Below are positions 1-64,000 of a stretch of DNA of 64,000 nucleotides, piece after piece (within the stretch, counting starts at the first letter, position 1; the number at the start of each line of letters is the position of its first letter). The notes beneath the pieces were generated by a model. The model was not told where the DNA came from. It made no database searches and saw nothing but the letters and a program-made list of their open reading frames with translations. The position numbers and the translations under genes are program-made. The stretch comes from Gammaproteobacteria bacterium (GTDB lineage: Bacteria; Pseudomonadota; Gammaproteobacteria; UBA4575), in contig JAJDYY010000002.1 in the NCBI GenBank assembly GCA_022824965.1, positions 58,929 to 122,928 on the forward strand, in the 5' to 3' direction.

Positions 1-291
1 GTAACCGCCAGGGTGGATGGCCCCGTGCGACCGAGATACACCTGCAAGATCCTGCACGAAGCGACCCACGCACCCTTTCACGGCTATAATCGTGCACAGT
101 CGGCCGTCATCGAACTTGCGATCCTGGTCAGCCGGTTGCACATGCTGCCCCAGGCCAGGGTCCATCAGGAAATCAGCTACCTGAGAATCGGCGTGGACAA
201 GACTGCGGGTCCACGCGAGCTTGAGGCGTGGGACTGGCTGATGACGAAGGTGGACAGTTACCAGACATCGAAAAAGGAGAGCCGTCAATGA
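1..291 (+). CDS. DUF447-family protein of H4MPT/methanofuran clusters (5'-truncated)
   Basis: Frame open from base 1; PFHGYNRAQSAVIELAILVSRL...KTAGPRE motif; stop overlaps next ATG (ATGA). Confidence 0.75.
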   Translation, partial: VTARVDGPVRPRYTCKILHEATHAPFHGYNRAQSAVIELAILVSRLHMLPQARVHQEISYLRIGVDKTAGPRELEAWDWLMTKVDSYQTSKKESRQ

Positions 292-1004
292 CAGGGATGC
301 TTGCAAGCGTACGTAACCTTGATGAGGCTAATCTGGCCTGCCGGGAAGGAGCCGATATTGTCGACCTGAAGGAGCCGAGCGACGGCGCCCTGGGGGCCGT
401 TCCCCTGAACACCGTGTACCACATCGTCGACGAGTTATGGGAAAAATGCCAGATCAGTGCCACTATCGGCGACCTCCCTGCCAACCTTTGCGCGATTGAA
501 GATCAAGTCATGAAAACCGCAGAAACCGGAGTCGATTACGTCAAGGTGGGCATGTTCAGCCAACGACACATTGAAGACTGCCTGCCGGGCCTGGCCTCCT
601 GCTCACGCAGGGGTATCGCGGTCATTGCCGTCTTGTTTGCGGATACCGAATTTGACGCGGATCAAGTCATTCGCAGCGTAAAGCATGCCGGCCTGAAAGG
701 CATCATGCTGGATACCGCGGGCAAAGGCTCAGGCAGCCTGCTTCGCTACCAAAACATCTTCTCACTTGAGTATTTCGTGAATCGCTCACGCCAGTCCGGC
801 CTGCTCACGGGGCTGGCAGGCTCTCTGACGATCAAGGATATTCCGACACTCCTGAGAGTCACTCCTGATTACATCGGGTTTCGCACGGCATTGTGTTCGG
901 AGCTGGAAAGAGCCAGCGGTATAGACGAGAATGCCCTGCGGGACGTCAGAAGAGCGATACCAGTGGTCCCGGACACCCTCTACAAGCGGACCAGCTCCTC
1001 GTGA
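288..1004 (+). CDS. mfnB: (5-formylfuran-3-yl)methyl phosphate synthase (DUF556)
   Basis: MLASV..GADIVDLKEP..GALGA, SATIGD, DYVKVG, MLDTAGK, GLAGSL motifs; AAGGAG RBS before ATG 288. Confidence 0.9.
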   Translation: MTGMLASVRNLDEANLACREGADIVDLKEPSDGALGAVPLNTVYHIVDELWEKCQISATIGDLPANLCAIEDQVMKTAETGVDYVKVGMFSQRHIEDCLPGLASCSRRGIAVIAVLFADTEFDADQVIRSVKHAGLKGIMLDTAGKGSGSLLRYQNIFSLEYFVNRSRQSGLLTGLAGSLTIKDIPTLLRVTPDYIGFRTALCSELERASGIDENALRDVRRAIPVVPDTLYKRTSSS

Positions 1005-3505
1005 GAGCCTGCCGGGGCCGTGGTCTCCAGCAATAAGGGAATCACGCTGAAGGTTGCGAACAGGGAGATCAGCATGGCAATGCTGGTCAGCAGGCCGAAA
1101 TAGATCGAGGGGAAAAAGCTCGACAGCACCAGTATCACGAAGCCCAGCGAGATAGTGATCGAGGTGAAGTAAAGTGCCTTGCCGGCCGTGGTCTGCGCGG
1201 TGCGAATGGCCTCCAGGTTGCCGCGACTGCGCGCACGCTCGCGCTTGTAGCGATGAATGTAGTGAATGGCGTAATCCACACCAACCCCGACGGTGATGGC
1301 GGCGGTGGTAATCGTCATGATATCCAGCGGGATTCCCGACATGCCGATCAGTCCGAGAACAAAGAGCACGGTGAACATGTTTGGCAAGGCGCCGATCAGG
1401 GCCAGCTTCAGGCTGCGGAACAGGAAGGTCAGTACAACAAGGATGCAGGCAAACACCGTGCCCAGGGTCAGGATCTGCGAATGGAACAGGCTTTGCAAAA
1501 CGTTGTTGTACAGAACGCTGATCCCGGTCAGCCTGAACTCCTCGTTGTCCCTGACAAGACTGCCATCGATATCGGCACGAATCTTGTTCAGCAGATCATT
1601 CCTGACCAGGGAAGGATCAGAGTCCCGGATACGCGCAAGAATCCTGGCCTGGTTTCCATCCGCGGAGACGTAGGGGGCGATCATGGCCTGTTTCACGTTT
1701 TCCGGCACCTTCGAGTAGATCATCGACAGGTGGAAGTCCTCGAGTTCCTCCCCGTCGTTAACCAGGCGCATCACCTCTTCAATACTGGAAAGTGACAGCA
1801 CTTTACCGATCTCGGGCAATCCCTCGAGATACTTGTGAATCCTGTCGATCTTCCTGATCCCTAACCGGTTGTACCAATAGCTCGTCGCTGTGAAATCGTC
1901 CTGAGTGTCCTCGAGACCTGCTAAATAGTCGTCAAACTCGTCAAATTCGTCATCCTCCCCGCTGATGTCGATCTCCGGGGTGGTTTCGCGCGTGGCGTCC
2001 AGGATCACCTCCAGCGGGGAAATACCGCCCAGTTCCTGGTCGATCACGGCCAGTCCCTGATAGATATCCGTGGACTTCTTGAAATAATCAATAAACCGGT
2101 TTTCCACCGTAAGCTGACCGATCCCTACCAGGCTGAACAGGAACATCCCCGTCAGTATCACGGCGGCAGTCGTCTTGTTTCCCAGCACCAGTTTGAGCAC
2201 CCGTTCAAGAAGTACGGAAGACGTATCGTTGCGGACCTGCCGGGGCCTGGGTTCAAACAGGGTAATCAGTGCCGGCAGCACCGTGAATGTCAGCAGGAAC
2301 GCGCAGAAAAGGCCAAGAATCATGATGTGGCCGAACGTAATGATTGGCCGTATGTCACTGACTGTCAACGAGAAAAAGGCAATGGCAGTCGTCAGGACCA
2401 TGTACAGGCAAGGCGTCACGATCTGCGAAACCGCCGTGCCGGTATTTTCCCGGGTGCCCGCATCCGGATTGAGGGACTGGATTTCCTGGTAGCGAATGAT
2501 CACGTGTATCGACAAGGCGATCGAGAAGATGAGCAGCAGGGCCACGAAGTTAGACGAGATCACGGTCAGCTGGTAGTCCATCAATCCGATCAGCCCGGAA
2601 ACCAGCAAAACACTTAGTACGGCACACACCAGCGCCAGGAACACCCAGGCCAGGCTCCTGAAAAAGATCAGCAGCACGATCACCATGATGACAGCAATGG
2701 CTGCGCCGAAGGTGGTCAGGTCCTGGCGAACGAAGTCCTTCATGTCGTTGTTCACCAGCGGGGCGCCCGCCAGGTAGAACTGGCCGGAATCTCCGAGACC
2801 TGATAGATCGGCACGCATGGAAGTGAGGACTTGCCTGTAATGATCGTTGCTCAGATCCCTTTGCTCGCGGATACCGGCACGGACCGACTCCAGCTCGACT
2901 TCTTCCGCATCGGTAATGGATCTGTCGTCCTGCTTTTGCAAAAGCGCGTACCGCTGCTCCTGCAGGTCCCACAGCACCTGGTTTTTAAAAAAGCCCACAT
3001 GGATGGCAGTCATGCCGAGGTTCCGGTTCACCAGATTGTCCAGGTAAATGGAACTCGTGGTGAATTCCTCCCTTGCCTTGTCGATGTCCACCTCGGGCGA
3101 CAGCAGGTTGGGATACTCGATGCTGCCGGTCTCTTCATCCTTGATCGGCTGCATCAGCAGCGGCACGTTGGTGATCGAGGTCACCGCCTCGACACGGTCA
3201 AGATTTTCGAACTTGCGTACCAGTCCATCGATCAGCAGGATCGTTTCCCGGCTCAGCATTTCGCCATTGGGCTTGTAGCCGACAATCAGGAATTCATCCG
3301 TGCTGTAGTGGCGATGCACCTCCCGGTAATATTTGAGATCGGGATCGCTTTCCAGCATGAGCGAGTCCGCGGAGGAGTCGATATCCAGCCTTTTGATGTA
3401 CGGACTGGTGGCCGCAATCAGTGCGAGCACGCAAAGGATCACGGGATAGGGATAGTTCGTGACAATGCGAAAAAAGGCGTTTACCGAGGACTGCAACATC
3501 AGCAT
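980..3505 (-). CDS. MMPL/RND-family transporter
   Basis: 841 aa with two repeats of periplasmic loop plus TM bundle; GVGVDYAIHYIHRY motif. Confidence 0.85.
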   Translation of the reverse strand: MLMLQSSVNAFFRIVTNYPYPVILCVLALIAATSPYIKRLDIDSSADSLMLESDPDLKYYREVHRHYSTDEFLIVGYKPNGEMLSRETILLIDGLVRKFENLDRVEAVTSITNVPLLMQPIKDEETGSIEYPNLLSPEVDIDKAREEFTTSSIYLDNLVNRNLGMTAIHVGFFKNQVLWDLQEQRYALLQKQDDRSITDAEEVELESVRAGIREQRDLSNDHYRQVLTSMRADLSGLGDSGQFYLAGAPLVNNDMKDFVRQDLTTFGAAIAVIMVIVLLIFFRSLAWVFLALVCAVLSVLLVSGLIGLMDYQLTVISSNFVALLLIFSIALSIHVIIRYQEIQSLNPDAGTRENTGTAVSQIVTPCLYMVLTTAIAFFSLTVSDIRPIITFGHIMILGLFCAFLLTFTVLPALITLFEPRPRQVRNDTSSVLLERVLKLVLGNKTTAAVILTGMFLFSLVGIGQLTVENRFIDYFKKSTDIYQGLAVIDQELGGISPLEVILDATRETTPEIDISGEDDEFDEFDDYLAGLEDTQDDFTATSYWYNRLGIRKIDRIHKYLEGLPEIGKVLSLSSIEEVMRLVNDGEELEDFHLSMIYSKVPENVKQAMIAPYVSADGNQARILARIRDSDPSLVRNDLLNKIRADIDGSLVRDNEEFRLTGISVLYNNVLQSLFHSQILTLGTVFACILVVLTFLFRSLKLALIGALPNMFTVLFVLGLIGMSGIPLDIMTITTAAITVGVGVDYAIHYIHRYKRERARSRGNLEAIRTAQTTAGKALYFTSITISLGFVILVLSSFFPSIYFGLLTSIAMLISLFATFSVIPLLLETTAPAGSHEELVRL

Positions 3506-3561
3506 ATTTCATCCATTCGCATTTTTATACACGGGTACGTAAACCGATGCAAAGTCTCAAA

Positions 3562-4155
3562 TCAGGGAGCATCCCCGCCCAGCCATTGCCCAAACTCACC
3601 TGCCTTGGACTTGTGCAGGAAATGAGCCTTTATTGGAGAACCGGTGAGCAGCCCCGGCAAAACCGCATCCACACAGCCGTGCGCTTGCAGCTGGCTCACC
3701 GTCATCCTTGAAAGCGTCAGCGGGGAGGATTTTACAAACACCAGCTGTGTCACGGACAGGTACCCGGCCAGCCAGGCAGCAAGGCTGTCCGAGGTGACCT
3801 CCCAGGTCTTCGGCAGTTCACACTGCTGACTGACCAGGGGGTACGGCTCCCAGATGACCGCGCAGCCCTCCTTCCAGCAGGCATGGATCTCCTCCCTGCT
3901 ACTGGCAAGCTGAAGTCCGGGGCAAATGGATGCCATCAGGCAGGCAAATTGCTGCATGGCCAGTACCGCCATGTAGTGTGCCTGCGCAGGTTCCAGGCCA
4001 AACTGCTTATCGGCTTTTCGGACCAGATCCGCAAAGGGGCCCCCGCCCGGCACGATCACCAGCTGATGGGAACCCAGGGCCTGCAGCGTGTCCAGCCATT
4101 CCTGCAAACGGCTGCTTGCGTACAGGCTGCCGCCTACTTTAACGACCCAGGGCAT
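3562..4155 (-). CDS. Amino-acid-kinase-family protein, MfnE-like
   Basis: VVKVGGSL, VPGGGPFAD, WEVTSDSLA motifs; methanofuran gene context. Confidence 0.85.
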   Translation of the reverse strand: MPWVVKVGGSLYASSRLQEWLDTLQALGSHQLVIVPGGGPFADLVRKADKQFGLEPAQAHYMAVLAMQQFACLMASICPGLQLASSREEIHACWKEGCAVIWEPYPLVSQQCELPKTWEVTSDSLAAWLAGYLSVTQLVFVKSSPLTLSRMTVSQLQAHGCVDAVLPGLLTGSPIKAHFLHKSKAGEFGQWLGGDAP

Positions 4156-5530
4156 CGGCCCGGTTTCCCTCCAGCAAACGCATCATGGCCGTCGCCTTGT
4201 CCAGGGTCTCCTGGTATTCTGCCTCCGCGCTGGAGTCCTGGACGATCCCGCCGCCTGCAAAAAAGTACATGTGCTGTTGACGGTGCAGGATCGTGCGGAT
4301 CGCGATATTCATGTCCATATTCCCGTCAAAGCCCAGGTAGCCGATGGAGCCACAGTAGACCCCTCGACGATGCGGTTCCAGCTCCTCGATGATTTCCATC
4401 GAACGGATTTTGGGCGCGCCGGTGATGGAGCCTCCCGGGAAACAGCCGCGCAGCAGATCCAGCGCCGAACGCCGCTTTGACAATTTCCCGGTGATGGTAC
4501 TCACCATGTGATGCACGTTCGGGAAGCTTTCAACATCGAAAAGGCTTGGTACCCGTACGGACCCGAGTGCACAGTTTTTGCTGATGTCGTTACGCATCAG
4601 GTCGACGATCATCAGGTTCTCGGCCTGATCCTTCAGGCTGTTGGCAAGTTCCTGCGCAAGCACACGATCCTTGCGCGGATCAGGGGAGCGCGGACGTGTG
4701 CCCTTGATAGGCCGAGTCTTGACGGCCTTTCCCCGGACAGATAAAAACTGTTCCGGTGAGTTGCACAGTACCTGTAACTCCGGGTAGTTCATGTAGGCAC
4801 TGAAGGGAGAAGGATTGATTTTTCTCAATATCCGGTAGGCGGACCAAGGGCAGCCCTCTACCCCCGCAACAAACCGTTGCGCCAGATTCACCTGATAGCA
4901 GTCTCCCCGCAGGATGTAGTTTTTCACCTGACTGAACGCCCGCCCGTAATGCTCCCGTGTCATGTTGGAAGTCACCGGGGTGGTTACACGGAACTCAGGC
5001 GACTTCCCGCGTGTGCACGGGCCGGTAAAAAGCTTGATGAGCTCGTTCCAGTCCCGCTTGACCCTCGTGCGGGAACGATCTCCGACCAGTACGGACCTTT
5101 TTTTCTGGTGATCAACCACCACCGCCCAGGAATAAATCCCCATGACCATGTCCGGCACGCCGACATCGTCTTTAGCAATGGCATGAATCCTCTCCATGTA
5201 GCGGCACAGGTCATAGCTGAGAAATCCAATCGCACCTCCGGTAAAGGGCAGGTCCGGTACGTTTTCCCAGGATTTGGAAAGCAGGTCACCCAGCACGGCG
5301 AAGGGGCCCTCAAGAACCGTATAGGACTGGGAATAGGTCTGTATTTTCGTCTTGCGATCCTGCGTGGTGATACATACCTCAGGTCTTGATGCCAGGATGT
5401 CGTAGCGGCCATGTGTGCCAAGAGCCGGACTGCTGTCAATAAAAACAGCCCAGGGTTCCTCTGCAATCCTGTCGAACAGCGGTGCACTGTCCCCTAGATA
5501 GGGAAGATCGGCAAACGAAAGTCCACTCAC
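4139..5530 (-). CDS. pabB: Aminodeoxychorismate synthase component I
   Basis: GDCYQVNL, SPEQF, PIKGT, ENLMIVDLMRND, FPGGSITGAPK; GTG start inferred from GTGA overlap with upstream stop. Confidence 0.92.
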   Translation of the reverse strand: MSGLSFADLPYLGDSAPLFDRIAEEPWAVFIDSSPALGTHGRYDILASRPEVCITTQDRKTKIQTYSQSYTVLEGPFAVLGDLLSKSWENVPDLPFTGGAIGFLSYDLCRYMERIHAIAKDDVGVPDMVMGIYSWAVVVDHQKKRSVLVGDRSRTRVKRDWNELIKLFTGPCTRGKSPEFRVTTPVTSNMTREHYGRAFSQVKNYILRGDCYQVNLAQRFVAGVEGCPWSAYRILRKINPSPFSAYMNYPELQVLCNSPEQFLSVRGKAVKTRPIKGTRPRSPDPRKDRVLAQELANSLKDQAENLMIVDLMRNDISKNCALGSVRVPSLFDVESFPNVHHMVSTITGKLSKRRSALDLLRGCFPGGSITGAPKIRSMEIIEELEPHRRGVYCGSIGYLGFDGNMDMNIAIRTILHRQQHMYFFAGGGIVQDSSAEAEYQETLDKATAMMRLLEGNRADALGR

Positions 5531-6579
5531 AGGCAATACCTCTGGTATGCCAAGCAGGCCAGCGAGGCGGCCGGCAAACAATCCCCGGTATCCGGTCCAT
5601 CCTTGATGCCTTCCTGTTCAAACAGCCCGGCACAGTCCACGTAAGGCCGATTCAGGCGCCTGGCGATTTCACGTACAAGAAACCTCCCTGTTCCGGCTCC
5701 TGCAACCGGTGCGTCCAGGCCCAGTCCGGTCCTCAGCATCTGCTTGCGGCAGGCATCCAAGATGGTTTGGACCTGCTGTTCGCGCACGTAGACGGCCACG
5801 GCCCTCCACGTATCCTGCGGTTTTGTTGCTGCATCGTAGCCAAACATTCTTGCCAGCCGGATTGCACTCGAATCCTGGCCTCTGCCCCGTCCATCCAGTG
5901 TGGGGCTGGTGTCCGCATGGGAAGGAAGTTCTCCTGTAAGCCGGTACACATCTGCAGCATTTGCAAAATATTCATTCATGAGTGGAATCAGGCGTCCCTC
6001 CACCGGGGCTGCACTGCAAAGCGCAAATACCGGGGTCCTTGCCACACCGCAATACACGAGCTCGCGTGCATGGAGTCTTTCCGGGTCCGAGTAGCCCTCA
6101 TTCACGACGCGGTGCTCCCGAATTCCGATGACATCCGTCGTGGTGCTGCCAATATCAATGAGCAATGCATCCTTCAGCTGCGTGGCAATGAAGCTTCCGC
6201 TGGCCAGCCAGTTTGCAGAGGCGACCTGTGCATACAGTTCGCCCAGTTCACTTCTATGCACCCATCCTTTGGATCCGGCAAAGTAGACGATTTCGTTATC
6301 CTCGAACCGGTGCAGGAGGGCCTCGGCAATCCGGACAATGCCCTCCTTGCGGTCACCGAAGTGATCGACCAGTTCACCGGTCATCGTGACGGCCAGCATG
6401 CAGTGTGAGCAATTGAACTGTTCATGGACCCGGTCGATCGCAGCATGCAACTGCTCCAGCCCCTTCCACAAGGGACAGGGAGCTTGAACGACCTGCGATA
6501 CCCGCCCGGCCCCGGTTGCCGAGACCGCTTTCAGATGGGCACCCCCAACATCGAGGCCCATCACGCTCTCAGGCGACAC
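5527..6579 (-). CDS. Hydantoinase/oxoprolinase-family H4MPT-linked protein, MfnF-like
   Basis: GLDVGGAHLK, PLW, TMTGELVD, SANW, DIGSTTTD motifs; start GTG 6579 or ATG 6561. Confidence 0.85.
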   Translation of the reverse strand: MSPESVMGLDVGGAHLKAVSATGAGRVSQVVQAPCPLWKGLEQLHAAIDRVHEQFNCSHCMLAVTMTGELVDHFGDRKEGIVRIAEALLHRFEDNEIVYFAGSKGWVHRSELGELYAQVASANWLASGSFIATQLKDALLIDIGSTTTDVIGIREHRVVNEGYSDPERLHARELVYCGVARTPVFALCSAAPVEGRLIPLMNEYFANAADVYRLTGELPSHADTSPTLDGRGRGQDSSAIRLARMFGYDAATKPQDTWRAVAVYVREQQVQTILDACRKQMLRTGLGLDAPVAGAGTGRFLVREIARRLNRPYVDCAGLFEQEGIKDGPDTGDCLPAASLACLAYQRYCL

Positions 6580-7564
6580 GTCTGCCCTCGAGGTCCACAT
6601 CGACAGGAACATTGCAAGATGGCACGACCGCTGGCAACGCCTGTTCGGCGAAGCATTGCAGGATCCATTGCGCGGGGTTCGCGCCAAGGGCAGAGCCAAG
6701 ACCTACATAGGACGTGGTCAGTCTCGGGTTGATCTCTACCAGCAAAATCTCCTCCTCCGTGACGATTGCATCCACGCCCACGTAACCACGCAACCCGGGC
6801 AGCGCCTCGGCGATCCGGCTTGCAAAGCCTGTAAATTTCCGCTTCTCGAATGCGCCTACCCGGCATCCCGTCCACAGCAAAGACCCACCCTCTTCCCGAA
6901 CCTGTTGCCTGTTGCAACTCAATACGTGGCACGCACCGTTCCAACACAACAGACTCAGGCTGACATGGGCTCCCTGGACATAGGGCTGGAATATGAAGCG
7001 TTCATGATCGGAGCCAGCAGCTGCAGCTTGCAATTCGGACCGGTTTTCCAGCAAGGAGATATTGGAGCAGCCTACTCCATCCTCCGGCTTCATCACGAAC
7101 CGATCGCCCTGCAGGGACCCGATATCCGCCGCTGTGCAGGTCGGAACTTGTGAAATCTCATGTGTCAGCAAATGCCGGTAGGTCGCAAACTTGTGGCTAG
7201 TCAGCCGGATGGTCTGTGGTTCGGCATTCAACAATTGAAACGATTTCTCCGAGTACCTTTTACACAGCGAAAACAAAATCTCATCGTTTTCCGGTGCAAT
7301 GAACAGCATGGAATGCACGGTATCCGCCAACGCATCGAGCCGGGTATCATGGGACTCTCCCGGTTCGACCACAACCGTGTGGGCTCCCGGTACATCCTTG
7401 CAGAGGCGATGATCCCTGAGTACAAGGACATCGCAGCCGGGCAGTGCCCGGAAGTCGTTGACGGCGGCGTACAGCATCATGTCGCCTTCCCTTGCCAGTG
7501 AGGCAGGCAGCGGCTGGCCGATCAGGCCACCGCCGGTGATATACTCGAAAATCAGGATATTCAT
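6569..7564 (-). CDS. ATP-grasp ligase, MfnD (tyramine-glutamate ligase)-like
   Basis: MNILIFEYITGGG..EGDMM, IAPE, KPEDGVG, EINPRLTTSY motifs. Confidence 0.85.
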   Translation of the reverse strand: MNILIFEYITGGGLIGQPLPASLAREGDMMLYAAVNDFRALPGCDVLVLRDHRLCKDVPGAHTVVVEPGESHDTRLDALADTVHSMLFIAPENDEILFSLCKRYSEKSFQLLNAEPQTIRLTSHKFATYRHLLTHEISQVPTCTAADIGSLQGDRFVMKPEDGVGCSNISLLENRSELQAAAAGSDHERFIFQPYVQGAHVSLSLLCWNGACHVLSCNRQQVREEGGSLLWTGCRVGAFEKRKFTGFASRIAEALPGLRGYVGVDAIVTEEEILLVEINPRLTTSYVGLGSALGANPAQWILQCFAEQALPAVVPSCNVPVDVDLEGRRVA

Positions 7565-7570
7565 CGATAT

Positions 7571-8281
7571 GTGATGCAGATCATTCCGGTACTGGACCTC
7601 TCCAGGGGACAGGTTGTCCATGCAAAAAAAGGCAGCCGCAAGCATTATAGGCCAATACAATCCTCCCTATGTGCCTCTTCGCATCCGCTGGAAGTCGTCC
7701 GCAGCTACATCGGGCTTTACCCTTTCCGAACCCTGTATGTCGCAGACCTGGATGCCATAGAACGGCATGGGGATAACAGGGAGGTCATCCGGGTACTCGG
7801 TCTTGAGTACCCGGACCTTGAAATCTGGCTGGACACTGGGCTCTCGCTGGTGGATCACTATCTGAAAAACCCGGATATGTTTTCACTGCGCATCATCTTG
7901 TCCACCGAATCCTTGCATTCAGCATCCGCTGCTGCGTCCCTGATGAAAGACCATCCCGGGCATCCCTTCATCCTCTCTGTGGATCACAGGTCGGGGGAGC
8001 TCCTGGGTTCACCGGACATCCTTCGGACCCGGGACTGGTGGCCAACGGATATCATCATTCTTAATCTCGATCTGGTAGGCACAAAAGAAGGCATGTCCCT
8101 CCCCGGCGGGTTGAACTGCGAGGGGCTGTTTGATCAGTACAACGTTTATTACGGAGGCGGAATCAGTTCCTTGGCCGAACTGATGCACCTGAAAGACCTG
8201 GGTGCAGCCGGTGCACTGCTTGCCACCTCGCTGCATGATGAGATGATCTGCAGGGAAGACCTGCTGTGTTTTGGGCAATGA
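7571..8281 (+). CDS. HisA/HisF-related TIM-barrel protein of H4MPT clusters
   Basis: IIPVLDL..GQVVHA..G.R..Y.P, LYVADLDAI, YGGGI motifs. Confidence 0.85.
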   Translation: MMQIIPVLDLSRGQVVHAKKGSRKHYRPIQSSLCASSHPLEVVRSYIGLYPFRTLYVADLDAIERHGDNREVIRVLGLEYPDLEIWLDTGLSLVDHYLKNPDMFSLRIILSTESLHSASAAASLMKDHPGHPFILSVDHRSGELLGSPDILRTRDWWPTDIIILNLDLVGTKEGMSLPGGLNCEGLFDQYNVYYGGGISSLAELMHLKDLGAAGALLATSLHDEMICREDLLCFGQ

Positions 8282-8348
8282 CGTCCGGTTCGGCAGGGCT
8301 ACCCGTGAGTCCCTGCTCCGGACAAGCCCGGCAACATGGGAGAACTGC

Positions 8349-8380
8349 AAAAAAATGCCCCGCGGATGCGGGGCATTTTT
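8349..8380. terminator. Bidirectional intrinsic terminator between convergent hisA-like gene and fae
   Basis: AAAAAAATGCCCCGC-GGAT-GCGGGGCATTTTT: perfect stem flanked by A and T tracts. Confidence 0.85.
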
Positions 8381-8401
8381 ACAGCTTGGCTTGAGAGCTG
8401 A

Positions 8402-8929
8402 TCAGAATCCCTTGAACGGGTGTTCTGCGCTGTCTTTCTGGGCTACAACCTCAGCAGCTTTCGGCTCATCCTTGATCGCACGTACCAGGGCTTCTTTCGT
8501 AGCCTTGTAGTTGTTTTCGTAAATGGCCTCATCACTCTTGGCTTCCCAGTGGATGAAGACGCCAACACAAATGAAGAGATCATCCGCCTCATCAGCAGGC
8601 ACGGTGCCATCGGCAACGCTGTCCGCAACGGCCTTCGCCACTGCCGCCTGCGCAGGACCAAACATCTGAACCGCCTGGCCTGCACCCTTGATGGTCACTT
8701 TGTTGAACATCATGGTGTTGGGCTTACAAGGTAAATTTGGAGCAACCACGGCCAACAGGGTAGTAAAACCGTCCTTGTTGTTTACCAGGCCATTGCAAAA
8801 GGCAGATTCCACAGCCGACCCGCGCGGACCTACCAGCAAGTCAATATGTGCAATCTCTGCCATGGTGCCGGAGGGATCGTTATCATTAACAAGTGATTCC
8901 CCGACCATTACTCTGTTAATTATTGCCAT
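8402..8929 (-). CDS. fae: Formaldehyde-activating enzyme
   Basis: VGESLV, AHIDL..GPRG, KPNT..FNKVTIK, QMFGPAQ, VFIHW, NYKATK motifs. Confidence 0.96.
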
Positions 8930-9038
8930 TATATTTTTCTCCTGTTCTATTTTTAGTTGTCGACAAGCTGCAGACTAATCTGTCCGCCCGTATCCTTTTG
9001 GAATTTGGAATTGTGTCAGCACGCCACTATAACACGCT

Positions 9039-9887
9039 TTACAGCATTTCCAGTCCCTCTGCAAAGATGCTCGCTACCGTAAGGTCCGCTGTGGTCCCCG
9101 GGTTGATTCGGTCACGCTTGAGACAGTCGTCAATTTCCAGCAACTGAGTCTTATACCTGACCGGCGAATCCGAACGGCAGAATTCCTTTTCAAACGGAGT
9201 GATCATATCACTTATTTCTCGCGCTTTTAACATGCCGCATTTTCGCCCGATCAGGCTGTCCGGAAAGCGGGCCAAAAACGCCAGATACAGCCCGCACGCG
9301 GCCCAGCACTCGTCCCTCCAGCGCATCAGCAGGGATCGGTAATGCGGGCGTCCAAAATGAAAAATGTCATGAAAATTGCTTGAATACTGCAAGGCGACCC
9401 GATCTTTCGAGGCAGATAATTCCATTGCACTTAAGAGGGTTACAGTGGGCTCTTCAGATATATCCTGAGATTCGGCCTGTCCCAGCCCCCCGGGCTGTGC
9501 CAAGCGTATGGCCTGATACACATCCCTTGCGTCCTGTACTGTCGAATGGTGCAGGGTTTCCTGCAGTGCTGCCTCAAGTTTCCTGCCTGCACGGCCCTGC
9601 CAGGCCTGGATCAGGGGGGCTGTGAGCAAGATGATTCCAAGGTTGGTATTGGTATCTACCGCCTGGCGAGTAGCCTGCACGGCCTGCAGGATCCGTTCAC
9701 CCAGGGTCAGCCCCGGGCAAACCAAAGGTGGTGCACTTGCCTGGGCACTGTCCAGGAACTCCTGGACCCCCGGTGTGGATGCATCTGAATGGATACTGGT
9801 GTTACCGGGCTTGAGAGCCTGTATGTCCAGCCAGCATACATGCCGATACAGGCTAATCAGATTTGAGTGGGTATTGTATTCCCGCAT
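9039..9887 (-). CDS. CitG-like triphosphoribosyl-dephospho-CoA synthase family (H4MPT cluster)
   Basis: KPGN, NTNLGIILL, DSLI.RK, NPGTTADL motifs; start estimated. Confidence 0.85.
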   Translation of the reverse strand: MREYNTHSNLISLYRHVCWLDIQALKPGNTSIHSDASTPGVQEFLDSAQASAPPLVCPGLTLGERILQAVQATRQAVDTNTNLGIILLTAPLIQAWQGRAGRKLEAALQETLHHSTVQDARDVYQAIRLAQPGGLGQAESQDISEEPTVTLLSAMELSASKDRVALQYSSNFHDIFHFGRPHYRSLLMRWRDECWAACGLYLAFLARFPDSLIGRKCGMLKAREISDMITPFEKEFCRSDSPVRYKTQLLEIDDCLKRDRINPGTTADLTVASIFAEGLEML

Positions 9888-9921
9888 CGAATTTCGCAAG
9901 ACGGCGGATACCCTCTTGGCC

Positions 9922-10836
9922 TCATATAGCCTGCTCGACTCCAGAACAATACTGCAAACGATCCAGAAAATGTGCAACCAGCCGCTCAGCAACCACGACA
10001 CCGCTGACTCCCTGCAAACCCCGCCATGCAGGAATGCTGTTCACTTCCGTAATCCACAGCTTGCCGTCGCGATCCCGTATGATGTCCACCCCTCCATACT
10101 GCATGCGCACGGCCTGCACGGCAGCACTCGCCATGGCTGCAAACTGTTCATCGAGTACGGCCGGGTAGCATTTGCCACCGGCCGCCACATTGGTGATCCA
10201 GCTGCTGGACTGCCTTCTCATGGCCGCCACGACCTCGCCGCCGATCACGAACAGGCGCCAGTCATGTGCATCTGCCGTACCGCTGTCGATGTATTTCTGT
10301 AGGTAGTAGATCCTGTTGTACACCGCGAAGTCTGTCAGATCGCTGGGCTTGGTGATCAACTGTAGGTCTTTGCCCTGGGAGCCGAACAGGGGCTTGATCA
10401 CGACCTTGCAACCCCGTTCAAGCTGCTTTCGTATAAAGGAATAGGCGCGGTGCACCTGGTTCCCTACCCAGGTCGGCGGAGTCGCCAGACCCGAGCGCGC
10501 CAGAAGAAAGCTGGTCATACCCTTGTCAACACTGCGCTCGATGGCACGCACATCATTGTAGACAAGGACATTCAGTTCACGTAATGCATGCAGGATATCG
10601 AGATAAAAGACCACCTCTTCCAGAGTCCCGCCCGGCACACCGCGCACGAAAACGCCGGTCGGCAGGGTTCCCTCAAAACCGGGGATCACCAGGCTGTCCG
10701 CTCCCGACCCCGTCCTGAGGTGGCAGTCGGTCAGGGAAACATTCGTGCAGTGATAGCCCCTGGCATTGAAAGCCTGATGGAGCTCTTTGCCATGCCAGCC
10801 CGGATCATCGGTGATGATTGCAATGTGTCCTGACAT
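9922..10836 (-). CDS. RimK-family alpha-L-glutamate ligase (H4MPT/methanofuran cluster)
   Basis: IERSVDK, KPLFGSQG, W.TNVA.G, EVNSIPAW motifs. Confidence 0.88.
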   Translation of the reverse strand: MSGHIAIITDDPGWHGKELHQAFNARGYHCTNVSLTDCHLRTGSGADSLVIPGFEGTLPTGVFVRGVPGGTLEEVVFYLDILHALRELNVLVYNDVRAIERSVDKGMTSFLLARSGLATPPTWVGNQVHRAYSFIRKQLERGCKVVIKPLFGSQGKDLQLITKPSDLTDFAVYNRIYYLQKYIDSGTADAHDWRLFVIGGEVVAAMRRQSSSWITNVAAGGKCYPAVLDEQFAAMASAAVQAVRMQYGGVDIIRDRDGKLWITEVNSIPAWRGLQGVSGVVVAERLVAHFLDRLQYCSGVEQAI

Positions 10837-10839
10837 GAT

Positions 10840-11793
10840 TCAGGAAAAAGATTCCGCCAGCAGATCGGGTGCCAGGTTCCCACCTCTGAAGGTCTTGCCG
10901 CTCTCTACTGCTGTCACGGCCACCGAGGCAGGACTGAACAGCATGGGATCGATCTTGAAAAAATCGTTGTCGCAGTCCTCCAGTACCTGGGCAAACGGTT
11001 TGCCATACGCCGGCGATGCGCTCGAGGGAAGTTCCTGGGACAGCTGCTCTGCACTGGTATCGTCACCCTGTACGAAAAGATGGACCCTGCCGGCAAACAG
11101 GATAGCCGTGTTGGTGCGCTCCATGGCAGTCACGAAATCCGCTCCTGGTGGGGACAGCGGAGCACTCGCCGAACCATCCAGGATGTCGCCCAGGGGAAAC
11201 CTCAATGTATGAACCTTGTGCATGGCCACTTCCAGCACCCGCGACACGATCTGCACCATACCGGCAATGGAACATGTCGGAGTCAATATGAAGGTCAGTG
11301 CATCCGCCGGCAGGCCACAGACCTCGGCCACCCGGTCGATCAGGGCCACCGGGGGGAGCTGGTCCACTTCAAGTACAAACGTTGCGTGGTCACAGTGGTC
11401 GCGGTATTCCAGCTCTTCAAACAAGGCCTCTCGCAAGGCAATGGCCCGACCCGGCCCTGACCCCAGTGCATGGAATTTTTCGTGCGACAGGCTCCAGCCT
11501 GCATACTGGCTTGCCAGGCATGCAAGCACCGGATTGGAAGTGTGCACATGCAGGGACAGCGGCCAGTCACGGATTGCAGCCGCATGATAAAGGGTCACCC
11601 TGCCAAGGCCTCCCATGCAGATCTCGCCGATCAGCCGGCCAGCCTCAAGGCCGCCCCTGCAATCGATGCCGGCGTCGATGTACCTTGCGCCGTTGGTGAA
11701 CTCTCCCAGCCCTACCCGCAGTGCGGCATGCTTGTCGATGAGTTCCTGAACCAGCGGCTTAGCCAGTTGATTAACGCTTACATCCTGCATCAT
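10840..11793 (-). CDS. mch: Methenyl-H4MPT cyclohydrolase
   Basis: IDAGI..GGLEAG, CMGGLG, CLASQYAGW, GSGPGR, QIVSRVLE, FFKIDPMLFSPA. Confidence 0.95.
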   Translation of the reverse strand: MMQDVSVNQLAKPLVQELIDKHAALRVGLGEFTNGARYIDAGIDCRGGLEAGRLIGEICMGGLGRVTLYHAAAIRDWPLSLHVHTSNPVLACLASQYAGWSLSHEKFHALGSGPGRAIALREALFEELEYRDHCDHATFVLEVDQLPPVALIDRVAEVCGLPADALTFILTPTCSIAGMVQIVSRVLEVAMHKVHTLRFPLGDILDGSASAPLSPPGADFVTAMERTNTAILFAGRVHLFVQGDDTSAEQLSQELPSSASPAYGKPFAQVLEDCDNDFFKIDPMLFSPASVAVTAVESGKTFRGGNLAPDLLAESFS

Positions 11794-11812
11794 TCATTCC
11801 CTTGTTCAAAAA

Positions 11813-12979
11813 TTACATATTCGCTTTCCGAGCGACATGTCCTAGGTCCTGCAGTATCTTTTGCATGCGCGTACGGATCATCGCGCGCACCTGTGCCATG
11901 TTCTTGCCGCCCGCGAATACACTGCATACGGGTTCATATTGCTGAATCTCCTCTTCAGGATGAGGCCGGTCTGCCGTCCACAGGGGCCAGTCAAAGCGGG
12001 CCGGCACCTGCATCGGCTCCGAAGCGTAGACCAGTGCATGTGCACGAAGCGGGCGCTCGCCGGACATCGGGGCGAGTTTAGCATGTATGCAGGCATCCAT
12101 ATGTGCGCCGATCAGATGGCCCTGCCGAGTCTCGTACAGTTCGTAGGTAGCCGGGATGCGCGGGTTGATTTCAAGCACATGCACGCAGTCATTCGAGAGG
12201 ATGAAATCGATACTGTTCAGGCCTACCAGGTTGAATTCCCGGGTCAGGCAAACCGTGTAGTGAAGTGCCATGCTTTGCTGTTCCTGGGTGAGTTCGGCCC
12301 GGTTGACCGCGCCCTCGTACACATAAGGCCTGTCAGGCCCGCATGTCCTGTGCCACAGGGTGTTGAACCCCAGCACCTCAATGTTGGCACCATCGGCCAG
12401 AAATGTCAGGGAGAAACTCAAGCCCTCCATTTTTCTTTGCAGGTAGACTGACGGATCGTGGCCGGACTCACGCGTGCAGGGAGCAATCCCCCGACCCCCT
12501 ACACTCTTTGAATTTTTCTGCAACCACAGACCGGGGTCCCCCCGAACCTGCGAGAAGCAGACTTGCGGGTAACTGATCGAGTTTTTGTCCAGTGCCGAAA
12601 AAAATGTTTCCGGATCCTTGCAGCGGCGAAGAACTGTGCTCGAGTTGCCGATGACCCTGGGCGCCCCGATGTCATCCAGCAAACCGGGGGCAAACTCCAG
12701 TGCCGAGTCGTAGAGCAGGCCTTCCAGGGAATATTCGCCCTGAAGTTCGCGCACAGCTTCAGCTACTTCCATCTCCCGCAGACCCAGTAGAGTGCGCGGG
12801 ACTTTCCGGCTGACCGCCGATGCCGCACAGGTGTCTACATCGGCAAACCCGTCCACCACTGCAACAGGATAGCCCCTCGCCTTCAGGGCTTCTGCGATTG
12901 CCCGGCCTGATGTGGCTACAACCAGGTAAATACGCCTATCCCCGTTTGATCTCCTTGGCCATTCCAAATGCATGCTCAA
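11813..12979 (-). CDS. ATP-grasp protein (OrfY-like) of H4MPT cluster
   Basis: SGRAIA, D.F.D.D, GLNSIDF, EINPR motifs; located between mtdB and mch; start uncertain. Confidence 0.8.
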   Translation of the reverse strand: MSMHLEWPRRSNGDRRIYLVVATSGRAIAEALKARGYPVAVVDGFADVDTCAASAVSRKVPRTLLGLREMEVAEAVRELQGEYSLEGLLYDSALEFAPGLLDDIGAPRVIGNSSTVLRRCKDPETFFSALDKNSISYPQVCFSQVRGDPGLWLQKNSKSVGGRGIAPCTRESGHDPSVYLQRKMEGLSFSLTFLADGANIEVLGFNTLWHRTCGPDRPYVYEGAVNRAELTQEQQSMALHYTVCLTREFNLVGLNSIDFILSNDCVHVLEINPRIPATYELYETRQGHLIGAHMDACIHAKLAPMSGERPLRAHALVYASEPMQVPARFDWPLWTADRPHPEEEIQQYEPVCSVFAGGKNMAQVRAMIRTRMQKILQDLGHVARKANM

Positions 12980-13838
12980 AGTGCAAAAAGACCGGCTTGT
13001 CAGCAGCGCGCATTTCCTGCAGAAGTCTGTGCTGGGTCTGGTATTTCACATTGCCGATGACAAGCGCTCCGATTCCGACAGCGCCGCTGCTGGAGCCCTC
13101 GACCGCCTTGCAATCATCCATGGCGTCCAGTCCTGCAATCCCCGAAGGCGGCACTGCATTGACATCTGCAACGACCTTCAGTTCCGATGCGCTTTTGATG
13201 TGCTCCTCGGATATGACCTGTACGCCGGCCGCAACTGCCGCCAGGATGACGTCAGCACTTTTTGCGACCTCGCCGATCATGCTGTTGGCCTCACCCCGTA
13301 TGCCCGTTTCACCGTCACCGTACTCACGGTTGCACAACTCGGCCACTTGCTCCGACTTTTCTTTTTTACGTCCCATGATCTGCACATCTGCACCCGCTTT
13401 GGCGGCAAGAACGGCAGCCGCGGAACCTACCGGACCGGTTCCACCCATGATGACGACATGCTTGCCTTTAAGATCGGTATCAAACTTTTCTTTCAGTCCC
13501 TGCTCTACGCAGGCCATCATCCCGGCTGCTGTCGTGAAGGCACCGCTTGGGTCGGCAAAACAGGAAGTCTCAAAGGGAGGCACCATTGATGACTCGCAGA
13601 TTTTCAACATGCCCATCACGAGGTGCATGTCGCGTCCACCCAGGAATACTCCCGTGCGTTTGGCACCTGCAGGACCCCGGGAGAATATGGCATCCTGAAT
13701 CAGGGCTTCCACCTCGTCTGTCTCAACGTTGGTATAACCAACGGTATTGTCCCAGCCGGCATCCAGAGCCATATTGACATCGAACGGGCTCAAGTTCTTT
13801 GCCGGTGTAATCATGTGTAGGATGTAAGGTTTTTCCAT
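12936..13838 (-). CDS. mtdB: NAD(P)-dependent methylene-H4MPT dehydrogenase
   Basis: SPFDVNMALDAG, QDAIFSRG, DPSGAFTTAA, GGTGPVG, DVNAVPPSG, IGNVKY. Confidence 0.93.
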   Translation of the reverse strand: MEKPYILHMITPAKNLSPFDVNMALDAGWDNTVGYTNVETDEVEALIQDAIFSRGPAGAKRTGVFLGGRDMHLVMGMLKICESSMVPPFETSCFADPSGAFTTAAGMMACVEQGLKEKFDTDLKGKHVVIMGGTGPVGSAAAVLAAKAGADVQIMGRKKEKSEQVAELCNREYGDGETGIRGEANSMIGEVAKSADVILAAVAAGVQVISEEHIKSASELKVVADVNAVPPSGIAGLDAMDDCKAVEGSSSGAVGIGALVIGNVKYQTQHRLLQEMRAADKPVFLHFEHAFGMAKEIKRG

Positions 13839-13923
13839 TGTTTCCCTCTTGAAGTGGAGATGTTCTGATGATCGGGTCTACCGTCCGGCTGCCTGCCAAA
13901 ACGGAGAGTCTGTCCCTGGGGCT

Positions 13924-14931
13924 TCAAGACTCAGCGGCTTCGGAAATGGACGCTATGTCCTGCTGCAGGATAACGGCTCCAGAGTTTTTCCCCGACACTA
14001 TTCTAAATCGCAGGTCTTCATTCCCAGCAAACCGTGTTTGCAGGTCGCGCAACAGTGTATGTCCTTGTATTTCACTGCCAACAAAGGCAAATCCCAGTGG
14101 CCCCCATGAACTCTGCCCGACCCCTTCGATACCCAGAGACTCTATGTATTCAATAGCTTCACCGACGGAGCGACTAGTATAGCGCCCCCCCTGGGCCGAT
14201 GCGAAGTAATCACCAATGCATCTCTGGAGTCTGCTGACCCCTTGACTGAACATTTCCAGATTTTGCTCGGAAACTGCAGGCAGGATCTGCATCAGCACCA
14301 GATGACACAAATGCGCGGCAGATTCCGGTGAAAAAGCTGGCAAGGTCGAAAACAGCTCACTTTCATCGTTACCGTGCATCCCTTTTTGGGTCGAGTCAAT
14401 AATGAAAACCATGCGCCAGGCTGGCGGAAATACCAGCCGCGAGACCACGGGTGGAACCAGATCATGGGCACTCTTCCCAGCGTCCAGCAAGAACCCTCCC
14501 TGCTGGAACGCACCAATACCGACACCAGACCTTGCTCCTCGACCGAGAGTTTCGGCAATATCTGAAGGCGTGCAGTCGAGCGAATACAGCCTGGAAATTG
14601 CAGTGCCCACGGCCAGTGCCAGTTGTGTCCCAGAACCCAGCCCGGAATGTGCAGGGATTTGTTCCAGCACTTCAATTTGACACCCCCCGCTCAATTGCCT
14701 GGCTGCAAAAAACCTCTTTGCAACATCGTGCACACGGCCTGCAGGGTCACCCAGCACATCGATATGATCCTGGCGCCGGGCGATGATCCGCGTGGCAATG
14801 CCGTCAAGCGTTAATCCCAGACTCCCGAACCGCCTGCCCAGGCTGCCTTCAAGATCCAGAAAACCGAGGTGCAAGCGGGCCGGGGCTTCTACGTAGACGG
14901 GCAAGCTGTCCATATCCACAATTCTATTCAA
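13924..14931 (-). CDS. mptG: Beta-ribofuranosylaminobenzene 5'-phosphate synthase
   Basis: PARLHLG, H.GLGSGTQ, RGARSGVG, GQSSWGP GHMP-type motifs. Confidence 0.93.
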   Translation of the reverse strand: MNRIVDMDSLPVYVEAPARLHLGFLDLEGSLGRRFGSLGLTLDGIATRIIARRQDHIDVLGDPAGRVHDVAKRFFAARQLSGGCQIEVLEQIPAHSGLGSGTQLALAVGTAISRLYSLDCTPSDIAETLGRGARSGVGIGAFQQGGFLLDAGKSAHDLVPPVVSRLVFPPAWRMVFIIDSTQKGMHGNDESELFSTLPAFSPESAAHLCHLVLMQILPAVSEQNLEMFSQGVSRLQRCIGDYFASAQGGRYTSRSVGEAIEYIESLGIEGVGQSSWGPLGFAFVGSEIQGHTLLRDLQTRFAGNEDLRFRIVSGKNSGAVILQQDIASISEAAES

Positions 14932-14956
14932 TTCTTCAAACCTGGGTCTTGAATTT

Positions 14957-15196
14957 TTACACCCATTTCAGCAGATAATAAATCAGCTGCCCTTCCGATG
15001 ACTTGGATGGCCCTACCACCTTGGCTGCGAATCTTTTCTTGTCAGGATCGGCGGCTGCCTGTGCCTGTTCGATATCACTTTTGATTTCCACACAATTTGC
15101 GGCGAATCTTTTACGGCTGCGCTTGGGCACATACACGACCGCGTATTGAATCTTGGATACGCCTCCTTCAGGATCCGGTGGCACCAAGCCTCTCAA
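14957..15196 (-). CDS. Small hypothetical protein
   Basis: 79-aa ORF filling the gap between cysS and mptG on the same strand; start uncertain. Confidence 0.65.
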   Translation of the reverse strand: MRGLVPPDPEGGVSKIQYAVVYVPKRSRKRFAANCVEIKSDIEQAQAAADPDKKRFAAKVVGPSKSSEGQLIYYLLKWV

Positions 15197-15269
15197 GGAA
15201 TCACCTCAATATGCCTTCGGATTGGATCCGATCGATCTCGCCACTCGTAATACTATTTGCCGTCACGGG

Positions 15270-16646
15270 TTAAACCTTCCTCCAGCTCGATGTCCCGTCC
15301 GGGCGATCCTGAATCTGGATACCCATTGCAGTAAGTTGTTCCCGGATCTCATCGGCCTGCTTGAAATTCCTCTCTTTTTTTGCACTGGATCTCAACTCCA
15401 CCAGCCTGAGAATCTCTGCTTCGTCGATCTCGGACGTCCCCCGAAACCATACCGCCGGATCCTGTTGCAAAATCCCGAGCATTCTGCCTGCCGCCAGCAA
15501 CTGTCCTTTCAGCGTCTCCCTTGCATTTTGTCCCGAGGCCGTCTTGACCTGTTTTGCCAGCCTGTGCAACTCGGAAATCGCAGCAGGAGTATTCAGGTCG
15601 TCCTCAAGGGCATCCGTGAACATGTCAGGCACTTCGAAAGCGGATGTGTCGATTTCAACATCCTGAAGATGATTCAAAACCTCATACAGGCGGTCCAGAT
15701 TCCTGCGTGACCGGTTCAGAATTTCGTCGCTCCAGTCCAGCGGGCTGCGGTAATGCGTGCCCAGAAGTGCAAACCGGATGGCTTCACCCGGTGCCTGCTC
15801 AAGCAGGTCTTGCACCAGCAGGACATTGCCCAGGGACTTGGACATTTTTTCACGATCGACATTGATAAAACCGTTGTGCATCCAGTACCGGCTGAGAAGC
15901 TTACCACCATGCACACAGGTGCTTTGCGCCCTTTCGTTCTCATGATGTGGAAAAACCAGGTCCTGACCACCGCCATGAATGTCGATGGTTTCTCCGAGGT
16001 GCTGCTCGATCATCGTCGAGCACTCGATATGCCAGCCCGGTCGCCCCGCACCCCATGGACTGTCCCATGCCGGCTGACCCGCATCGGATGGCTTCCACAG
16101 GACAAAATCCGTGTCGTCCCTTTTGAAGGGCGCAACATCCACACGTGCACCTGCAATCAATTCTCTCAGGTTGCGCCCGGAAAGTGCCCCGTACCCAGAA
16201 TAGGAAGGCACGTGGAACAACACATGGCCTTCGGCTTCATAGGCGTTTCCTGCTGCCACCAGGCGCTCGATCATGTCAATGATCTGCTCCATATGGTCGG
16301 TGACCCTGGGCTCAATGACAGGTGCAAGCACCCCGAGGTCTGTCATGTTCTGGTGGTAGGCCCGGGTATAGCGGGTGCTGATTTCCCCGATGGAAACCTT
16401 CTCCTTTGCGGCCGCTGCATTGATCTTGTCATCGACGTCCGTGATATTGCGCACATAGACGACCTGCTCGAATTTCTGCATGAGCAGGCGGTAGAGCACA
16501 TCGAAAACCACGGCGGGTCGGGCATTTCCGATGTGAGGAAAACTGTAGACCGTGGGACCACAGACATACAGAGTCACACGCCTGGGGTCTGCCGGAACAA
16601 ATTCCTCTTTTTTGCGCGAGGCTGTATTGAAAATTTGAAGGGTCAT
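15270..16646 (-). CDS. cysS: Cysteine-tRNA ligase
   Basis: YVCGPTVY, HIGN, GRPGWHIECS, KMSKS motifs. Confidence 0.97.
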   Translation of the reverse strand: MTLQIFNTASRKKEEFVPADPRRVTLYVCGPTVYSFPHIGNARPAVVFDVLYRLLMQKFEQVVYVRNITDVDDKINAAAAKEKVSIGEISTRYTRAYHQNMTDLGVLAPVIEPRVTDHMEQIIDMIERLVAAGNAYEAEGHVLFHVPSYSGYGALSGRNLRELIAGARVDVAPFKRDDTDFVLWKPSDAGQPAWDSPWGAGRPGWHIECSTMIEQHLGETIDIHGGGQDLVFPHHENERAQSTCVHGGKLLSRYWMHNGFINVDREKMSKSLGNVLLVQDLLEQAPGEAIRFALLGTHYRSPLDWSDEILNRSRRNLDRLYEVLNHLQDVEIDTSAFEVPDMFTDALEDDLNTPAAISELHRLAKQVKTASGQNARETLKGQLLAAGRMLGILQQDPAVWFRGTSEIDEAEILRLVELRSSAKKERNFKQADEIREQLTAMGIQIQDRPDGTSSWRKV

Positions 16647-16695
16647 GACGGTTCCGGGGAAATCTGCTGTACACCGATAACCGGCTATCGGTACC

Positions 16696-17082
16696 TCACT
16701 CCGGGCCACCCTGCCACATCATCTGGTAACCGATTTCATAGGTCTCCGTGGCATAGCCGCCCAAGGCCTCGAACTTTTCCCTGAAGACATCATCCGCGTG
16801 TGATTCCTCATGCTGCTCAAAGGATTCCCAGTAGGTGACAATGGCGACATGCTCACTGGTCTGTTCCTTCGAGGCAATGGAGCCTTCATCAGAGACAAAT
16901 CCTGCAAACTTGAATACCTGCCCGCCGAGAAAACCTCCCTTGTCGTCACCGTAGGTATTCTTGACCGTATTGCACATCTCTCCTACTGCAAGCTCTATAT
17001 CCTCTTCGGACACCCCTTTTTTCAGCTTGACAACGTTGTACATCATCACGCACCCGTACGGGACGCTCAGCGCATCAAACAT
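16696..17082 (-). CDS. 128-aa dimeric alpha/beta-barrel-like protein resembling the N-terminal domain of sulfur oxygenase reductase
   Basis: GAGGAG RBS before ATG; VGEMC, GFLGGQ, TYWESFEQHEESH, EIGY motifs; function inferred. Confidence 0.6.
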   Translation of the reverse strand: MFDALSVPYGCVMMYNVVKLKKGVSEEDIELAVGEMCNTVKNTYGDDKGGFLGGQVFKFAGFVSDEGSIASKEQTSEHVAIVTYWESFEQHEESHADDVFREKFEALGGYATETYEIGYQMMWQGGPE

Positions 17083-17234
17083 CGCAACTCCTCGGACTCG
17101 CAAGCCCCTTGTAGACACTGTGAATACATACTCTATTCGATTTTACGGACATTGGAAAACAGGTGCAGAAACCTCACCTGTGAGGCCTGTACCGGGTCTG
17201 CGGGCAGGCCAGGGGCTGTGGTCAGCCAGGCAGG

Positions 17235-18614
17235 TCAGCCGTTCGCGACCGCCAGCATCTCGGCCTGTCGGGTGAATTTCTCGCGTGGCTTGCCCTTGGG
17301 TTCTCCTGCGGCAACCTCGGCGGCATCAATTTTCTCCCACTGGATGAAATTGACATGGCGCACACCGTTGCGGCCCAGGATTTGATACAGACCCTCGCGA
17401 CCCGGTCTGTCTGCATCGAGTTGGCCGAGATCTGCCAGCAGGGACTCTACCGATTCCACCGCACAGGCACGGTTGGTGCCGATAATCCCGGAAGGTCCAC
17501 GCTTGATCCAGCCCGCCGTGTACAGTCCGGGCACCACGGCACCACCCTGTTCCGAGGTGATGCGCCCCGCATCGTTGGGAATGGTGCCCCAGCGGTCGTA
17601 AAAGGGGACTCCGGGAATGGGCACCCCGTTGTAGCCAATGCTGCGAAACAGGATCCCGCACGCGATCTCTGTTGTCTGTCCTGTGCCTTGCGCTGATTGC
17701 CCGAAGGGCTCTCCGGACAACTCATTGGCCTCGAATACAACCTTCTCCAGCCGTTCCCCGCCCTCCAGTCGCAGCGGGCTCTTTAAGAATGTTGCAATGC
17801 AGATTCGCGGCTTGCCCGTATCCTCGGAACCTGCGAACTGATGAAAAATCTCGACATTCTTCTTGTTGCCCCGGCCCGCCTTGGAATTGATTTCCTCTTC
17901 GCTTGCCGGGTTCAGTTCCAGTTCCACAGGATCAATATAGGGGCGGCAATTTTCAATCTCCAGGAATTCCTTGAGCTCCTTGGAGGCAAACTTTGCCTGT
18001 GCCGGCCCTCGCCGGCCCACCACGTAAATCGTTCGGACCCTGCTCTCTGCAAGTGCATCCAGGGCATGCTGCGCAATATCGGTATGCTTCAGTTCATCGA
18101 CGGACTTGGCCAGTATCCTGGCCACATCGGCTGCTACATTGCCCTGGCCGATCACGACGGCGGTCTCATGGGACAAGTCAAAAGTCCGGTCCCGGTAATC
18201 AGGATGCCCGTTGTACCAGCCAACAAATTCCGTGGCAGTGTGGCTTCCTGCCAGATCTTCTCCGGGTATGCCGAGCTGGCGATCCGTTTCCGCGCCACAG
18301 GTGTACATCACCGCATGATACGTCTGCTGCAGATCCTCCGCCGTGATGTCGACTCCGACCGTGACATTGCCGACAAAATTGAACTCGGGATTCTGGGCAA
18401 CTTTCTTGTAAACCTCGATGGCCTGCTTGAGCTTGGGATGATCAGGGGCAACCCCGTTGCGCACTAGGCCATAGGGGGCGGGAAGCCTTTCAATCAGGTC
18501 GATCTCAACATTCAGACCAGACTTGATCAGTGCTTCTGTGGCATAAAATCCGCTCGGACCGCTTCCTATAATGGCCACGCGAAGCGGGCTAGATTCATCG
18601 CCGAGACTGCTCAT
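17235..18614 (-). CDS. Ferredoxin-NADP+ reductase, FprA/adrenodoxin reductase type
   Basis: GSGPSG, GLVRNGVAPDH, WYNGHP, GQGNVAAD, GWIKRGPSG, PREK motifs. Confidence 0.92.
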   Translation of the reverse strand: MSSLGDESSPLRVAIIGSGPSGFYATEALIKSGLNVEIDLIERLPAPYGLVRNGVAPDHPKLKQAIEVYKKVAQNPEFNFVGNVTVGVDITAEDLQQTYHAVMYTCGAETDRQLGIPGEDLAGSHTATEFVGWYNGHPDYRDRTFDLSHETAVVIGQGNVAADVARILAKSVDELKHTDIAQHALDALAESRVRTIYVVGRRGPAQAKFASKELKEFLEIENCRPYIDPVELELNPASEEEINSKAGRGNKKNVEIFHQFAGSEDTGKPRICIATFLKSPLRLEGGERLEKVVFEANELSGEPFGQSAQGTGQTTEIACGILFRSIGYNGVPIPGVPFYDRWGTIPNDAGRITSEQGGAVVPGLYTAGWIKRGPSGIIGTNRACAVESVESLLADLGQLDADRPGREGLYQILGRNGVRHVNFIQWEKIDAAEVAAGEPKGKPREKFTRQAEMLAVANG

Positions 18615-18711
18615 GTGACGTTCCCGTACTCGATATCAATTTGGCTGCGAGCTTGTACAACAAGAAAGTGCAGAGCAGGACCGCCAGAATCATGCTTAAC
18701 CGTATCAGCAC

Positions 18712-19017
18712 CTAGAACCCTAGGTCTGCCTTGCGTTGCTCGGCTTCAGGCAAAGCTTCCATCGGTTCCTCAATTAATGGCAAGTCCGGTGCTTTTTCAG
18801 CATTGATCTCGATCCACTGCTCCTGTCCTTCAGGCAGGTCATCTTCCTCAAAGATTGCCTCTACGGGGCATTCCGGGATGCAGGCGCTGCAGTCAATGCA
18901 GACGTCCGGGTCGATATAAAGCATCTCATCATCATAATGAAAACAGGCCACCGGACACACGGCAACGCAGTCTGTAAAGCGACATCCTTTACAATTTTCT
19001 GTTACGACTGTAGTCAT
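18712..19017 (-). CDS. fdxA: FdxA-type (7Fe-like) ferredoxin
   Basis: CKGCRFTDCVAVCP and CIDCSACIPECP, acidic C-terminus as in Azotobacter FdI. Confidence 0.88.
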   Translation of the reverse strand: MTTVVTENCKGCRFTDCVAVCPVACFHYDDEMLYIDPDVCIDCSACIPECPVEAIFEEDDLPEGQEQWIEINAEKAPDLPLIEEPMEALPEAEQRKADLGF

Positions 19018-19091
19018 GAAATCATCTCCTCTACTGCAAACTGTACCAGACTATACAAACTGAAGGGGCTGCGGTGGCCGTAAACTGGCCC

Positions 19092-19913
19092 TCACTGGCC
19101 TGAAAAAAGCAGTATTTCTCCCCGATTGAGCTCCACCGCGTCTCCACTGTACCGGTCATACTTTCCATTGATATGCTTGTCCGTGATTTTTTCTCCAAAC
19201 CCATGTTCCTGCAACCTGATCAGATAGAGACGCAGGAACAATGGCTGATATCTACACGAATACTCGAAACTAGGCAATATCTGGGACTCTCCGAAACAGG
19301 CGACGGTGCCGCGCACCATGCCCGCACCCGTGCGCACACCCGTGTTGCCCATCACGACAATGGTCCCTGCTCGCATGCTTACCGCGGTAAAATCTCCAGC
19401 ATCCCCGCCGATCGCGATGAATCCACGGCGCATGGAGTTACCGACTTCATTCTTGACATTGCCATGGATGAAGATTTCACCACCCGTAATGCCCGTCGAC
19501 TGTCCCCTGAAGGCGCCGCCAACCATATGACCGGCATCACCAAACACTGTAATTCGCCCCCCGGACATCTCCGGCCCTACCCAGTCCGTAGCATCTCCCT
19601 TGACCAGGATCTCACCGCCGGACATCCCGATGCCTACATGCATGCCGACATTTCCCTCGATGATCACACGGCCTTCTGCCATGCCGGCACCAATCATTTT
19701 CACCCTGGAAAGGTCACCTTCGATGTGAATATCCGGAGTTCCCCTTCCCGTGACCTTGAAAAAATCACCGACCTTGGCCTTGACGTTTCCGTGCATCACC
19801 TGCAGGTGTTCGATTCCCAGTTCCGACAGCCCCGCAATCGAAGCAGGACTCAGGGTCTCCGCCTCCAATGGGACCTGTGGTTCCGTGTGCATATGCAGCA
19901 ATGTAGTACTCAT
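19092..19913 (-). CDS. fwdC: Formylmethanofuran dehydrogenase subunit C
   Basis: Repeated G..M..G.I.V.G beta-helix motifs; MRRG; operon context. Confidence 0.93.
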   Translation of the reverse strand: MSTTLLHMHTEPQVPLEAETLSPASIAGLSELGIEHLQVMHGNVKAKVGDFFKVTGRGTPDIHIEGDLSRVKMIGAGMAEGRVIIEGNVGMHVGIGMSGGEILVKGDATDWVGPEMSGGRITVFGDAGHMVGGAFRGQSTGITGGEIFIHGNVKNEVGNSMRRGFIAIGGDAGDFTAVSMRAGTIVVMGNTGVRTGAGMVRGTVACFGESQILPSFEYSCRYQPLFLRLYLIRLQEHGFGEKITDKHINGKYDRYSGDAVELNRGEILLFSGQ

Positions 19914-19950
19914 ACCAGACTACTTGTAATTTTATTTATAATCAATTGTT

Positions 19951-20847
19951 CTATTTAAGGATATCATGCAGGTGAAACTTGTATTTTCCAAGTTCTCCTC
20001 CGTAATTTCCCGCAGTAATGATCAGGGTTCCTCTTGACGCTGCCGCGTGGATGCCACGGCGCATGGCCTGCTTGACTACCTCCTCGTTCAAGCCGTCCAC
20101 GACAATCTCGTACCCGGCCGCCACGTTTTCCGGAAGCGTTTCCTGGCCTGAAATCGAACGCAAGGTGGGGCAGTACCTGTCATTGGTCGAGGCGATCATG
20201 GACTTGTAACGCGAACCGACCTTGCTGCCAGACCCCACGACTCCCTGGGGAAACGGCAGGAATACCCCCGCCACCTCACGCATGGCATTGCTCGCCGCGG
20301 TCGCTGCACGCAGTGCAATCCGCTGGCTTGTCCCCAGAATAATCAGGTTTCCGCCGCCCACGGCAGGCTGGATTCCAAAGGACTCCTCGACGATAAACTC
20401 ACCTTCCATGACCGGGATTCTCCACATTCGGCGGCCATCTATGAGTTTGCTGATCTGGTATCCATCTCCGAAAAAGCGCAGCTTCCCACCTACGGAAACC
20501 GTCTTCTCGGATTCCAGCCCATTGTATGCAGCCGTTGTGGGACAGGTCATGACACACTGGCCGATCCGGTCAATCAACTGACCTGCAATTGCCTTGCTGC
20601 TCATGGTGAACAGCAACACGCTGACGCCAGGGCGTCGGTCTGGAGTAGCCTCCGGAGGGACTTCACACTCGACCGCTGCTTCTAGCTTGCAGCGGATAAC
20701 CGAGGTGGCGAACCCGGTCATGGATGCCGCCGCGGCGCGCGCCCACTGCTTGGTGTCCGCCGTAATGACGACACGCGCACCCCACATCCCGAAAGCCTCC
20801 GCAAAGGTATCCGTGATTTCCGTTTTCTTGATGCGCATGACTTTCAT
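19951..20847 (-). CDS. ftr: Formylmethanofuran:H4MPT formyltransferase
   Basis: DTFAEAF, TGFATSVI, TPD.RPG, GQCVMTCPT, SGSKVGS, AGNYGG motifs. Confidence 0.96.
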   Translation of the reverse strand: MKVMRIKKTEITDTFAEAFGMWGARVVITADTKQWARAAAASMTGFATSVIRCKLEAAVECEVPPEATPDRRPGVSVLLFTMSSKAIAGQLIDRIGQCVMTCPTTAAYNGLESEKTVSVGGKLRFFGDGYQISKLIDGRRMWRIPVMEGEFIVEESFGIQPAVGGGNLIILGTSQRIALRAATAASNAMREVAGVFLPFPQGVVGSGSKVGSRYKSMIASTNDRYCPTLRSISGQETLPENVAAGYEIVVDGLNEEVVKQAMRRGIHAAASRGTLIITAGNYGGELGKYKFHLHDILK

Positions 20848-22490
20848 GACTTCGGATGGGTCGGGACCTCCTCGTGGTCATGAAGATAATCTTCACTGAT
20901 TGCATAGTTACCGAATTTGACCGAGTAGTAATCTTCAAAGAAAGGTTCAATTTCAGCTGCAATATCTTCGTTGTATCCCGGCTTGGAATGCAGAATCTTT
21001 CCTTTGTGGTCAGTCGCAAATTCGTGGTCCTTGATAACCATGGTGCCGTCCTTGATTACATACCGGGGGGCATTGAACATCTGCTCCCGGTCCTCGTCTT
21101 CCGTATAGATCGTGACATCCGCATCAGCGCCTATACCCAGATGCCCCTTGTTTTTCAGGCCCAAAGCCCTCGCCGGACCCGCTCTGGTAATGATCGCGAT
21201 CTCATTCAGCGTGTACTCGCGATCCAGTTCCGGAAGTACTGTCTGGGCGACTGCCTTCTGATTGACATGCTGTAACGCCTCTTTCCTGTAGGCACTGTCC
21301 ATCAATAGCTTGATCAATTTGGGATAGTTCATGAAGGAACCACCGTTGGGGTGGTCGGTAGACAGCAGGACACGCCACGGGTCTTTCGACATCAGAAACA
21401 ACTCCAGGCCCATGGCCCACTGCAAGGTGTGGGTGTAGATGCTCTCCTGATAACTGAAAGGAATGATGCCGCAACCACTTTCACACTCCGTGTCTGCGTT
21501 CACCCACTTGTCAAACTTGACGTTGCGCAGCATCCAGGCAAGCGGAGCGTCTGCTGTCATTGCCGTAGCCTTGCCAAACATGACCTGGCCCACGTCCGCC
21601 GTGATGTTTTCATGATCGTTGATGTAATTGATGATTTCCTGGGCACCGGATACCGGATTCTTGTTCAACTCCCCGCCAAAACTGTGGAACTGTACATGGG
21701 CTATGTGCGCACGCCGGCCCTGTGCTGCTTTCATGGTATCGAGGGTCGTGCTGATGTTGCCACTGTGTCCCAGGTTGTTGCAGTGTATGTGGGGTGGATG
21801 AGGCAGCCCCAGTTCATGCGCAGCCTCGATGAAGCTTTCCATCACGAACGCTGGCGTGATGTCATAGTGATCAATCTGCTCGTTTACATCCGTAATGTTG
21901 GCATTCTTTCGGCCTTTCCAGAGTTCATCGCTGCCTGTGTTCACCAGCTTGACCGTGTAGGCATGCACTGAATTCACCCACCACGCAATGGCTTCCTTGA
22001 ATTCCTTTTTCCGCCCTTCCTTCAGCAGTTTGTACAAAAATGCATTGTTGCCGAGCAGTACATAGAAACCCTTGTCTACCACCGGGGTGTCATCGAGCTC
22101 TTCGAGTACATGCCTTGCGGTAATGGGTGGAACTGCCGCTTCCATCGCGGTGGTGTAGCCCATGGTGGCGTAGCGGTAGCCTGTGGCAAAGGTCGAGGGT
22201 ACGATGCCACCGGTCCCGGAACGGGTCACCGCGGTTTTCGGGTGAACATCCAGGCGATGATCTTCTGGCATCAGCTTTCGTGCGAGGTTGACCTTGGGTC
22301 CGGCAATGTGGCAATGGATGTCAATTGCACCGGGCATCACGACCATGCCGCGTGCATCGATCCTGGAAGCGGATTTGGAAACGGATTCCACGATCTTTCC
22401 ATCTCTCACGCACAGGTCCTGGATACTGCCATCGACATTGTTGGCAGGATCGTATACACGCCCGTTCGAGATTTTTAATTCAGATGGCAT
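20844..22490 (-). CDS. fwdA: Formylmethanofuran dehydrogenase subunit A (amidohydrolase)
   Basis: DIHCHIAG, KLVN, HIHCNNLG, HVQFH, TDHPNGG, TRAGPA metal-binding motifs. Confidence 0.96.
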   Translation of the reverse strand: MPSELKISNGRVYDPANNVDGSIQDLCVRDGKIVESVSKSASRIDARGMVVMPGAIDIHCHIAGPKVNLARKLMPEDHRLDVHPKTAVTRSGTGGIVPSTFATGYRYATMGYTTAMEAAVPPITARHVLEELDDTPVVDKGFYVLLGNNAFLYKLLKEGRKKEFKEAIAWWVNSVHAYTVKLVNTGSDELWKGRKNANITDVNEQIDHYDITPAFVMESFIEAAHELGLPHPPHIHCNNLGHSGNISTTLDTMKAAQGRRAHIAHVQFHSFGGELNKNPVSGAQEIINYINDHENITADVGQVMFGKATAMTADAPLAWMLRNVKFDKWVNADTECESGCGIIPFSYQESIYTHTLQWAMGLELFLMSKDPWRVLLSTDHPNGGSFMNYPKLIKLLMDSAYRKEALQHVNQKAVAQTVLPELDREYTLNEIAIITRAGPARALGLKNKGHLGIGADADVTIYTEDEDREQMFNAPRYVIKDGTMVIKDHEFATDHKGKILHSKPGYNEDIAAEIEPFFEDYYSVKFGNYAISEDYLHDHEEVPTHPKS

Positions 22491-22554
22491 GTTCTGATTA
22501 TCCTTTGAACAAAACTATTGCTATCCGGCAAGACGGTTGTTGGAAGATGTTTTG

Positions 22555-23916
22555 TTAAGCCGCAACCCTGGCCTTGCTGCCTGAAAGGATTTTTTTCACG
22601 CGCTTGCGTATTCCCTCCAGGATTTCCTGGTCTGTCGGGAAGGGAGAATCAAACGCTGGTCGCAGGGATATTGGGACATCATCCATCCTGTACACCGTTC
22701 CGCCGGTATTGATCCCGTAGGTCGCCACTGCAAAACGCACCCTGGAAAGTCGGGTGGTATGGGTCTCTTTCACGTCCATGGAAATGACCGGTATTTTTTC
22801 CAGATGCTCAATGGCTTTCTTGGGGAAGTTGGATGCCGGGTCCGAGGCAACGATCATCGCAGCGTCAGCTTCACCCCTGGCAAGCACATCGCTGGTCGTA
22901 AATTCACCCGGGTTGAACCTCGGGTATCCCCGGTTGAAGTTGACGCCAAATGGATATCCCGTCTGCCATGCAACGACGTTGTCTGCACCGGTTACGTTGC
23001 CATGACCTCGAACGGGCTTGGCCACGAAGTGGGTAAATTCATTGAGATCGGATGCCAGGGAATAGACTGCACCGGAATTGAAGTGCCTTCCTCGGGTCAT
23101 GGTCAGGCCCATACCCATGAACAGCACCCCAAACTGGCAGTTCTTCATGCGCTGTACCAGGTCATCCAGTGTTTCCCGGGGCACACCGGTCTGCTCTTCA
23201 ATGTCCTCGCTGATTTTCCTTCCCTTGACGAGAGCACGCAACGCCCAGAGCAACTCAAAGTCCTTGCCGGGTTTGACCCGCACGAAGATGTCCGCCACGG
23301 GAGTACTGGGTGTCTTGCGCACATCGATCAGAACTACGGTGCGATCCTTTTTGCCGTTCGGGATGAACATGCCTTTCGGGGTCACAGCATAACGCGTGAA
23401 GTGACGGGGGTGGGATTCAGCCGGGTTGCCGCCCCAGTAAATCACCAGGTCGGCGCGGTTTTTGATCTCCCCCAGAGTGGCTGTACTTTCACCTACACCC
23501 TGAAAAGCCATGCCCGATGGACCGTGGCATACCGAAGTCGTAGTATCGATATTGCCGTTGATAGTATCCATGATATCCACTGCCACGCGCTGGGCTTCAC
23601 ACGGGCAGTCACTGAGCCCGTAGGTGATGGGAAATTTTGCGTCCACAAGAATCCGGGCGGCCTCGTCCAGGCCCTCATCCAAACTGGCTTCCTTGCCATC
23701 AATCAGCACTACCGGGCGCTCTTCCAGCGTGTGCTCGTAAAACCAGGCCCGTCCAAGCACACATGCCCTCTTGGCCTTGGTGATACGGTGTGCGTCCAGG
23801 TCGACAGTTAGCTCCATGTCATCACAGACACAACCGCAAAACGTGCAGGTCGCATCTTTTACAATCCTGATATTCTTGCTTTCCTTGGGCTTGGCTTTGG
23901 CTGCTGCTTCTGGCAT
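22555..23916 (-). CDS. fwdB: Formylmethanofuran dehydrogenase subunit B with intact Fe-S and Mo/W site motifs
   Basis: CTFCGCVCDD...RAC, SVCHGP, GEIKNRAD, HPRH, RGHGNVTG, WQTGYP, YRMD. Confidence 0.95.
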   Translation of the reverse strand: MPEAAAKAKPKESKNIRIVKDATCTFCGCVCDDMELTVDLDAHRITKAKRACVLGRAWFYEHTLEERPVVLIDGKEASLDEGLDEAARILVDAKFPITYGLSDCPCEAQRVAVDIMDTINGNIDTTTSVCHGPSGMAFQGVGESTATLGEIKNRADLVIYWGGNPAESHPRHFTRYAVTPKGMFIPNGKKDRTVVLIDVRKTPSTPVADIFVRVKPGKDFELLWALRALVKGRKISEDIEEQTGVPRETLDDLVQRMKNCQFGVLFMGMGLTMTRGRHFNSGAVYSLASDLNEFTHFVAKPVRGHGNVTGADNVVAWQTGYPFGVNFNRGYPRFNPGEFTTSDVLARGEADAAMIVASDPASNFPKKAIEHLEKIPVISMDVKETHTTRLSRVRFAVATYGINTGGTVYRMDDVPISLRPAFDSPFPTDQEILEGIRKRVKKILSGSKARVAA

Positions 23917-23953
23917 GGAGTATCCTCAACTAACGTGAATCGGTGGCCTTGGA

Positions 23954-24298
23954 TCAACCTTTCACTTTGGTCACTTCGACTTGCATATGCTTTGACATCG
24001 GCATTCCAGAGGCTGCTGTATCTGAGCCCATCAACTGGCTTGAAGAAGGTCCATAGGGGATGAAAATCATTCCCGAGGGCAGGTCTTCTTCTTTTTTGCC
24101 TGTACACGTGACCACGGCCTGTCCCACGTCTGATTTTAGCCGAATCTTATCGCCGTTACTAAGCTTCAGCCGACGCATGTCCTGCTCGTTCAGTTCCGCT
24201 GTGGTTGTTACAGCCAGATACTCATCCTTGAGCTTGCCCTTGTTCAGCGATGTGCCCTGTTTTTGTGAGCGTCCGGGTACTAGTATCATCGTTTCCAC
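23954..24298 (-). CDS. fwdD: Formylmethanofuran dehydrogenase subunit D (molybdopterin dinucleotide-binding domain)
   Basis: GRS.KQG...GK and FIPYGP...T..SGMP..K motifs; first gene of the fwd run. Confidence 0.88.
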   Translation of the reverse strand: METMILVPGRSQKQGTSLNKGKLKDEYLAVTTTAELNEQDMRRLKLSNGDKIRLKSDVGQAVVTCTGKKEEDLPSGMIFIPYGPSSSQLMGSDTAASGMPMSKHMQVEVTKVKG

Positions 24299-24560
24299 TG
24301 TGCATGTATCCTCGAATGCTGAGTGAAGACTGATTTCAGTAGAAGAGAAAATGGAGAAGCGGTTCAGTTCATCGACCCTAAATCCGCCCGTTGCCCGCCA
24401 GACCTTCGATCCGGCGGTTGTGTGCTAACTCTGCAACTGTCGACTGCCTCCATATTCTACTGCATTTCCCGGCAAGATACCCTCTAAAAGTTGCTGACTG
24501 CACCTTCGGCAGCCTTCCCCGGGAGACCAGAGTCGGCCAGGTCAACGGCTTGGCTGCAGG

Positions 24561-25784
24561 CTACCTCAGATCGATCCTAAGTGAAATTGTACCGAAATAG
24601 CCAAAAGCATCCGAGTACGCGATACGTGCCGCGGAGTGAGGCTGTCCGCTGGCCAGACTCTCACCGTGTCTTGCATAGCGCATTACCGGAGCCCGGGACA
24701 GGTATTCGCCACCGACAGCCAGCCGCAAGACCAGGTTCTCAAACAAGTTCACGCTCAGGGAGGTCTCCAAGCTCAGCGTTGCAGCCAGTTCCGAATCATC
24801 GTCCTCCCAGTCCGTCAACTCATCCAGAACAGGTTCAGCAGAAGACAGCAGTGTTCTTTGTGAACCCTCGTACTCGGAATCGAGATAAAAGAGTCCCAGT
24901 TTGCCGTCGACCATCAGTTGCCAGCGCTGCCTGAACGGGACCTCGATGCGGCCACCGAAGTCCGCACCGTAATATGAGGCCTTCAAGTCTTCTTCCAGGG
25001 TCAGGCTGTTGACCCCCGGATCCCGGTTGGACTCATAGGCGAAGGTTTCGGATTCCTGCTCCAGTCTCCTGAAGCTGGGTCCGGCATATAGCCTGGACCG
25101 GACCTGCCCTGTTTGTGAGAACAATATTCCGGTTATAAGACCGAGGCCATGGTAATCGACCTTGCGTTCAGTCCTGACCCGGATCGGATCACCCCAGGCG
25201 AAATTCGGGGCTCCGAAAGGGATTTCGCCACCGTCAATCCTGCCGATCCAGCCAACGGAGCGGACATGCGGGTCGTTCTTGATAAGCGAAACGAGGTGCT
25301 GCTCGGTCTCGGCCGTAATGCATGCTCCGAGTTCAGTCCCCTGGGGGCAGTACTGATTCTCGAACTGGATCCGCACCTCGGTCCAGGGTGCGGCATCCTC
25401 ACTGTAATCGTTGGTGTGTGTCGAGCTGTACGAGATGAGAAAACCGCTGAACTCGGTGAACAGGTCTTTCCCGAGGGCATGATAGTTGCGCCCGACTGTC
25501 AATTGAGCCCGTGACCCGGACCGGAATTCAGCATCATAGTGCTCGAGAAAACCGACAACCTCTTCGCTTCCGTTCGTCCTGACAAAAGGGCTGGATTCAG
25601 GCAAGTCAAGGAAATGCACGCCCCCATCTGCTTGCAGGTAGAAGGCATCTCCAGTCGGGTCATTGGGTGGTACGGCATGGGCCTGCAGACAAAGCAGGAC
25701 AAGAAGAAAAACAGCCACACACCGGAGGCCGGGGAACGACAGTGTTTTTCTCAAGTACAGCATCATCATGACAAACTTCGACAA
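24561..25784 (-). CDS. Exported hypothetical protein, probable outer-membrane beta-barrel
   Basis: Signal peptide ending AHA; alternating hydrophobic strands, C-terminal YFGTISLRIDLR; start uncertain. Confidence 0.6.
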   Translation of the reverse strand: MSKFVMMMLYLRKTLSFPGLRCVAVFLLVLLCLQAHAVPPNDPTGDAFYLQADGGVHFLDLPESSPFVRTNGSEEVVGFLEHYDAEFRSGSRAQLTVGRNYHALGKDLFTEFSGFLISYSSTHTNDYSEDAAPWTEVRIQFENQYCPQGTELGACITAETEQHLVSLIKNDPHVRSVGWIGRIDGGEIPFGAPNFAWGDPIRVRTERKVDYHGLGLITGILFSQTGQVRSRLYAGPSFRRLEQESETFAYESNRDPGVNSLTLEEDLKASYYGADFGGRIEVPFRQRWQLMVDGKLGLFYLDSEYEGSQRTLLSSAEPVLDELTDWEDDDSELAATLSLETSLSVNLFENLVLRLAVGGEYLSRAPVMRYARHGESLASGQPHSAARIAYSDAFGYFGTISLRIDLR

Positions 25785-26004
25785 TCCCGCAGCGTTGACA
25801 CAAACTCATCGCCGGATAGTATCCAGTGCATTGCAGCGACTTTCAGGCAGTTTCATCGCCACGCCGACAGCCATTGAATATGCCACATACCGTCTGCAGA
25901 TACACTATTGCGCCGATAAGCTGGTATAATCCTACGCACAAATAACAGGCTTATGCTACAAGCAGACCACTGCTGAAAATAACACTAATCAGGAGAAGCG
26001 AATC

Positions 26005-26277
26005 ATGCCAAGATATTTGATCGAACGTGAAATTCCCGGGGCCGGCGATCTGAACGGTGACGACCTCAAGGGTATTTCTCAAAAATCGTGCAGCATTCTA
26101 AAGGAAATGGGCCCGCAGATTCAGTGGGTAGAAAGCTATGTGACCGATGACAAGGTCTATTGCACCTATATTGCACCTAACGAGGATGAAATACGCAAGC
26201 ACGCAGAAGAAGGCGGATTTCCGGCAAATAAGATTGCTGAAATCAAGAATGTAATCAGTCCAACGACTGCGGAATAG
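26005..26277 (+). CDS. DUF4242 (SCO4226-like) protein
   Basis: MPRYLIER.IPG, W..SYV..DK.YC.Y.AP, H...GFPA motifs; AGGAG RBS. Confidence 0.85.
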   Translation: MPRYLIEREIPGAGDLNGDDLKGISQKSCSILKEMGPQIQWVESYVTDDKVYCTYIAPNEDEIRKHAEEGGFPANKIAEIKNVISPTTAE

Positions 26278-26355
26278 CGCGTTTCCGAAATTCAATCACA
26301 AGTGACCACTCTGTCCACCGGGTTTCTGCGTGGGCAGAGTCACGTGCCTTTGCAG

Positions 26356-26985
26356 TCAGTCTGAAAGTAACTCGCGTTCCTTGTCCCCGCGGGGATTCAG
26401 ACCCAGGGACGCTTTCAGATATTCCAGAAAGGACGAAGCCCCGGAGTGTGTCCCATCGGCTTCCACCACGGGCGGGTTGCCGGACATCACCTTCGTGATG
26501 AACCTGACCACTTCCGCTGAATCCCACTCACGCTCCCCTACTGCCCTGTAGATAATTCTGCCCTCCGGACTGACGAGGAAGGTCGTAGGCAGGCCCAGCA
26601 CACCCCAGTTCGAAAGTTCCATATTCAGGTCAACAAGAATGGTGAATTCCACCGGCACCTGGTTCAAGAATTTTTTTATACTGTCCAGGCTCGGACCGAC
26701 ATGCACACCAACGACCTCAAGGCCGGCGTGATTCAGTTCCTTGTGCAGATTATCCAGGGCCGGCATCTCTTTGCGACAAGGCGCGCACCACGTGGCCCAA
26801 AAGTTCAGCAACACGAACTTGTCCCGGTAGTCGCCTAGAGCCACGCTCGTTCCATCAAGGGTCTCCAGCGTAAAATCCTCTGCTATCGGTTGGGCCGAGA
26901 CAGGCCCCATGGGCGCCCTGGCATGCGCTGTACACAAACAAAAATACAGTAGTCCACACAGACACCACCCGATCGTTCTCATCAT
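26356..26985 (-). CDS. TlpA-family thiol:disulfide reductase
   Basis: LNFWATWCAPCRKEMP, LPTTF motifs; signal peptide. Confidence 0.9.
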   Translation of the reverse strand: MMRTIGWCLCGLLYFCLCTAHARAPMGPVSAQPIAEDFTLETLDGTSVALGDYRDKFVLLNFWATWCAPCRKEMPALDNLHKELNHAGLEVVGVHVGPSLDSIKKFLNQVPVEFTILVDLNMELSNWGVLGLPTTFLVSPEGRIIYRAVGEREWDSAEVVRFITKVMSGNPPVVEADGTHSGASSFLEYLKASLGLNPRGDKERELLSD

Positions 26986-27025
26986 TGTTGCAAGGGTTCC
27001 TTATATAGAGTTTTGGAATTCGGGA

Positions 27026-28375
27026 TCAGTATTTCAACTTGTTCTTGTGTGTCCAGTCGGGATCATCCTTGCTGACGTCACCGATCGGTGCGGCAAAGGC
27101 ATCGGTTACCAGTATAGGGACATTGCCGCCCGTCAGTGATCGCAGGAAAGCAAGCAAATCCTCAATCTCGGAATCCGTCAGGTTCAGTGGCCGAATCAGG
27201 GGGCTGAGCAACTCGTTGGGGATTCCGCCCCGATTGTAGAAATCCAGGACCTCACGCAGCGTGTGAAACGAACCATTGTGCATGTAAGGTGCCGTCAGAG
27301 CGACATTCCTCAGGGATGGGGTGCGAAACTTCCAGCGATCGTTCGGATCCTCGGTCACCTCGTACAGGCCCAGGTCGTTCTTCTCGAATCTGGAAACCGA
27401 ATTGATCACGCTGTTTTCAAGCTCAGTGAAAATCCCGGGCGCCAGTTGCACCCTCGTGGTTCCGGAATCGCGGCCCATGGACACTTCGTACCCCAAACCG
27501 GTGTTGTGCAACCGATCATCCGTGAACAGGGCATGCTCTTTCTGGACCAGATGACAGCTGCTGCATGCCCCCTTGCCGGTAAACAGCCTGAAACCACGTT
27601 TGACCTGATCACTGACTGCATTTTTTTCCTTGCCGTAGTACCAGCGGTCGAACGGTGAGTCGGCTGCATTGAGAGTCCGCTGATAACTGGCCAGGGCCAT
27701 ACCGATCGTTTCCATGGTCGGGCCGCGGCCATGGAATACCTCTTCAAACAAACCATCATATTCATCGATTGCATTGATTTTATTGATCACGTAGCCGATC
27801 GACGGATTGGCCATTTCGTTGCGTGCGAGAAATGGTGCCCACACCTGCTGCTCCAGAGTGGATTCACGCCCGTCATGGAAGATCTTGCCGAAGTAGGCCA
27901 CATTGTAAATTGTCGGTGTATTGCGCTTGCCGGAACGGCCTTCGACACCGACCGCTGTCTCAAGCTCATTGTTGGTAAATCCCTGCTCCGGGATATGACA
28001 CATGGCGCAGGAGAACGTGTTGTTGATCGAAAGACGACGGTCAAAAAACAACTTTCTTCCCAGCAGAATCTTTTTCGCCGTAAGTGGATTATCTGCAGGT
28101 ACAGGCACCGGTGGAAGTCCCAGCGGCGGCTGCTCGGCGAATTTGATGAGTTCGGCCTCCTTTCCAATGCGGTTCAGCAAATCCAGCGTGCTGGTGGTGT
28201 AATCGGCAGATTCATAGCCGTGTTTGACATCTCCCGGTCCGAATATCGCCCGATTCTGCAACTCGGGTGCATCTGCAGAGCCCCGAGACGCAGTAGCTGA
28301 AAAGAGCGAAAGTGCAGCAGCGAAAACGACCAGGGCGTTGATGACCAACACGGCCTTGTTCATGCGATTCATCAC
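27026..28375 (-). CDS. MauG-like di-haem cytochrome c peroxidase family (probable MtoX maturation)
   Basis: CAMCH and CSSCH haem motifs, RNTPT, FRTPSLRNV..TAPYMHNG; context with mtoX. Confidence 0.88.
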   Translation of the reverse strand: MMNRMNKAVLVINALVVFAAALSLFSATASRGSADAPELQNRAIFGPGDVKHGYESADYTTSTLDLLNRIGKEAELIKFAEQPPLGLPPVPVPADNPLTAKKILLGRKLFFDRRLSINNTFSCAMCHIPEQGFTNNELETAVGVEGRSGKRNTPTIYNVAYFGKIFHDGRESTLEQQVWAPFLARNEMANPSIGYVINKINAIDEYDGLFEEVFHGRGPTMETIGMALASYQRTLNAADSPFDRWYYGKEKNAVSDQVKRGFRLFTGKGACSSCHLVQKEHALFTDDRLHNTGLGYEVSMGRDSGTTRVQLAPGIFTELENSVINSVSRFEKNDLGLYEVTEDPNDRWKFRTPSLRNVALTAPYMHNGSFHTLREVLDFYNRGGIPNELLSPLIRPLNLTDSEIEDLLAFLRSLTGGNVPILVTDAFAAPIGDVSKDDPDWTHKNKLKY

Positions 28376-29121
28376 GAACCTACTTGTGCAGTCAACACCC
28401 CGTCTTCAATAAGAAGCGTTTTTATATCAATCGCAATCAATTGATCGTGCAAGAATGAAACGCTGTATTCCTGTCGAATGTTGCGGGATTTGTCAATCAG
28501 AAAAGCGCGCAAGACATGCGCCATGGTCCCGGTAAAATTCCCGTCCTCGTCGAATTCCTGAATGACCATCTGCCCGTAGCTACGGAGGATGGGTTCCAGC
28601 ACCTCTTCGGATGAAGTCGTCAAAAACAGCCACTCAGGGTCCCCTTCACTGAATGTCCCGCCATACAGTTTCATCGCCTCAGGCGTGTCCTGCCTGGGAT
28701 CAAAACTGACACTGATCAGGCGAATTTTATCGGCCAGTTCGGGCTCAGCCTTGAACCGCTCCTTGAGTTTGTAGAACACGGCCGTTGCCAAAGGACAGCC
28801 GTTGATTTCCGAGCAATTGGTATAGATAAAGGTAAGGAGAACCAGCTTGTCGCCCAGAAGATCGCTCAACTCCCACTGTTTCCCGTCCGTATCCAAGACG
28901 GTGCCGCTGCCGGCAGCACTAACAACCGGTAAGGGGTAAGTCCCTGGTTCGGGGGGATCGTAAGGGAGTTCCGGTTTCCATCCATCTGCTATCACCTGCA
29001 CATCGACCTGGGCCGCATGTGACCAGGGCATCGGGGCCTCCTCATCGGCCGAACGGTCACAGCCCAACAATGAAACAAGCAGTATCAGGCAAACCGCTGG
29101 ATATCTAAAACCATTCACCAT
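28372..29121 (-). CDS. SCO1/SenC-family copper chaperone lipoprotein
   Basis: LLGC lipobox, YTNCSEINGCP, SVSFDP..DTP, conserved His in MAH. Confidence 0.88.
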   Translation of the reverse strand: MVNGFRYPAVCLILLVSLLGCDRSADEEAPMPWSHAAQVDVQVIADGWKPELPYDPPEPGTYPLPVVSAAGSGTVLDTDGKQWELSDLLGDKLVLLTFIYTNCSEINGCPLATAVFYKLKERFKAEPELADKIRLISVSFDPRQDTPEAMKLYGGTFSEGDPEWLFLTTSSEEVLEPILRSYGQMVIQEFDEDGNFTGTMAHVLRAFLIDKSRNIRQEYSVSFLHDQLIAIDIKTLLIEDGVLTAQVGS

Positions 29122-29144
29122 CTGCAAAATTGTAGCCCATAAAC

Positions 29145-29173
29145 AGCAAGGCCGCCTGTAAGGCGGCCTTGCT
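29145..29173 (-). terminator. Stem-loop downstream of mtoX
   Basis: AGCAAGGCCGCCT-GTA-AGGCGGCCTTGCT 13-bp perfect inverted repeat; short T tract on minus strand. Confidence 0.7.
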
Positions 29174-29221
29174 CCAGATAAAATCTGGCTATTGATTACA
29201 GCATTGTAACAAAGCCGCGTT

Positions 29222-30604
29222 TTACTCTACCCGTTGAGACAGCATTGTGCCTTTTGAGTTCGGCTTTTGTCCATACAGTGAATAGGCACCGAATCGCATC
29301 TGATGCGGTCGGCCCAGATTCTCTGCATAGAAATCAATCGCGAACTTTTGCACAAGCTCTTTACCGTTCCACTCGAACAACTTGAAGAATTGCTCGTCCT
29401 GGTCACCGGTCTTGTCCCAGTTCCCCAGCAGGGATGACGTGAAGTACATGCGCTTTCCATCCCAGCTTTGCGAAGTCATGTTCACTTGTGAACCGATCAC
29501 ATGCTCGTAGGTCTGCTTGGGATTGAACGGATCAGAGATGTCAAAGTGTCTGGTTTTGCCATCCATGAAGGTTTGTACCCAAAGACCCTTGTCATCTGCA
29601 GTGATGGAAATGTCCACTGGCAACGGTACCTGAGAAGGATCACCGATAGCGCCAACAGATTGGGCATGCCACTCACCGGCATCGTCTTCGTGAATCAGCC
29701 AGATCTGCGAAGTCAGTGCGGTTGTGGTGAAGCAGTAGTTATTCTGGGAACCCCATGCACAGCGGATTTCCAAAGGTGAACCCGGGACTTCAAACACTTT
29801 CTTGGGCTTGCGGGTATGCAGGTCCCAGACAACCACGGTGTTGCCGAATCGCTTCATGGCCTCTGCGTCTCCAAGCATTTTGCCGAAGTCCATCATGTAG
29901 TTGGACCAGCCTGTGAAAGAGGAGGTAACCATGACGTTACGGCGTGGCAATACGCGGACATCATAACCGTATCCGTCTGCGATATTCCCGACTTTTACAG
30001 CACCACGCATGTCTTCATCCGTCGGCATCCAGTGCGCCGCTACAAACTCACCTTCGTTGGTGAACTCTGCAAGGCCTGTTCTGCCGCCATGATCCTTGTT
30101 GTTGGACAGTGCGCTGACCATGATTCTGCCCGGAAGAGCGTACATGGTGTGCGGACCAACCATACCACCGGTTTTCTCTACAAAATCGGTGATCACTTTA
30201 TGCAGGGAAGGCTTGCTTGGATTGGAATGGACATCAAAGATAAAGATCTTGTTGGTGTCCAAGCCACCTGCAAACAGATAACGGCGGTCATCTGTTAAAC
30301 CGGAATGATGTGCCTCATTACGACCACCTACAGAAAGTACATTGACGACTTTCCCGTAGTGTGGAGACTCTGGGTTCACCGAGACGGTGACCAGCTTGTC
30401 TTGACCATCACCAACACCTTCCTTACCTAGCGTCCAGATATACACATAATCTTCCTGACCAACAATCTTGGCCATATAGGGAGACATACAAGTCTCATCC
30501 GCAATGGCAGCAGACTGAAAGCCAACTACAGATGCCAGCAGGACACACAGGGAAGCGAGGCTGCCTTGTATCCACCTAGCGTGTAACTTTGACATTTTTT
30601 TCAT
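29222..30604 (-). CDS. mtoX: Methanethiol oxidase (selenium-binding protein family), periplasmic
   Basis: Signal peptide then DETCMSPY, NEAHH, GPHT, GYGYD, SSFTGW, SQSWDGKR.YFTSSLL.NWD; followed by SCO and MauG-like genes. Confidence 0.93.
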   Translation of the reverse strand: MKKMSKLHARWIQGSLASLCVLLASVVGFQSAAIADETCMSPYMAKIVGQEDYVYIWTLGKEGVGDGQDKLVTVSVNPESPHYGKVVNVLSVGGRNEAHHSGLTDDRRYLFAGGLDTNKIFIFDVHSNPSKPSLHKVITDFVEKTGGMVGPHTMYALPGRIMVSALSNNKDHGGRTGLAEFTNEGEFVAAHWMPTDEDMRGAVKVGNIADGYGYDVRVLPRRNVMVTSSFTGWSNYMMDFGKMLGDAEAMKRFGNTVVVWDLHTRKPKKVFEVPGSPLEIRCAWGSQNNYCFTTTALTSQIWLIHEDDAGEWHAQSVGAIGDPSQVPLPVDISITADDKGLWVQTFMDGKTRHFDISDPFNPKQTYEHVIGSQVNMTSQSWDGKRMYFTSSLLGNWDKTGDQDEQFFKLFEWNGKELVQKFAIDFYAENLGRPHQMRFGAYSLYGQKPNSKGTMLSQRVE

Positions 30605-30884
30605 ATCTACAGGACTCCGTATCGTTTTTATTGATTGGAACTTGAACCTATTACATTCTTCTTTGAAGTGTTCAATTTAAAATTATGCCACATCTGATAG
30701 CCTATTCAAAGCTGTATCCTGCCGGGTGCTTCGGCTCTCCAACCTACTAAATACAGGGTCCGCCAGTGCATACATGGGGGAATGAGCCCGCCAGTGGAAT
30801 TCATCTCCCCGTTGTCTGGCAATTGCCGGACACCCCATCAAACGGCTGGCGAGCACAACTCCTTCGAATGCCTGGGTAAGGCCA

Positions 30885-31271
30885 TTATTTGTATTGGATA
30901 TAGGCGAAACGCGGGTCACTGGGCGTGCCCTCGAGATCACCATCCTCCTGGCCAGGCTGCCACATCAGCACATTTTCGATTTTTGCAGCCAACTCGAAGT
31001 CCTTGTTCGTGACCCCCTTGGCCGCATGATTCATCAGCTTGCAGACGACGAAGGCATACGACACGGTAAGGTCCGGGTGATGAAACGCGGCTTCAGCCAG
31101 ATGACCAATGGTGTTCACGACCATGAGCGTGGCTTTCCAGCCGTGCGTCCGGTACTTTCTGCGGATCCAGCCGTTCTCGTAATACCAGGTGGGCAGCTCT
31201 TCGGATAGCCGCTCCTTGATTTGCTCCTCCGTGTAGGTTTGTTCAGATTTGATATCGCGCCACTTGGACAT
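30885..31271 (-). CDS. Pterin-4-alpha-carbinolamine dehydratase family protein
   Basis: AEAAFHHPDL, H..KGVT.KDFELA motifs. Confidence 0.88.
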   Translation of the reverse strand: MSKWRDIKSEQTYTEEQIKERLSEELPTWYYENGWIRRKYRTHGWKATLMVVNTIGHLAEAAFHHPDLTVSYAFVVCKLMNHAAKGVTNKDFELAAKIENVLMWQPGQEDGDLEGTPSDPRFAYIQYK

Positions 31272-31351
31272 ATGATTCCTACTCCGCAAAAACTTTCCGG
31301 TAACTCAACACCATTCTACCAATCCCCTCGGACCCACCACAATACGGTTTT

Positions 31352-32224
31352 TCAGGAGCTTGACAATCCCGCGGCTTTGGCAACATTTTGCATCAACATG
31401 GCTACCGTCATGGGACCGACACCGCCTGGTACCGGAGTAATTCTCGATGCGACCTTTCTGACCTCTTCAAAATCGACGTCGCCCACAAGACAGACCTTGC
31501 CCTGCTCTTCGATCCGGTTGATTCCGACATCAATGACCACGGCTCCTGGCTTGACCATATCCGCCGTGATAAAACGGGAACGCCCGATGGCCGCAATCAG
31601 GATATCCGCCTGCAGGGTATGGGCCTTGATATTGCTTGTCCTTGAGTGGCAAAGCGTGACGGTTGCATTGGCTGTGTCGGTTTTCTGGACCAGCAGGTTC
31701 GTCAGCGGTTTGCCAACGATGTTGCTGCGCCCGACAATCACTACGTGCTTTCCGCTCGTCTCGATCCCGCTTTTTAAGATCATCTGTGACACCCCGAATG
31801 GGGTGCAGGGAATGAACGTGTCGAGCCCGGTGATCAGCCTGCCGGCATTGTAGGGATGAAAACCGTCTACATCCTTTTGTGGCGAAATTGCTGAAATGAT
31901 GTTGTATTCGTTGACATGGGAAGGGAGCGGCAGCTGCACCAGGATGCCATGCACGCCGGAGTCACAATTCAGCCGTTCAATCAATTCCGTCAACCCGGAC
32001 TCAGCCACATCCTTCGCAAGGTGGTGCTGGATTGAACGTATGCCAACTTCCTGACTTGCCTTTCGCTTTGCAGCGACATAGGTACGAGAGGCTGGATCAT
32101 CCCCGACCAAAATAACGGCCAGACACGGACGTACGCCCTTTTGCTTGAGCACACTGACCTGTGCAGCAACTTCTTCCCTGATCCGGGCTGCAATCAGTTT
32201 CCCATCAATTAATGATGCAGCCAT
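31352..32224 (-). CDS. folD: Bifunctional methylene-THF dehydrogenase/cyclohydrolase
   Basis: GILVQLPLP, KDVDG, PCTP, GRSNIVGKP, PVPGGVGPMT. Confidence 0.97.
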   Translation of the reverse strand: MAASLIDGKLIAARIREEVAAQVSVLKQKGVRPCLAVILVGDDPASRTYVAAKRKASQEVGIRSIQHHLAKDVAESGLTELIERLNCDSGVHGILVQLPLPSHVNEYNIISAISPQKDVDGFHPYNAGRLITGLDTFIPCTPFGVSQMILKSGIETSGKHVVIVGRSNIVGKPLTNLLVQKTDTANATVTLCHSRTSNIKAHTLQADILIAAIGRSRFITADMVKPGAVVIDVGINRIEEQGKVCLVGDVDFEEVRKVASRITPVPGGVGPMTVAMLMQNVAKAAGLSSS

Positions 32225-32516
32225 AGGTATTCAACCAAAATCATGCGGCGCCCAAAAAAACCCCCGTGAGCCTGCAGGCATTTTATCAGTAAAATTCTTG
32301 TCGGGTTCCTGATACCTGGCAAACTGCCGGGTTGTTTCTGCATAGAACAGGCTTTCTGGTTGCAGCTTCGCTTTTTCGGAAATTCAAGCCATCGCCTGCG
32401 AGCATTTCAGCGCATGCCTGAAATTCCCTATGTCAACATCGGCTGCATGATCCCCGGGGCCGGGATGTTGTCCACCATGATGCAACTGACAGTGGACACT
32501 GGGGGAGACTCATGTC

Positions 32517-32552
32517 ATGGATTCCGGCAAACCCAAGTCAGCCGGAATCCAT
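32517..32552 (-). terminator. Stem-loop downstream of the EGKCG peptide gene
   Basis: ATGGATTCCGGC-N12-GCCGGAATCCAT 12-bp perfect inverted repeat; no clear U tract. Confidence 0.5.
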
Positions 32553-32583
32553 AGATGATATCTCGGCAATCAGCATCAGCGGC

Positions 32584-32904
32584 CTAGCTGCCCCCACATT
32601 TGCCTTCGCCGCATTTTCCCTCTTCGGTCTTGCCTTCTCCGGAGGCATCTGCATCAGCTTCTTCACCTCCGCATTTTCCTTCACCGCACTTGCCTTCGCC
32701 GCATTTTCCCTCTTCGGTCTTTTCTTCTTCAGCAGCGCCCTCTTCGGCTCCACCCTGGCTATCAGCCACCATGTACCCGGAAGACAGTTCCGTCATTTGG
32801 AACGGATTTTCATCCGCATGTGCCGTGGATATCGCGAATGCGCCTGTGGCCAGGGCTGCACTTACTGCTACGACCAGCGGTTTCAATTCGGATCTGGTTT
32901 TCAT
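32584..32904 (-). CDS. HvfA-like EGKCG-repeat secreted peptide (MNIO/DUF692 RiPP precursor family)
   Basis: AGGAG RBS, signal peptide, NPF...LSSGY motif, five EGKCG repeats. Confidence 0.88.
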   Translation of the reverse strand: MKTRSELKPLVVAVSAALATGAFAISTAHADENPFQMTELSSGYMVADSQGGAEEGAAEEEKTEEGKCGEGKCGEGKCGGEEADADASGEGKTEEGKCGEGKCGGS

Positions 32905-33242
32905 GAGATTCTCCTGTAGTTTGTGTGTCTGACTGCTCTTCAAGACAGGCTGTCTTAAAGAGACGCTCTGTGCCATCCATTATCCCTGGCCCAAGAAGCT
33001 AGCATATTGAATCCGGCCGGACCAACCGTGATACTATCCGCACGATTGCAACGCCAGCAAGCTGTTAGGGCAGTGCGGGTCCTGACCCGCTTTCGATATA
33101 TCCAGCTGACGACTGTTTCAGATTGTTACACCTGCAACGTCATGCACGTTTGGACTGCTTTACACCGGGAAAGTTCTTCGAAAGCTGAAACGCAGGGCAC
33201 AGGATACGATCACCTAGTTCTCGGAAAAAGAATGAACACCTT

Positions 33243-33758
33243 ATGACTGTCAAGGGCATTATCGCGGCGATATGGAGCGTGCTCGGGCTGCTTTCGCTGC
33301 TGGGCTATGCCATCTGGAGGTTATCCCTGTACACCTATGAATCCCTGCAGATGCCGCTGAGCTGGATCCACTGGATGGTGTTCATCGGTTTCATGCTCTT
33401 CATGGCACACAGTGAAGGCTACAAGGGATTCCAGAAAAGTTTCTCGCCCCGCTATGCGGCCCGCACGAAATACCTGTCAACCCACAGCACCTGGACCCAG
33501 TGCATCCTGGCCCCTTTCTTCAGCATGGGTTTTTTTCATGCACCGAGAAGACGGGTGCTGACCACCGTTGCACTGACCGTCATGATTGTGCTCTTCATCC
33601 TGACGTTCCGCTACGTCCCGCAACCATGGAAAGGTCTGCTGGATGCAGGGGTCGTCATCGGGCTCATATGGGGTGCCGTCTCCACGATCCTGTTCTGCAT
33701 CAAGGCATTTTCAGATGCGCAACACCCGTGGGATGCAGAGATCGAAACCCCGTACTGA
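33243..33758 (+). CDS. Hypothetical membrane protein
   Basis: 171 aa with about 4 hydrophobic helices and EGYKGFQK.FSP segment. Confidence 0.75.
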   Translation: MTVKGIIAAIWSVLGLLSLLGYAIWRLSLYTYESLQMPLSWIHWMVFIGFMLFMAHSEGYKGFQKSFSPRYAARTKYLSTHSTWTQCILAPFFSMGFFHAPRRRVLTTVALTVMIVLFILTFRYVPQPWKGLLDAGVVIGLIWGAVSTILFCIKAFSDAQHPWDAEIETPY

Positions 33759-33783
33759 TCCAAAGACCCTCTGGAAACAGGCG

Positions 33784-34632
33784 CTAGCTTCCTGTGGTGG
33801 CAACTGCTGGACTTCCGCGGGTGGAAATCGCCCAGGCCACGTCGATGGCCTGGCGATTTTGCCAAACGTCGTGGACGCGGAAAATCCTGACCCCTGCCAG
33901 AACGCCCAGTGCCGAGGTCGCGCAGGTCGCCGGCATCCTGGCCTGCGGGTCTTCCTGTTTCGAGATTTCACCGATGAAGCGTTTGCGGCTGGTGCCCAGC
34001 AACACTGGGTAACCCAGTCCTGTCAGTTTCTCCAGATCTCTCAATAGCTCCAGGTTGTGTTGCGTTCTTTTCCCAAAGCCGATACCCGGGTCAAGAATGA
34101 TGTTTTCCTGCCTGACCCCCATCGTTTTCGCTTGCTCGGCCTGCTCCAGCAGGAAATCGGAAACTTCCTGTGTGACGTTCTGATACCGGGGATTCTCCTG
34201 CATGGTGGCAGGCTCTCCGAGCATATGCATCAGGCAAATCGGCACGTCTGCGCTCGCCGCGAGTCCCAGCAAGTCCGGGTCATCCCGGCCTGCGCTCACA
34301 TCGTTCAGCATGGTGGCGCCGCTATCCAGTGCCGCCCTGGCGACTTCGGACAGGGTCGTGTCGATACTGATGTGAACGGCTTCAGGCAACTCTGCACGAA
34401 GCCCGGCGATCACATCGATCACCCTGCGCTTTTGCTCGGCTGCATCCACGCGCTTTGAGCCCGGCCGCGTGGACTCCCCGCCCACATCGATAATATCAGC
34501 CCCCTGCGCGACCATCTCGACTCCGCACGCAATCGCTTCCCGGGAAGACGGGTACGCCCCGCCGTCTGAAAAACTGTCCGGGGTCACATTGAGGATGCCC
34601 ATCAGGAGCGGTTTGGAATAATCGAGCGGCAT
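33784..34632 (-). CDS. folP: Dihydropteroate synthase
   Basis: MGILNVTPDSFSDGG, GGESTRPG, DPGIGFGK, SRKRF, RVHDV. Confidence 0.97.
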   Translation of the reverse strand: MPLDYSKPLLMGILNVTPDSFSDGGAYPSSREAIACGVEMVAQGADIIDVGGESTRPGSKRVDAAEQKRRVIDVIAGLRAELPEAVHISIDTTLSEVARAALDSGATMLNDVSAGRDDPDLLGLAASADVPICLMHMLGEPATMQENPRYQNVTQEVSDFLLEQAEQAKTMGVRQENIILDPGIGFGKRTQHNLELLRDLEKLTGLGYPVLLGTSRKRFIGEISKQEDPQARMPATCATSALGVLAGVRIFRVHDVWQNRQAIDVAWAISTRGSPAVATTGS

Positions 34633-34667
34633 GGATATGTCCTTAGAGCATGAGGGTCCGTACAAGC

Positions 34668-35612
34668 CTAACGAGGCGTGGACTCATCAGACCACAGCAC
34701 TTTGACCTCGCTCCCGATTTCAAATTGCATCAGGTCTTCTCCCATGTATACCTCGCCCTCATAGGTTTCGCGCAAGCCGCGCATGACCTCATCCCGGCCC
34801 AGGCCAGCCAGGATCACGTGCGTCAGCACGGTCACTTTCGCCCGGGTTTCATGCAGGACACGCGTCATTTGCCCGGGGTTGGTGTGATAGGCCTCGACTC
34901 TTCGCAAACGGGGATTTCTCGCAAGCAGGTCCGGGTGCGCCGCAAAAAACTCGTGGATCAACACATCCACCCCGCGCGCCTGGGTCACCAGGGTTTCCGA
35001 GTAGGTGGTATCCCCGGAAATCACCACGGAACGGTCGCCGAAATCGATCCGGTACCCGTAGGCAGGCTCCACCGCCCCGTGATCCACCAGGAACGCAGTG
35101 ACCTTGACCCGTTCCTGTGAGTACACCACGCCCGGCTCGATTTCACGGGCCAGTAGCCGGACGGAGTTCTTGGCCAGGCCGGAGTACTGGTTGCGAACGG
35201 AAATGTCGTAGCGGAAGGCCTGCTCCAGTGACGTGGCCAGGTTCGAGGTGCCGGCTGGCCCATGTACGGTGAGCGGCTTCGGGCGCTGGTACACCCAGCC
35301 CGTGATCCACAGGTCATCCAAGCCAAAGATGTGATCCGAATGCAGGTGCGTCAGGAATACCGTATCGATATCCGAAATCGGCATCCCGGTCTGCGCCAGC
35401 CGCTGCACGATGCTGCGCCCTGCATCGAACAGCAGTTTCTTGCCGCCCGCTTCGACCAGAACTGCCGGACCTGCCCGGTCTGCATCAACGCGCGGGCTGC
35501 CGGTGCCGAGCAGGGTCACCCGCATGAACTCCGCCTGGGCTGCGAGTGGTGCCGCCAGCAGCGCAGTACAAAAAAGCAGGCCGGAAAACACCCTGGACAC
35601 GGACATCCCCAT
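34668..35612 (-). CDS. Exported RNase Z/arylsulfatase-like MBL-fold hydrolase
   Basis: Signal peptide, LLGTGSP, THLHSDH, SGDT, HE, YHT, LTH motifs. Confidence 0.85.
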   Translation of the reverse strand: MGMSVSRVFSGLLFCTALLAAPLAAQAEFMRVTLLGTGSPRVDADRAGPAVLVEAGGKKLLFDAGRSIVQRLAQTGMPISDIDTVFLTHLHSDHIFGLDDLWITGWVYQRPKPLTVHGPAGTSNLATSLEQAFRYDISVRNQYSGLAKNSVRLLAREIEPGVVYSQERVKVTAFLVDHGAVEPAYGYRIDFGDRSVVISGDTTYSETLVTQARGVDVLIHEFFAAHPDLLARNPRLRRVEAYHTNPGQMTRVLHETRAKVTVLTHVILAGLGRDEVMRGLRETYEGEVYMGEDLMQFEIGSEVKVLWSDESTPR

Positions 35613-35613
35613 G

Positions 35614-37416
35614 CTATTTTTCCAGATGCAGTGCAGCCAGGAAGGCTTCCTGGGGAATTTCAACCTTGCCGATCTGCTTCATGCGTTTCTTTCCCGCCTT
35701 TTGTTTTTCCAGCAGCTTCTTCTTGCGCGTGACGTCGCCACCATAACACTTTGCGGTCACATTTTTTCGCAGCGCCTTGGCCGTCGTCCTGGCTATGATC
35801 TTCGAACCGATTGCGGCCTGTATGGCGACATCGTACATTTGTCTCGGAATGATCTCCCTCATCTTTTCAGCGAGTTCCCTGCCATAGGTTTCTGCCTGGT
35901 TCCTGTGCACGACGGCAGACAACGCATCCACCCGCTCACCATTGATCAGGATATCGAGCTTGGCCAGGGGTGCCGCCGCAAAATGAGACGACTCATAATC
36001 AAAGGAGGCGTAACCGCGGCTGACCGATTTCAGCTTGTCGAAAAAATCCAGCGCCACTTCGCTGAGCGGCAATTCAAACACCAAAGAGACCTGATTGCCA
36101 TGATAGTGCAGACTTTTCTGGGTGCCCCGCCTTTCCATGCACAGGGTGATCACATTGCCGACATACTTGTGCGGCACCAGGATGGATGCCTGGATCACCG
36201 GTTCCCGGACTTCCCGAATCTCGTTGGCCGCCGGCAACGCGGAGGGGTTATGGATATAGCGGGTTTCACCATCCGTCGTATGGACTTCATACACGACCGT
36301 AGGGGCCGTGGTTATCAGGTCCAGTGAGTATTCGCGCTCCAGGCGCTCCTGGACAATTTCCATATGCAGCATGCCGAGAAAACCGCATCGAAAGCCGAAG
36401 CCCAGGGCATCCGATGTTTCCGGTTCATAGGTGAACGCCGAGTCGTTTAGACGAAGTTTCTCAAGGGCCGAACGAAACGGTTCGTAGTCGTTGGAATTGA
36501 TCGGAAAGACGCCCGCAAAGACATTGGGCTGGACTTCCTTGAACCCCTCAAGGGGACGGTCCGCAGGATTTGAGGAAGAGGTGAAGGTGTCCCCTATCTT
36601 TGCTGCGGAAACATCCTTGATCCCGCAGACCACGAAACCCACCTGTCCCGACTCCAAGCCCTCCGTGTTGGTGCGTTTGGGTGTGAATATTCCCAGTTTC
36701 TCGACCTGGTAGCGCTGACCCGATGACATGGCCGTGATTTTCTGTCTCGGCTTGATGGTGCCCTGCATCACGCGCACCAGCGAGATCACACCCACGTAAC
36801 TGTCAAACCACGAGTCGATGACCAGCGCTTTCAGCGGTCCAGATTCCATCCCCGTGGGAGCTGGAAACCGGTGCACGATGGCCTCAAGTACCTCTTCCAC
36901 CCCCTGCCCGGTTTTGGCACTTACCAGCAGCGGTTGCGATGCATCAATGCCGATCACGTCCTCGATCTCGGACACTACGCGGTCAGGGTCCGCTGATGGC
37001 AGGTCGATCTTGTTCAATACAGGGATGATCTCCAGACCAAGGGCCATCGCGGTGTGGCAATTGGCAACACTCTGGGCCTCCACGCCCTGGCAGGCATCCA
37101 CGATCAGCAGTGCGCCTTCACAGGCCGCCAGGGAACGCGACACCTCGTAGGAGAAATCGACGTGCCCGGGAGTATCGATGAAATTCAGTTCGTATTTCTG
37201 GCCGTCACCGGCCTGGTATTGCAAGGACACGCTCTGCGCCTTGATCGTGATGCCCCGCTCACGTTCAAGATCCATGGAGTCCAGTACCTGTTCGCTCATC
37301 TCTCGCTCGGACAGGCCCCCGCAGTGCTGGATGAAGCGGTCCGCTAACGTGGATTTGCCATGGTCAATGTGTGCAATGATTGAAAAGTTGCGAATTCGCT
37401 CCATGTCATGAACCAC
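35614..37416 (-). CDS. lepA: Elongation factor 4
   Basis: [33 protein letters not shown]. Confidence 0.98.
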
Positions 37417-37492
37417 CTGGACACGCAGGCACCTTCTTGCACCTGTACTCGTGAGTCACCGGGTCGGTGCATGATACCTCATCGGCACCCTG

Positions 37493-38929
37493 TCACGGCT
37501 CTTCGGGGATCCGCATGGCCAGGAACTCCGGGCCGTGCGGGCGCTGCACGAGCAAGGAGGCGTATTTGCCGGCCGTCAGATCCGCGACGAGATCCTTGAA
37601 ATTGCTGACCGTTTCCACAGGCTTGCCGTTGACCATCTGGATCACATCGCCTTTTCGGATACCAGCAAATTTAGCCGCGTCGCCCTGTACATCCAGTACC
37701 ACGAGACCGCCTTTGTCCAGCTTCATGGTCTCGATTTCCTGTTCGGAGAGTGCGCGCAGGGAAAGGCCCAGCACGGTATCGACCTGCTCTTCCTCCGGAT
37801 CGGGTTGACCGGCCAGGACCTGATCCTTGTCCGGCAGTTGACCGACCTCCAGCTTGACGGTCCGGGTTTTCCCGTCACGCATGACCTTCAGCCTGACGGT
37901 TTCGCCCACCTTGGTCTGGCCGACCAGCACCGGCAAGGCAGCGGAACTTTCGATCTCTTCGCCGTTATAGCCCAAGATGATATCCCCTACCTTGAGATCC
38001 GTGTCCTCTGCCGGACTCCCCGGCAGGATTTTGGCCACCAGTGCACCTGCCGGCTTGTCCATGCCGAAGGACTGGGCGAGTTCCATGGTCACTTCCTGTA
38101 TATATACTCCCAGCCATCCCCGGGATACAGCACCGTGCGTCTTGAGCTGATCCACGACATCCACTGCCACTTCGATCGGAATGGCGAATGACAGCCCCAT
38201 GAAGCCACCCGAACGGGTGTAGATCTGGGAATTGATGCCGATGACATTGCCGTCGAGGTCAAACAGTGGGCTGCCTGAATTTCCCGGATTGATCGCTACA
38301 TCGGTCTGGATGAACGGGACATAGTTCTCGCTTGGCAGGCTGCGTCCCTTGGCGCTGACGATGCCGGCAGTCACCGAGGCATCGAATCCGAACGGCGAAC
38401 CAATCGCCAAAACCCACTGCCCGACCTTCACGCTTTCGGAAGAACCCAGCCTGGCCGTGGGCAAATCCGTGGTATCCAGTTTCAGCAAGGCTATGTCGCT
38501 GCGGGGATCGCTGCCGACGAGTTCGGCGACAAGCATCCTGCGATCACTCAGCTTGACGATGATCTCTTCCGCATCCTTCACCACATGGTGATTGGTGATG
38601 ACATAGCCGTCATCGGAGATGATAAAGCCGGAGCCAAGCGAGCGAGAATTGAAGGAGCCCCCGCCGCCCTCGCCCGGTTCGCCAAAAAACCGCTGGAAGA
38701 AATCTCCGAACGGACCGTCTTTGGGGAAACCGGGAATGTCCATGCCGGGCGGCAGGCCGCGCTGCACCTTGGCGGGTTTACTGGTGCTGATATTCACGAC
38801 GACATCGGCCGTGTCTTCGACAAGTTCAGTGAAATCCGGAAGGCCGGAACGGGCCTGAACCTGGGCAGCCAGCGCCAGCAGGAAACCGAATCCGATCAAG
38901 TAACTTACAACAGTATTCCCAATTTTCAT
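37493..38929 (-). CDS. degP: DegP/MucD serine endoprotease
   Basis: TNHHV, DIAL, NPGNSG triad plus two PDZ domains. Confidence 0.93.
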   Translation of the reverse strand: MKIGNTVVSYLIGFGFLLALAAQVQARSGLPDFTELVEDTADVVVNISTSKPAKVQRGLPPGMDIPGFPKDGPFGDFFQRFFGEPGEGGGGSFNSRSLGSGFIISDDGYVITNHHVVKDAEEIIVKLSDRRMLVAELVGSDPRSDIALLKLDTTDLPTARLGSSESVKVGQWVLAIGSPFGFDASVTAGIVSAKGRSLPSENYVPFIQTDVAINPGNSGSPLFDLDGNVIGINSQIYTRSGGFMGLSFAIPIEVAVDVVDQLKTHGAVSRGWLGVYIQEVTMELAQSFGMDKPAGALVAKILPGSPAEDTDLKVGDIILGYNGEEIESSAALPVLVGQTKVGETVRLKVMRDGKTRTVKLEVGQLPDKDQVLAGQPDPEEEQVDTVLGLSLRALSEQEIETMKLDKGGLVVLDVQGDAAKFAGIRKGDVIQMVNGKPVETVSNFKDLVADLTAGKYASLLVQRPHGPEFLAMRIPEEP

Positions 38930-39040
38930 GTTCTACACTCCGCGTTAACGTACTGGCCTTACTTGCACGCAGCTTCGTTACAAGCCAGACCTTGTGATCC
39001 CAGTAAAGAGTTGAATGGGTCTATGCAGGCAAGCGGTCGC

Positions 39041-40009
39041 TCAGGGGCTTGAATAGAAAACCGACTCGCCGATACTTTTCACGGTCCCCTCGGGAACCTC
39101 GCCGATGACCGTGATCTGATGCCGATTCAGATCGCGTGCATACGCACTGATCACACCTTTGTTATGGGCACCTTCATAGAAATGCCTCGGGTCTTCCACC
39201 TTGCTGATAAATATGGAAACCGATGCCAGGCCGTCTGTCAGCACGATGTGCTGTACGGGGCTTTTGCTTACACTGGTCTGGCGCCGCGTCACGCTGCTCA
39301 GGGAAAACCCGGGAGGTAAATTGCGTATTTGCCATGCACGGTCCGGCTGCAACCCCCCGGCCGGCCCAACCCCGGCAATTTTCCAGGTGTAGTTTTCCAG
39401 TGATGCACTTTGCTTGAACATCGAGTCCGGTACGGATCCGAGCATGCTGAAACTGGTGAACATCATGCTTTCGATGCTTTCGCCTTCGCTATCGAACGTT
39501 CTTGATTTGAGCAACATGCCGGAGTCGGTATCGATGCACAGCTCGTGCCCATAGCGATAGGCATCCAGGGGATCAAAGCGCACGAGCTTGCAGTTGAACC
39601 CGGCAATCCGGGAGGAGCCCGCTTCCACCAGCCGGTAGCGAAGCACAAGATCGTCGAGATTTTCCGGCAAAAAGGACGGCAGGCCATACTTGGATGGCGC
39701 CGTTTCAATCACGACCAGCTTGTCTTTTGGCCATATGCAGGTCAGCAAGTCCCGGTCCCGGATCACTTCCCTCGCATCGCCGGTCAGGGATACCAGCTTT
39801 TCGCGCACGCCATAGTCCGAGTGGCCATGCACAATTTTCATGGTTTCCACCTTGCCGTCATGCATGAACACGAAGGTGCCCTGGTAATTGCCGGTCTCCA
39901 GGGTATGGTTCATCTGGTTCAGCAGCTTCCAGACCTTGTCTTCTGCCAGAACGGCAGAAACACTGCCTGCCAACAGGGCTGCAAGCAGCAGTCGAATCAG
40001 AACCATCAT
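39041..40009 (-). CDS. rseB: RseB/MucB
   Basis: NYQGTF, E.L..L.G..RE, DGLASVSIF, IGEVP motifs; operon position. Confidence 0.9.
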   Translation of the reverse strand: MMVLIRLLLAALLAGSVSAVLAEDKVWKLLNQMNHTLETGNYQGTFVFMHDGKVETMKIVHGHSDYGVREKLVSLTGDAREVIRDRDLLTCIWPKDKLVVIETAPSKYGLPSFLPENLDDLVLRYRLVEAGSSRIAGFNCKLVRFDPLDAYRYGHELCIDTDSGMLLKSRTFDSEGESIESMMFTSFSMLGSVPDSMFKQSASLENYTWKIAGVGPAGGLQPDRAWQIRNLPPGFSLSSVTRRQTSVSKSPVQHIVLTDGLASVSIFISKVEDPRHFYEGAHNKGVISAYARDLNRHQITVIGEVPEGTVKSIGESVFYSSP

Positions 40010-40555
40010 TTATTGATTGCCATTGTCGCTGTAGGTGCGGTTGTAGCTCACGATTCTCACGCGCGGCATGGACACCCGGGGCGATGCGTATTCGGCATGG
40101 TTGACGATGTAACTGTTGAAGTCCTCTGCCGCCTTGGGACTGGATACGAAGTCCTGAACGTCGTCTTCTTCCGCGCGCTCGGCAATCTCCACCGGGGCGA
40201 CACCGGACGACGGGGTTAACGGAATGAAATCCTGCAACATCACGAAGGAAAACAGGGCTAGCGCAGCCGCAATCCCCATTGCGAGCGGAACTTTCATGTT
40301 CGCGGGCCTGTACGACGGGTTGTCGGTAGCCGGTTCCGCCCCGGGAGACAGCCTGTCCATCACTTCCTTGCTGAAGTCGGGATTCAGCCGGGCCGGCAAC
40401 TGCTTGCGCATGGCATAACCGATGAGGTTGTAACGCTGGTAGGTGGAGTACAGCTCCGGGTCTTGCTGTATTTTCTTTAGGATACGCCGAGTTTCAAACT
40501 CGGAGATTCCTTCGTCCAGTATCCTGGATACAAGTTCCTGGTCCGTTTCCTTCAT
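40010..40555 (-). CDS. rseA: Anti-sigma-E factor RseA/MucA
   Basis: S..LD.G, RY.LIG.AMR N-domain, single TM, Y...H; follows rpoE. Confidence 0.88.
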   Translation of the reverse strand: MKETDQELVSRILDEGISEFETRRILKKIQQDPELYSTYQRYNLIGYAMRKQLPARLNPDFSKEVMDRLSPGAEPATDNPSYRPANMKVPLAMGIAAALALFSFVMLQDFIPLTPSSGVAPVEIAERAEEDDVQDFVSSPKAAEDFNSYIVNHAEYASPRVSMPRVRIVSYNRTYSDNGNQ

Positions 40556-40576
40556 GGCGCAATCACTTTGTATAAA

Positions 40577-41152
40577 TCAGTATAACAGCGGTTTGAGGTA
40601 TTTATCGATGGCCGCACGCGCGCGAAATATCCTCGACCGGACCGTGCCGACCGGACACTGCATTACGCTGGCAATTTCGTCATAGCTCATGCCTTCGATT
40701 TCGCGAAGCGTGATGGCAGTTCTCAGATCATCGTGCAGTCCCTGTATCACCTGCCACACGGTGTTTTCAATCTCACGGGTAAGCAGGTTCCCTTCCGGAG
40801 TATCCTGCTCTTTCATCCAGGTAGCAGACTCCATATGTTCGGCATCCTCGATATCCACGGTATAGGCCGGCGTCTTGCGACGTTTTGACACGATATGATT
40901 CTTGGCGGAATTGACCACAATCTGATACAGCCACGTATAAAATGCGCTGTCACCCCGAAAATTTGCTAACCCCCGATAGGCCTTGATAAACGCTTCCTGT
41001 GCGACATCCTGGGCCTCGTCTTCATCCTTCACAAAGCGACCCACTAGATTGATCACTTTGTACTGGTACTTGGTTACCAATGCATCAAATGCTGCCTTGT
41101 CCCCTTTCTGAGCTCTTTTGACCAGCTCCCTATCGTGATTGTCTGCGCCCAT
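40577..41152 (-). CDS. rpoE: RNA polymerase sigma factor RpoE/AlgU
   Basis: DVAQEAFIKAYR, FYTWLY, CPVGTVRSRIFRAR. Confidence 0.97.
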   Translation of the reverse strand: MGADNHDRELVKRAQKGDKAAFDALVTKYQYKVINLVGRFVKDEDEAQDVAQEAFIKAYRGLANFRGDSAFYTWLYQIVVNSAKNHIVSKRRKTPAYTVDIEDAEHMESATWMKEQDTPEGNLLTREIENTVWQVIQGLHDDLRTAITLREIEGMSYDEIASVMQCPVGTVRSRIFRARAAIDKYLKPLLY

Positions 41153-41205
41153 TTGGGCTTGGCTCCTTTATCATCGGCTGTCCTTAGCTGACTTGCCATA
41201 TCAAT

Positions 41206-41232
41206 TATGACAATTTCAAATTGAAAGAGTTC
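41206..41232 (-). promoter_or_regulatory. Putative sigma-E autoregulatory promoter
   Basis: Minus strand GAACTC-N16-TCATA upstream of rpoE, close to the GAACTT-N16-TCAAA consensus. Confidence 0.7.
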
Positions 41233-41344
41233 TTATCCGACCCCTGTGATCTTCCATATTACTGTTTGACGGCCCGGTTTTGCTAAACTGGAACACCCAA
41301 ATCTACAACACAGTCTGTCAGAACTATGGTCATCCTATCCACCC

Positions 41345-43024
41345 ATGCATGATTTCGACGTACTGATCATTGGCAGCGGTGCCGCCGGCTTGAGCCTGGC
41401 GTTGCGCATTAACCCCAGTATGCAGGTGGCTGTGCTCTCCAAGGGCAGCCTGGATGCTGGTAGTACCGCCTGGGCCCAAGGCGGGATTTCCGCAGTCATC
41501 GATGAAGGCGACTCCGTTGACCAGCACATGGCGGATACCATTGATGCCGGAGTTGGACTTTGCGACGAGGAGGCTGTCTATCACACCGTCGTGCAGGGAA
41601 AGGAAATGATTTCCTGGTTGACGGAACTGGGAATCAAGTTCACGCGCGAGAAAGGTGCAGACGGCAAATCCTACTTACACCTGACGCGCGAAGGCGGTCA
41701 TACGCAACGCAGGGTGGTACATGCCGCAGATGCCACCGGGTGGGCCATACAGAATGCCCTCATCAGGACCGCGTGTGAGAAGGAGCATATCCGGGTATTC
41801 GAACAGCACATCACGATCGATCTGATCACTGCGCACAAGCTGTCCGGTGCACCGAGAGCCGAGACCACGAATCGCTGTGTGGGGGCTTATGTGCTGGATA
41901 CCGGCAACCAGCGTATTGAGACATTCAGGGCGCGGTACGTCGTACTGGCCACCGGGGGTGCGAACAAGGTCTACCTGTATACGAGCAACCCGGATGGGTC
42001 ATCCGGAGACGGTATTGCCATGGCTTGGCGCGCAGGCTGTCGCGTTGCCAACATGGAATTCATGCAATTCCATCCTACGTGCCTGTACCACCCAAGTGCG
42101 AAGTCCTATCTGATCACGGAGAGCGTACGGGGAGAGGGAGGCAAACTGTTGCTTCCCGATGGCTCGGAATTCATGCATGAATTTGACTCGCGTGGTGTAC
42201 TAGCGCCCCGTGACATCGTCGCACGTGCAATCGATCACAAGATGAAAAGGCTTGGCATCGATTGTGTATATCTGGACATCAGCCATAAACCCAAGGCATT
42301 TGTCCAGCAGCACTTTCCGAACGTCTATGCCCGCTGCCTGAAATTGGGCTACGACATGAGCAAGGAACCGGTTCCGGTGGTACCTGCCGCACATTACACC
42401 TGCGGCGGAGTGATGACGGACTTGAAGGGTCAAACGGACGTCCGCAATCTGTACGCCATCGGCGAGACCACGCATACCGGATTACATGGCGCTAATCGCA
42501 TGGCAAGCAATTCCCTGCTCGAATGTCTGGTCTTTGCCAATGCAACGAGCCAGGAAATCAATGCCGGCAACGCCCCGGACACCCTGGATTGGGACATCCC
42601 TCCCTGGGATGAGAGCCGCGTGACAGAACCCGACGAAGAGATTGTTGTCGCCCATAACTGGGATGAATTGAGAAGGTTCATGTGGGACTACGTCGGCATC
42701 GTACGCACCACAAAACGGCTGCAACGCGCAAAACGGCGTGTGGACCTGCTCATCTCGGAAATTGACGAGTACTACAGCAACTTTCGGGTGAACAGCGACC
42801 TGGTTGAGTTGAGGAACATCACGCTGGTTGCGGATATCATCATCAAGAGTGCACTGTCGCGCAAAGAAAGCCGCGGCCTGCACTACACCCTTGACTACCC
42901 GAATACCAACCCCGAACTGGAACACACCGACACGATCCTGGACCCGAGTACCGAATCGTCCGCACAGAAGCAGGCTGCCTGGCTTCCCGAAAGCAACCCT
43001 CAGACGGTGCTCTTCAAGAGATGA
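41345..43024 (+). CDS. nadB: L-aspartate oxidase
   Basis: [39 protein letters not shown]; divergent from rpoE. Confidence 0.97.
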
Positions 43025-43542
43025 CTCCGATAGTATCTGAGTTCCTCGATTGATCCCCGGATATCGTCCAGCGCCAGGTGCCTGGACTCTTTTTCAAAGC
43101 CCTTCTCTTTCGGGTACCAGCGCTGTGCCAACTCCTTCAACGTGCTGACATCAAGATTACGGTAGTGGAAGTAGCGTTCAAGCTCGGGCATGAAACGTGC
43201 CAGAAAGCGCCGGTCCTGGCATATGCTGTTGCCACACATCGGGGATTCATTGCTGGAAACGTGCTGGCGAATGAAATTCAGGACCGCCTGCTCCGCCTGC
43301 GCCTCACTGACTTCACTGTTTCTGACCCGGTCGGTCAGTCCGGACTTGGCATGCTGCTTGGTATTCCAGTCATCCATGGCATTGAGTACAGTGGGCTCCT
43401 GGTAGATTGCAAGTACCGGCCCGACCGCCAGCTCTTCCAGGTCCTTGTTGGTGACCACCGCCGCGATCTCGATAATACGGTCCTCAAACGGGTTGAGTCC
43501 CGTCATTTCCAAATCGATCCAGACAAGGTTGCCGGAGCGCAT
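43000..43542 (-). CDS. orn: Oligoribonuclease
   Basis: [30 protein letters not shown]. Confidence 0.96.
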
Positions 43543-43675
43543 AGATACCCGCCTTCTTGAATTTGTTACAGGGGTTACTCTGGAAAAATTTACCACATAA
43601 CCGCGTTCGGCCCGGTAAAATTTTCAGACCGACGCACAAATCCATGCAGCAAGGGACCCAGCAGCACTCCAGCTG

Positions 43676-44302
43676 CTAGTAGGTTTTGCGACCTGCAAAA
43701 GCCTGCGCAATCGTGTTCTGGTCGACGAATTCCAGTTCACCACCAACCGGTACGCCCTGTGCCAAACGGGTGGTCTTGATACCCTGCCTGCCTGCCATCT
43801 CGCTCAATACGTGTGCGGTCACTTCCCCTTCGACTGTCGAGTTGGTCGCCAGAATCAGCTCCTCCACGGCTTCTTCGGCAAGACGTTTCTCCAAAATCGG
43901 CAGCCCGAGTTCCTGGGGCCCGATACCATCCAGCGGGGAAAGACTGCCCATCAACACAAAGTACAGACCCTTGTAATCCGTGCTTTTCTCCAGCATGAAG
44001 ACATCGGCGGGGTTTTCCACGACACAGATGGTGGTACGGATCCTTGAGGCGTCCTGACAGATCGGGCAGGACTCCTGCTCGGTAAAAATGCGGCAATTTT
44101 TGCAGTGTCCGATTTCATCGACGGCCCTGTTCAGGACATCCGACAGACTCTTCGCGCCCCCCCGGTTACGCTGCAACAGGTGAAATGCCATGCGTTGTGC
44201 AGACTTCGGCCCGACACCAGGCAGGCATTGCAGGGATTCGATCAGCTGGTTCAGCAACGATGATGTGGCCAATTCACCGTCACCCAGGTCATTTACTGAC
44301 AT
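43676..44302 (-). CDS. recR: Recombination protein RecR
   Basis: LPGVGPKSAQR, C4 zinc finger, TOPRIM motifs. Confidence 0.97.
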   Translation of the reverse strand: MSVNDLGDGELATSSLLNQLIESLQCLPGVGPKSAQRMAFHLLQRNRGGAKSLSDVLNRAVDEIGHCKNCRIFTEQESCPICQDASRIRTTICVVENPADVFMLEKSTDYKGLYFVLMGSLSPLDGIGPQELGLPILEKRLAEEAVEELILATNSTVEGEVTAHVLSEMAGRQGIKTTRLAQGVPVGGELEFVDQNTIAQAFAGRKTY

Positions 44303-44308
44303 AGCAGG

Positions 44309-44641
44309 TCAGAAAGGCAACTTCATCCCGCCCGGCAGGTCCAGGCCACTGGCCAGACTGGAGAACCGGTCCTTGGTTGTCTGGTCCACCTTGTTGGACG
44401 CATCATTGAGTGCTGCGGCAATCAGGTCCTCAAGCATGTCCTTGTCCTCCTTGAGCAGGCTCTCATCGATCTGCACCTTGCGCACCTCATGCTTCCCGGT
44501 CATCACGATCTTCACCAGGCCGCCACCGGACTGGCCTTCGACTTCCAGGGTTTTCAGCTCCTCCTGCGCCTTTTTCATATCTTCCTGCATTTGCTGCGCT
44601 TTTTTCATCAAGCTTCCGAGTCCACCTTGCATAACAGTCAT
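44309..44641 (-). CDS. ybaB: YbaB/EbfC nucleoid-associated protein
   Basis: AQQMQ, G.SGGGLV, EDLI.AA.NDA; between dnaX and recR. Confidence 0.95.
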
Positions 44642-46248
44642 TCTCCAATGGGTTTAACCGAACCTGCGACAACCTCTGCGCCAAAACTCGATCGGAACGC
44701 CTTGACCACCTCGTCCTCTTCGACCTGTTTTTCCACTAAAGACTGCCTTTCTTCCATCGCGCGGGTTTTCTTTTTGGCCGGGGTATCAATGTCTTGATTT
44801 GTGAGCTTGATTTCAAGCTTCACATTCTGGTTGAAATACGCTTGCAGGGCCTCCTGCAATTTCCGGCGGGCATTGGGAATCGCAATCCCCTCATGCTGCT
44901 CCGCAAGATTCAGAACCACCCCCTCCCCCGAAGCGGATTGCACGCTACAGCTTGAAGCCAGCGAATGGGCAGAGCCCTGAATGCCCAGTTGATCGATCAA
45001 CTCGGGCCAGCGCCCGTTTTTCACAAGATCATCAATTTTGCTGGCGGGTGCTGATTCCCGGCTGTCCTGAACATCCCCGGGTGCCGATTCCCGGCTGTCT
45101 TGTGCATCCCTGGATATCACCTTGTTGCGGACCACCGACCCTTCCTGTCCCGTTTGCTCCCGACTGGCAGGTCGAAACGCAAGCATGCGCAACAACGTCA
45201 TTTCCAGTGCACTTTGCTGCGATGTGTACAGGTACAGGTCACGACGACCGAGCAGTGCGATCTGGTAAAACAGCTGCACATCCTCGGCACTGAGCTGTTT
45301 GCCTAACTTGTTCGCCAGTTCGACATCCGATCCCAGACGGCTCTCGGCATCCGGCACCGCCTGGGAAATTGCAGCCTGGTGAAGGATATCGATCAAGTCG
45401 TCGAGCAAACTGCCAAAATCGGCAGAAAGCTGCGCCAGTTCATGTGAACACCGCATGATTTCCGCAGCGTTCTCATCGATCAGCGCCTGCACCAGTTTTT
45501 GCATGTACTCTCTGGGCACGGTGCCCAGCATTTCATGCATGGCACTGTCCGTGACGTTTTCCTTGCTGTATGCAATGGCCTGGTCCAGCAGACTCAACGC
45601 ATCGCGCATGCTGCCATCAGCAACTCGTGCAATGGAGTACAGGGCCGGTCTTTCAAACGCCACATCCTCCGCCAGCATGATTGATTCCAGTTGCTGTACG
45701 ACGGCATCCTCCGGGAGTTTTTTCAAATTGAACTGCAGGCAGCGTGACAGTACGGTCATCGGCAGTTTCTGTGGGTCCGTGGTCGCCAGCAGGAATTTCA
45801 CGTGCAGCGGCGGCTCTTCCAGGGTCTTCAGCAACGCATTGAAGCTGTGTCCTGACAGCATGTGGACTTCGTCAATCAGATAGACCTTGAAATGGCCGCG
45901 TGTCGGGCTGTACTGAACGTTGTCGAGCAGTTCGCGGGTATCCTCGACCTTGGTGCGCGAGGCCGCATCCACTTCAATGAGATCAATGTACCTGCCTTCG
46001 TCAATTTCCTGGCAGGCACTGCAGACTCCACAGGGGTTGGCGCTGGCACCTTTCTCGCAGTTCAGGCACTTGGCAAAAATCCGCGCCAGGGTTGTCTTGC
46101 CTATTCCCCGCGTGCCCGTGAACAGGTAGGCATGATGCAGCCTTTGCTGATCGAGAGCATTGGAAAGCGCCTTCACGACATGCACCTGACCCACGACCTC
46201 AGCAAAATTCTTAGGCCGCCACTTGCGCGCTAATGCTTGATAACTCAT
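44638..46248 (-). CDS. dnaX: DNA polymerase III subunit gamma/tau
   Basis: [26 protein letters not shown] motifs. Confidence 0.97.
45046..45110. repeat. Imperfect 33-bp tandem duplication in the dnaX linker
   Basis: GGGTGCTGATTCCCGGCTGTCCTG / GGGTGCCGATTCCCGGCTGTCTTG, encoding QDSRESAP twice. Confidence 0.85.
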
Positions 46249-46283
46249 TGCCGGGATGTTTGCAGGCTTTTCTGTCTCAACTG

Positions 46284-46402
<119 letters not shown>

Positions 46403-46473
46403 TTGACTATAACCTAACCGTCTGAATTTTGAAAACAAACAGACGCCGCCGCACCTGCTGTGACGGTGCAGGC

Positions 46474-48102
46474 TCAGTGTTCTCCGCGCGCCTCCAGGAT
46501 CATGAGGTCCAGAACCTCCTGGCTGGTGATCATGCCCAGAAATTCTTCTGATTTAGCGTCCAGTACAGGCATCACGGTCAGCGAGTGCTCTGTCATTTTC
46601 TGCAGGGCATCCTCGACAGGTTCACTGGGGTGGACACAGGGCGGATCCTGACGCGCAAATTTTCCCACATGAGTACTCGACCACAGTTTTTTGGGCAGGT
46701 AGCGCAGCATGCTCAGCGATACGATGCCCAAAAGTCGGCCTTGCTCGACGATCAGATAGTCCTGCTGGTGCGGAATGACCCACTGGTCGACAAACGCCCG
46801 TACGGATTGCGAGGCATCAGGATAGGTACGCGAGCGATCCAGGATGTCACCGACCGTAATGTCGTCCAGCGCGAAGTCCAGATGGGCGAGAGACGGAAGC
46901 TTCGGCATGGATGAAGCGTCCTGTTGCGATGGCCCGGCCCTGCGTATGGCAGCATTGATGCCCGGCGGAACAAGCAGGATGTACGCCACCATGATCAGCA
47001 CGAGCAGGGAAAATACACTGGGGTCAATGGCGCCCGTCTCGAAAAGGACCAGCAAAAGCGCAATCTCCGCAACCCCCTTGGCCATCAGTCCCGTGGCCAG
47101 GGTAAACGGCATGTCCTGACGGGTGACATAGGCACCGAGCAGGGCTCCTGCGAACTTGCCGGCGAAAGGAACTATCACGAGGGCCGCAATGGTCAGGATC
47201 GGCAACTCGATGAACGAAAGGCTCAGGTGCAGCCCTGCCGCAGCGAAGAAAAGCGGGATAAAGAATCCTTCCGCAATGCTGCGCATCCCGGGCACGATAT
47301 CCCGGCGCACCTGAAAGGGCAGCCCGGACAGGGCTGAACCAAACAACAGGGCGCCGAGCGAGCCGTGCAGACCCATTTTCTCGGCGCCGGAGACGGTCAG
47401 AAACAGGCCGCCAAGGATGAGTCCGAAGGAGAGCTGCGGCACGTGCAAAAAACGTTTCAGCAGCATGATCAGTGCTGGCATCACCCGGCTCGCCAATACC
47501 CACGTCACCACCGTGAAGGCGACAATCTGGCCCAGGAGAACCAGCACACCGCTCCAGCTCAATTGGTGGGTGTGTTCACCGATCGTGAATCCCACCAGCA
47601 ACAGGGCCAGCATCTCGGCCATCAGCGCAGTGGTGAAAATCCTGATGCCGATGGGTTCACGGAGATGACCGCCGTCAACCAGTACCTTGGCCGCAAGTCC
47701 CAGACTGGTCAGGGACAAAATCCCTGCAAGACAAATCGACTCCGTAAAGTCCAGGCCCAGCCCGAAATCATAGACGACGTCACTGGTGACGGTCATGATG
47801 GCAAGCATGGGCACGAGAACCGATATGACCGCGGCGACAATGAAGCGCCCGCGAAAGGCAGCCGCAAAACTGGGAAAGTCCAGTTCATCCAGGCCAATCA
47901 GAAAAAACAGAAGAAAGATGCCAATGCCCAGCAGAATCTGCATCTCGCTGGTAGGTTCGACAATTCCTGTCACCGGGCCCAGCAGTATCCCTACCACCGT
48001 ATAGGCGACAATGGAATTCACTTTGAAACGTTTGAAGACTGCCTCCGCCAACTTGGTGGCTAAAATCAGCAAGCCGATGGATAGCAGTGCTTCTTCAATC
48101 AT
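46474..48102 (-). CDS. Cation:proton antiporter (CPA2-like) with C-terminal CBS pair
   Basis: About 13 TM helices, LFFLIGL.E, FF.PLFF, CBS-type C-terminus. Confidence 0.88.
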   Translation of the reverse strand: MIEEALLSIGLLILATKLAEAVFKRFKVNSIVAYTVVGILLGPVTGIVEPTSEMQILLGIGIFLLFFLIGLDELDFPSFAAAFRGRFIVAAVISVLVPMLAIMTVTSDVVYDFGLGLDFTESICLAGILSLTSLGLAAKVLVDGGHLREPIGIRIFTTALMAEMLALLLVGFTIGEHTHQLSWSGVLVLLGQIVAFTVVTWVLASRVMPALIMLLKRFLHVPQLSFGLILGGLFLTVSGAEKMGLHGSLGALLFGSALSGLPFQVRRDIVPGMRSIAEGFFIPLFFAAAGLHLSLSFIELPILTIAALVIVPFAGKFAGALLGAYVTRQDMPFTLATGLMAKGVAEIALLLVLFETGAIDPSVFSLLVLIMVAYILLVPPGINAAIRRAGPSQQDASSMPKLPSLAHLDFALDDITVGDILDRSRTYPDASQSVRAFVDQWVIPHQQDYLIVEQGRLLGIVSLSMLRYLPKKLWSSTHVGKFARQDPPCVHPSEPVEDALQKMTEHSLTVMPVLDAKSEEFLGMITSQEVLDLMILEARGEH

Positions 48103-48425
48103 GTCCGGATAAAGGTCTCTACAGGAGCCTGTCTAGTCCAAAGCCTGGTTCCAAGTGATCTCCCATAACTTGTCCCTTCCCCCGTAGTCCTGTGCGGTGA
48201 TCCCTAGAAGAATACAGGCATGCACGGTGCACAGAGAGATATAGCCGCAAAACCGGAACGATCAAGTATTCACTTATGACATTCCTCAAGCACGGTATCT
48301 TACAGAAACCGTATATATCAGACACATGCAAACCAGTGATTCATGGAGTACGGCAATAGTCTGATCTTCATCAATTATGCGGTTTCTGAACCAACTACTA
48401 CATTCTCCCGGTCTTGTGTGTATTG

Positions 48426-48517
48426 TGGCGGAGAGAGAGGGATTCGAACCCTCGGTGCCCCGTTGAGGACACACTCACTTTCCAGGCGAGCCCGTTCGAC
48501 CACTCCGGCATCTCTCC
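48426..48517 (-). tRNA. tRNA-Ser(GGA)
   Basis: GGAGAGATG...CTCGC-CTGGAAA-GTGAG anticodon arm, long variable arm, GGTTCGAATCC, CCA end. Confidence 0.97.
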
Positions 48518-48614
48518 GAGATGGACCCATAAAGAGAATCCATTGAATAAACAGCCTGGCCGCATATCGTGAACAGCAGAGCGTCCTGCCTCAACCGAGG
48601 ATTCAGATATCCGG

Positions 48615-48956
48615 TCAGGATTTTTTGCCTTGGTCGTTGCTCCCAGGGCTATACACGGATGAGGGGAAATGCGCAATGTTCTCCCCCGCATCAGAAATTT
48701 TAGCCGTCCCCTGCTTGTCCACTTCATCGATACGAATGATGGAATGCATAGGCACGAAAAACCTTTTCACCTGCTCAAACTCTGATTTCAGTTTTTCTTC
48801 ACCAGGGTCTACTACTACCGTAGACCGCTCATTGAAAGTCAGTCCTTCAATCGTAACAAATCCATGTAAATCAGATTGATATACCTGATTTGCATAAACC
48901 TCATAAACTTTGTTCAGGTGAAGAAAGCTGATTTTATAAAGCTGCTTTTTTGGCAT
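48615..48956 (-). CDS. DUF1820-family protein
   Basis: KVYEVYA, VVDP.EEKLK.EF, PMHSIIRIDEV motifs. Confidence 0.85.
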   Translation of the reverse strand: MPKKQLYKISFLHLNKVYEVYANQVYQSDLHGFVTIEGLTFNERSTVVVDPGEEKLKSEFEQVKRFFVPMHSIIRIDEVDKQGTAKISDAGENIAHFPSSVYSPGSNDQGKKS

Positions 48957-49045
48957 TGCTTGAAAACTGGTCTCTACTCAAATCATCCACACCATACGCA
49001 ATGCAGCACCTGTCCGCGGAGCCTGCCTGCACTACCCTGTATTGG

Positions 49046-50401
49046 CTACTCCTGCATGTTCTTGATGATTGCATCTCCAAAGCCTGAAGTGCTGACCAGG
49101 GTAGCACCTGGCATCAGTCGCTCAAGGTCTTCCTGAACCTCTTTTGAGGTTCCCGGCCGCCTTGCCCGGGTCTGGATTCCCGCCCGCGCACGCGCCAGGT
49201 CATATGTCACCGTCCTGGATGCAATTGCACCGGAAATTCCGGCAATCACCAGATCTGCAGCCTCTTTCCATCCCAGATGACGCAGCATCATTTCTGCAGA
49301 CAAGATGATGGACCCGGGATTCACCCGGTCCTTTCCGGCATGGGTGGGAGCAGTACCGTGCGTTGCCTCAAAGCAGGCCACATCGTCCGAGACATTCGCA
49401 CCAGGAGCAATTCCAATCCCCCCGACCTGGGCGGCCAGGGCATCGGAAATATAGTCTCCGTTCAGATTCAGGGTCGCGATCACCTCGTAGCTTTCCGGTT
49501 TCAGCAGGATTTGCTGCAGGAAATTGTCTGCAATGATGTCCTTGACGATGATGTCGCCGCCATTGTTCGGGTTCTTGATCTTGCACCAGGGACCTTCACC
49601 GATCACTTCGGCATTGAATTCGTTCAGCGCCAGTTCGTAACCCCAGTTTCGAAATGCCCCTTCCGTGAATTTCATGATGTTTCCCTTGTGCACAAGAGAG
49701 ACTGACTTGCGGTTGTTGTCGATCGCATACTGGATGGCTTTGCGGATCAAGCGAACGGAACCTTCTTTGGACACCGGCTTGATTCCGATGCCGGAGGTCT
49801 TGGGGAAGCGGATTTTTGAGACATGCATCTCTTCTCGCAGAAACTTGATGATTTTTTTCACTTCATCACTTTGCGCTTCCCATTCAATCCCGGCATAGAT
49901 GTCTTCAGTATTTTCCCGGAAGATCACCATGTCGGTCGTGCCCGAATCCTTCAACGGCGTGGGTGTCCCCGGGAAGTAACGAATCGGTCGCACACAGGCG
50001 AACAAGTCCAGCTTCTGCCGTATGGCCACGTTCAATGAGCGCATCCCCTCTCCCACGGGCGTTGCCAGAGGTCCCTTGATCGAAACCACATATTTCTTCA
50101 TCACTTCAAGGGTCTCGTCGGGCAGGTAATGGTGCTTGCCATACAGGCGTGCGGCCTTTTCACCTGCGTAGATTTCCATCCAGCTGATACGGCGCTTGCC
50201 GCCATAGGCCTGGTGGACGGCTGCGGTGACTACACGCCGCATGACCGGAGTGACATCCAGACCGATTCCATCACCTTCGATGAATGGGACGATCGGTTCG
50301 TCCGGAACATCCAGGCTCTTGTCCGGATTGAGCGTGATCGCCTCGCCCTCGGCGGGGACCTGGACATGTTCGTAGGGCTTGTGCTGCTGCATCATGCGCA
50401 C
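49046..50401 (-). CDS. icd: NADP-dependent isocitrate dehydrogenase
   Basis: [47 protein letters not shown]. Confidence 0.97.
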
Positions 50402-50501
50402 TCAGGGAAATACCAACTGGTTCCTGATTATAACAAGACTCGGAAGTTCGACTGGCCCGGCCACGGCATACAGGCTCGTGGCCTGTTGCAAATAACGGCC
50501 G

Positions 50502-51800
50502 TTATTCCGCTTTGGAGTCAAACTGGCCCTCTTCCGTGGAACCGGTCAGGGCCGTTACAGAAGACTGGCCGCCCTGGATGGTCGTGGTTACATCGTCAAA
50601 GTAACCCGCACCCACTTCCTGCTGGTGACTGACGAAGGTGTAGCCGCGATCCCGTGCATCAAACTCCGGCTGCTGCACCATGTTCACATAGGCCGTCATG
50701 CCTTCCTTCGCATACCCGGCAGCGAGGTCAAACATGTGGTACCACATGTTGTGAATGCCGGCCAGGGTGATGAACTGGTACTTGTAGCCCATGGCACCTA
50801 GCTCACGCTGGAATTTTGCGATCGTGGCATCATCCAGGTTCTTCTTCCAGTTGAAGGAAGGCGAGCAGTTATAAGCAAGCAACTGCTCAGGATGCTCCTT
50901 GTGCACCCCGTCCGCAAAAGCCTTGGCAAACTCCAGGTCGGGCGTACCGGTTTCACACCAGACCAGGTCCGCATACTCGGCATACGCCACGCCCCGCGCC
51001 ACTGCCTGCTGCAGGCCATTGTTCACGCGCATGAAGCCTTCCGATGTTCGCTCTCCGGTCAAAAACGGCTTGTCCCGTTCATCAAAGTCCGAAGTCAGCA
51101 GATTGGCCGCCTCGGCGTCGGTGCGCCCGAGTATTACCGTGGGCACACCCATCACATCTGCAGCCAGGCGGGCTGCGTTGAGTTTCTGGCAGGCTTCCTG
51201 GGTAGGCACAAGCACCTTGCCGCCCATGTGGCCGCATTTTTTGACCGCGGCTAACTGGTCTTCGAAGTGCACACCGGCCGCCCCCGCCGTAATCATGTTC
51301 TTCATCAGTTCAAATGCATTCAGCACGCCACCGAAACCCGCCTCGGCATCGGCCACGATCGGAATAAAGTAATCGGTATCGTTCTCTCCGCGCGACCACT
51401 GGATTTCATCGGCACGCTTGAAGGCGTTGTTGATGCGCCGCACCACCGTGGGAACCGAGTCATACGCATAGAGCGACTGGTCCGGGTACATGGTTTCACT
51501 GGTATTGGCATCGGCCGCAACCTGCCATCCAGACAGGTAAATGGCCTTGATTCCAGCCTTGACCTGCTGCACCGCCTGACCGCCCGTCAATGCACCCAGG
51601 CAATTGATATAATCTTCCTCATTGACGAGTTTCCAAAGCTTCTCTGCACCATTTTTTGCAAGTGTGTGCTCTATTCGCAATGAGCCTCTCAAACGCACAA
51701 CGTCTTCAGCCGTATAGTCACGCCTGACATTTTTCCATCGAGGATTCGTGGCCCAGTCCTGTTCCAGTTCCTTGACCTGTTCAGCTCTACTATCACTCAC
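50502..51800 (-). CDS. aceA: Isocitrate lyase
   Basis: KKCGHMGGK signature, [15 protein letters not shown]. Confidence 0.98.
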
Positions 51801-51951
51801 AACAGCGCCTCCTTATGAAGCTCTTAGAAATCATTCAAATACAACTATTGACCCAAGAATTAAAGCCAATACTCAAGCGGGAAGTGTATACTATCAGATA
51901 CCAATTTGAAGTCACTACTAAATTCGCCCTGTACTCAAATTGTGCTCCCCC

Positions 51952-52440
51952 ATGACGATCAACACCGCTGACCTCTGCGACGCACATGAATCCAGCATCG
52001 CTGTTGCCGAGCCCCTGTTTCGGGACTTCGGGGGAATAGAATCCTTTCACGGGGAAATCTCGACCGTAAAGTGTTTCGAAGACAACTCGCTTGTCCGTGA
52101 AGCCCTCAGAAGCCCCGGCGCGGGACAGGTCCTGGTCATCGACGGTGCAGGTTCAAGGCGAAGGGCGCTGGTCGGCGACTTGCTGGCCCAGGCCGGTGCG
52201 GAAAATCAGTGGGCAGGGATCGTGGTGTTCGGGTGCATCAGGGATTCACAAGTCATCTCGACCATTCCGATCGGCTGCAAGGCGCTCGCTACCGTACCTC
52301 TCAAGACTGAGAAGAAAGGTGCAGGGGAAAAGAATGTTCCGGTACATTTTGCGAACGTGGATTTTGTTCCGGGCCACTTCCTGTATGCAGACAAGGACGG
52401 GATCATCGTAAGCGAGAAAAACCTAGCTCCTTCTCCCTGA
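51952..52440 (+). CDS. rraA: RraA/MenG family protein
   Basis: TADLCD, KCFEDN, VLVIDG.G, GCIRD, YAD.DG motifs. Confidence 0.92.
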   Translation: MTINTADLCDAHESSIAVAEPLFRDFGGIESFHGEISTVKCFEDNSLVREALRSPGAGQVLVIDGAGSRRRALVGDLLAQAGAENQWAGIVVFGCIRDSQVISTIPIGCKALATVPLKTEKKGAGEKNVPVHFANVDFVPGHFLYADKDGIIVSEKNLAPSP

Positions 52441-52452
52441 CTGGACTTCGGT

Positions 52453-53409
52453 ATGGAACCCGTCCTGCGCGAGTACGATGCCGGCATCACCTGTATTGAC
52501 ACGATGCTGCTGCAACCGGGTCGTGCGGCCTGCTACCTGCTGGTCCAGGATGGATGCGCTGCCTTCATCGATACCGGCACCAGCCACACGGTACCGTTCC
52601 TGCTCAAGACGCTGGAACTGAAAGACATCCCTCGCCAGGCCGTCGAATACGTCATCCCCACCCACGTACATCTGGATCATGCAGGGGGCGCAGGCAAGCT
52701 CATGGAGCAGTTGCCGAATGCGACTCTGGTGATTCATCCGCGCGGCGCGCCTCACATGGTTGACCCGTCCAGGCTGGTCATGGGTGCGACCGAAGTGTAC
52801 GGGGAGCACAGGTTCCGGGAACACTTTGGTGAAATCCGGGCCATTGATGAGCAGCGCGTGATGGTGGCTGAAGACCAGTCCAGCCTGAGTCTTGCTGACC
52901 GGACACTGGTCTTCTTGCATACACCGGGGCATGCCTATCACCACTTCTGTATCCATGACGAGACCAGTAACGGAATTTTTGCCGGGGACACCTTCGGGCT
53001 TTCATACACGGAACTGGACGATGAGAACGGGGCTTTCATCATGCCGACCACCACGCCGGTGCAGTTCGACCCGCAAGCATGGCAGGATTCCCTGACCCGC
53101 TTGCTCGATTATCACCCAGGAAACATGTACCTCACCCACTTCGGGCGCGTGAGCGAGGTCAACCGCCTGGCACAGGAACTGAGCCAGGACATCGAAAGTT
53201 ACGCGAGTATCGCCCGCCAGCACATGCATAAATCCGGCCGCAAGGCGAAAATCCATGCATCACTGACCGAGTATCTGCGCAAACGGTTAAGCGAGCGAAA
53301 AACCCCTGAAGAGGTTGATCGGCTGACGGAGTTCCTGCAGTACGACCTGCAACTGAATACGGCAGGACTTGAGGTATGGCTACAAAGACTGGAAAGGCGT
53401 TCCAACTGA
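52453..53409 (+). CDS. MBL-fold metallo-hydrolase
   Basis: THVHLDHAGG, TPGHA.HH, GD.FG, THFG motifs. Confidence 0.9.
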   Translation: MEPVLREYDAGITCIDTMLLQPGRAACYLLVQDGCAAFIDTGTSHTVPFLLKTLELKDIPRQAVEYVIPTHVHLDHAGGAGKLMEQLPNATLVIHPRGAPHMVDPSRLVMGATEVYGEHRFREHFGEIRAIDEQRVMVAEDQSSLSLADRTLVFLHTPGHAYHHFCIHDETSNGIFAGDTFGLSYTELDDENGAFIMPTTTPVQFDPQAWQDSLTRLLDYHPGNMYLTHFGRVSEVNRLAQELSQDIESYASIARQHMHKSGRKAKIHASLTEYLRKRLSERKTPEEVDRLTEFLQYDLQLNTAGLEVWLQRLERRSN

Positions 53410-53455
53410 TCCACCCGGCCAGCAGGTGTTTTCTGCCAGTACCGTTTGAACACGT

Positions 53456-53911
53456 CTACCTGCCACGACGATTCTTGAAGAAATCTCTCAGCAACTGACT
53501 GCATTCCGGCTCCAGCACACCGCCCGTCACCTCGACAGCATGGTTGTGCCTCGGATCGGCCAGCAGGTCAAATACCGAACCCGATGCCCCGGTCTTGGGG
53601 TCATGCGCGCCGAACACAAGGCGTTTGATCCTGGCATGCAGCATGGCTCCGACACACATCACGCAGGGTTCCAGCGTTACGAACAGCGTGGCATCGGGCA
53701 GGCGGTAGTTGTTGAAATGTTTTGCAGCAGCACGCATGGCGACGACTTCGGCATGTGCGCTGGGGTCGATGTCCGTGATTGAGCGGTTGCAGCCCTGACC
53801 GACGATTTGGTCTTGATAGACGACGACTGCGCCAACCGGCACTTCCTGGCCTGCCTCGGCACGGCGTGCCAGCCGGAGCGCCTCATGCATCCAGTGTTCG
53901 TTGCTGGTCAA
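53456..53911 (-). CDS. tadA: tRNA adenosine(34) deaminase
   Basis: EVPVGA, HAE, TLEPCVMC motifs; start uncertain. Confidence 0.93.
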   Translation of the reverse strand: MTSNEHWMHEALRLARRAEAGQEVPVGAVVVYQDQIVGQGCNRSITDIDPSAHAEVVAMRAAAKHFNNYRLPDATLFVTLEPCVMCVGAMLHARIKRLVFGAHDPKTGASGSVFDLLADPRHNHAVEVTGGVLEPECSQLLRDFFKNRRGR

Positions 53912-53948
53912 GGAGGAGACTACCGGTTCCAACGCACGCCCGATGTGA

Positions 53949-55523
53949 CTATTCCCACTCGATGGTCGCAGGTGGTTTCCCAGAAATATCGTAGGTGACC
54001 CTGGAGATCCCATGGACTTCGTTGATGATGCGCCTGGAGACGTGATCCAGGAAATCGTACGGCAACTGGGCCCAGTGCGCGGTCATGAAGTCCGTCGTTT
54101 CAACGGCACGCAATGCTACTACGTAGTCGTACTTCCTGCCATCGCCCATCACACCCACTGACCTGACTGGCAGGAATACCGCGAAGGCCTGCGCGACCTG
54201 ATCATACAAATCGTGCTTCCGGAGTTCGTTGATGAAAATATCATCCACCCGTTGCAGCATTTGCACGTAGTCTGGCTTGACCTCGCCCAGGATGCGAACA
54301 CCCAGGCCCGGACCCGGGAAAGGGTGGCGGAAAACAATCTCACGAGGCAGCCCGAGTTCCAGACCAATCTTGCGGACTTCATCCTTGAACAACTCCTTCA
54401 GGGGTTCGATGAGTTTCAGGTCCATTTGTGCCGGCAAGCCTGCAACGTTGTGGTGGGACTTGATCAGGTCTGCCTTCCCGGTCGCAGCACCTGCCGATTC
54501 AATGACGTCCGGATAGATCGTTCCCTGTGCCAGCCATTTCACATTACTGATCTTTTTTGCTTCGGCCTCGAAGATCCTGATAAAAAGGTTGCCGATGATG
54601 ACCCGTTTCTGCTCAGGGTCGACGATGCCTTCAAGCGCATCGAAATACTGCTTACTGGCATTCACACGGATGACCTGTACACCGGAATGTCCGGCAAATG
54701 CCTGCATGACCTGATCACCTTCGTTGAGTCGCAAAAGGCCCGTGTCTACAAAAATACAGGTCAGCTGATCAGGAATGGCACGGCTCAGCAAAGCCGCGAC
54801 CACGGACGAGTCCACACCACCGGACAAGGCGAGCAACACCCGGTCGGAGCCTACCTGACTGCGAATCTGGTCCACTGATTCATGGATGACATTTGCAGCG
54901 GTCCAGCTGGTACCACAACCACAAATCCTGTTCACAAACCGCTCCAGGATCTGCCTGCCCTGTCGGGTATGGGTGACTTCCGGATGAAACTGCAAACCGA
55001 ACAGTTTTTCCTGTTCATTTGCGATCGCGGCGATCGGTGATCCCGCGCTGCTGCCGATCACTTCAAATCCGTCTGGCAGCTTTACGACACGATCCCCGTG
55101 CGACATCCAGACATCGAGAATATTGATGCCATTTTGTATTTCGTTGTCACTGATGCCCTCCAGCAATTCGGACTTGGCTTCCACCGTCACCTGGGCATAG
55201 CCGAATTCTCGCTGGCCGGAAACCTCGACCTCGCCCCCCATCTGCTTGGCCATGGCCTGCATGCCGTAACAGATACCCAGTACCGGAACGCCCTGTTCCA
55301 GAACCGGCGAGATCGTATCGCAGGCATGATCCGTTGTGACGGATTCCGGCCCGCCCGACAGCACGATGCCTTTTGCATGGAAGTCCGTGATTTTCTCTCT
55401 GGATGCATCCCACGGGTAAATTTCGCAATAGGTGCCAAGCTCACGGATTCGCCTGGCAATGAGTTGTGTGTACTGAGACCCGAAATCGAGTATCAACACC
55501 CTGTCTGCCCGGATATCAGCCAT
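53949..55523 (-). CDS. guaA: GMP synthase
   Basis: [31 protein letters not shown]. Confidence 0.98.
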
Positions 55524-55573
55524 TGCCTGTCATCAACAAAACTGGGGCATGCATGTACTGAACGCCCGACCTG

Positions 55574-57031
55574 TCATTCAAGGTGATAATTGGGAGCTTC
55601 CTTGGTAATGGTCACATCATGTACGTGGCTCTCGCGTATTCCGGCCGACGAGATTCTTACGAACTCCGGGCGGGTCCGCATTTCCTCGATATCGGTGCAT
55701 CCGACATAACCCATGCTGGAACGCAGGCCGCCTAGAAGCTGCTGGATGATGGTGACAACGGTACCCTTGTACGGTACGCGTCCCTCGATTCCCTCGGGCA
55801 CGTATTTTCCCTTGGTAAAATCCTCACCCTGGAAGTAGCGATCCCCGGACCCCATCTGCATCGCTGACAACGAACCCATGCCGCGATAGGTCTTGTACGA
55901 ACGTCCCTGATAGAGTTCAACTTCTCCCGGTGCCTCTTTTGTGCCCGCAAACAAGCCGCCCACCATCACCGTATCGGCACCTGCCGCAATGGCTTTGGCA
56001 ACATCTCCCGAATAGCGAATGCCGCCGTCAGCGATGATCGGAACCTCGGACTGGATGGCCTGGTGAACATTGTTCACCGCACTGATCTGTGGAACGCCCA
56101 CTCCGGCCACGATCCTTGTCGTACAGATCGAGCCTGGCCCGATCCCCACCTTTACTGCATCCGCACCCGCATCAATCAGGCCTTTAGCGGCTTCCCCGGT
56201 AGCGATATTCCCGCCAATCACCTGAATCCCCGGGTAATTCTCCTTGATCCACCGGACGCGATCGAATACTGCCTGGGAGTGCCCATGGGCAGTATCCACT
56301 ACGATAACATCCGCGCCCGCCTGCACCAGCTTTTCCACGCGCAGATCGGTATCCGGCCCGACACCCACGGCGGCACCCACCAGCAGGCGTCCTTCACCGT
56401 CCTTGCAGGCATGGGGGAAGTCTGTCGACTTTTGAATATCCTTCACTGTGATCAGCCCGCGCAGCTTGAATTCATCGTTGACGACCAAAACCTTCTCAAT
56501 GCGGTGTTCATGCAACAGGCTCTTGATTTCTTCTGTCTCGGCACCTTCCTTGACGGTGACCAGATTCTCCCGTTGGGTCATGATTTTCGACACGGGTTCA
56601 TCCCTGCGCGTTTCAAACCGCAAATCACGGCTGGTAACAATGCCGACGAGCGACTCACCTACGACCACCGGGACTCCCGAAATGTTTTTCTCCCGGGTAA
56701 GTTCGAGTACTTCCCCGATACTGCTGTCAGGGTCTACACAGATCGGATCCTTGATGACCCCACTTTCATACTTCTTGACCATTCGAACTTCATCCGCCTG
56801 CCCCGCAATCGGCAGGTTTTTGTGGATCACGCCAAGGCCGCCTTCCTGGGCCAGCGAGATGGCCAAACGGCCTTCAGTCACCGTGTCCATGGCAGATGAA
56901 AGTAAAGGGATATTGAGGGAAAGGTCGCGGGTCAGTCGCGTGCCGAGATCGACATCGCGCGGTAACACGCTGGAGTGGGCTGGTATTAGGGAAACATCAT
57001 CAAATGTCAACGCGTCATATTTGATTTGCAT
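55574..57031 (-). CDS. guaB: IMP dehydrogenase
   Basis: LTFDDV, CBS pair, [17 protein letters not shown]. Confidence 0.98.
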
Positions 57032-57146
57032 GAGTAGTCCTGCGCCTTGAGGGGCGGTTTATTATAGGGACTGCATATTTCGCGGTAAACTGATTAATAT
57101 TAACCGAATACAAGCCTGCCAAGACAACACAGTCAATCCTCCCCAC

Positions 57147-58499
57147 ATGGATCACGCGCCCTCAGTTTCCGACACCACAGAAAGACAGGTGTACTCCGTC
57201 AGCCAGCTCAATCGGGAAGTCAGGCAGTTATTGCTGCAGAGCCTGCCCCAGATCTGGCTGGAAGGGGAGCTTTCCAATGTTGCCCGGCCCGCATCCGGGC
57301 ATTTGTATTTCTTGCTGAAGGATGAGCAGGCACAAGTGCGCGGCGTGATGTTCAGCCGGGCCAACCGCTCACTGCCCTTTCAGCCCAGGGACGGAATGCA
57401 CGTTCTGGTCAGGGCAAGTGTCTCGCTGTACGAGCCTCGCGGACAATACCAGCTGACCGTAGAACACATGGAAGAGGCCGGTGTGGGGATTTTGCAGCGC
57501 CGGTATGAAGCACTGAAACGCAAGCTCAGCGAAGAGGGGTTGTTCGATTCCGAACACAAGCAGGCCTTGCCCAGATTTCCCAGGACGCTTTGCGTGGTCA
57601 CCTCGGCAACCGGGGCTGCGATACGGGACATTCTCAGCGTACTGGCCCGCAGATTTCCTCCGCTCACTGTGCGAATTTATGCCATTCCGGTACAGGGGGA
57701 GGCTTCAGCAGCTGCTGTGGTCGATGCCATACAGACAATCAATCAGGACAGGCACGGTGATGTCATTATTCTGGCACGGGGAGGCGGCTCGATAGAGGAC
57801 CTCTGGTCATTCAACGAAGAGGCCGTAGCCCGTGCCATTTTCACTTCCCAATTACCGGTCGTGACCGGAATTGGACACGAAGTCGATTTCACGATCGCCG
57901 ATTTTGTCGCGGACTTGCGTGCACCAACCCCTTCGGCAGCAGCCGAGCTTGTCGTACCCCATTCCGGCGAAATCCTCGAAGCCCTGAGTCAACTTCGGGA
58001 ATCCATGAGCTACCTGGTCCACACGGCTGCGGCCAACCTGCATCAGACTCTCGACTGGATGAAACAACGACTTGAGCACCTGCACCCCAGACAGACTGTA
58101 CAAAGAAACATGCAGCTTCTTGTTGAATTGGCCAGACGTGCGGAGAATGCAACAAAGCTTGAACATTCCTATCAGGACAATGGATTAATCAGCCTGCAAG
58201 CCCGGCTGGGAAGGCTGTCGCCTGAACTCCAGATCAATAAATCCCGTGTTCGGCTCACACACCTGCATACGCAACTGAACCATCTGCTATGTATCAAGAA
58301 GGAGCAAGCCGAACATGAGCTGGAAGCACTTGCCCGCGCCCTGGAAACGGCAAGCCCGCATGCCACCCTGAATCGCGGCTACTCCATTGTGACGCTGGAG
58401 AAAAGCGGTCGGGTCCTGCACGATGCCGCCGAGGCAGTGCTGGATGAAAGAATCCAGGTCCAACTGGCCAAGGGACGTTTCTCGGCCCGCGTAGAGTAA
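57147..58499 (+). CDS. xseA: Exodeoxyribonuclease VII large subunit
   Basis: GE.SN, SGH.YF.LKD, RGGGS.EDL, GHE.D, TPSAAAE; divergent from guaB. Confidence 0.96.
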   Translation: MDHAPSVSDTTERQVYSVSQLNREVRQLLLQSLPQIWLEGELSNVARPASGHLYFLLKDEQAQVRGVMFSRANRSLPFQPRDGMHVLVRASVSLYEPRGQYQLTVEHMEEAGVGILQRRYEALKRKLSEEGLFDSEHKQALPRFPRTLCVVTSATGAAIRDILSVLARRFPPLTVRIYAIPVQGEASAAAVVDAIQTINQDRHGDVIILARGGGSIEDLWSFNEEAVARAIFTSQLPVVTGIGHEVDFTIADFVADLRAPTPSAAAELVVPHSGEILEALSQLRESMSYLVHTAAANLHQTLDWMKQRLEHLHPRQTVQRNMQLLVELARRAENATKLEHSYQDNGLISLQARLGRLSPELQINKSRVRLTHLHTQLNHLLCIKKEQAEHELEALARALETASPHATLNRGYSIVTLEKSGRVLHDAAEAVLDERIQVQLAKGRFSARVE

Positions 58500-58622
58500 A
58501 TTTTTACGCTTTCTGCCCCCTCGCGCTGGCAATCATTCGCCACGGCGAATTTCAATGCCAAGAGTTCTTGCCAGACAGCTTATTATCTGGTATCTAGGCG
58601 CTTGGTTTTAACCGAGAGTCCC

Positions 58623-59537
58623 ATGGTCGCTAAAAAAACAGCCAGCCGAAAAAAAGCCGCGAACAGGAAAAAGTCGGCTGCCGGAAAACGAACGGTCGCC
58701 CGAAAGGCAGTCACTCGCAAAGCAACGGCTAAAAAGAAAACAGCTGTCAAGCGCACAAGCCCAGCGAAGAAAAGAACAGCACCCAAGCGGAAAACGGCTG
58801 CCAAAAGAAAATCAGCAACCACCAAAAAGACACCTGCGAAAAAGCGCACCGCGGCCAAAAAGTCGGTAACCCGGAAATCCGCAGCCAAAAAGAAAACCCC
58901 GGTTAGAAAAACGGCCGCCGCAGCTAAAAGACGGCCCGTTGCCAAAAAGAAAGTTGCGCCCAAGCGGAAAACGGCCGTCAAGAAAAAGGCGCCTGCAAAC
59001 CGAAAGGCTGTTGCCAAAAAACAGGCTTCTGCGAAATCCGGTTTGGAAAAAACCCATCTCATCAAGGAAGCAAAGAAGAAAAAACGTATCGAGCTGCTAA
59101 AGAAAAAACGTGCCGCCGTTGATTTACCTGTAGAAGGTGTTCCGGTGTACACCATGCACAGGGGTGAAAGTTACATGAGCCCCAACCAGCTCGAACATTT
59201 CCGCTCAAAATTGCTGCAGTGGAAGCAGGATCTTCTCGATGAGGTCAGCCGTACTGTCGATCACATGAAAAAAGATGCAAGCCAGTTTGCCGACCCGGCA
59301 GACCGGGCAACGCAAGAAGAAGAGTTCAGTCTGGAACTACGGACACGCGACCGTGAAGGAAAGCTGGTTCGAAAAATCAACCAGACCCTGGCTTCGATCG
59401 ATGCAGATGAATACGGTTACTGCGAGTCCTGCGGTGTAGAAATCGGGATAGAAAGGCTGGAAGCGCGCCCCACGGCCACCCTGTGCATTGACTGTAAGAC
59501 GCTGCAGGAAATCAAGGAAAAACAGAGCTTTACATAA
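58623..59537 (+). CDS. dksA: DksA with long Lys/Ala-rich histone H1-like N-terminal extension
   Basis: YM...QLEHF, DPADRA coiled-coil tip, CESC..CIDC zinc finger; ~140 aa K/A/R/T repeats upstream in frame. Confidence 0.93.
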   Translation: MVAKKTASRKKAANRKKSAAGKRTVARKAVTRKATAKKKTAVKRTSPAKKRTAPKRKTAAKRKSATTKKTPAKKRTAAKKSVTRKSAAKKKTPVRKTAAAAKRRPVAKKKVAPKRKTAVKKKAPANRKAVAKKQASAKSGLEKTHLIKEAKKKKRIELLKKKRAAVDLPVEGVPVYTMHRGESYMSPNQLEHFRSKLLQWKQDLLDEVSRTVDHMKKDASQFADPADRATQEEEFSLELRTRDREGKLVRKINQTLASIDADEYGYCESCGVEIGIERLEARPTATLCIDCKTLQEIKEKQSFT

Positions 59538-59629
59538 CTAAATTCCAGTTTTGTAAAGCCTGGAGCTAGGTATGGCCTGCACGTCTCGGGTAGAGAGCTG
59601 AGTCACTTCTTCCAGCAAACCATGCGAGC

Positions 59630-60727
59630 CTAGTCTGTGCTGCGTCCCCCGGGCATCGTGCTTGCATCCAGGAACTTGTCAAAGAAAATATTTTCCTTTT
59701 TCATTCCCTGCGCAACCATCACTTCAATCGCCGCATCAATCATGGGTGGCGGTCCGCACAGATAGCCCTGCGACTCACTCAAGGACAGTTTCCCGGTCTC
59801 TACGTAGGCCGATTTGAGGTAATCTGTCACCAGCCCTCGTGCGCCTTGCCAGTCACTGTCCTCGGGTTCCATGTTCAGGACGGGGACGAATTCAAACGAG
59901 CTGTCCGGATTCCATTTCGAGCCGATTTCTTTCATTTCTGCTAGGCAATACAGGTCTTTCTGGGTCCTGGCACCGAACAGAAACAGACAGTCCCGCGTGA
60001 TCTGTTCATTCACCGCAGACTCCAGAATTGCCTTGATGGAACTGATTCCACTGCCCCCTGCGATACAGACTATCGGTGCCGGCTCCGGACGTAACCAGAA
60101 ATGGCCGTATGGTCCCGCTACGGTGACCTTCGCATCGGTGCGGTCTTCCTTGAACAGCCATTCTGTAAACTCACCCCCTGGGACCAGACGAACAAAAAAA
60201 GTCATTTCGTTGTCTGCCTCATTTTCAGGCGCCTTGGCAAATGAGTAGGACCGCGGACTGCTGAGGCCTGACACACTGATCTCAGCATACTGACCCGCAA
60301 TCCCGCTGCGTTGTGGTAACGGATACAGGGACTGTACGACAATCTCCTTGATGTCATGCGTCAAGTCCGTAATACGAACAAGCTGCCCCTCAAAGCTGAC
60401 GACCTGGTGGGCATGCGATGCATCCTCCAGTTCAACCTCAACTTCAATGTCGGTTTTCAGTCGGGTCTGACACGCAAGAATCCAGCCTTCCTTCAGCTGA
60501 TCAGGGTCAAGGACATAGGTAAAATCAGTCAAAGACTTGGTTTTACCGCTTTTCAGAATACATTTACAGGAAGTACAGCTTCCTACGCGGCAGTCATGTG
60601 GCCAGGGGATTCCCAGTTCCAAGGCTGCATTCAGCAAATTGTCCCCAGCCTTTACTGTAAACCGGTGCTCTCCGGAATTGATATCCGCTTGCCGGTCTTT
60701 ATTGCTGCTGCCAAAAAATTTAAACAT
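59630..60727 (-). CDS. [2Fe-2S]/FAD/NAD(P) oxygenase reductase (XylA-like)
   Basis: PHDCRVGSCTSC..LACQ, RSYS, GPYG, AGGSG, YLCGPP, FDKF. Confidence 0.9.
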   Translation of the reverse strand: MFKFFGSSNKDRQADINSGEHRFTVKAGDNLLNAALELGIPWPHDCRVGSCTSCKCILKSGKTKSLTDFTYVLDPDQLKEGWILACQTRLKTDIEVEVELEDASHAHQVVSFEGQLVRITDLTHDIKEIVVQSLYPLPQRSGIAGQYAEISVSGLSSPRSYSFAKAPENEADNEMTFFVRLVPGGEFTEWLFKEDRTDAKVTVAGPYGHFWLRPEPAPIVCIAGGSGISSIKAILESAVNEQITRDCLFLFGARTQKDLYCLAEMKEIGSKWNPDSSFEFVPVLNMEPEDSDWQGARGLVTDYLKSAYVETGKLSLSESQGYLCGPPPMIDAAIEVMVAQGMKKENIFFDKFLDASTMPGGRSTD

Positions 60728-61234
60728 GATCCCTGAACCGAGGCTGGCATTTAATCGGGTGCTGCAAATACCAACTATATGAACTCGAAGGGTGCGCTTT
60801 TAAACGTGAATCAAAGTGTTTTCTACCATCCCTGATTTAACATCATCTGCCAGTAGCAGACAAGCTGAAGGGACGCCCCCTTCAGCGCTTGGCTCGATTA
60901 CAACAATCCCCTGCCTATGAACACCCTCGCATCACGGGGCGATTTTCATACTTCGGAGTAGGAGCCTGCCGGCATAAACCCAGCTGATCAATCAGACGAT
61001 CACTACAGGCCCGTCGACTTTGCCTGTTTACACCTTGCCGACAACAGTTCCCAGTGTCTAATGCTCCGGAATTTCAGGGGAAGGCATGGCCGACCCACCG
61101 GGTCTCAAGCCGTCCCCTTTACAAGGGAACTTCAACAAGCAGCACGCGCAGGCCAAGTGCAATTTGCGACGGCCCTCCCCGGCTTAGGGGAATCAGTTGG
61201 TTGCTTTCAGTACCGTGTACTGCAACTAAGGCTG

Positions 61235-61414
61235 CTATTCCTCTATCTGCAATGCTCCAGATGGGCACTTAGAGACGGTTTCACGAATCTCTGCCTCAGG
61301 CGCTGCACTTGTATCAATTACAAATTGTCCGTCTTCCACCTTGAACACCGTAGGGGAACCTTTCACACATTCTCCGGCGTGAATACAGGTATTTCCGTCA
61401 TATGTTACTTTCAT
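61235..61414 (-). CDS. Small YjdI-like divergent 4Fe-4S protein (59 aa, absent from ORF track)
   Basis: Manual translation MKVTYDGNTCIHAGECVKGSPTVF...VSKCPSGALQIEE; GGAGG RBS at 61424-61428. Confidence 0.88.
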   Translation of the reverse strand: MKVTYDGNTCIHAGECVKGSPTVFKVEDGQFVIDTSAAPEAEIRETVSKCPSGALQIEE

Positions 61415-61706
61415 CGTAAGTTTCCTCCATCTTACTTTTGGACCAACTTGACTGTTTGCGGCCGTGATTTTTTAAGTAGTTATAGCTCCCTCAAAAGACA
61501 CACTTTTGTTACCCGCTCTACAACGCGAAATGAAATCAGGGGGCATTAAGTGTAATCGCTCAGAAGTATATCACCCTTGCACATTCAAAGGTAATGTCGC
61601 CCGGACAGAGCGTGCAGACAGCCTGACTCGATACCGGCATCAGGTAATCGCACCGTTTCAGATCAGGCGGACATACTTGCCCACACCAAGAGTAAAGATA
61701 GACCTG

Positions 61707-62120
61707 TTAATTCTGTTTGGCATCAAATTCCAAAGAAACAGAATTAATGCAGTATCTAAGATGCGTAGGGGGAGGCCCGTCGTTGAACACATGCCCCAGG
61801 TGGGAGTTACAACTGCTGCAAATCACCTCGGTAGCCCGGCTGAACAGTCCAAGATCTGGACGTGTAGCTACACTTTGTTCACCCAAAGGCTGCCAGAAAC
61901 TTGGCCAGCCAGTACCTGAATCATACTTGGTTTGAGAATCAAACAATGGTGCCTTGCAGCATACGCACCGATAAATGCCGGCATCCTTGTGATTCCAGTA
62001 TTCACCGCTAAAAGGAGGCTCTGTACCTTTTTGTCTGCACACCCAGAACTGTTCAGGTGTCAGTTGCTGACGCCATTCTTTTTTTGATTTTTTGACCTTT
62101 GTCAAGGTATCGAAAACCAA
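61707..62120 (-). CDS. msrB: Peptide-methionine (R)-S-oxide reductase
   Basis: GTE.PF, SGTGWPSF, HLGHVF.DGP, RYCINS. Confidence 0.96.
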   Translation of the reverse strand: MVFDTLTKVKKSKKEWRQQLTPEQFWVCRQKGTEPPFSGEYWNHKDAGIYRCVCCKAPLFDSQTKYDSGTGWPSFWQPLGEQSVATRPDLGLFSRATEVICSSCNSHLGHVFNDGPPPTHLRYCINSVSLEFDAKQN

Positions 62121-62141
62121 GGCGGCCTGTGGAACACGAGA

Positions 62142-64000
62142 TTACGAATACTCATTCTCAATGGCTTTCATGCTTAGCCTGACGCGGCCCTGCTTGTCAA
62201 TTTCAAGCACCTTCACCTTGATGATATCGCCTTCAGAAAGTTCGTCTGCCACGCTGTCGACTCTCTGATGAGAGATTTGGGAAATATGAACAAGTCCATC
62301 CTTGCCCGGCAACACGCTGACGAAAGCTCCGAAATCCATGATCTTCACGACTTTCCCCTCATAGATCTTGCCGACTTCCACATCGGCCGTGATCTCTTCG
62401 ATTCGGCGTTTGGCATCATCTCCTGCAGCCTTGTCCACTGATGCAATGCGAACGACCCCGTCATCGTCGATGTCTATGGTAGTTCCCGTCTCTTCTGTCA
62501 GGGCACGTATGGTTGCACCCCCCTTACCAATAACGTCACGTATCTTATCGGGGTTGATCTTGAGGACCGTGAACCGTGGCGCATGCTCGGACATCTCCTG
62601 TCTCGGGGCTGGAATGACCGCATTCATTTCTCCGAGGATATGCGACAACCCTTCACACGCTTGCTTGAGTGCAATCTCCATAATCTCCCGCGTGATACCT
62701 TCAATCTTGATATCCATTTGCAGTGCGGTGATGCCCTGTTCGGTTCCTGCCACTTTGAAATCCATGTCGCCCAGGTGATCCTCATCGCCAAGGATATCCG
62801 TGAGGACTGCAAAACTTTCACCCTCCTTGATCAGACCCATTGCAATTCCCGCGACAGGTGCCTTGACGGGGACTCCTGAGTCCATCAGGGAAAGGCTGGT
62901 ACCGCAAACACTGGCCATGGAGCTCGAACCGTTTGATTCCGTAATTTCAGACACCACCCTGATTACATAAGGGAAGTCATCTTCGGCTGGAACCACAGCC
63001 CGTATGCCACGCTTGGCCAGTTTTCCATGCCCGATCTCCCGGCGTTTTGGCGATCCGACCATACCGGTTTCTCCCACACAGTAAGGTGGGAAATTGTAGT
63101 GCAGCATGAAGTTGTCCTTGAACTCGCCCTCGATGGCATCCACCACCTGTGCATCCCGGCTTGTACCCAAGGTTGTAGCAACCAAGGCCTGGGTCTCTCC
63201 ACGCGTGAAAAGCGCACTGCCATGGACTCGGGGCAATATCCCTACCCGAATGCCGATGGGGCGAACCGTATTATTGTCGCGTCCATCGATGCGGGGCTTG
63301 CCATCCAGGACCCGGCTGCGCACGATATCTTTCTCAAGCTTGCTGAAGGCCCCAAGGACCTCCGCTTCACCTGAACCCTTGGCCTCACTGGTCAGGGAGT
63401 CCAGCAGTTGGCTGCGTATTTCACCTACCTTGTTCTGGCGTTCGACCTTTTCGGCAATCTGGTAGGCCTCACCGAGGCTTTCACGACACTGGCCATTGAC
63501 CTTGTCAACCACGGATTCATCCGCGTGCGGGGCTTGCCAGTCCCATGCCGGCTTGCCGGCTTCCTTCGCAAACTCCTTGATTGCCTGAATGGCATTCTGA
63601 AGTTGCTCATGACCAAACATTACTGCACCCAGCATCGTTTCTTGTGGAAGGATGTCCGCTTCGGATTCCACCATCAGAACTGCACTCTCGGTGCCGGCGA
63701 CAACCAGGTCCAGCCTGGAATTTTTCAACTGGTAGTTGTCCGGGTTCAGCACGTAGTTGCCGTCCACGTAGCCCACTCTGGCTGCACCTATCGTCCCATT
63801 GAAGGGTATTCCGGAAATTGCCAATGCAGCAGAGGCGCCGAGCAGGGCCGGGACATCCGGATCAATGGCCGTGTTCATCGATACCACCGTGGCAATGATT
63901 TGAACTTCGTTAAGAAAGCCCTTGGGAAACATCGGCCGCAGCGGGCGGTCAATGAGCCGTGAGGTCAGCGTTTCCTTTTCGGACGGACGGCCTTCTCGCT
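62142..64000 (-). CDS. pnp: Polyribonucleotide nucleotidyltransferase (5'-truncated)
   Basis: [33 protein letters not shown] and S1 domains. Confidence 0.98.

Follow-up and report, generated by a model that had tools for sequence, protein, structure and literature searches.

The 128-aa protein P0001, encoded in the window (the whole stretch of 64,000 nucleotides that was analysed), appears to be distantly homologous to the N-terminal, catalytic half of sulfur oxygenase reductase (SOR). Judging from profile alignments, its family is a real, uncharacterised single-domain relative of SOR, for which a chemistry can be proposed. The reading favoured here, with about an even chance of being right, is that P0001 is a homodimeric single-domain SOR relative in which two histidines and a glutamate bind iron and Cys37 carries the substrate, and that it oxidises or disproportionates cytoplasmic sulfane sulfur in Dsr-type sulfur oxidisers. 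The family is a good candidate for a missing enzyme of sulfur metabolism. SOR itself is a rare, self-compartmentalising enzyme, known mostly from thermoacidophiles. A one-domain relative would show that SOR originated from the ABM fold through duplication and fusion, and the textbook Dsr pathway of sulfur oxidation would gain an as yet unstudied enzyme or a protein that handles sulfur.

The gene and its family

The gene occupies positions 16696..17082 on the minus strand, stop codon included, with the ATG at 17082-17080 and the TGA at 16698-16696. Direct reading of the sequence places a Shine-Dalgarno-like GAGGAG (17088..17093, minus strand) 5 nt upstream of the ATG. A longer open reading frame could begin at a GTG at 17118; this start is not used, since 29 of 29 aligned relatives of P0001 start with MF. 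A scan for promoters and terminators at the gene found none. The product is a cytoplasmic protein of one ABM/ferredoxin-like domain.

The family is large, unnamed and highly conserved. P0001 matches 1228 cluster representatives at E<=1e-3, and the best 120 of these are 68-97% identical to it; none of these 120 carries a Pfam domain. A family profile searched against 1.84 billion representatives matched 242 clusters at E<=1e-3. Many of these clusters are fragments, and the best 150 matches include no known family. Species-representative genomes contain at least 580 confirmed family stretches. Nearly all hosts of the stretches listed are uncultured Gammaproteobacteria, assigned by their record titles to groups that include Thiotrichales, Thioalkalispiraceae, Ectothiorhodospiraceae, Thiohalobacteraceae and Arenicellales. 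A divergent sister group, subgroup B, consists of proteins of ~150 aa with a Lys/Ala-rich tail and 31-38% identity to P0001. It is bigger still, with 4377 clusters at E<=1e-10, the best 120 of which are 84-95% identical to the subgroup B query. A similarity search of a protein atlas returned only the family itself and the DUF6974, DUF6614 and ABM clusters.

In the databases, family proteins are labelled hypothetical, 'ligand-binding protein SH3', 'ABM family' or 'HmoA', so that a possible role in sulfur metabolism is invisible in the annotations. A search of the literature, in which subscription journals were poorly covered, found no published description of a single-domain SOR, of a small 'SOR-like' protein or of such a phage gene.

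Across both subgroups (34 family sequences), five residues, Cys37, Phe51, Gly54, Thr83 and Trp85, are invariant, and at least 90% of the sequences have His91, Glu92, Ser94, His95, Glu116, Tyr119 and Trp123. In the merged family alignment, A5, conservation is 94% for His91, 91% for His95 and 97% for Glu116. Three divergent members of the 34 (P0218, P0177 and P0154) lack one or both histidines.

Three longer proteins from among the best 150 representatives of an unrestricted search were examined as fused or tandem forms, and none is genuine. P0214 (2044 aa, 10 stretches) is a spurious match to a repeat protein; P0176 and P0223 look like frameshift chimeras.

Relationship to sulfur oxygenase reductase

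SOR is described by the models PF07682 (Pfam) and NF047630 (NCBIfam), and solved SORs include 2cb2, 6m35, 6qpa, 7x9w and 9rdn. P0001 scores 11.2 bits against NF047630 (cut-off 400; E 0.14), in a match that is in register: residues 71-98 fall on profile positions 66-93. The Pfam SOR model does not list P0001 at E<=10. Across the family, 13 of 34 members have an SOR match at E<=1, the lowest E-values being 5.8e-6 (NCBIfam) and 9.5e-5 (Pfam); all of these matches lie far below the curated cut-offs.

The NCBIfam model was also used to search 75 genomes of one order, of which 20 were matched at E<=1e-3. One match is a true SOR that ends at a contig edge, the only true SOR found in the 75 genomes; the remaining 20 are open frames of 149-178 aa that cover SOR positions 5-110. 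All 10 ORFs that were examined (9 from this search, 1 from another) belong to subgroup B. None of 14 control genomes reached E<=1e-3. The window's own genome contains no true SOR.

For profile-profile comparison, a set of bacterial SORs (A3) was assembled from 13 of 120 listed full-length sequences that had been retrieved with an SOR fragment. Their Cys44, His98, His102 and Glu126 map onto Cys31, His86, His90 and Glu114 of the archaeal enzyme. Aligned with SOR by hhalign, subgroup B (A4) gave a P value of 3.7e-4 over 107 columns (probability 36%), subgroup A (A1) 4.8e-4 over 42 columns (32%), and the merged family (A5) 6.8e-4 over 79 columns (27%). Column shuffling brought the hhalign scores down from 32.7 and 31.7 to means of 14.3 and 13.8 (sd 2.8; maxima 23.6 and 24.0). 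In both tests, 0 of 75 shuffles matched the real score, and reversed profiles scored 15.9 and 19.3. The resemblance between the family and SOR exceeds chance.

A search of 177,635 distinct PDB sequences with the merged profile recovered the same relation. Its top eight matches are all SORs, 6m35_A at E 6.5e-4 and seven others at 0.02-0.073, followed by noise. A second, weak stretch falls on the C-terminal half of SOR. No ABM or IsdG chain was found among these PDB sequences at E<=10. The merged profile was needed for this result, because neither P0001 alone as a sequence query nor the subgroup A profile alone found SOR or any other solved relative. By sequence profile, the N-terminal half of SOR thus appears to be the nearest relative of the family, in a relation that is weak but reciprocal.

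The correspondence extends to the residues on which SOR depends. The initial annotation had picked out five motifs in P0001, and the translation contains all of them in that order: NVVKLK at residues 16-21, VGEMC at 33-37, GFLGGQ at 50-55, TYWESFEQHEESH at 83-95 and EIGY at 116-119. The Acidianus-type SOR motifs that it had set beside them appear in the alignment obtained for a solved SOR chain. The codon for Cys37 (16972..16974, minus strand), invariant in 34 of 34 family sequences, specifies the counterpart of the essential Cys31 in the SOR alignment. The codons for His91-Glu92-Glu93-Ser94-His95 (16798..16812, minus strand) specify a segment whose histidines align with the iron ligands His86 and His90, and that for Glu116 (16735..16737, minus strand) a residue that aligns, through subgroup B, with the ligand Glu114. 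These four residues rank with the best-conserved positions of the family. Of the 28 columns in the aligned range that are kept in at least 85% of the family, 13 share their residue with a conserved SOR column; these 13 include N16, C37, G50, F51, T83, W85, H91, E92, H95, F100 and E116. At the level of alignment, then, the proposal that the catalytic cysteine and the 2-His-1-carboxylate set are conserved in register stands.

In a published account (PMC7398979), the iron ligands of SOR are given as His86, His90 and Glu114, and the H86A, H90A, E114A and C31A mutants as inactive. According to the same account, C101A and C104A lower the activity only about 10-fold, so that the cysteines of the CxxC are non-essential. 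The CxxC (Cys101-x-x-Cys104) is absent from all aligned family sequences. Since the residues essential to SOR are kept and the dispensable CxxC is missing, the family retains just what SOR needs. It had also been noted at the outset that the protein is under half the length of SOR and lacks the CxxC, which agrees with the 128 aa found here and the about 310 aa of SOR. The wider suggestion, that P0001 is a single-domain relative of the N-terminal half of SOR, is upheld by the profile comparisons together with a one-domain fold model.

P0001 and SOR have further features in common. The fold class of P0001 is that of one SOR half; the N-x-V, GF-x-G and T-x-W motifs and an equivalent of Glu87 are also conserved in register; and both proteins are cytoplasmic and come from sulfur oxidisers. 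The differences are equally clear. SOR, of about 310 aa, consists of two fused ferredoxin-like halves, whereas P0001 is a single domain without Cys101/Cys104, without the chimney segment (SOR residues 125-152) and without the C-terminal helix. A 24-subunit sphere held by the same contacts is not expected, because the chimney segment and the C-terminal helix are missing. The family also differs from SOR in its carriers, which are phages and mesophilic sulfur oxidisers of the Dsr type. As the SOR family is defined, P0001 falls outside it: the length, the architecture, the score below the cut-off and the missing CxxC all disagree with the definition.

Fold, predicted dimer and the ABM proteins

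The AlphaFold model of P0001 has a mean pLDDT of 75 and elements in the order beta-alpha-beta-beta-alpha-beta. Foldseek gave 68 matches at E<=0.001, and those listed are ABM and related ferredoxin-like-fold proteins. The best VIA-align match is 9lmm_B (Z 11.4, rmsd 2.2 A, 96 residues aligned), followed in the fold searches by SnoaB, At3g17210 and IsdG/IsdI. The SOR chain 6qpa_A is found at rank 39 (Z 8.1, rmsd 4.0 A, 116 residues) and is matched on its C-terminal half. A Foldseek comparison with SOR structures had been suggested as a check, with best hits among unrelated ABM-family proteins to count against the SOR proposal. At the level of fold the result went against that proposal: generic ABM proteins outrank SOR, and P0001 is therefore an ABM protein by fold alone.

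These matches raise the alternative that P0001 is an ordinary ABM protein and resembles SOR only at the level of the superfamily. In that case it would be a cofactor-independent monooxygenase, or an IsdG/HmoA-type protein that binds or degrades a tetrapyrrole, perhaps the sirohaem of DsrAB; service to this sirohaem would also explain co-occurrence with dsrA. Known ABM proteins (PF03992; SnoaB, 3kg0; ActVA-Orf6, 1lq9; IsdG/IsdI, 1xbw/2zdp) have the same fold and the same sheet-to-sheet homodimer that is predicted here. SnoaB and IsdG/IsdI are among the best fold matches, and IsdG/IsdI have the top Foldseek identities, at 21-23%. One source labels a family member 'heme-degrading monooxygenase HmoA'. 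Haem oxygenase models of the IsdG type match 16 of 34 members, weakly (best 1e-4) and in every case below the cut-offs, and the af470-like family of Pfam matches 17 of 34, with a best value of 1.4e-3 that is also below its cut-off. With P0001 alone as the query, both the haem oxygenase model (21.3 bits, E 2.8e-4) and PF13826 (E 0.0057) do better than SOR.

Several observations weigh against this alternative. P0001 has no match to PF03992, and no member is above the Pfam ABM threshold; PF03992 matches 5 of 34 members at E<=1, the best at 0.001. Against the IsdG-type models NF009838-NF009840, the scores of P0001 are far below the cut-offs (21.3 bits where 119 is set, and 15.5 bits where 200 is set). 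The family profile that finds SOR in the PDB finds no ABM or IsdG chain there. The haem oxygenase match places residues 53-105 on profile positions 25-77, two ranges of equal length. The haem-ligating histidine is His77 in IsdG and His76 in IsdI. Reckoned from these ranges alone, in what is a weak match, the position of the IsdG ligand apparently corresponds to Phe104/Glu105 in P0001, while the residues that the family does conserve are the essential set of SOR. ABM families are not known to share the conserved Cys/His/His/Glu set. An ordinary ABM protein is judged quite unlikely, and the favoured reading is that of a homodimeric SOR relative.

A homodimer of P0001 was predicted with a score of 0.86, against 0.01 for the best of three controls. 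Of proteins solved as same-chain pairs, 20 of 30 came up to the mark set for a homodimer; of those solved as single chains, 1 of 23 did. Solved structures include many ABM homodimers, and the pass may therefore reflect likeness only. At least 88% of contacts agree across the homodimer runs, and the partner pLDDT is at least 84. In the predicted dimer, beta4 pairs with beta2 of the partner, and residues 13, 80, 82 and 119 contact the partner. By strand parity, N16, T83, W85 and E116 would lie on the helix side and face C37, H91 and H95. Two copies paired through their beta-sheets in this manner would form an alpha+beta barrel like that made by the two fused halves of one SOR subunit, each copy carrying its own active site.

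An obligatory A/B heterodimer that mimics the two halves of SOR was considered and rejected: the window's own genome has one copy, and both types occur together in only 4 of 73 genomes.

Distribution, genome context and possible role

Co-occurrence was analysed in 401 genomes drawn evenly from the class to which the window belongs. The family is present in 73 of these and dsrA in 124. At E<=1e-80, dsrA is found in 65 of the 73 genomes with the family and in 59 of the 328 without it. Because relatives in the sample do not count as independent, the raw odds ratio of 37 overstates the Dsr link. Both genes occur together in 65 genomes from 45 taxonomic families. In the window's own subgroup, dsrA is present in 20 of 21 genomes. 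Eight of the 73 family-bearing genomes have no detected dsrA, and three of the eight have a completeness of 99% or more. The family is associated with sulfur oxidisers. With 73 of 401 genomes carrying it, 65 of these 73 together with dsrA, a one-domain relative that has SOR's essential residues would widen the known spread of SOR.

A link with MtoX, which the initial annotation had raised as a source of the sulfur processed, is not supported as a general one. The SBP56/MtoX-like gene lies at 29291-30499 of the window, about 12 kb from the P0001 gene, and an operon link between the two is rejected on this distance. SBP56 occurs in 17 of 73 genomes with the family and in 28 of 327 without it; among dsrA-positive genomes, it occurs in 16 of the 65 that carry the family and in 6 of the 59 that lack it. 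(The SBP56 counts include G374 and G219, two genomes flagged as unpublished, both SBP56-positive and family-negative.) Since SBP56 is found in only 17 of the 73 family-bearing genomes, the link is weak and not general.

The family is also carried by phages. In IMG/VR, 40 contigs encode it; they have a GC content of 30-42% and small, mostly co-directional ORFs. Gene clusters common to these contigs match the gp32 single-strand DNA-binding protein and the gp59 helicase loader of T4-type phages, and further T4-type matches are to an exonuclease, the baseplate tail tube cap and a tail protein. All 36 readable phage copies (36/36) retain N16, C37, F51, T83, W85, H91, E92, H95, E116, Y119 and W123. 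A search of GenBank phage records gave no family match. A sulfur role would make this a new kind of gene among the sulfur genes carried by phages.

A mechanism can be sketched from the aligned residues. His91, His95 and Glu116 would hold a mononuclear non-haem iron, and Cys37 would bear the substrate in persulfide or polysulfide form; in SOR, the cysteine lies 9.5-13 A from the iron. In the cytoplasm of Dsr-type sulfur oxidisers, the enzyme may oxidise sulfane sulfur or disproportionate it, the likeliest reaction being an O2-dependent conversion of the bound sulfane sulfur to sulfite. Without a second half, the chimney segment and the CxxC, the 24-subunit sulfur-processing sphere could not be built in the same way. 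The substrate would probably be soluble or carrier-bound persulfides rather than bulk elemental sulfur. Persulfide dioxygenases (ETHE1/PDO) have a mononuclear non-haem iron held by a 2-His-1-carboxylate triad, and convert persulfide sulfur and O2 to sulfite. This is the chemistry proposed for the family, for which PDO would be a functional analogue only: PDO has the metallo-beta-lactamase fold and no sequence relation to P0001.

An extended form of the favoured reading has a distinct but minority chance of being right, and is offered tentatively. The family would represent an ancestral type of sulfur oxygenase, single-domain and homodimeric with two iron sites, that is near-universal in Dsr-type cytoplasmic sulfur oxidation, is kept in symbiont-sized genomes of 1.1 Mb and serves as an auxiliary gene of T4-like phages. 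SOR would be its duplicated, fused and caged descendant.

The same ancestry and the same site would also allow a reaction that is independent of O2. Cys37 could be a persulfide carrier in a sulfurtransferase-like relay to Dsr, or the site could release or rearrange sulfane sulfur in a metal-dependent manner. Cys37 is the only strictly invariant residue of a catalytic type (34/34), the histidines being incomplete in the three divergent members, and the strong link to dsrA is in keeping with such a role. The Dsr pathway depends on small cytoplasmic persulfide carriers, TusA, DsrE and DsrC, and a relay role would fit this dependence. Many of the hosts probably live at low oxygen. A pure carrier, however, would have no need of His91, Glu92, His95 and Glu116, which are kept in 91-97% of the family and in all 36 phage copies, and no persulfide-relay gene is found among conserved neighbours. 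An O2-independent role is for these reasons considered unlikely, though with a real chance of being correct, and the oxygen-dependent homodimeric enzyme remains the preferred reading.

The neighbours of the gene are uninformative on the function of P0001. The window's genome (1.74 Mb, 97.6% complete) carries dsrAB and a single copy of the family. P0001 is flanked by genes for a ferredoxin, a pyridine-nucleotide oxidoreductase and cysS, amid H4MPT-pathway genes, and the cysS/ferredoxin reductase arrangement is confined to the clade of the window itself (10 loci). Across 75 loci of subgroup A the neighbours are housekeeping genes that vary by lineage, such as NYN, BON-LysM, Rsd/AlgQ and a Na/H exchanger. 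No conserved sulfur-gene neighbour was found in these 75 loci or in the 21 (of 30) subgroup B loci whose gene order was compared.

A stand-alone gene with variable neighbours would suit a small, non-catalytic metal-binding protein, such as an iron or zinc sensor, a chaperone or a stress protein that uses the Cys, His, His and Glu. These four residues would lend themselves to a structural or sensing metal site. A sensor, though, is unlikely to track the Dsr pathway so closely, and is equally unlikely as a conserved auxiliary gene of T4-like phages; such a protein is regarded as very unlikely, and the preferred reading is still that of a catalytic, iron-dependent relative of SOR.

Two minor observations concern the surroundings of the family. 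DNA near-identical to that of the window's genome is present in sponge metagenome runs. A protein of about 458 aa is encoded in 10 of 30 subgroup B loci, mostly directly upstream of the family gene; judged by eye, it resembles a DegP/HtrA protease.

Surroundings of the P0001 gene

Directly upstream of the gene for P0001, the 128-aa single-domain protein resembling sulfur oxygenase reductase (SOR), and on the same strand, lie two redox genes (17235-19017): one for a ferredoxin of the 2x[4Fe-4S] type, the other for a pyridine-nucleotide oxidoreductase that resembles ferredoxin-NADP reductase. This arrangement was found at about 10 loci, all within the window's own clade. At the other end of the gene, a 7-bp inverted repeat with a 6-nt loop (ACCGATA ... 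TATCGGT; 16673-16692, minus strand) follows immediately 3' of the P0001 stop codon and is located 27 nt ahead of the likely cysS ATG (16646). No T-run stands behind the repeat, and it was not among the results of the terminator scan.

One-carbon and sulfur metabolism

The gene is embedded among H4MPT-linked C1 genes (11813-14931 and 19092-23916). The set consists of formylmethanofuran dehydrogenase-like subunits, formyltransferase and methylene-H4MPT dehydrogenase, and the GHMP-kinase and ATP-grasp biosynthesis genes were counted with it. An SBP56/MtoX-like gene is present at 29222-30604, and the 1.74-Mb genome also carries dsrAB. Taken together, these genes suggest that the organism uses methylated sulfur compounds and further oxidizes both the formaldehyde and the sulfide. 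In the class sample, two 1.1-Mb genomes that are each 99% complete (G265 and G425) have kept a member of the P0001 family, dsrA and an SBP56 gene; retention of the family in genomes this small points to an important function.

Relatives of the family

Proteins of subgroup B, the divergent branch of ~150 aa, share 84-95% identity (in the best 120 members; 4377 clusters match) across lineages whose source labels are Thioalkalivibrio, Thiobacillus, Thiohalobacter and Chromatiales. Their NCBI name, "ligand-binding protein SH3", is at odds with both the fold and the relatives of the subgroup. The family profile also matched P0214, a 2044-aa protein (E 1.3e-16, in 10 stretches); it is made of "TIDWGDG" repeat units and is unrelated by eye, so this match was rejected as a false-positive hit. 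When an alignment of bacterial SORs, with sequences mostly from metagenome assemblies, was compared to the solved SOR chain 9rdn_A (PDB, 313 aa), the match had an E-value of 6.6e-179; thus a solved structure exists for this bacterial SOR clade.

What the first reader, a model, noticed from the sequence alone, without database searches (positions are those of the whole stretch)
19092..24298. Apparently redox-competent, archaeal-style formylmethanofuran dehydrogenase in a proteobacterium
Seen: subunit B has all four [4Fe-4S] cysteines (CTFCGCVC...C), the metal-ligand Cys-His (SVCHGP, TGC codon at 23527-23529) and the active-site Arg (RGHGNV); a separate fwdD leads the operon fwdD-B-A-ftr-C. Knowledge: the characterised Methylorubrum Fhc has a B subunit without pterin or Fe-S, has no FwdD, and releases formate. 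Inference: a hybrid Ftr-containing complex that oxidises formyl groups to CO2 and might be reversible. fwdD-type genes are known from some other bacteria, so novelty rests on lineage and wiring.
Basis: partly seen in the sequence, partly recalled or inferred. Interest (0 to 1): 0.85.

Follow-up and report, generated by a model that had tools for sequence, protein, structure and literature searches.

The report
Redox-type bacterial formylmethanofuran dehydrogenase operon
A small-genome marine, sponge-associated gammaproteobacterium carries an archaeal-type enzyme complex that should oxidise formyl groups straight to CO2, followed by a ferredoxin and an NADPH-ferredoxin reductase that may take the electrons; such genes are already in databases and were once noted in print, but no bacterial enzyme of this kind has been tested.

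Summary
The minus-strand operon fwdD-fwdB-fwdA-ftr-fwdC lies at 19092-24298. FwdB has the four [4Fe-4S] cysteines (C24, C27, C31, C52), and C130-H131 and R303 align with Cys118, His119 and Arg288 of the solved archaeal enzyme. FwdB is far closer to archaeal FwdB (E 7e-115) than to Methylorubrum FhcB (E 1e-13).

The genome is 97.6% complete. It holds MoaA, MoaC, MoaE, MoeA, MobA and a Tup-like transporter. I found no ModA, no second Fhc/Fwd, no recognisable formate dehydrogenase and no formate-THF ligase.

The unit is larger than reported. A 7Fe ferredoxin (18712-19017) and an FprA-type NADPH:ferredoxin reductase (17235-18614) follow fwdC in 59 of 60 related loci with room to show them. FwdC also has an Fhc-like C-terminus.

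Best reading: an Ftr-containing, metal-pterin formyl-methanofuran dehydrogenase that oxidises formyl groups to CO2 and probably passes the electrons to NADP+. Reversal looks unlikely.

The clade is common in gammaproteobacterial MAGs (21 of 400 sampled genomes). The same operon order was described in Actinobacteria in 2020, and bacterial FwdB homologues were counted in 2023. I found the ferredoxin/FprA wiring in no paper searched, and no bacterial enzyme has been tested.

The parts
23954..24298 (-). fwdD: small molybdopterin-dinucleotide-binding 'cap' subunit (domain IV), 114 aa
   Evidence: PF01568 40.7 bits. NF042908 FwdD is the best NCBIfam match at 80 bits, below its cut-off. All 5 PDB hits are FwdD subunits, the best being 2ki8_A at 4e-17. 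Present upstream of fwdB in 79 of 80 related loci.
22555..23916 (-). fwdB: catalytic metal-pterin subunit with an N-terminal [4Fe-4S] domain; C24/C27/C31/C52, C130-H131, R303
   Evidence: TIGR03129 507.8 bits. 5t5i_B 7e-115 against 6s6y_B 1e-13. Motifs kept in 80 of 80 loci and in 19 of 19 class-sample loci.
20844..22490 (-). fwdA: amidohydrolase subunit (formyl-MFR hydrolysis/formation) with binuclear metal site ligands
   Evidence: TIGR03121 705 bits. 5t5i_A 6e-141 against 6s6y_A 3e-104. The HxH, the Lys in YTVKLVN, the His in HIHCNN and HVQFHS, and the Asp in STDHPNGG all align with those of archaeal FwdA.
19951..20847 (-). ftr/fhcD: formylmethanofuran:H4MPT formyltransferase, embedded in the operon
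   Evidence: PF01913 plus PF02741, NF002554 424 bits. PDB 1ftr_A 5.5e-93, 6s6y_D 2.3e-87.
19092..19913 (-). fwdC: beta-helix scaffold subunit with an Fhc-like C-terminal helix-loop-helix
   Evidence: TIGR03122 249 bits. Archaeal FwdC alignments stop near residue 219, and only M. extorquens FhcC aligns through residue 268. The AF2 model (pLDDT 94.8) has helices 225-239 and 245-249. The best TM-score and rmsd are to 6s6y_C.
18712..19017 (-). fdxA-like 7Fe ferredoxin (101 aa), a paralogue linked to fwd
   Evidence: Cys pattern CxxCxxxxCxxxCP...CxxCxxCxxxCP. NF045490 FdxA 116 bits, below its 135 cut-off. A second fdxA-like gene (49% identity) lies elsewhere in the genome. It follows fwdC in 59 of 60 loci with room.
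17235..18614 (-). fprA-like adrenodoxin-reductase-type NADPH:ferredoxin oxidoreductase (459 aa)
   Evidence: PDB 1lqt_A (M. tuberculosis FprA) 1e-111 over the full length, and adrenodoxin reductase 1cjc_A 2e-100. It is the only copy of this type in the genome. It follows fdx in 59 of 60 loci.
8402..14931 (-). upstream pathway genes: fae 8402-8929, CitG-like 9039-10001, mptN-like 9922-10836, mch 10840-11793, ATP-grasp 11813-12979, mtdB-like 12936-13838, beta-RFAP synthase 13924-14931
   Evidence: TIGR03126, PF01874, NF040720, TIGR03120, PF02655, PF09176 Mpt_N, TIGR00144.
26356..30604 (-). probable formaldehyde source: methanethiol oxidase MtoX 29222-30604 with SCO1-like 28372-29127, MauG/MbnH-like 27026-28375 and TlpA-like 26356-26985
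   Evidence: NF052453 MtoX 755 bits. The mtoX cluster lies upstream of fwdD in 26 of 80 related loci.

Best explanation
The window encodes a seven-gene module, fwdD-fwdB-fwdA-ftr-fwdC-fdxA-fprA. I read it as a bacterial, Ftr-containing, tungsten- or molybdenum-pterin formylmethanofuran dehydrogenase that works in the oxidative direction.

The proposed steps, all inferred:
1. Formaldehyde, made for example by the nearby methanethiol oxidase, is carried by Fae, MtdB and Mch to formyl-H4MPT.
2. Ftr, docked on the Fhc-like C-terminus of FwdC, passes the formyl group to methanofuran or methylofuran.
3. FwdA hydrolyses it.
4. The formate is not released. It is oxidised to CO2 at the FwdB/FwdD metal-pterin site.
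5. The electrons leave through the FwdB [4Fe-4S] cluster to the dedicated 7Fe ferredoxin, and then through the FprA-type flavoprotein to NADP+.

What is shown: the genes, motifs, homologies, cofactor-synthesis genes and conserved gene order. My odds are about 0.8 that FwdBD is a redox-active dehydrogenase, and about 0.5 that FdxA/FprA is its physiological electron outlet.
For: FwdB:
- All named catalytic and Fe-S residues are kept and align with 5t5i_B.
- It is about 50% identical to archaeal FwdB and scores only 53.8 bits against M. extorquens FhcB.
- The motifs are invariant in 80 of 80 relatives and in 19 of 19 class-sample loci. All 10 FhcB-type loci of the same class have lost Cys, His and Arg and have no fwdD.

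Other subunits:
- FwdD is present.
- The FwdA metal ligands are kept.
- The FwdC C-terminus is Fhc-like.

Cofactor supply in a 1.7 Mb genome: MoaA, MoaC, MoaE, MoeA and MobA are present, with a TupABC-like transporter and no ModA.

No alternative route for formate:
- This is the only Fwd/Fhc set in a 97.6% complete genome.
- The only other MopB proteins are NuoG and a 764-aa protein without the Cys-His motif.
- No metal-free FDH scores over its cut-off.
- No FTHFS was found.
- A same-family genome of 2.6 Mb keeps a canonical fhcBADC beside the fwd module. This genome does not, so the fwd module apparently suffices.

Wiring:
- fdx and fprA follow fwdC on the same strand in 59 of 60 loci with at least 2 kb of room. 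Median gaps are 77 and 64 nt, and the outer flanks differ.
- The flavoprotein matches M. tuberculosis FprA at 1e-111.
- The ferredoxin is a second, fwd-linked paralogue.

Thermodynamics: formyl-MFR/CO2 is about -0.53 V (PMC11656701, passage), so electron flow to NADP+ is downhill. The NADP+ potential is recalled.
Against: - There is no biochemical datum for any bacterial enzyme of this type.
- The pterin genes could serve the other 764-aa MopB protein instead.
- The TupA- and TupB-like proteins score below the NCBIfam cut-offs (219 against 400, and 175 against 320), so the choice of metal is open.
- The FdxA/FprA link rests on gene order among related MAGs, which are not independent.
- One locus, L079, lacks the pair.
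- In G381, an fprA-like gene sits directly upstream of an FhcB-type operon that lacks the catalytic Cys. FprA may therefore do something other than accept electrons from the pterin site.
- No FwdF/FwdG-type polyferredoxin is in the operon.
- The FTHFS pattern is weak. Two of 7 Fwd-only genomes have FTHFS, and G150 has Fhc but no FTHFS.
- The RNA-library contigs that cover parts of the module are from a 93-97% relative and do not prove transcription.
Confidence: 0.55

Rival explanations
1. FwdBD is redox-active, but the adjacent ferredoxin and FprA are not its electron outlet. They are conserved neighbours with another task, such as general NADPH/ferredoxin balance, cluster repair or activation. 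The true acceptor would be another ferredoxin or the respiratory chain.
For: An fprA-like gene also lies next to an FhcB-type operon without the catalytic Cys in G381. One Fwd-type locus, L079, lacks the pair. The loci come from related genomes, so conserved order partly reflects descent.
Against: The pair follows fwdC in 59 of 60 loci while the outer flanks change, with the mtoX cluster in some, the RFAP-mtdB-mch genes in others and neither in the rest. The ferredoxin is a separate paralogue of a second fdxA-like gene. Intergenic gaps are short.
Confidence: 0.25
2. The complex runs reductively. It would fix CO2 to formyl-methanofuran and feed C1 units towards the serine cycle, as archaeal Fwd does in methanogens.
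For: Archaeal homologues are reversible (PMC11656701, passages). The genome has a serine-cycle cluster with a second Ftr paralogue and no formate-THF ligase, so the entry route of C1 units is not obvious.
Against: The only linked redox partners point to NADP(H), about 0.2 V too positive for CO2/formyl-MFR (-0.53 V; the NADP potential is recalled). No bifurcating Hdr-type or hydrogenase module is adjacent. fae, mtdB, mch and a formaldehyde-producing methanethiol oxidase surround it.
Confidence: 0.08
3. It is functionally an ordinary Fhc. FwdB/FwdD are scaffolds without metal-pterin, and formate is released.
For: The only characterised bacterial complex behaves this way (PMC6926001). The gene order B-A-ftr-C and the FwdC C-terminus are Fhc-like.
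Against: Fe-S, Cys-His and Arg positions are fully conserved in 80 of 80 and 19 of 19 relatives, whereas true FhcB in the same class lost them. fwdD is retained. mobA and Tup-like genes are kept in a streamlined genome. No FDH or FTHFS was found to deal with free formate.
Confidence: 0.07

Closest known systems
Archaeal tungsten formylmethanofuran dehydrogenase FwdABCDFG (Methanothermobacter wolfeii, PDB 5T5I)
   Same: FwdB, FwdD, FwdA and FwdC are all present. FwdB has the Fe-S cysteines, and its C130, H131 and R303 match Cys118, His119 and Arg288. The FwdA binuclear-site ligands are kept.
   Different: There is no FwdF/FwdG polyferredoxin in the operon. ftr is embedded in the operon. The FwdC C-terminus is Fhc-like. 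The host is an aerobic-type gammaproteobacterium. The likely direction is oxidative, and the neighbours are a 7Fe ferredoxin and FprA.
Formyltransferase/hydrolase complex FhcABCD (Methylorubrum extorquens, PDB 6S6Y)
   Same: The gene order B-A-ftr(D)-C, the Ftr in the operon, the C-terminal helix-loop-helix of subunit C, and the place in H4MPT-linked formaldehyde oxidation.
   Different: FhcB lacks the Fe-S domain, the Cys, His and Arg, and has no FwdD partner; here all are present. FwdB scores only 53.8 bits against 6s6y_B. Fhc releases formate.
fwdDBA-ftr-fwdC operon of Hakuba Actinobacteria single-cell genomes (Merino et al. 2020, PMC7325909)
   Same: The stated operon order is identical. 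The authors report an N-terminal [4Fe-4S] domain and the catalytic Cys118, and suggest an active Fwd-like complex (passages read).
   Different: It is a different phylum and an anaerobic Wood-Ljungdahl context, and the authors found no methanopterin synthesis genes. The passages I read mention no fdxA-fprA partners. Their Supplementary Figure S4 could not be seen.
F420-reducing formylmethanofuran dehydrogenase of Ca. Ethanoperedens (PDB 8RJA)
   Same: It is an FMD used oxidatively, with a non-standard electron-accepting module that pulls the reaction (PMC11656701 passage). FwdB similarity is 9.6e-113.
   Different: It is archaeal, and its acceptor is F420 through a fused reductase. Here the candidate is NADP+ through a separate ferredoxin and FprA.
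FprA / 7Fe FdxA pair of Mycobacterium tuberculosis (PDB 1LQT)
   Same: The flavoprotein aligns over its full length at 1e-111. The ferredoxin has the 7Fe FdxA cysteine pattern. That FdxA is a partner of FprA is recalled, not from a call.
   Different: Here the pair is genomically tied to an FMD operon. The proposed direction is ferredoxin to NADP+.

Membership tests
FwdB/FmdB, catalytically competent formylmethanofuran dehydrogenase subunit B | Family model over its curated cut-off | tested here: met
   TIGR03129 507.8 bits against a cut-off of 327.8.
FwdB/FmdB, catalytically competent formylmethanofuran dehydrogenase subunit B | N-terminal four-Cys [4Fe-4S] motif | tested here: met
   C24, C27, C31 and C52 align with the archaeal cysteines.
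FwdB/FmdB, catalytically competent formylmethanofuran dehydrogenase subunit B | Metal-ligand Cys (or Sec) followed by His, and the active-site Arg | tested here: met
   C130-H131 and R303 align with Cys118-His119 and Arg288 of 5t5i_B (residue names from PMC6926001).
FwdB/FmdB, catalytically competent formylmethanofuran dehydrogenase subunit B | FwdD (domain IV cap), separate or fused | tested here: met
   A separate 114-aa gene lies directly upstream. All its PDB hits are FwdD subunits.
FwdB/FmdB, catalytically competent formylmethanofuran dehydrogenase subunit B | Bound W/Mo-bis-pterin guanine dinucleotide and dehydrogenase activity | not testable with these tools
   Only the means are shown: MoaA, MoaC, MoaE, MoeA, MobA and TupABC-like genes are present.
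Archaeal Fwd holoenzyme | FwdF/FwdG polyferredoxin subunits encoded with the complex | tested here: not met
   None is in the operon or its flanks. I made no genome-wide search for FwdF/G.
Fhc (formyltransferase/hydrolase complex) | B subunit without pterin and Fe-S motifs, and no FwdD | tested here: not met
   All motifs and fwdD are present. True FhcB of the same class shows the losses.
Fhc (formyltransferase/hydrolase complex) | ftr/fhcD inside the operon in the order B-A-D-C | tested here: met
   The order is collinear in 68 of 68 relatives with all five genes. The M. extorquens order fhcBADC is from PMC6926001.
Fhc (formyltransferase/hydrolase complex) | C-terminal helix-loop-helix of subunit C that docks the formyltransferase | tested here: inconclusive
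   Only FhcC aligns through residues 219-268. The model has helices 225-239 and 245-249. 6s6y_C has the best TM-score (0.90) and rmsd (2.0), but 5t5i_C has the best Foldseek E-value. Docking itself was not tested.
Fhc (formyltransferase/hydrolase complex) | Formate is the released product | not testable with these tools
   Indirect only: no FTHFS and no recognisable FDH were found in the genome.
FprA / adrenodoxin-reductase-type NADPH:ferredoxin reductase | Full-length similarity to solved FprA and AdR | tested here: met
   1lqt_A 1e-111 (query 10-457, chain 3-454) and 1cjc_A 2e-100.
7Fe ferredoxin FdxA | Cys pattern of one [3Fe-4S] and one [4Fe-4S] cluster, and the family model | tested here: inconclusive
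   The pattern is present (its assignment to clusters is recalled from Azotobacter FdI). NF045490 scores 116 bits, below its 135 cut-off.

The most novel reading that the evidence does not exclude
Aerobic marine and soil Gammaproteobacteria, among them sponge symbionts and an upland-soil-cluster gamma MAG, use a fourth kind of electron coupling for formylmethanofuran dehydrogenase. It would be an oxygen-compatible W/Mo-pterin FMD with its own docked formyltransferase. It would oxidise formyl groups to CO2 without free formate and deliver the electrons to NADP+ through a dedicated 7Fe ferredoxin and an FprA-type reductase. In streamlined genomes it would replace Fhc plus formate dehydrogenase. 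It would also be a living intermediate between archaeal Fwd and bacterial Fhc.
Probability: 0.4. Interest if true: 0.7.

Novelty: new variant of a known kind. Interest (0 to 1): 0.55.

Why it matters
Textbook bacterial methylotrophy ends the H4MPT pathway with Fhc, which releases formate. [quoted passage not shown] A 2016 overview stated that fwdD is absent from Proteobacteria and Planctomycetes (PMC5020050).

A widespread proteobacterial module with an intact dehydrogenase site would change carbon and electron bookkeeping for C1 oxidation in sponge symbionts, organosulfur (methanethiol) degraders and an uncultured upland-soil-cluster gamma MAG: CO2 and NADPH instead of formate. It would also offer an FMD from aerobes, of interest for CO2/formate catalysis. 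And it fits as the proposed evolutionary intermediate between Fwd and Fhc: the formyltransferase is already recruited and the dehydrogenase is not yet lost.

The hypothesis can be tested directly with a seven-gene expression construct.

Tried and rejected
- Complex prediction of FwdB (alignment A1) with the ferredoxin (A2) gave no verdict (scores 0.21 and 0.30, mark 0.32). It is evidence neither for nor against binding.
- The metagenome-contig scan with a Planctomycetota FwdD-FwdB fusion (P0276) returned only two short contigs. They could not show whether other clades have fdx/fprA.
- The promoter/terminator scan of 15000-26000 found no more sites than shuffles do.
- Read laying showed RNA-library contigs of a 93-97% relative over 18003-19200 and 22460-24152. 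The parts without cover, and the absence of a silent control stretch, mean that transcription is not shown.
- FTHFS against Fwd/Fhc type was cross-tabulated by hand: Fwd-only 2 of 7, Fwd plus a second copy 12 of 14, Fhc-only 25 of 35, neither 44 of 344. The direction fits, but the numbers are small, the genomes are kin, and G150 is a counter-example. Only in G150 did I check that the second copy is FhcB-type.
- Ligand states of the 123 cluster representatives (15 with the full Cys, His and Arg set) depend on an automatic alignment of very divergent sequences. I use them only qualitatively.
- The tree is FastTree, midpoint-rooted and without names. I make no claim about a donor lineage.
- I considered that the 764-aa MopB protein is a formate dehydrogenase. 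Its best solved relative is acetylene hydratase, and it has Cys-Ile, not Cys-His, near the aligned position. This remains uncertain.
- Adam et al. 2019 (Nat Microbiol) is not held and I saw it only in reference lists. It, the supplements of Merino 2020 (Fig. S4) and the supplements of Wells 2023 (lists of bacterial taxa) may already cover this clade. Supplements were closed.
- 'Wiring not in print' rests on searches and on the passages read. It is not a full survey.

Full report
**Observation**

Their family assignments are clear:

| Gene | Coordinates | Family evidence |
|---|---|---|
| fwdD | 23954-24298 | PF01568; best NCBIfam model FwdD |
| fwdB | 22555-23916 | TIGR03129, 507.8 bits, cut-off 327.8 |
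| fwdA | 20844-22490 | TIGR03121, 705 bits |
| ftr | 19951-20847 | PF01913 + PF02741 |
| fwdC | 19092-19913 | TIGR03122, 249 bits |

The FwdB translation contains CTFCGCVCDD, RACVLG, SVCHGP and RGHGNV. In the HMMER alignment to the solved Methanothermobacter wolfeii FwdB (5t5i_B, E 7e-115), C130-H131 and R303 fall on Cys118-His119 and Arg288. Hemmann et al. 2019 list these residues as catalytic in FwdB and as lost in Methylorubrum FhcB (PMC6926001, passages). C24, C27, C31 and C52 fall on the archaeal cluster cysteines. The M. extorquens FhcB chain (6s6y_B) matches only at E 1e-13, and only from query residue 72 onward, so it lacks the Fe-S domain. For FwdD, all five solved relatives are FwdD subunits. 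FwdA keeps the HxH, Lys, two His and Asp of the binuclear site.

**What surrounds it**

Two more genes follow fwdC on the same strand after short gaps.

- The first is a 101-aa ferredoxin (18712-19017) with the 7Fe FdxA cysteine pattern.
- The second is a 459-aa flavoprotein (17235-18614). Family models at first made it look GltD-like. Over its full length, however, it is an FprA/adrenodoxin-reductase-type NADPH:ferredoxin reductase (1lqt_A 1e-111, 1cjc_A 2e-100).

Further along the same strand lie cysS, beta-RFAP synthase, an MtdB-like dehydrogenase (Mpt_N domain), mch, an MptN-like ligase, a CitG-like gene, fae, and MfnD- and MfnF-like genes. On the other side lie a TlpA-like protein, a MauG/MbnH-like protein, an SCO1-like protein and methanethiol oxidase MtoX (755 bits). 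The module therefore sits in an H4MPT formaldehyde-oxidation island next to a formaldehyde-producing enzyme.

**The genome**

The window lies in a 1.735 Mb, 8-contig genome rated 97.6% complete with 0% contamination.

- It has one Fwd/Fhc B gene only.
- MoaC, MoeA, MoaE, MobA (250 bits, cut-off 152) and MoaA (384 bits, cut-off 284) are present.
- A three-gene ABC transporter is best matched by TupA and TupB, though below their cut-offs. No ModA was found.
- The only other MopB-family proteins are NuoG (629 bits) and a 764-aa protein. Its best solved relative is acetylene hydratase, and it lacks the Cys-His pair.
- No metal-free formate dehydrogenase reaches its cut-off.
- No formate-tetrahydrofolate ligase was found.

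Free formate would have no obvious consumer in this genome. One caveat applies: the pterin genes could also serve the 764-aa protein.

**Relatives and conservation**

A genome-contig scan found 373 stretches that encode relatives, and the best 80 (73-98% identity) were kept. All 80 are MAGs. Their titles read Gammaproteobacteria, Ca. Porisulfidus, Ca. Oxydemutator(aceae), 'Chromatiales bacterium USCg_Taylor', sponge bins, and a few with odd labels.

- All 80 keep the Cys cluster, SVCHGP and RGHGN.
- fwdD precedes fwdB in 79 of 80.
- D-B-A-ftr-C is collinear in 68 of 68 loci that hold all five genes.
- fdx and fprA follow fwdC in 59 of the 60 loci with at least 2 kb of sequence beyond fwdC. The exception is L079.
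- The outer flanks vary: the mtoX cluster lies upstream in 26 loci, RFAP-mtdB-mch in others, and neither in the rest.

The conserved unit is thus seven genes, not five. In the own genome the ferredoxin has a second paralogue (49% identity) elsewhere, and FprA is single-copy.

**Two systems in one class**

I searched an even sample of the class for both markers.

- FwdD was found in 22 of 400 genomes at E <= 1e-5. Twenty-one are strong matches, and one is a weak match inside a 918-aa frame.
- A TIGR03129 match at E <= 1e-20 was found in 56 of 401 genomes.
- The scores are bimodal. Twenty genomes score 494-520 bits and G361 scores 425 bits in two pieces; these are the same 21 genomes that have FwdD. 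The rest score 77-409 bits.
- In the loci fetched, 19 of 19 high scorers keep all ligands. The 10 others have Ala, Gly or Ser at the Cys position and Gly or Ser at the Arg position, have no fwdD, and are 23-30% identical to the window's FwdB. Five of the 10 still have the four N-terminal cysteines.
- Fourteen of the 21 Fwd-type genomes also carry a second, lower-scoring copy.
- In G150, of the same family and 2.6 Mb, that second copy is a canonical fhcBADC. It lies next to mtoX and just before fwdDBA-ftr-fwdC-fdx-fprA. The window's smaller genome has only the fwd module.

These counts include four genomes marked unpublished (G039, G141, G296, G308).

**Wider placement**

An exhaustive search of 50%-identity cluster representatives gave 668 proteins at E <= 1e-30. 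I built a FastTree of 138 rows: 123 representatives of at least 395 aa, the window, 7 gamma Fwd-type rows and 7 gamma FhcB-type rows.

- The gamma Fwd-type rows form a clade (support 100). It lies inside a group of 28 rows, of which 20 carry the full ligand set.
- The gamma FhcB-type rows sit on a distant long branch.
- The nearest outgroup, P0124, is a FwdD-FwdB fusion at 52% identity. Its close relatives are named Pirellulales, Planctomycetota and the like.

The window's FwdB is therefore not a conservative member of the proteobacterial FhcB lineage. It belongs to a separate, largely ligand-intact lineage shared with other bacteria and, judging by the solved structures, close to archaeal FwdB. 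The tree has no names and an arbitrary root, so I make no claim about the donor.

**The hybrid character**

- Gene order: B-A-ftr-C is the order given for M. extorquens as fhcBADC.
- FwdC alignments: those to archaeal FwdC end near residue 219. Only M. extorquens FhcC aligns through residue 268. According to Hemmann et al., that stretch forms a helix-loop-helix instead of the archaeal beta-hairpin and carries the formyltransferase.
- FwdC model: an AlphaFold2 model from 34 sequences (pLDDT 94.8) has helices 225-239 and 245-249 there. Foldseek gives 6s6y_C the best TM-score (0.90) and rmsd (2.0 A), but 5t5i_C the best E-value. I read this as supportive but not decisive.
- Subunits A and B are clearly closer to the archaeal proteins. 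Ftr is equidistant.

**Mechanism**

I propose the following route:

1. Formaldehyde goes to formyl-H4MPT through Fae, MtdB and Mch.
2. Ftr, docked on FwdC, passes the formyl group to methanofuran or methylofuran.
3. FwdA hydrolyses it.
4. Formate is oxidised at the FwdBD pterin site.
5. Electrons pass through the FwdB cluster to the 7Fe ferredoxin, then to FprA, then to NADP+.

The formyl-MFR/CO2 couple is about -0.53 V (PMC11656701, passage), so the flow to NADP+ is strongly downhill. For the same reason, reversal driven by NADPH is implausible. Known FMD electron modules are the polyferredoxin, the Hdr-Fdh supercomplex and the F420 reductase (same review). A ferredoxin/FprA/NADP+ outlet would be a further type.

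The main weakness is that the wiring rests on conserved gene order alone. In addition, G381 has an fprA-like gene beside an FhcB-type operon.

**Expression**

The stretch is near-identical in sponge metagenomes. In one sponge metatranscriptome library, contigs of a 93-97% relative cover 22460-24152 (fwdD-fwdB) and 18003-19200 (fprA-fdx-fwdC). They are longer than the contigs of the larger DNA run from the same sample. This is a weak hint of transcription and not proof.

**Literature**

- Hemmann 2019 (passages) calls Fhc the only known bacterial methylofuran enzyme. It proposes an evolutionary path from Fwd to Fhc in which loss of the dehydrogenase comes first.
- Chistoserdova 2016 (first of three parts read) states that fwdD is kept in Archaea, Synergistetes, Firmicutes and NC10 but is absent from Planctomycetes and Proteobacteria. 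The present data contradict that for both phyla.
- Wells et al. 2023 (passages) count 149 bacterial FwdB-family hits and infer transfer from Archaea.
- Merino et al. 2020 (passages) describe fwdDBA-ftr-fwdC with an Fe-S domain and Cys118 in Actinobacteria and suggest activity.
- The 2024 FMD review (passages) mentions no bacterial FMD other than Fhc.
- In searches I found no paper that links such an operon to FdxA/FprA or describes it in Gammaproteobacteria. Adam et al. 2019 and all supplements could not be read.

**Verdict**

It should be extended to a seven-gene module, and its direction is probably oxidative only. It is a new variant of a known kind: the genes are already annotated in many MAGs, and the operon type is in print for another phylum. 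The proteobacterial clade, its coexistence with and replacement of Fhc, and the NADP-linked wiring are not in any paper I could search, and they are testable. Interest 0.55.

Noticed in passing
window 26356-30604 (minus strand): A methanethiol oxidase MtoX gene (755 bits) with SCO1-like, MauG/MbnH-like di-haem and TlpA-like thiol-disulfide genes. The same cluster lies upstream of fwdD in 26 of 80 related loci. This points to methanethiol, from DMSP or DMS, as a C1 source in these sponge-associated bacteria.
   Followed up: partly
window 24561-25784 (minus strand): A 407-aa ORF between the mtoX cluster and fwdD has no Pfam or NCBIfam match. tblastn finds it in only 9 of the 80 related loci, the closest ones. 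In the relative G150 a canonical fhcBADC lies on the far side of the mtoX cluster, which this genome lacks.
   Followed up: no
G000:C1:424244-425161 (L144:5245-6162), outside the window: A second, stand-alone Ftr paralogue (39% identical, NF002554 312 bits, over its cut-off). It lies in a serine-cycle-like cluster with a 5-formyl-THF cyclo-ligase, an aminotransferase, a malyl-CoA-lyase-like gene, malate-CoA ligase, hydroxypyruvate/glyoxylate reductase and PEP carboxylase. Its role is unclear in a genome without formate-THF ligase.
   Followed up: partly
L134 (G381:C33:24000-43999), about 11173-12534: An fprA-like gene (61% identical) sits directly upstream of an FhcB-type fhcBADC operon. Its B subunit keeps the four N-terminal cysteines but lacks the catalytic Cys, His and Arg, and there is no ferredoxin gene between them. 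This suggests that some 'Fhc' complexes with an Fe-S cluster may still do redox chemistry.
   Followed up: no
cluster representatives P0124-P0273: Most FwdB/FhcB-like representatives of at least 395 aa keep the four N-terminal Fe-S cysteines but lack the Cys-His-Arg set. Only 15 of 123 have all of them. This depends on an automatic alignment. What an Fe-S cluster does in a pterin-less scaffold is unexplained.
   Followed up: no
G000:C2:245647-249175 (L019:1648-5110), outside the window: A 764-aa DMSO-reductase-family protein (best solved relative acetylene hydratase, 3e-53) lies next to an FNR-like flavin reductase with two ferredoxin-type motifs and beside cbb3 oxidase subunit CcoP. It is a second likely pterin enzyme, of unknown substrate, in a very small genome.
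   Followed up: partly
L132/L133 (G150:C1:648000-680000): A same-family genome of 2.6 Mb carries fhcBADC, the mtoX cluster and fwdDBA-ftr-fwdC-fdx-fprA side by side. It is a natural pair for comparing the two systems.
   Followed up: partly
L142 and L143 (metagenome contigs); P0124 and relatives: In Planctomycetota-like relatives FwdD is fused to the N-terminus of FwdB (570-606 aa proteins), and the gene order differs: ftr is divergent in one, and fwdC follows directly after the fused gene in the other.
   Followed up: no
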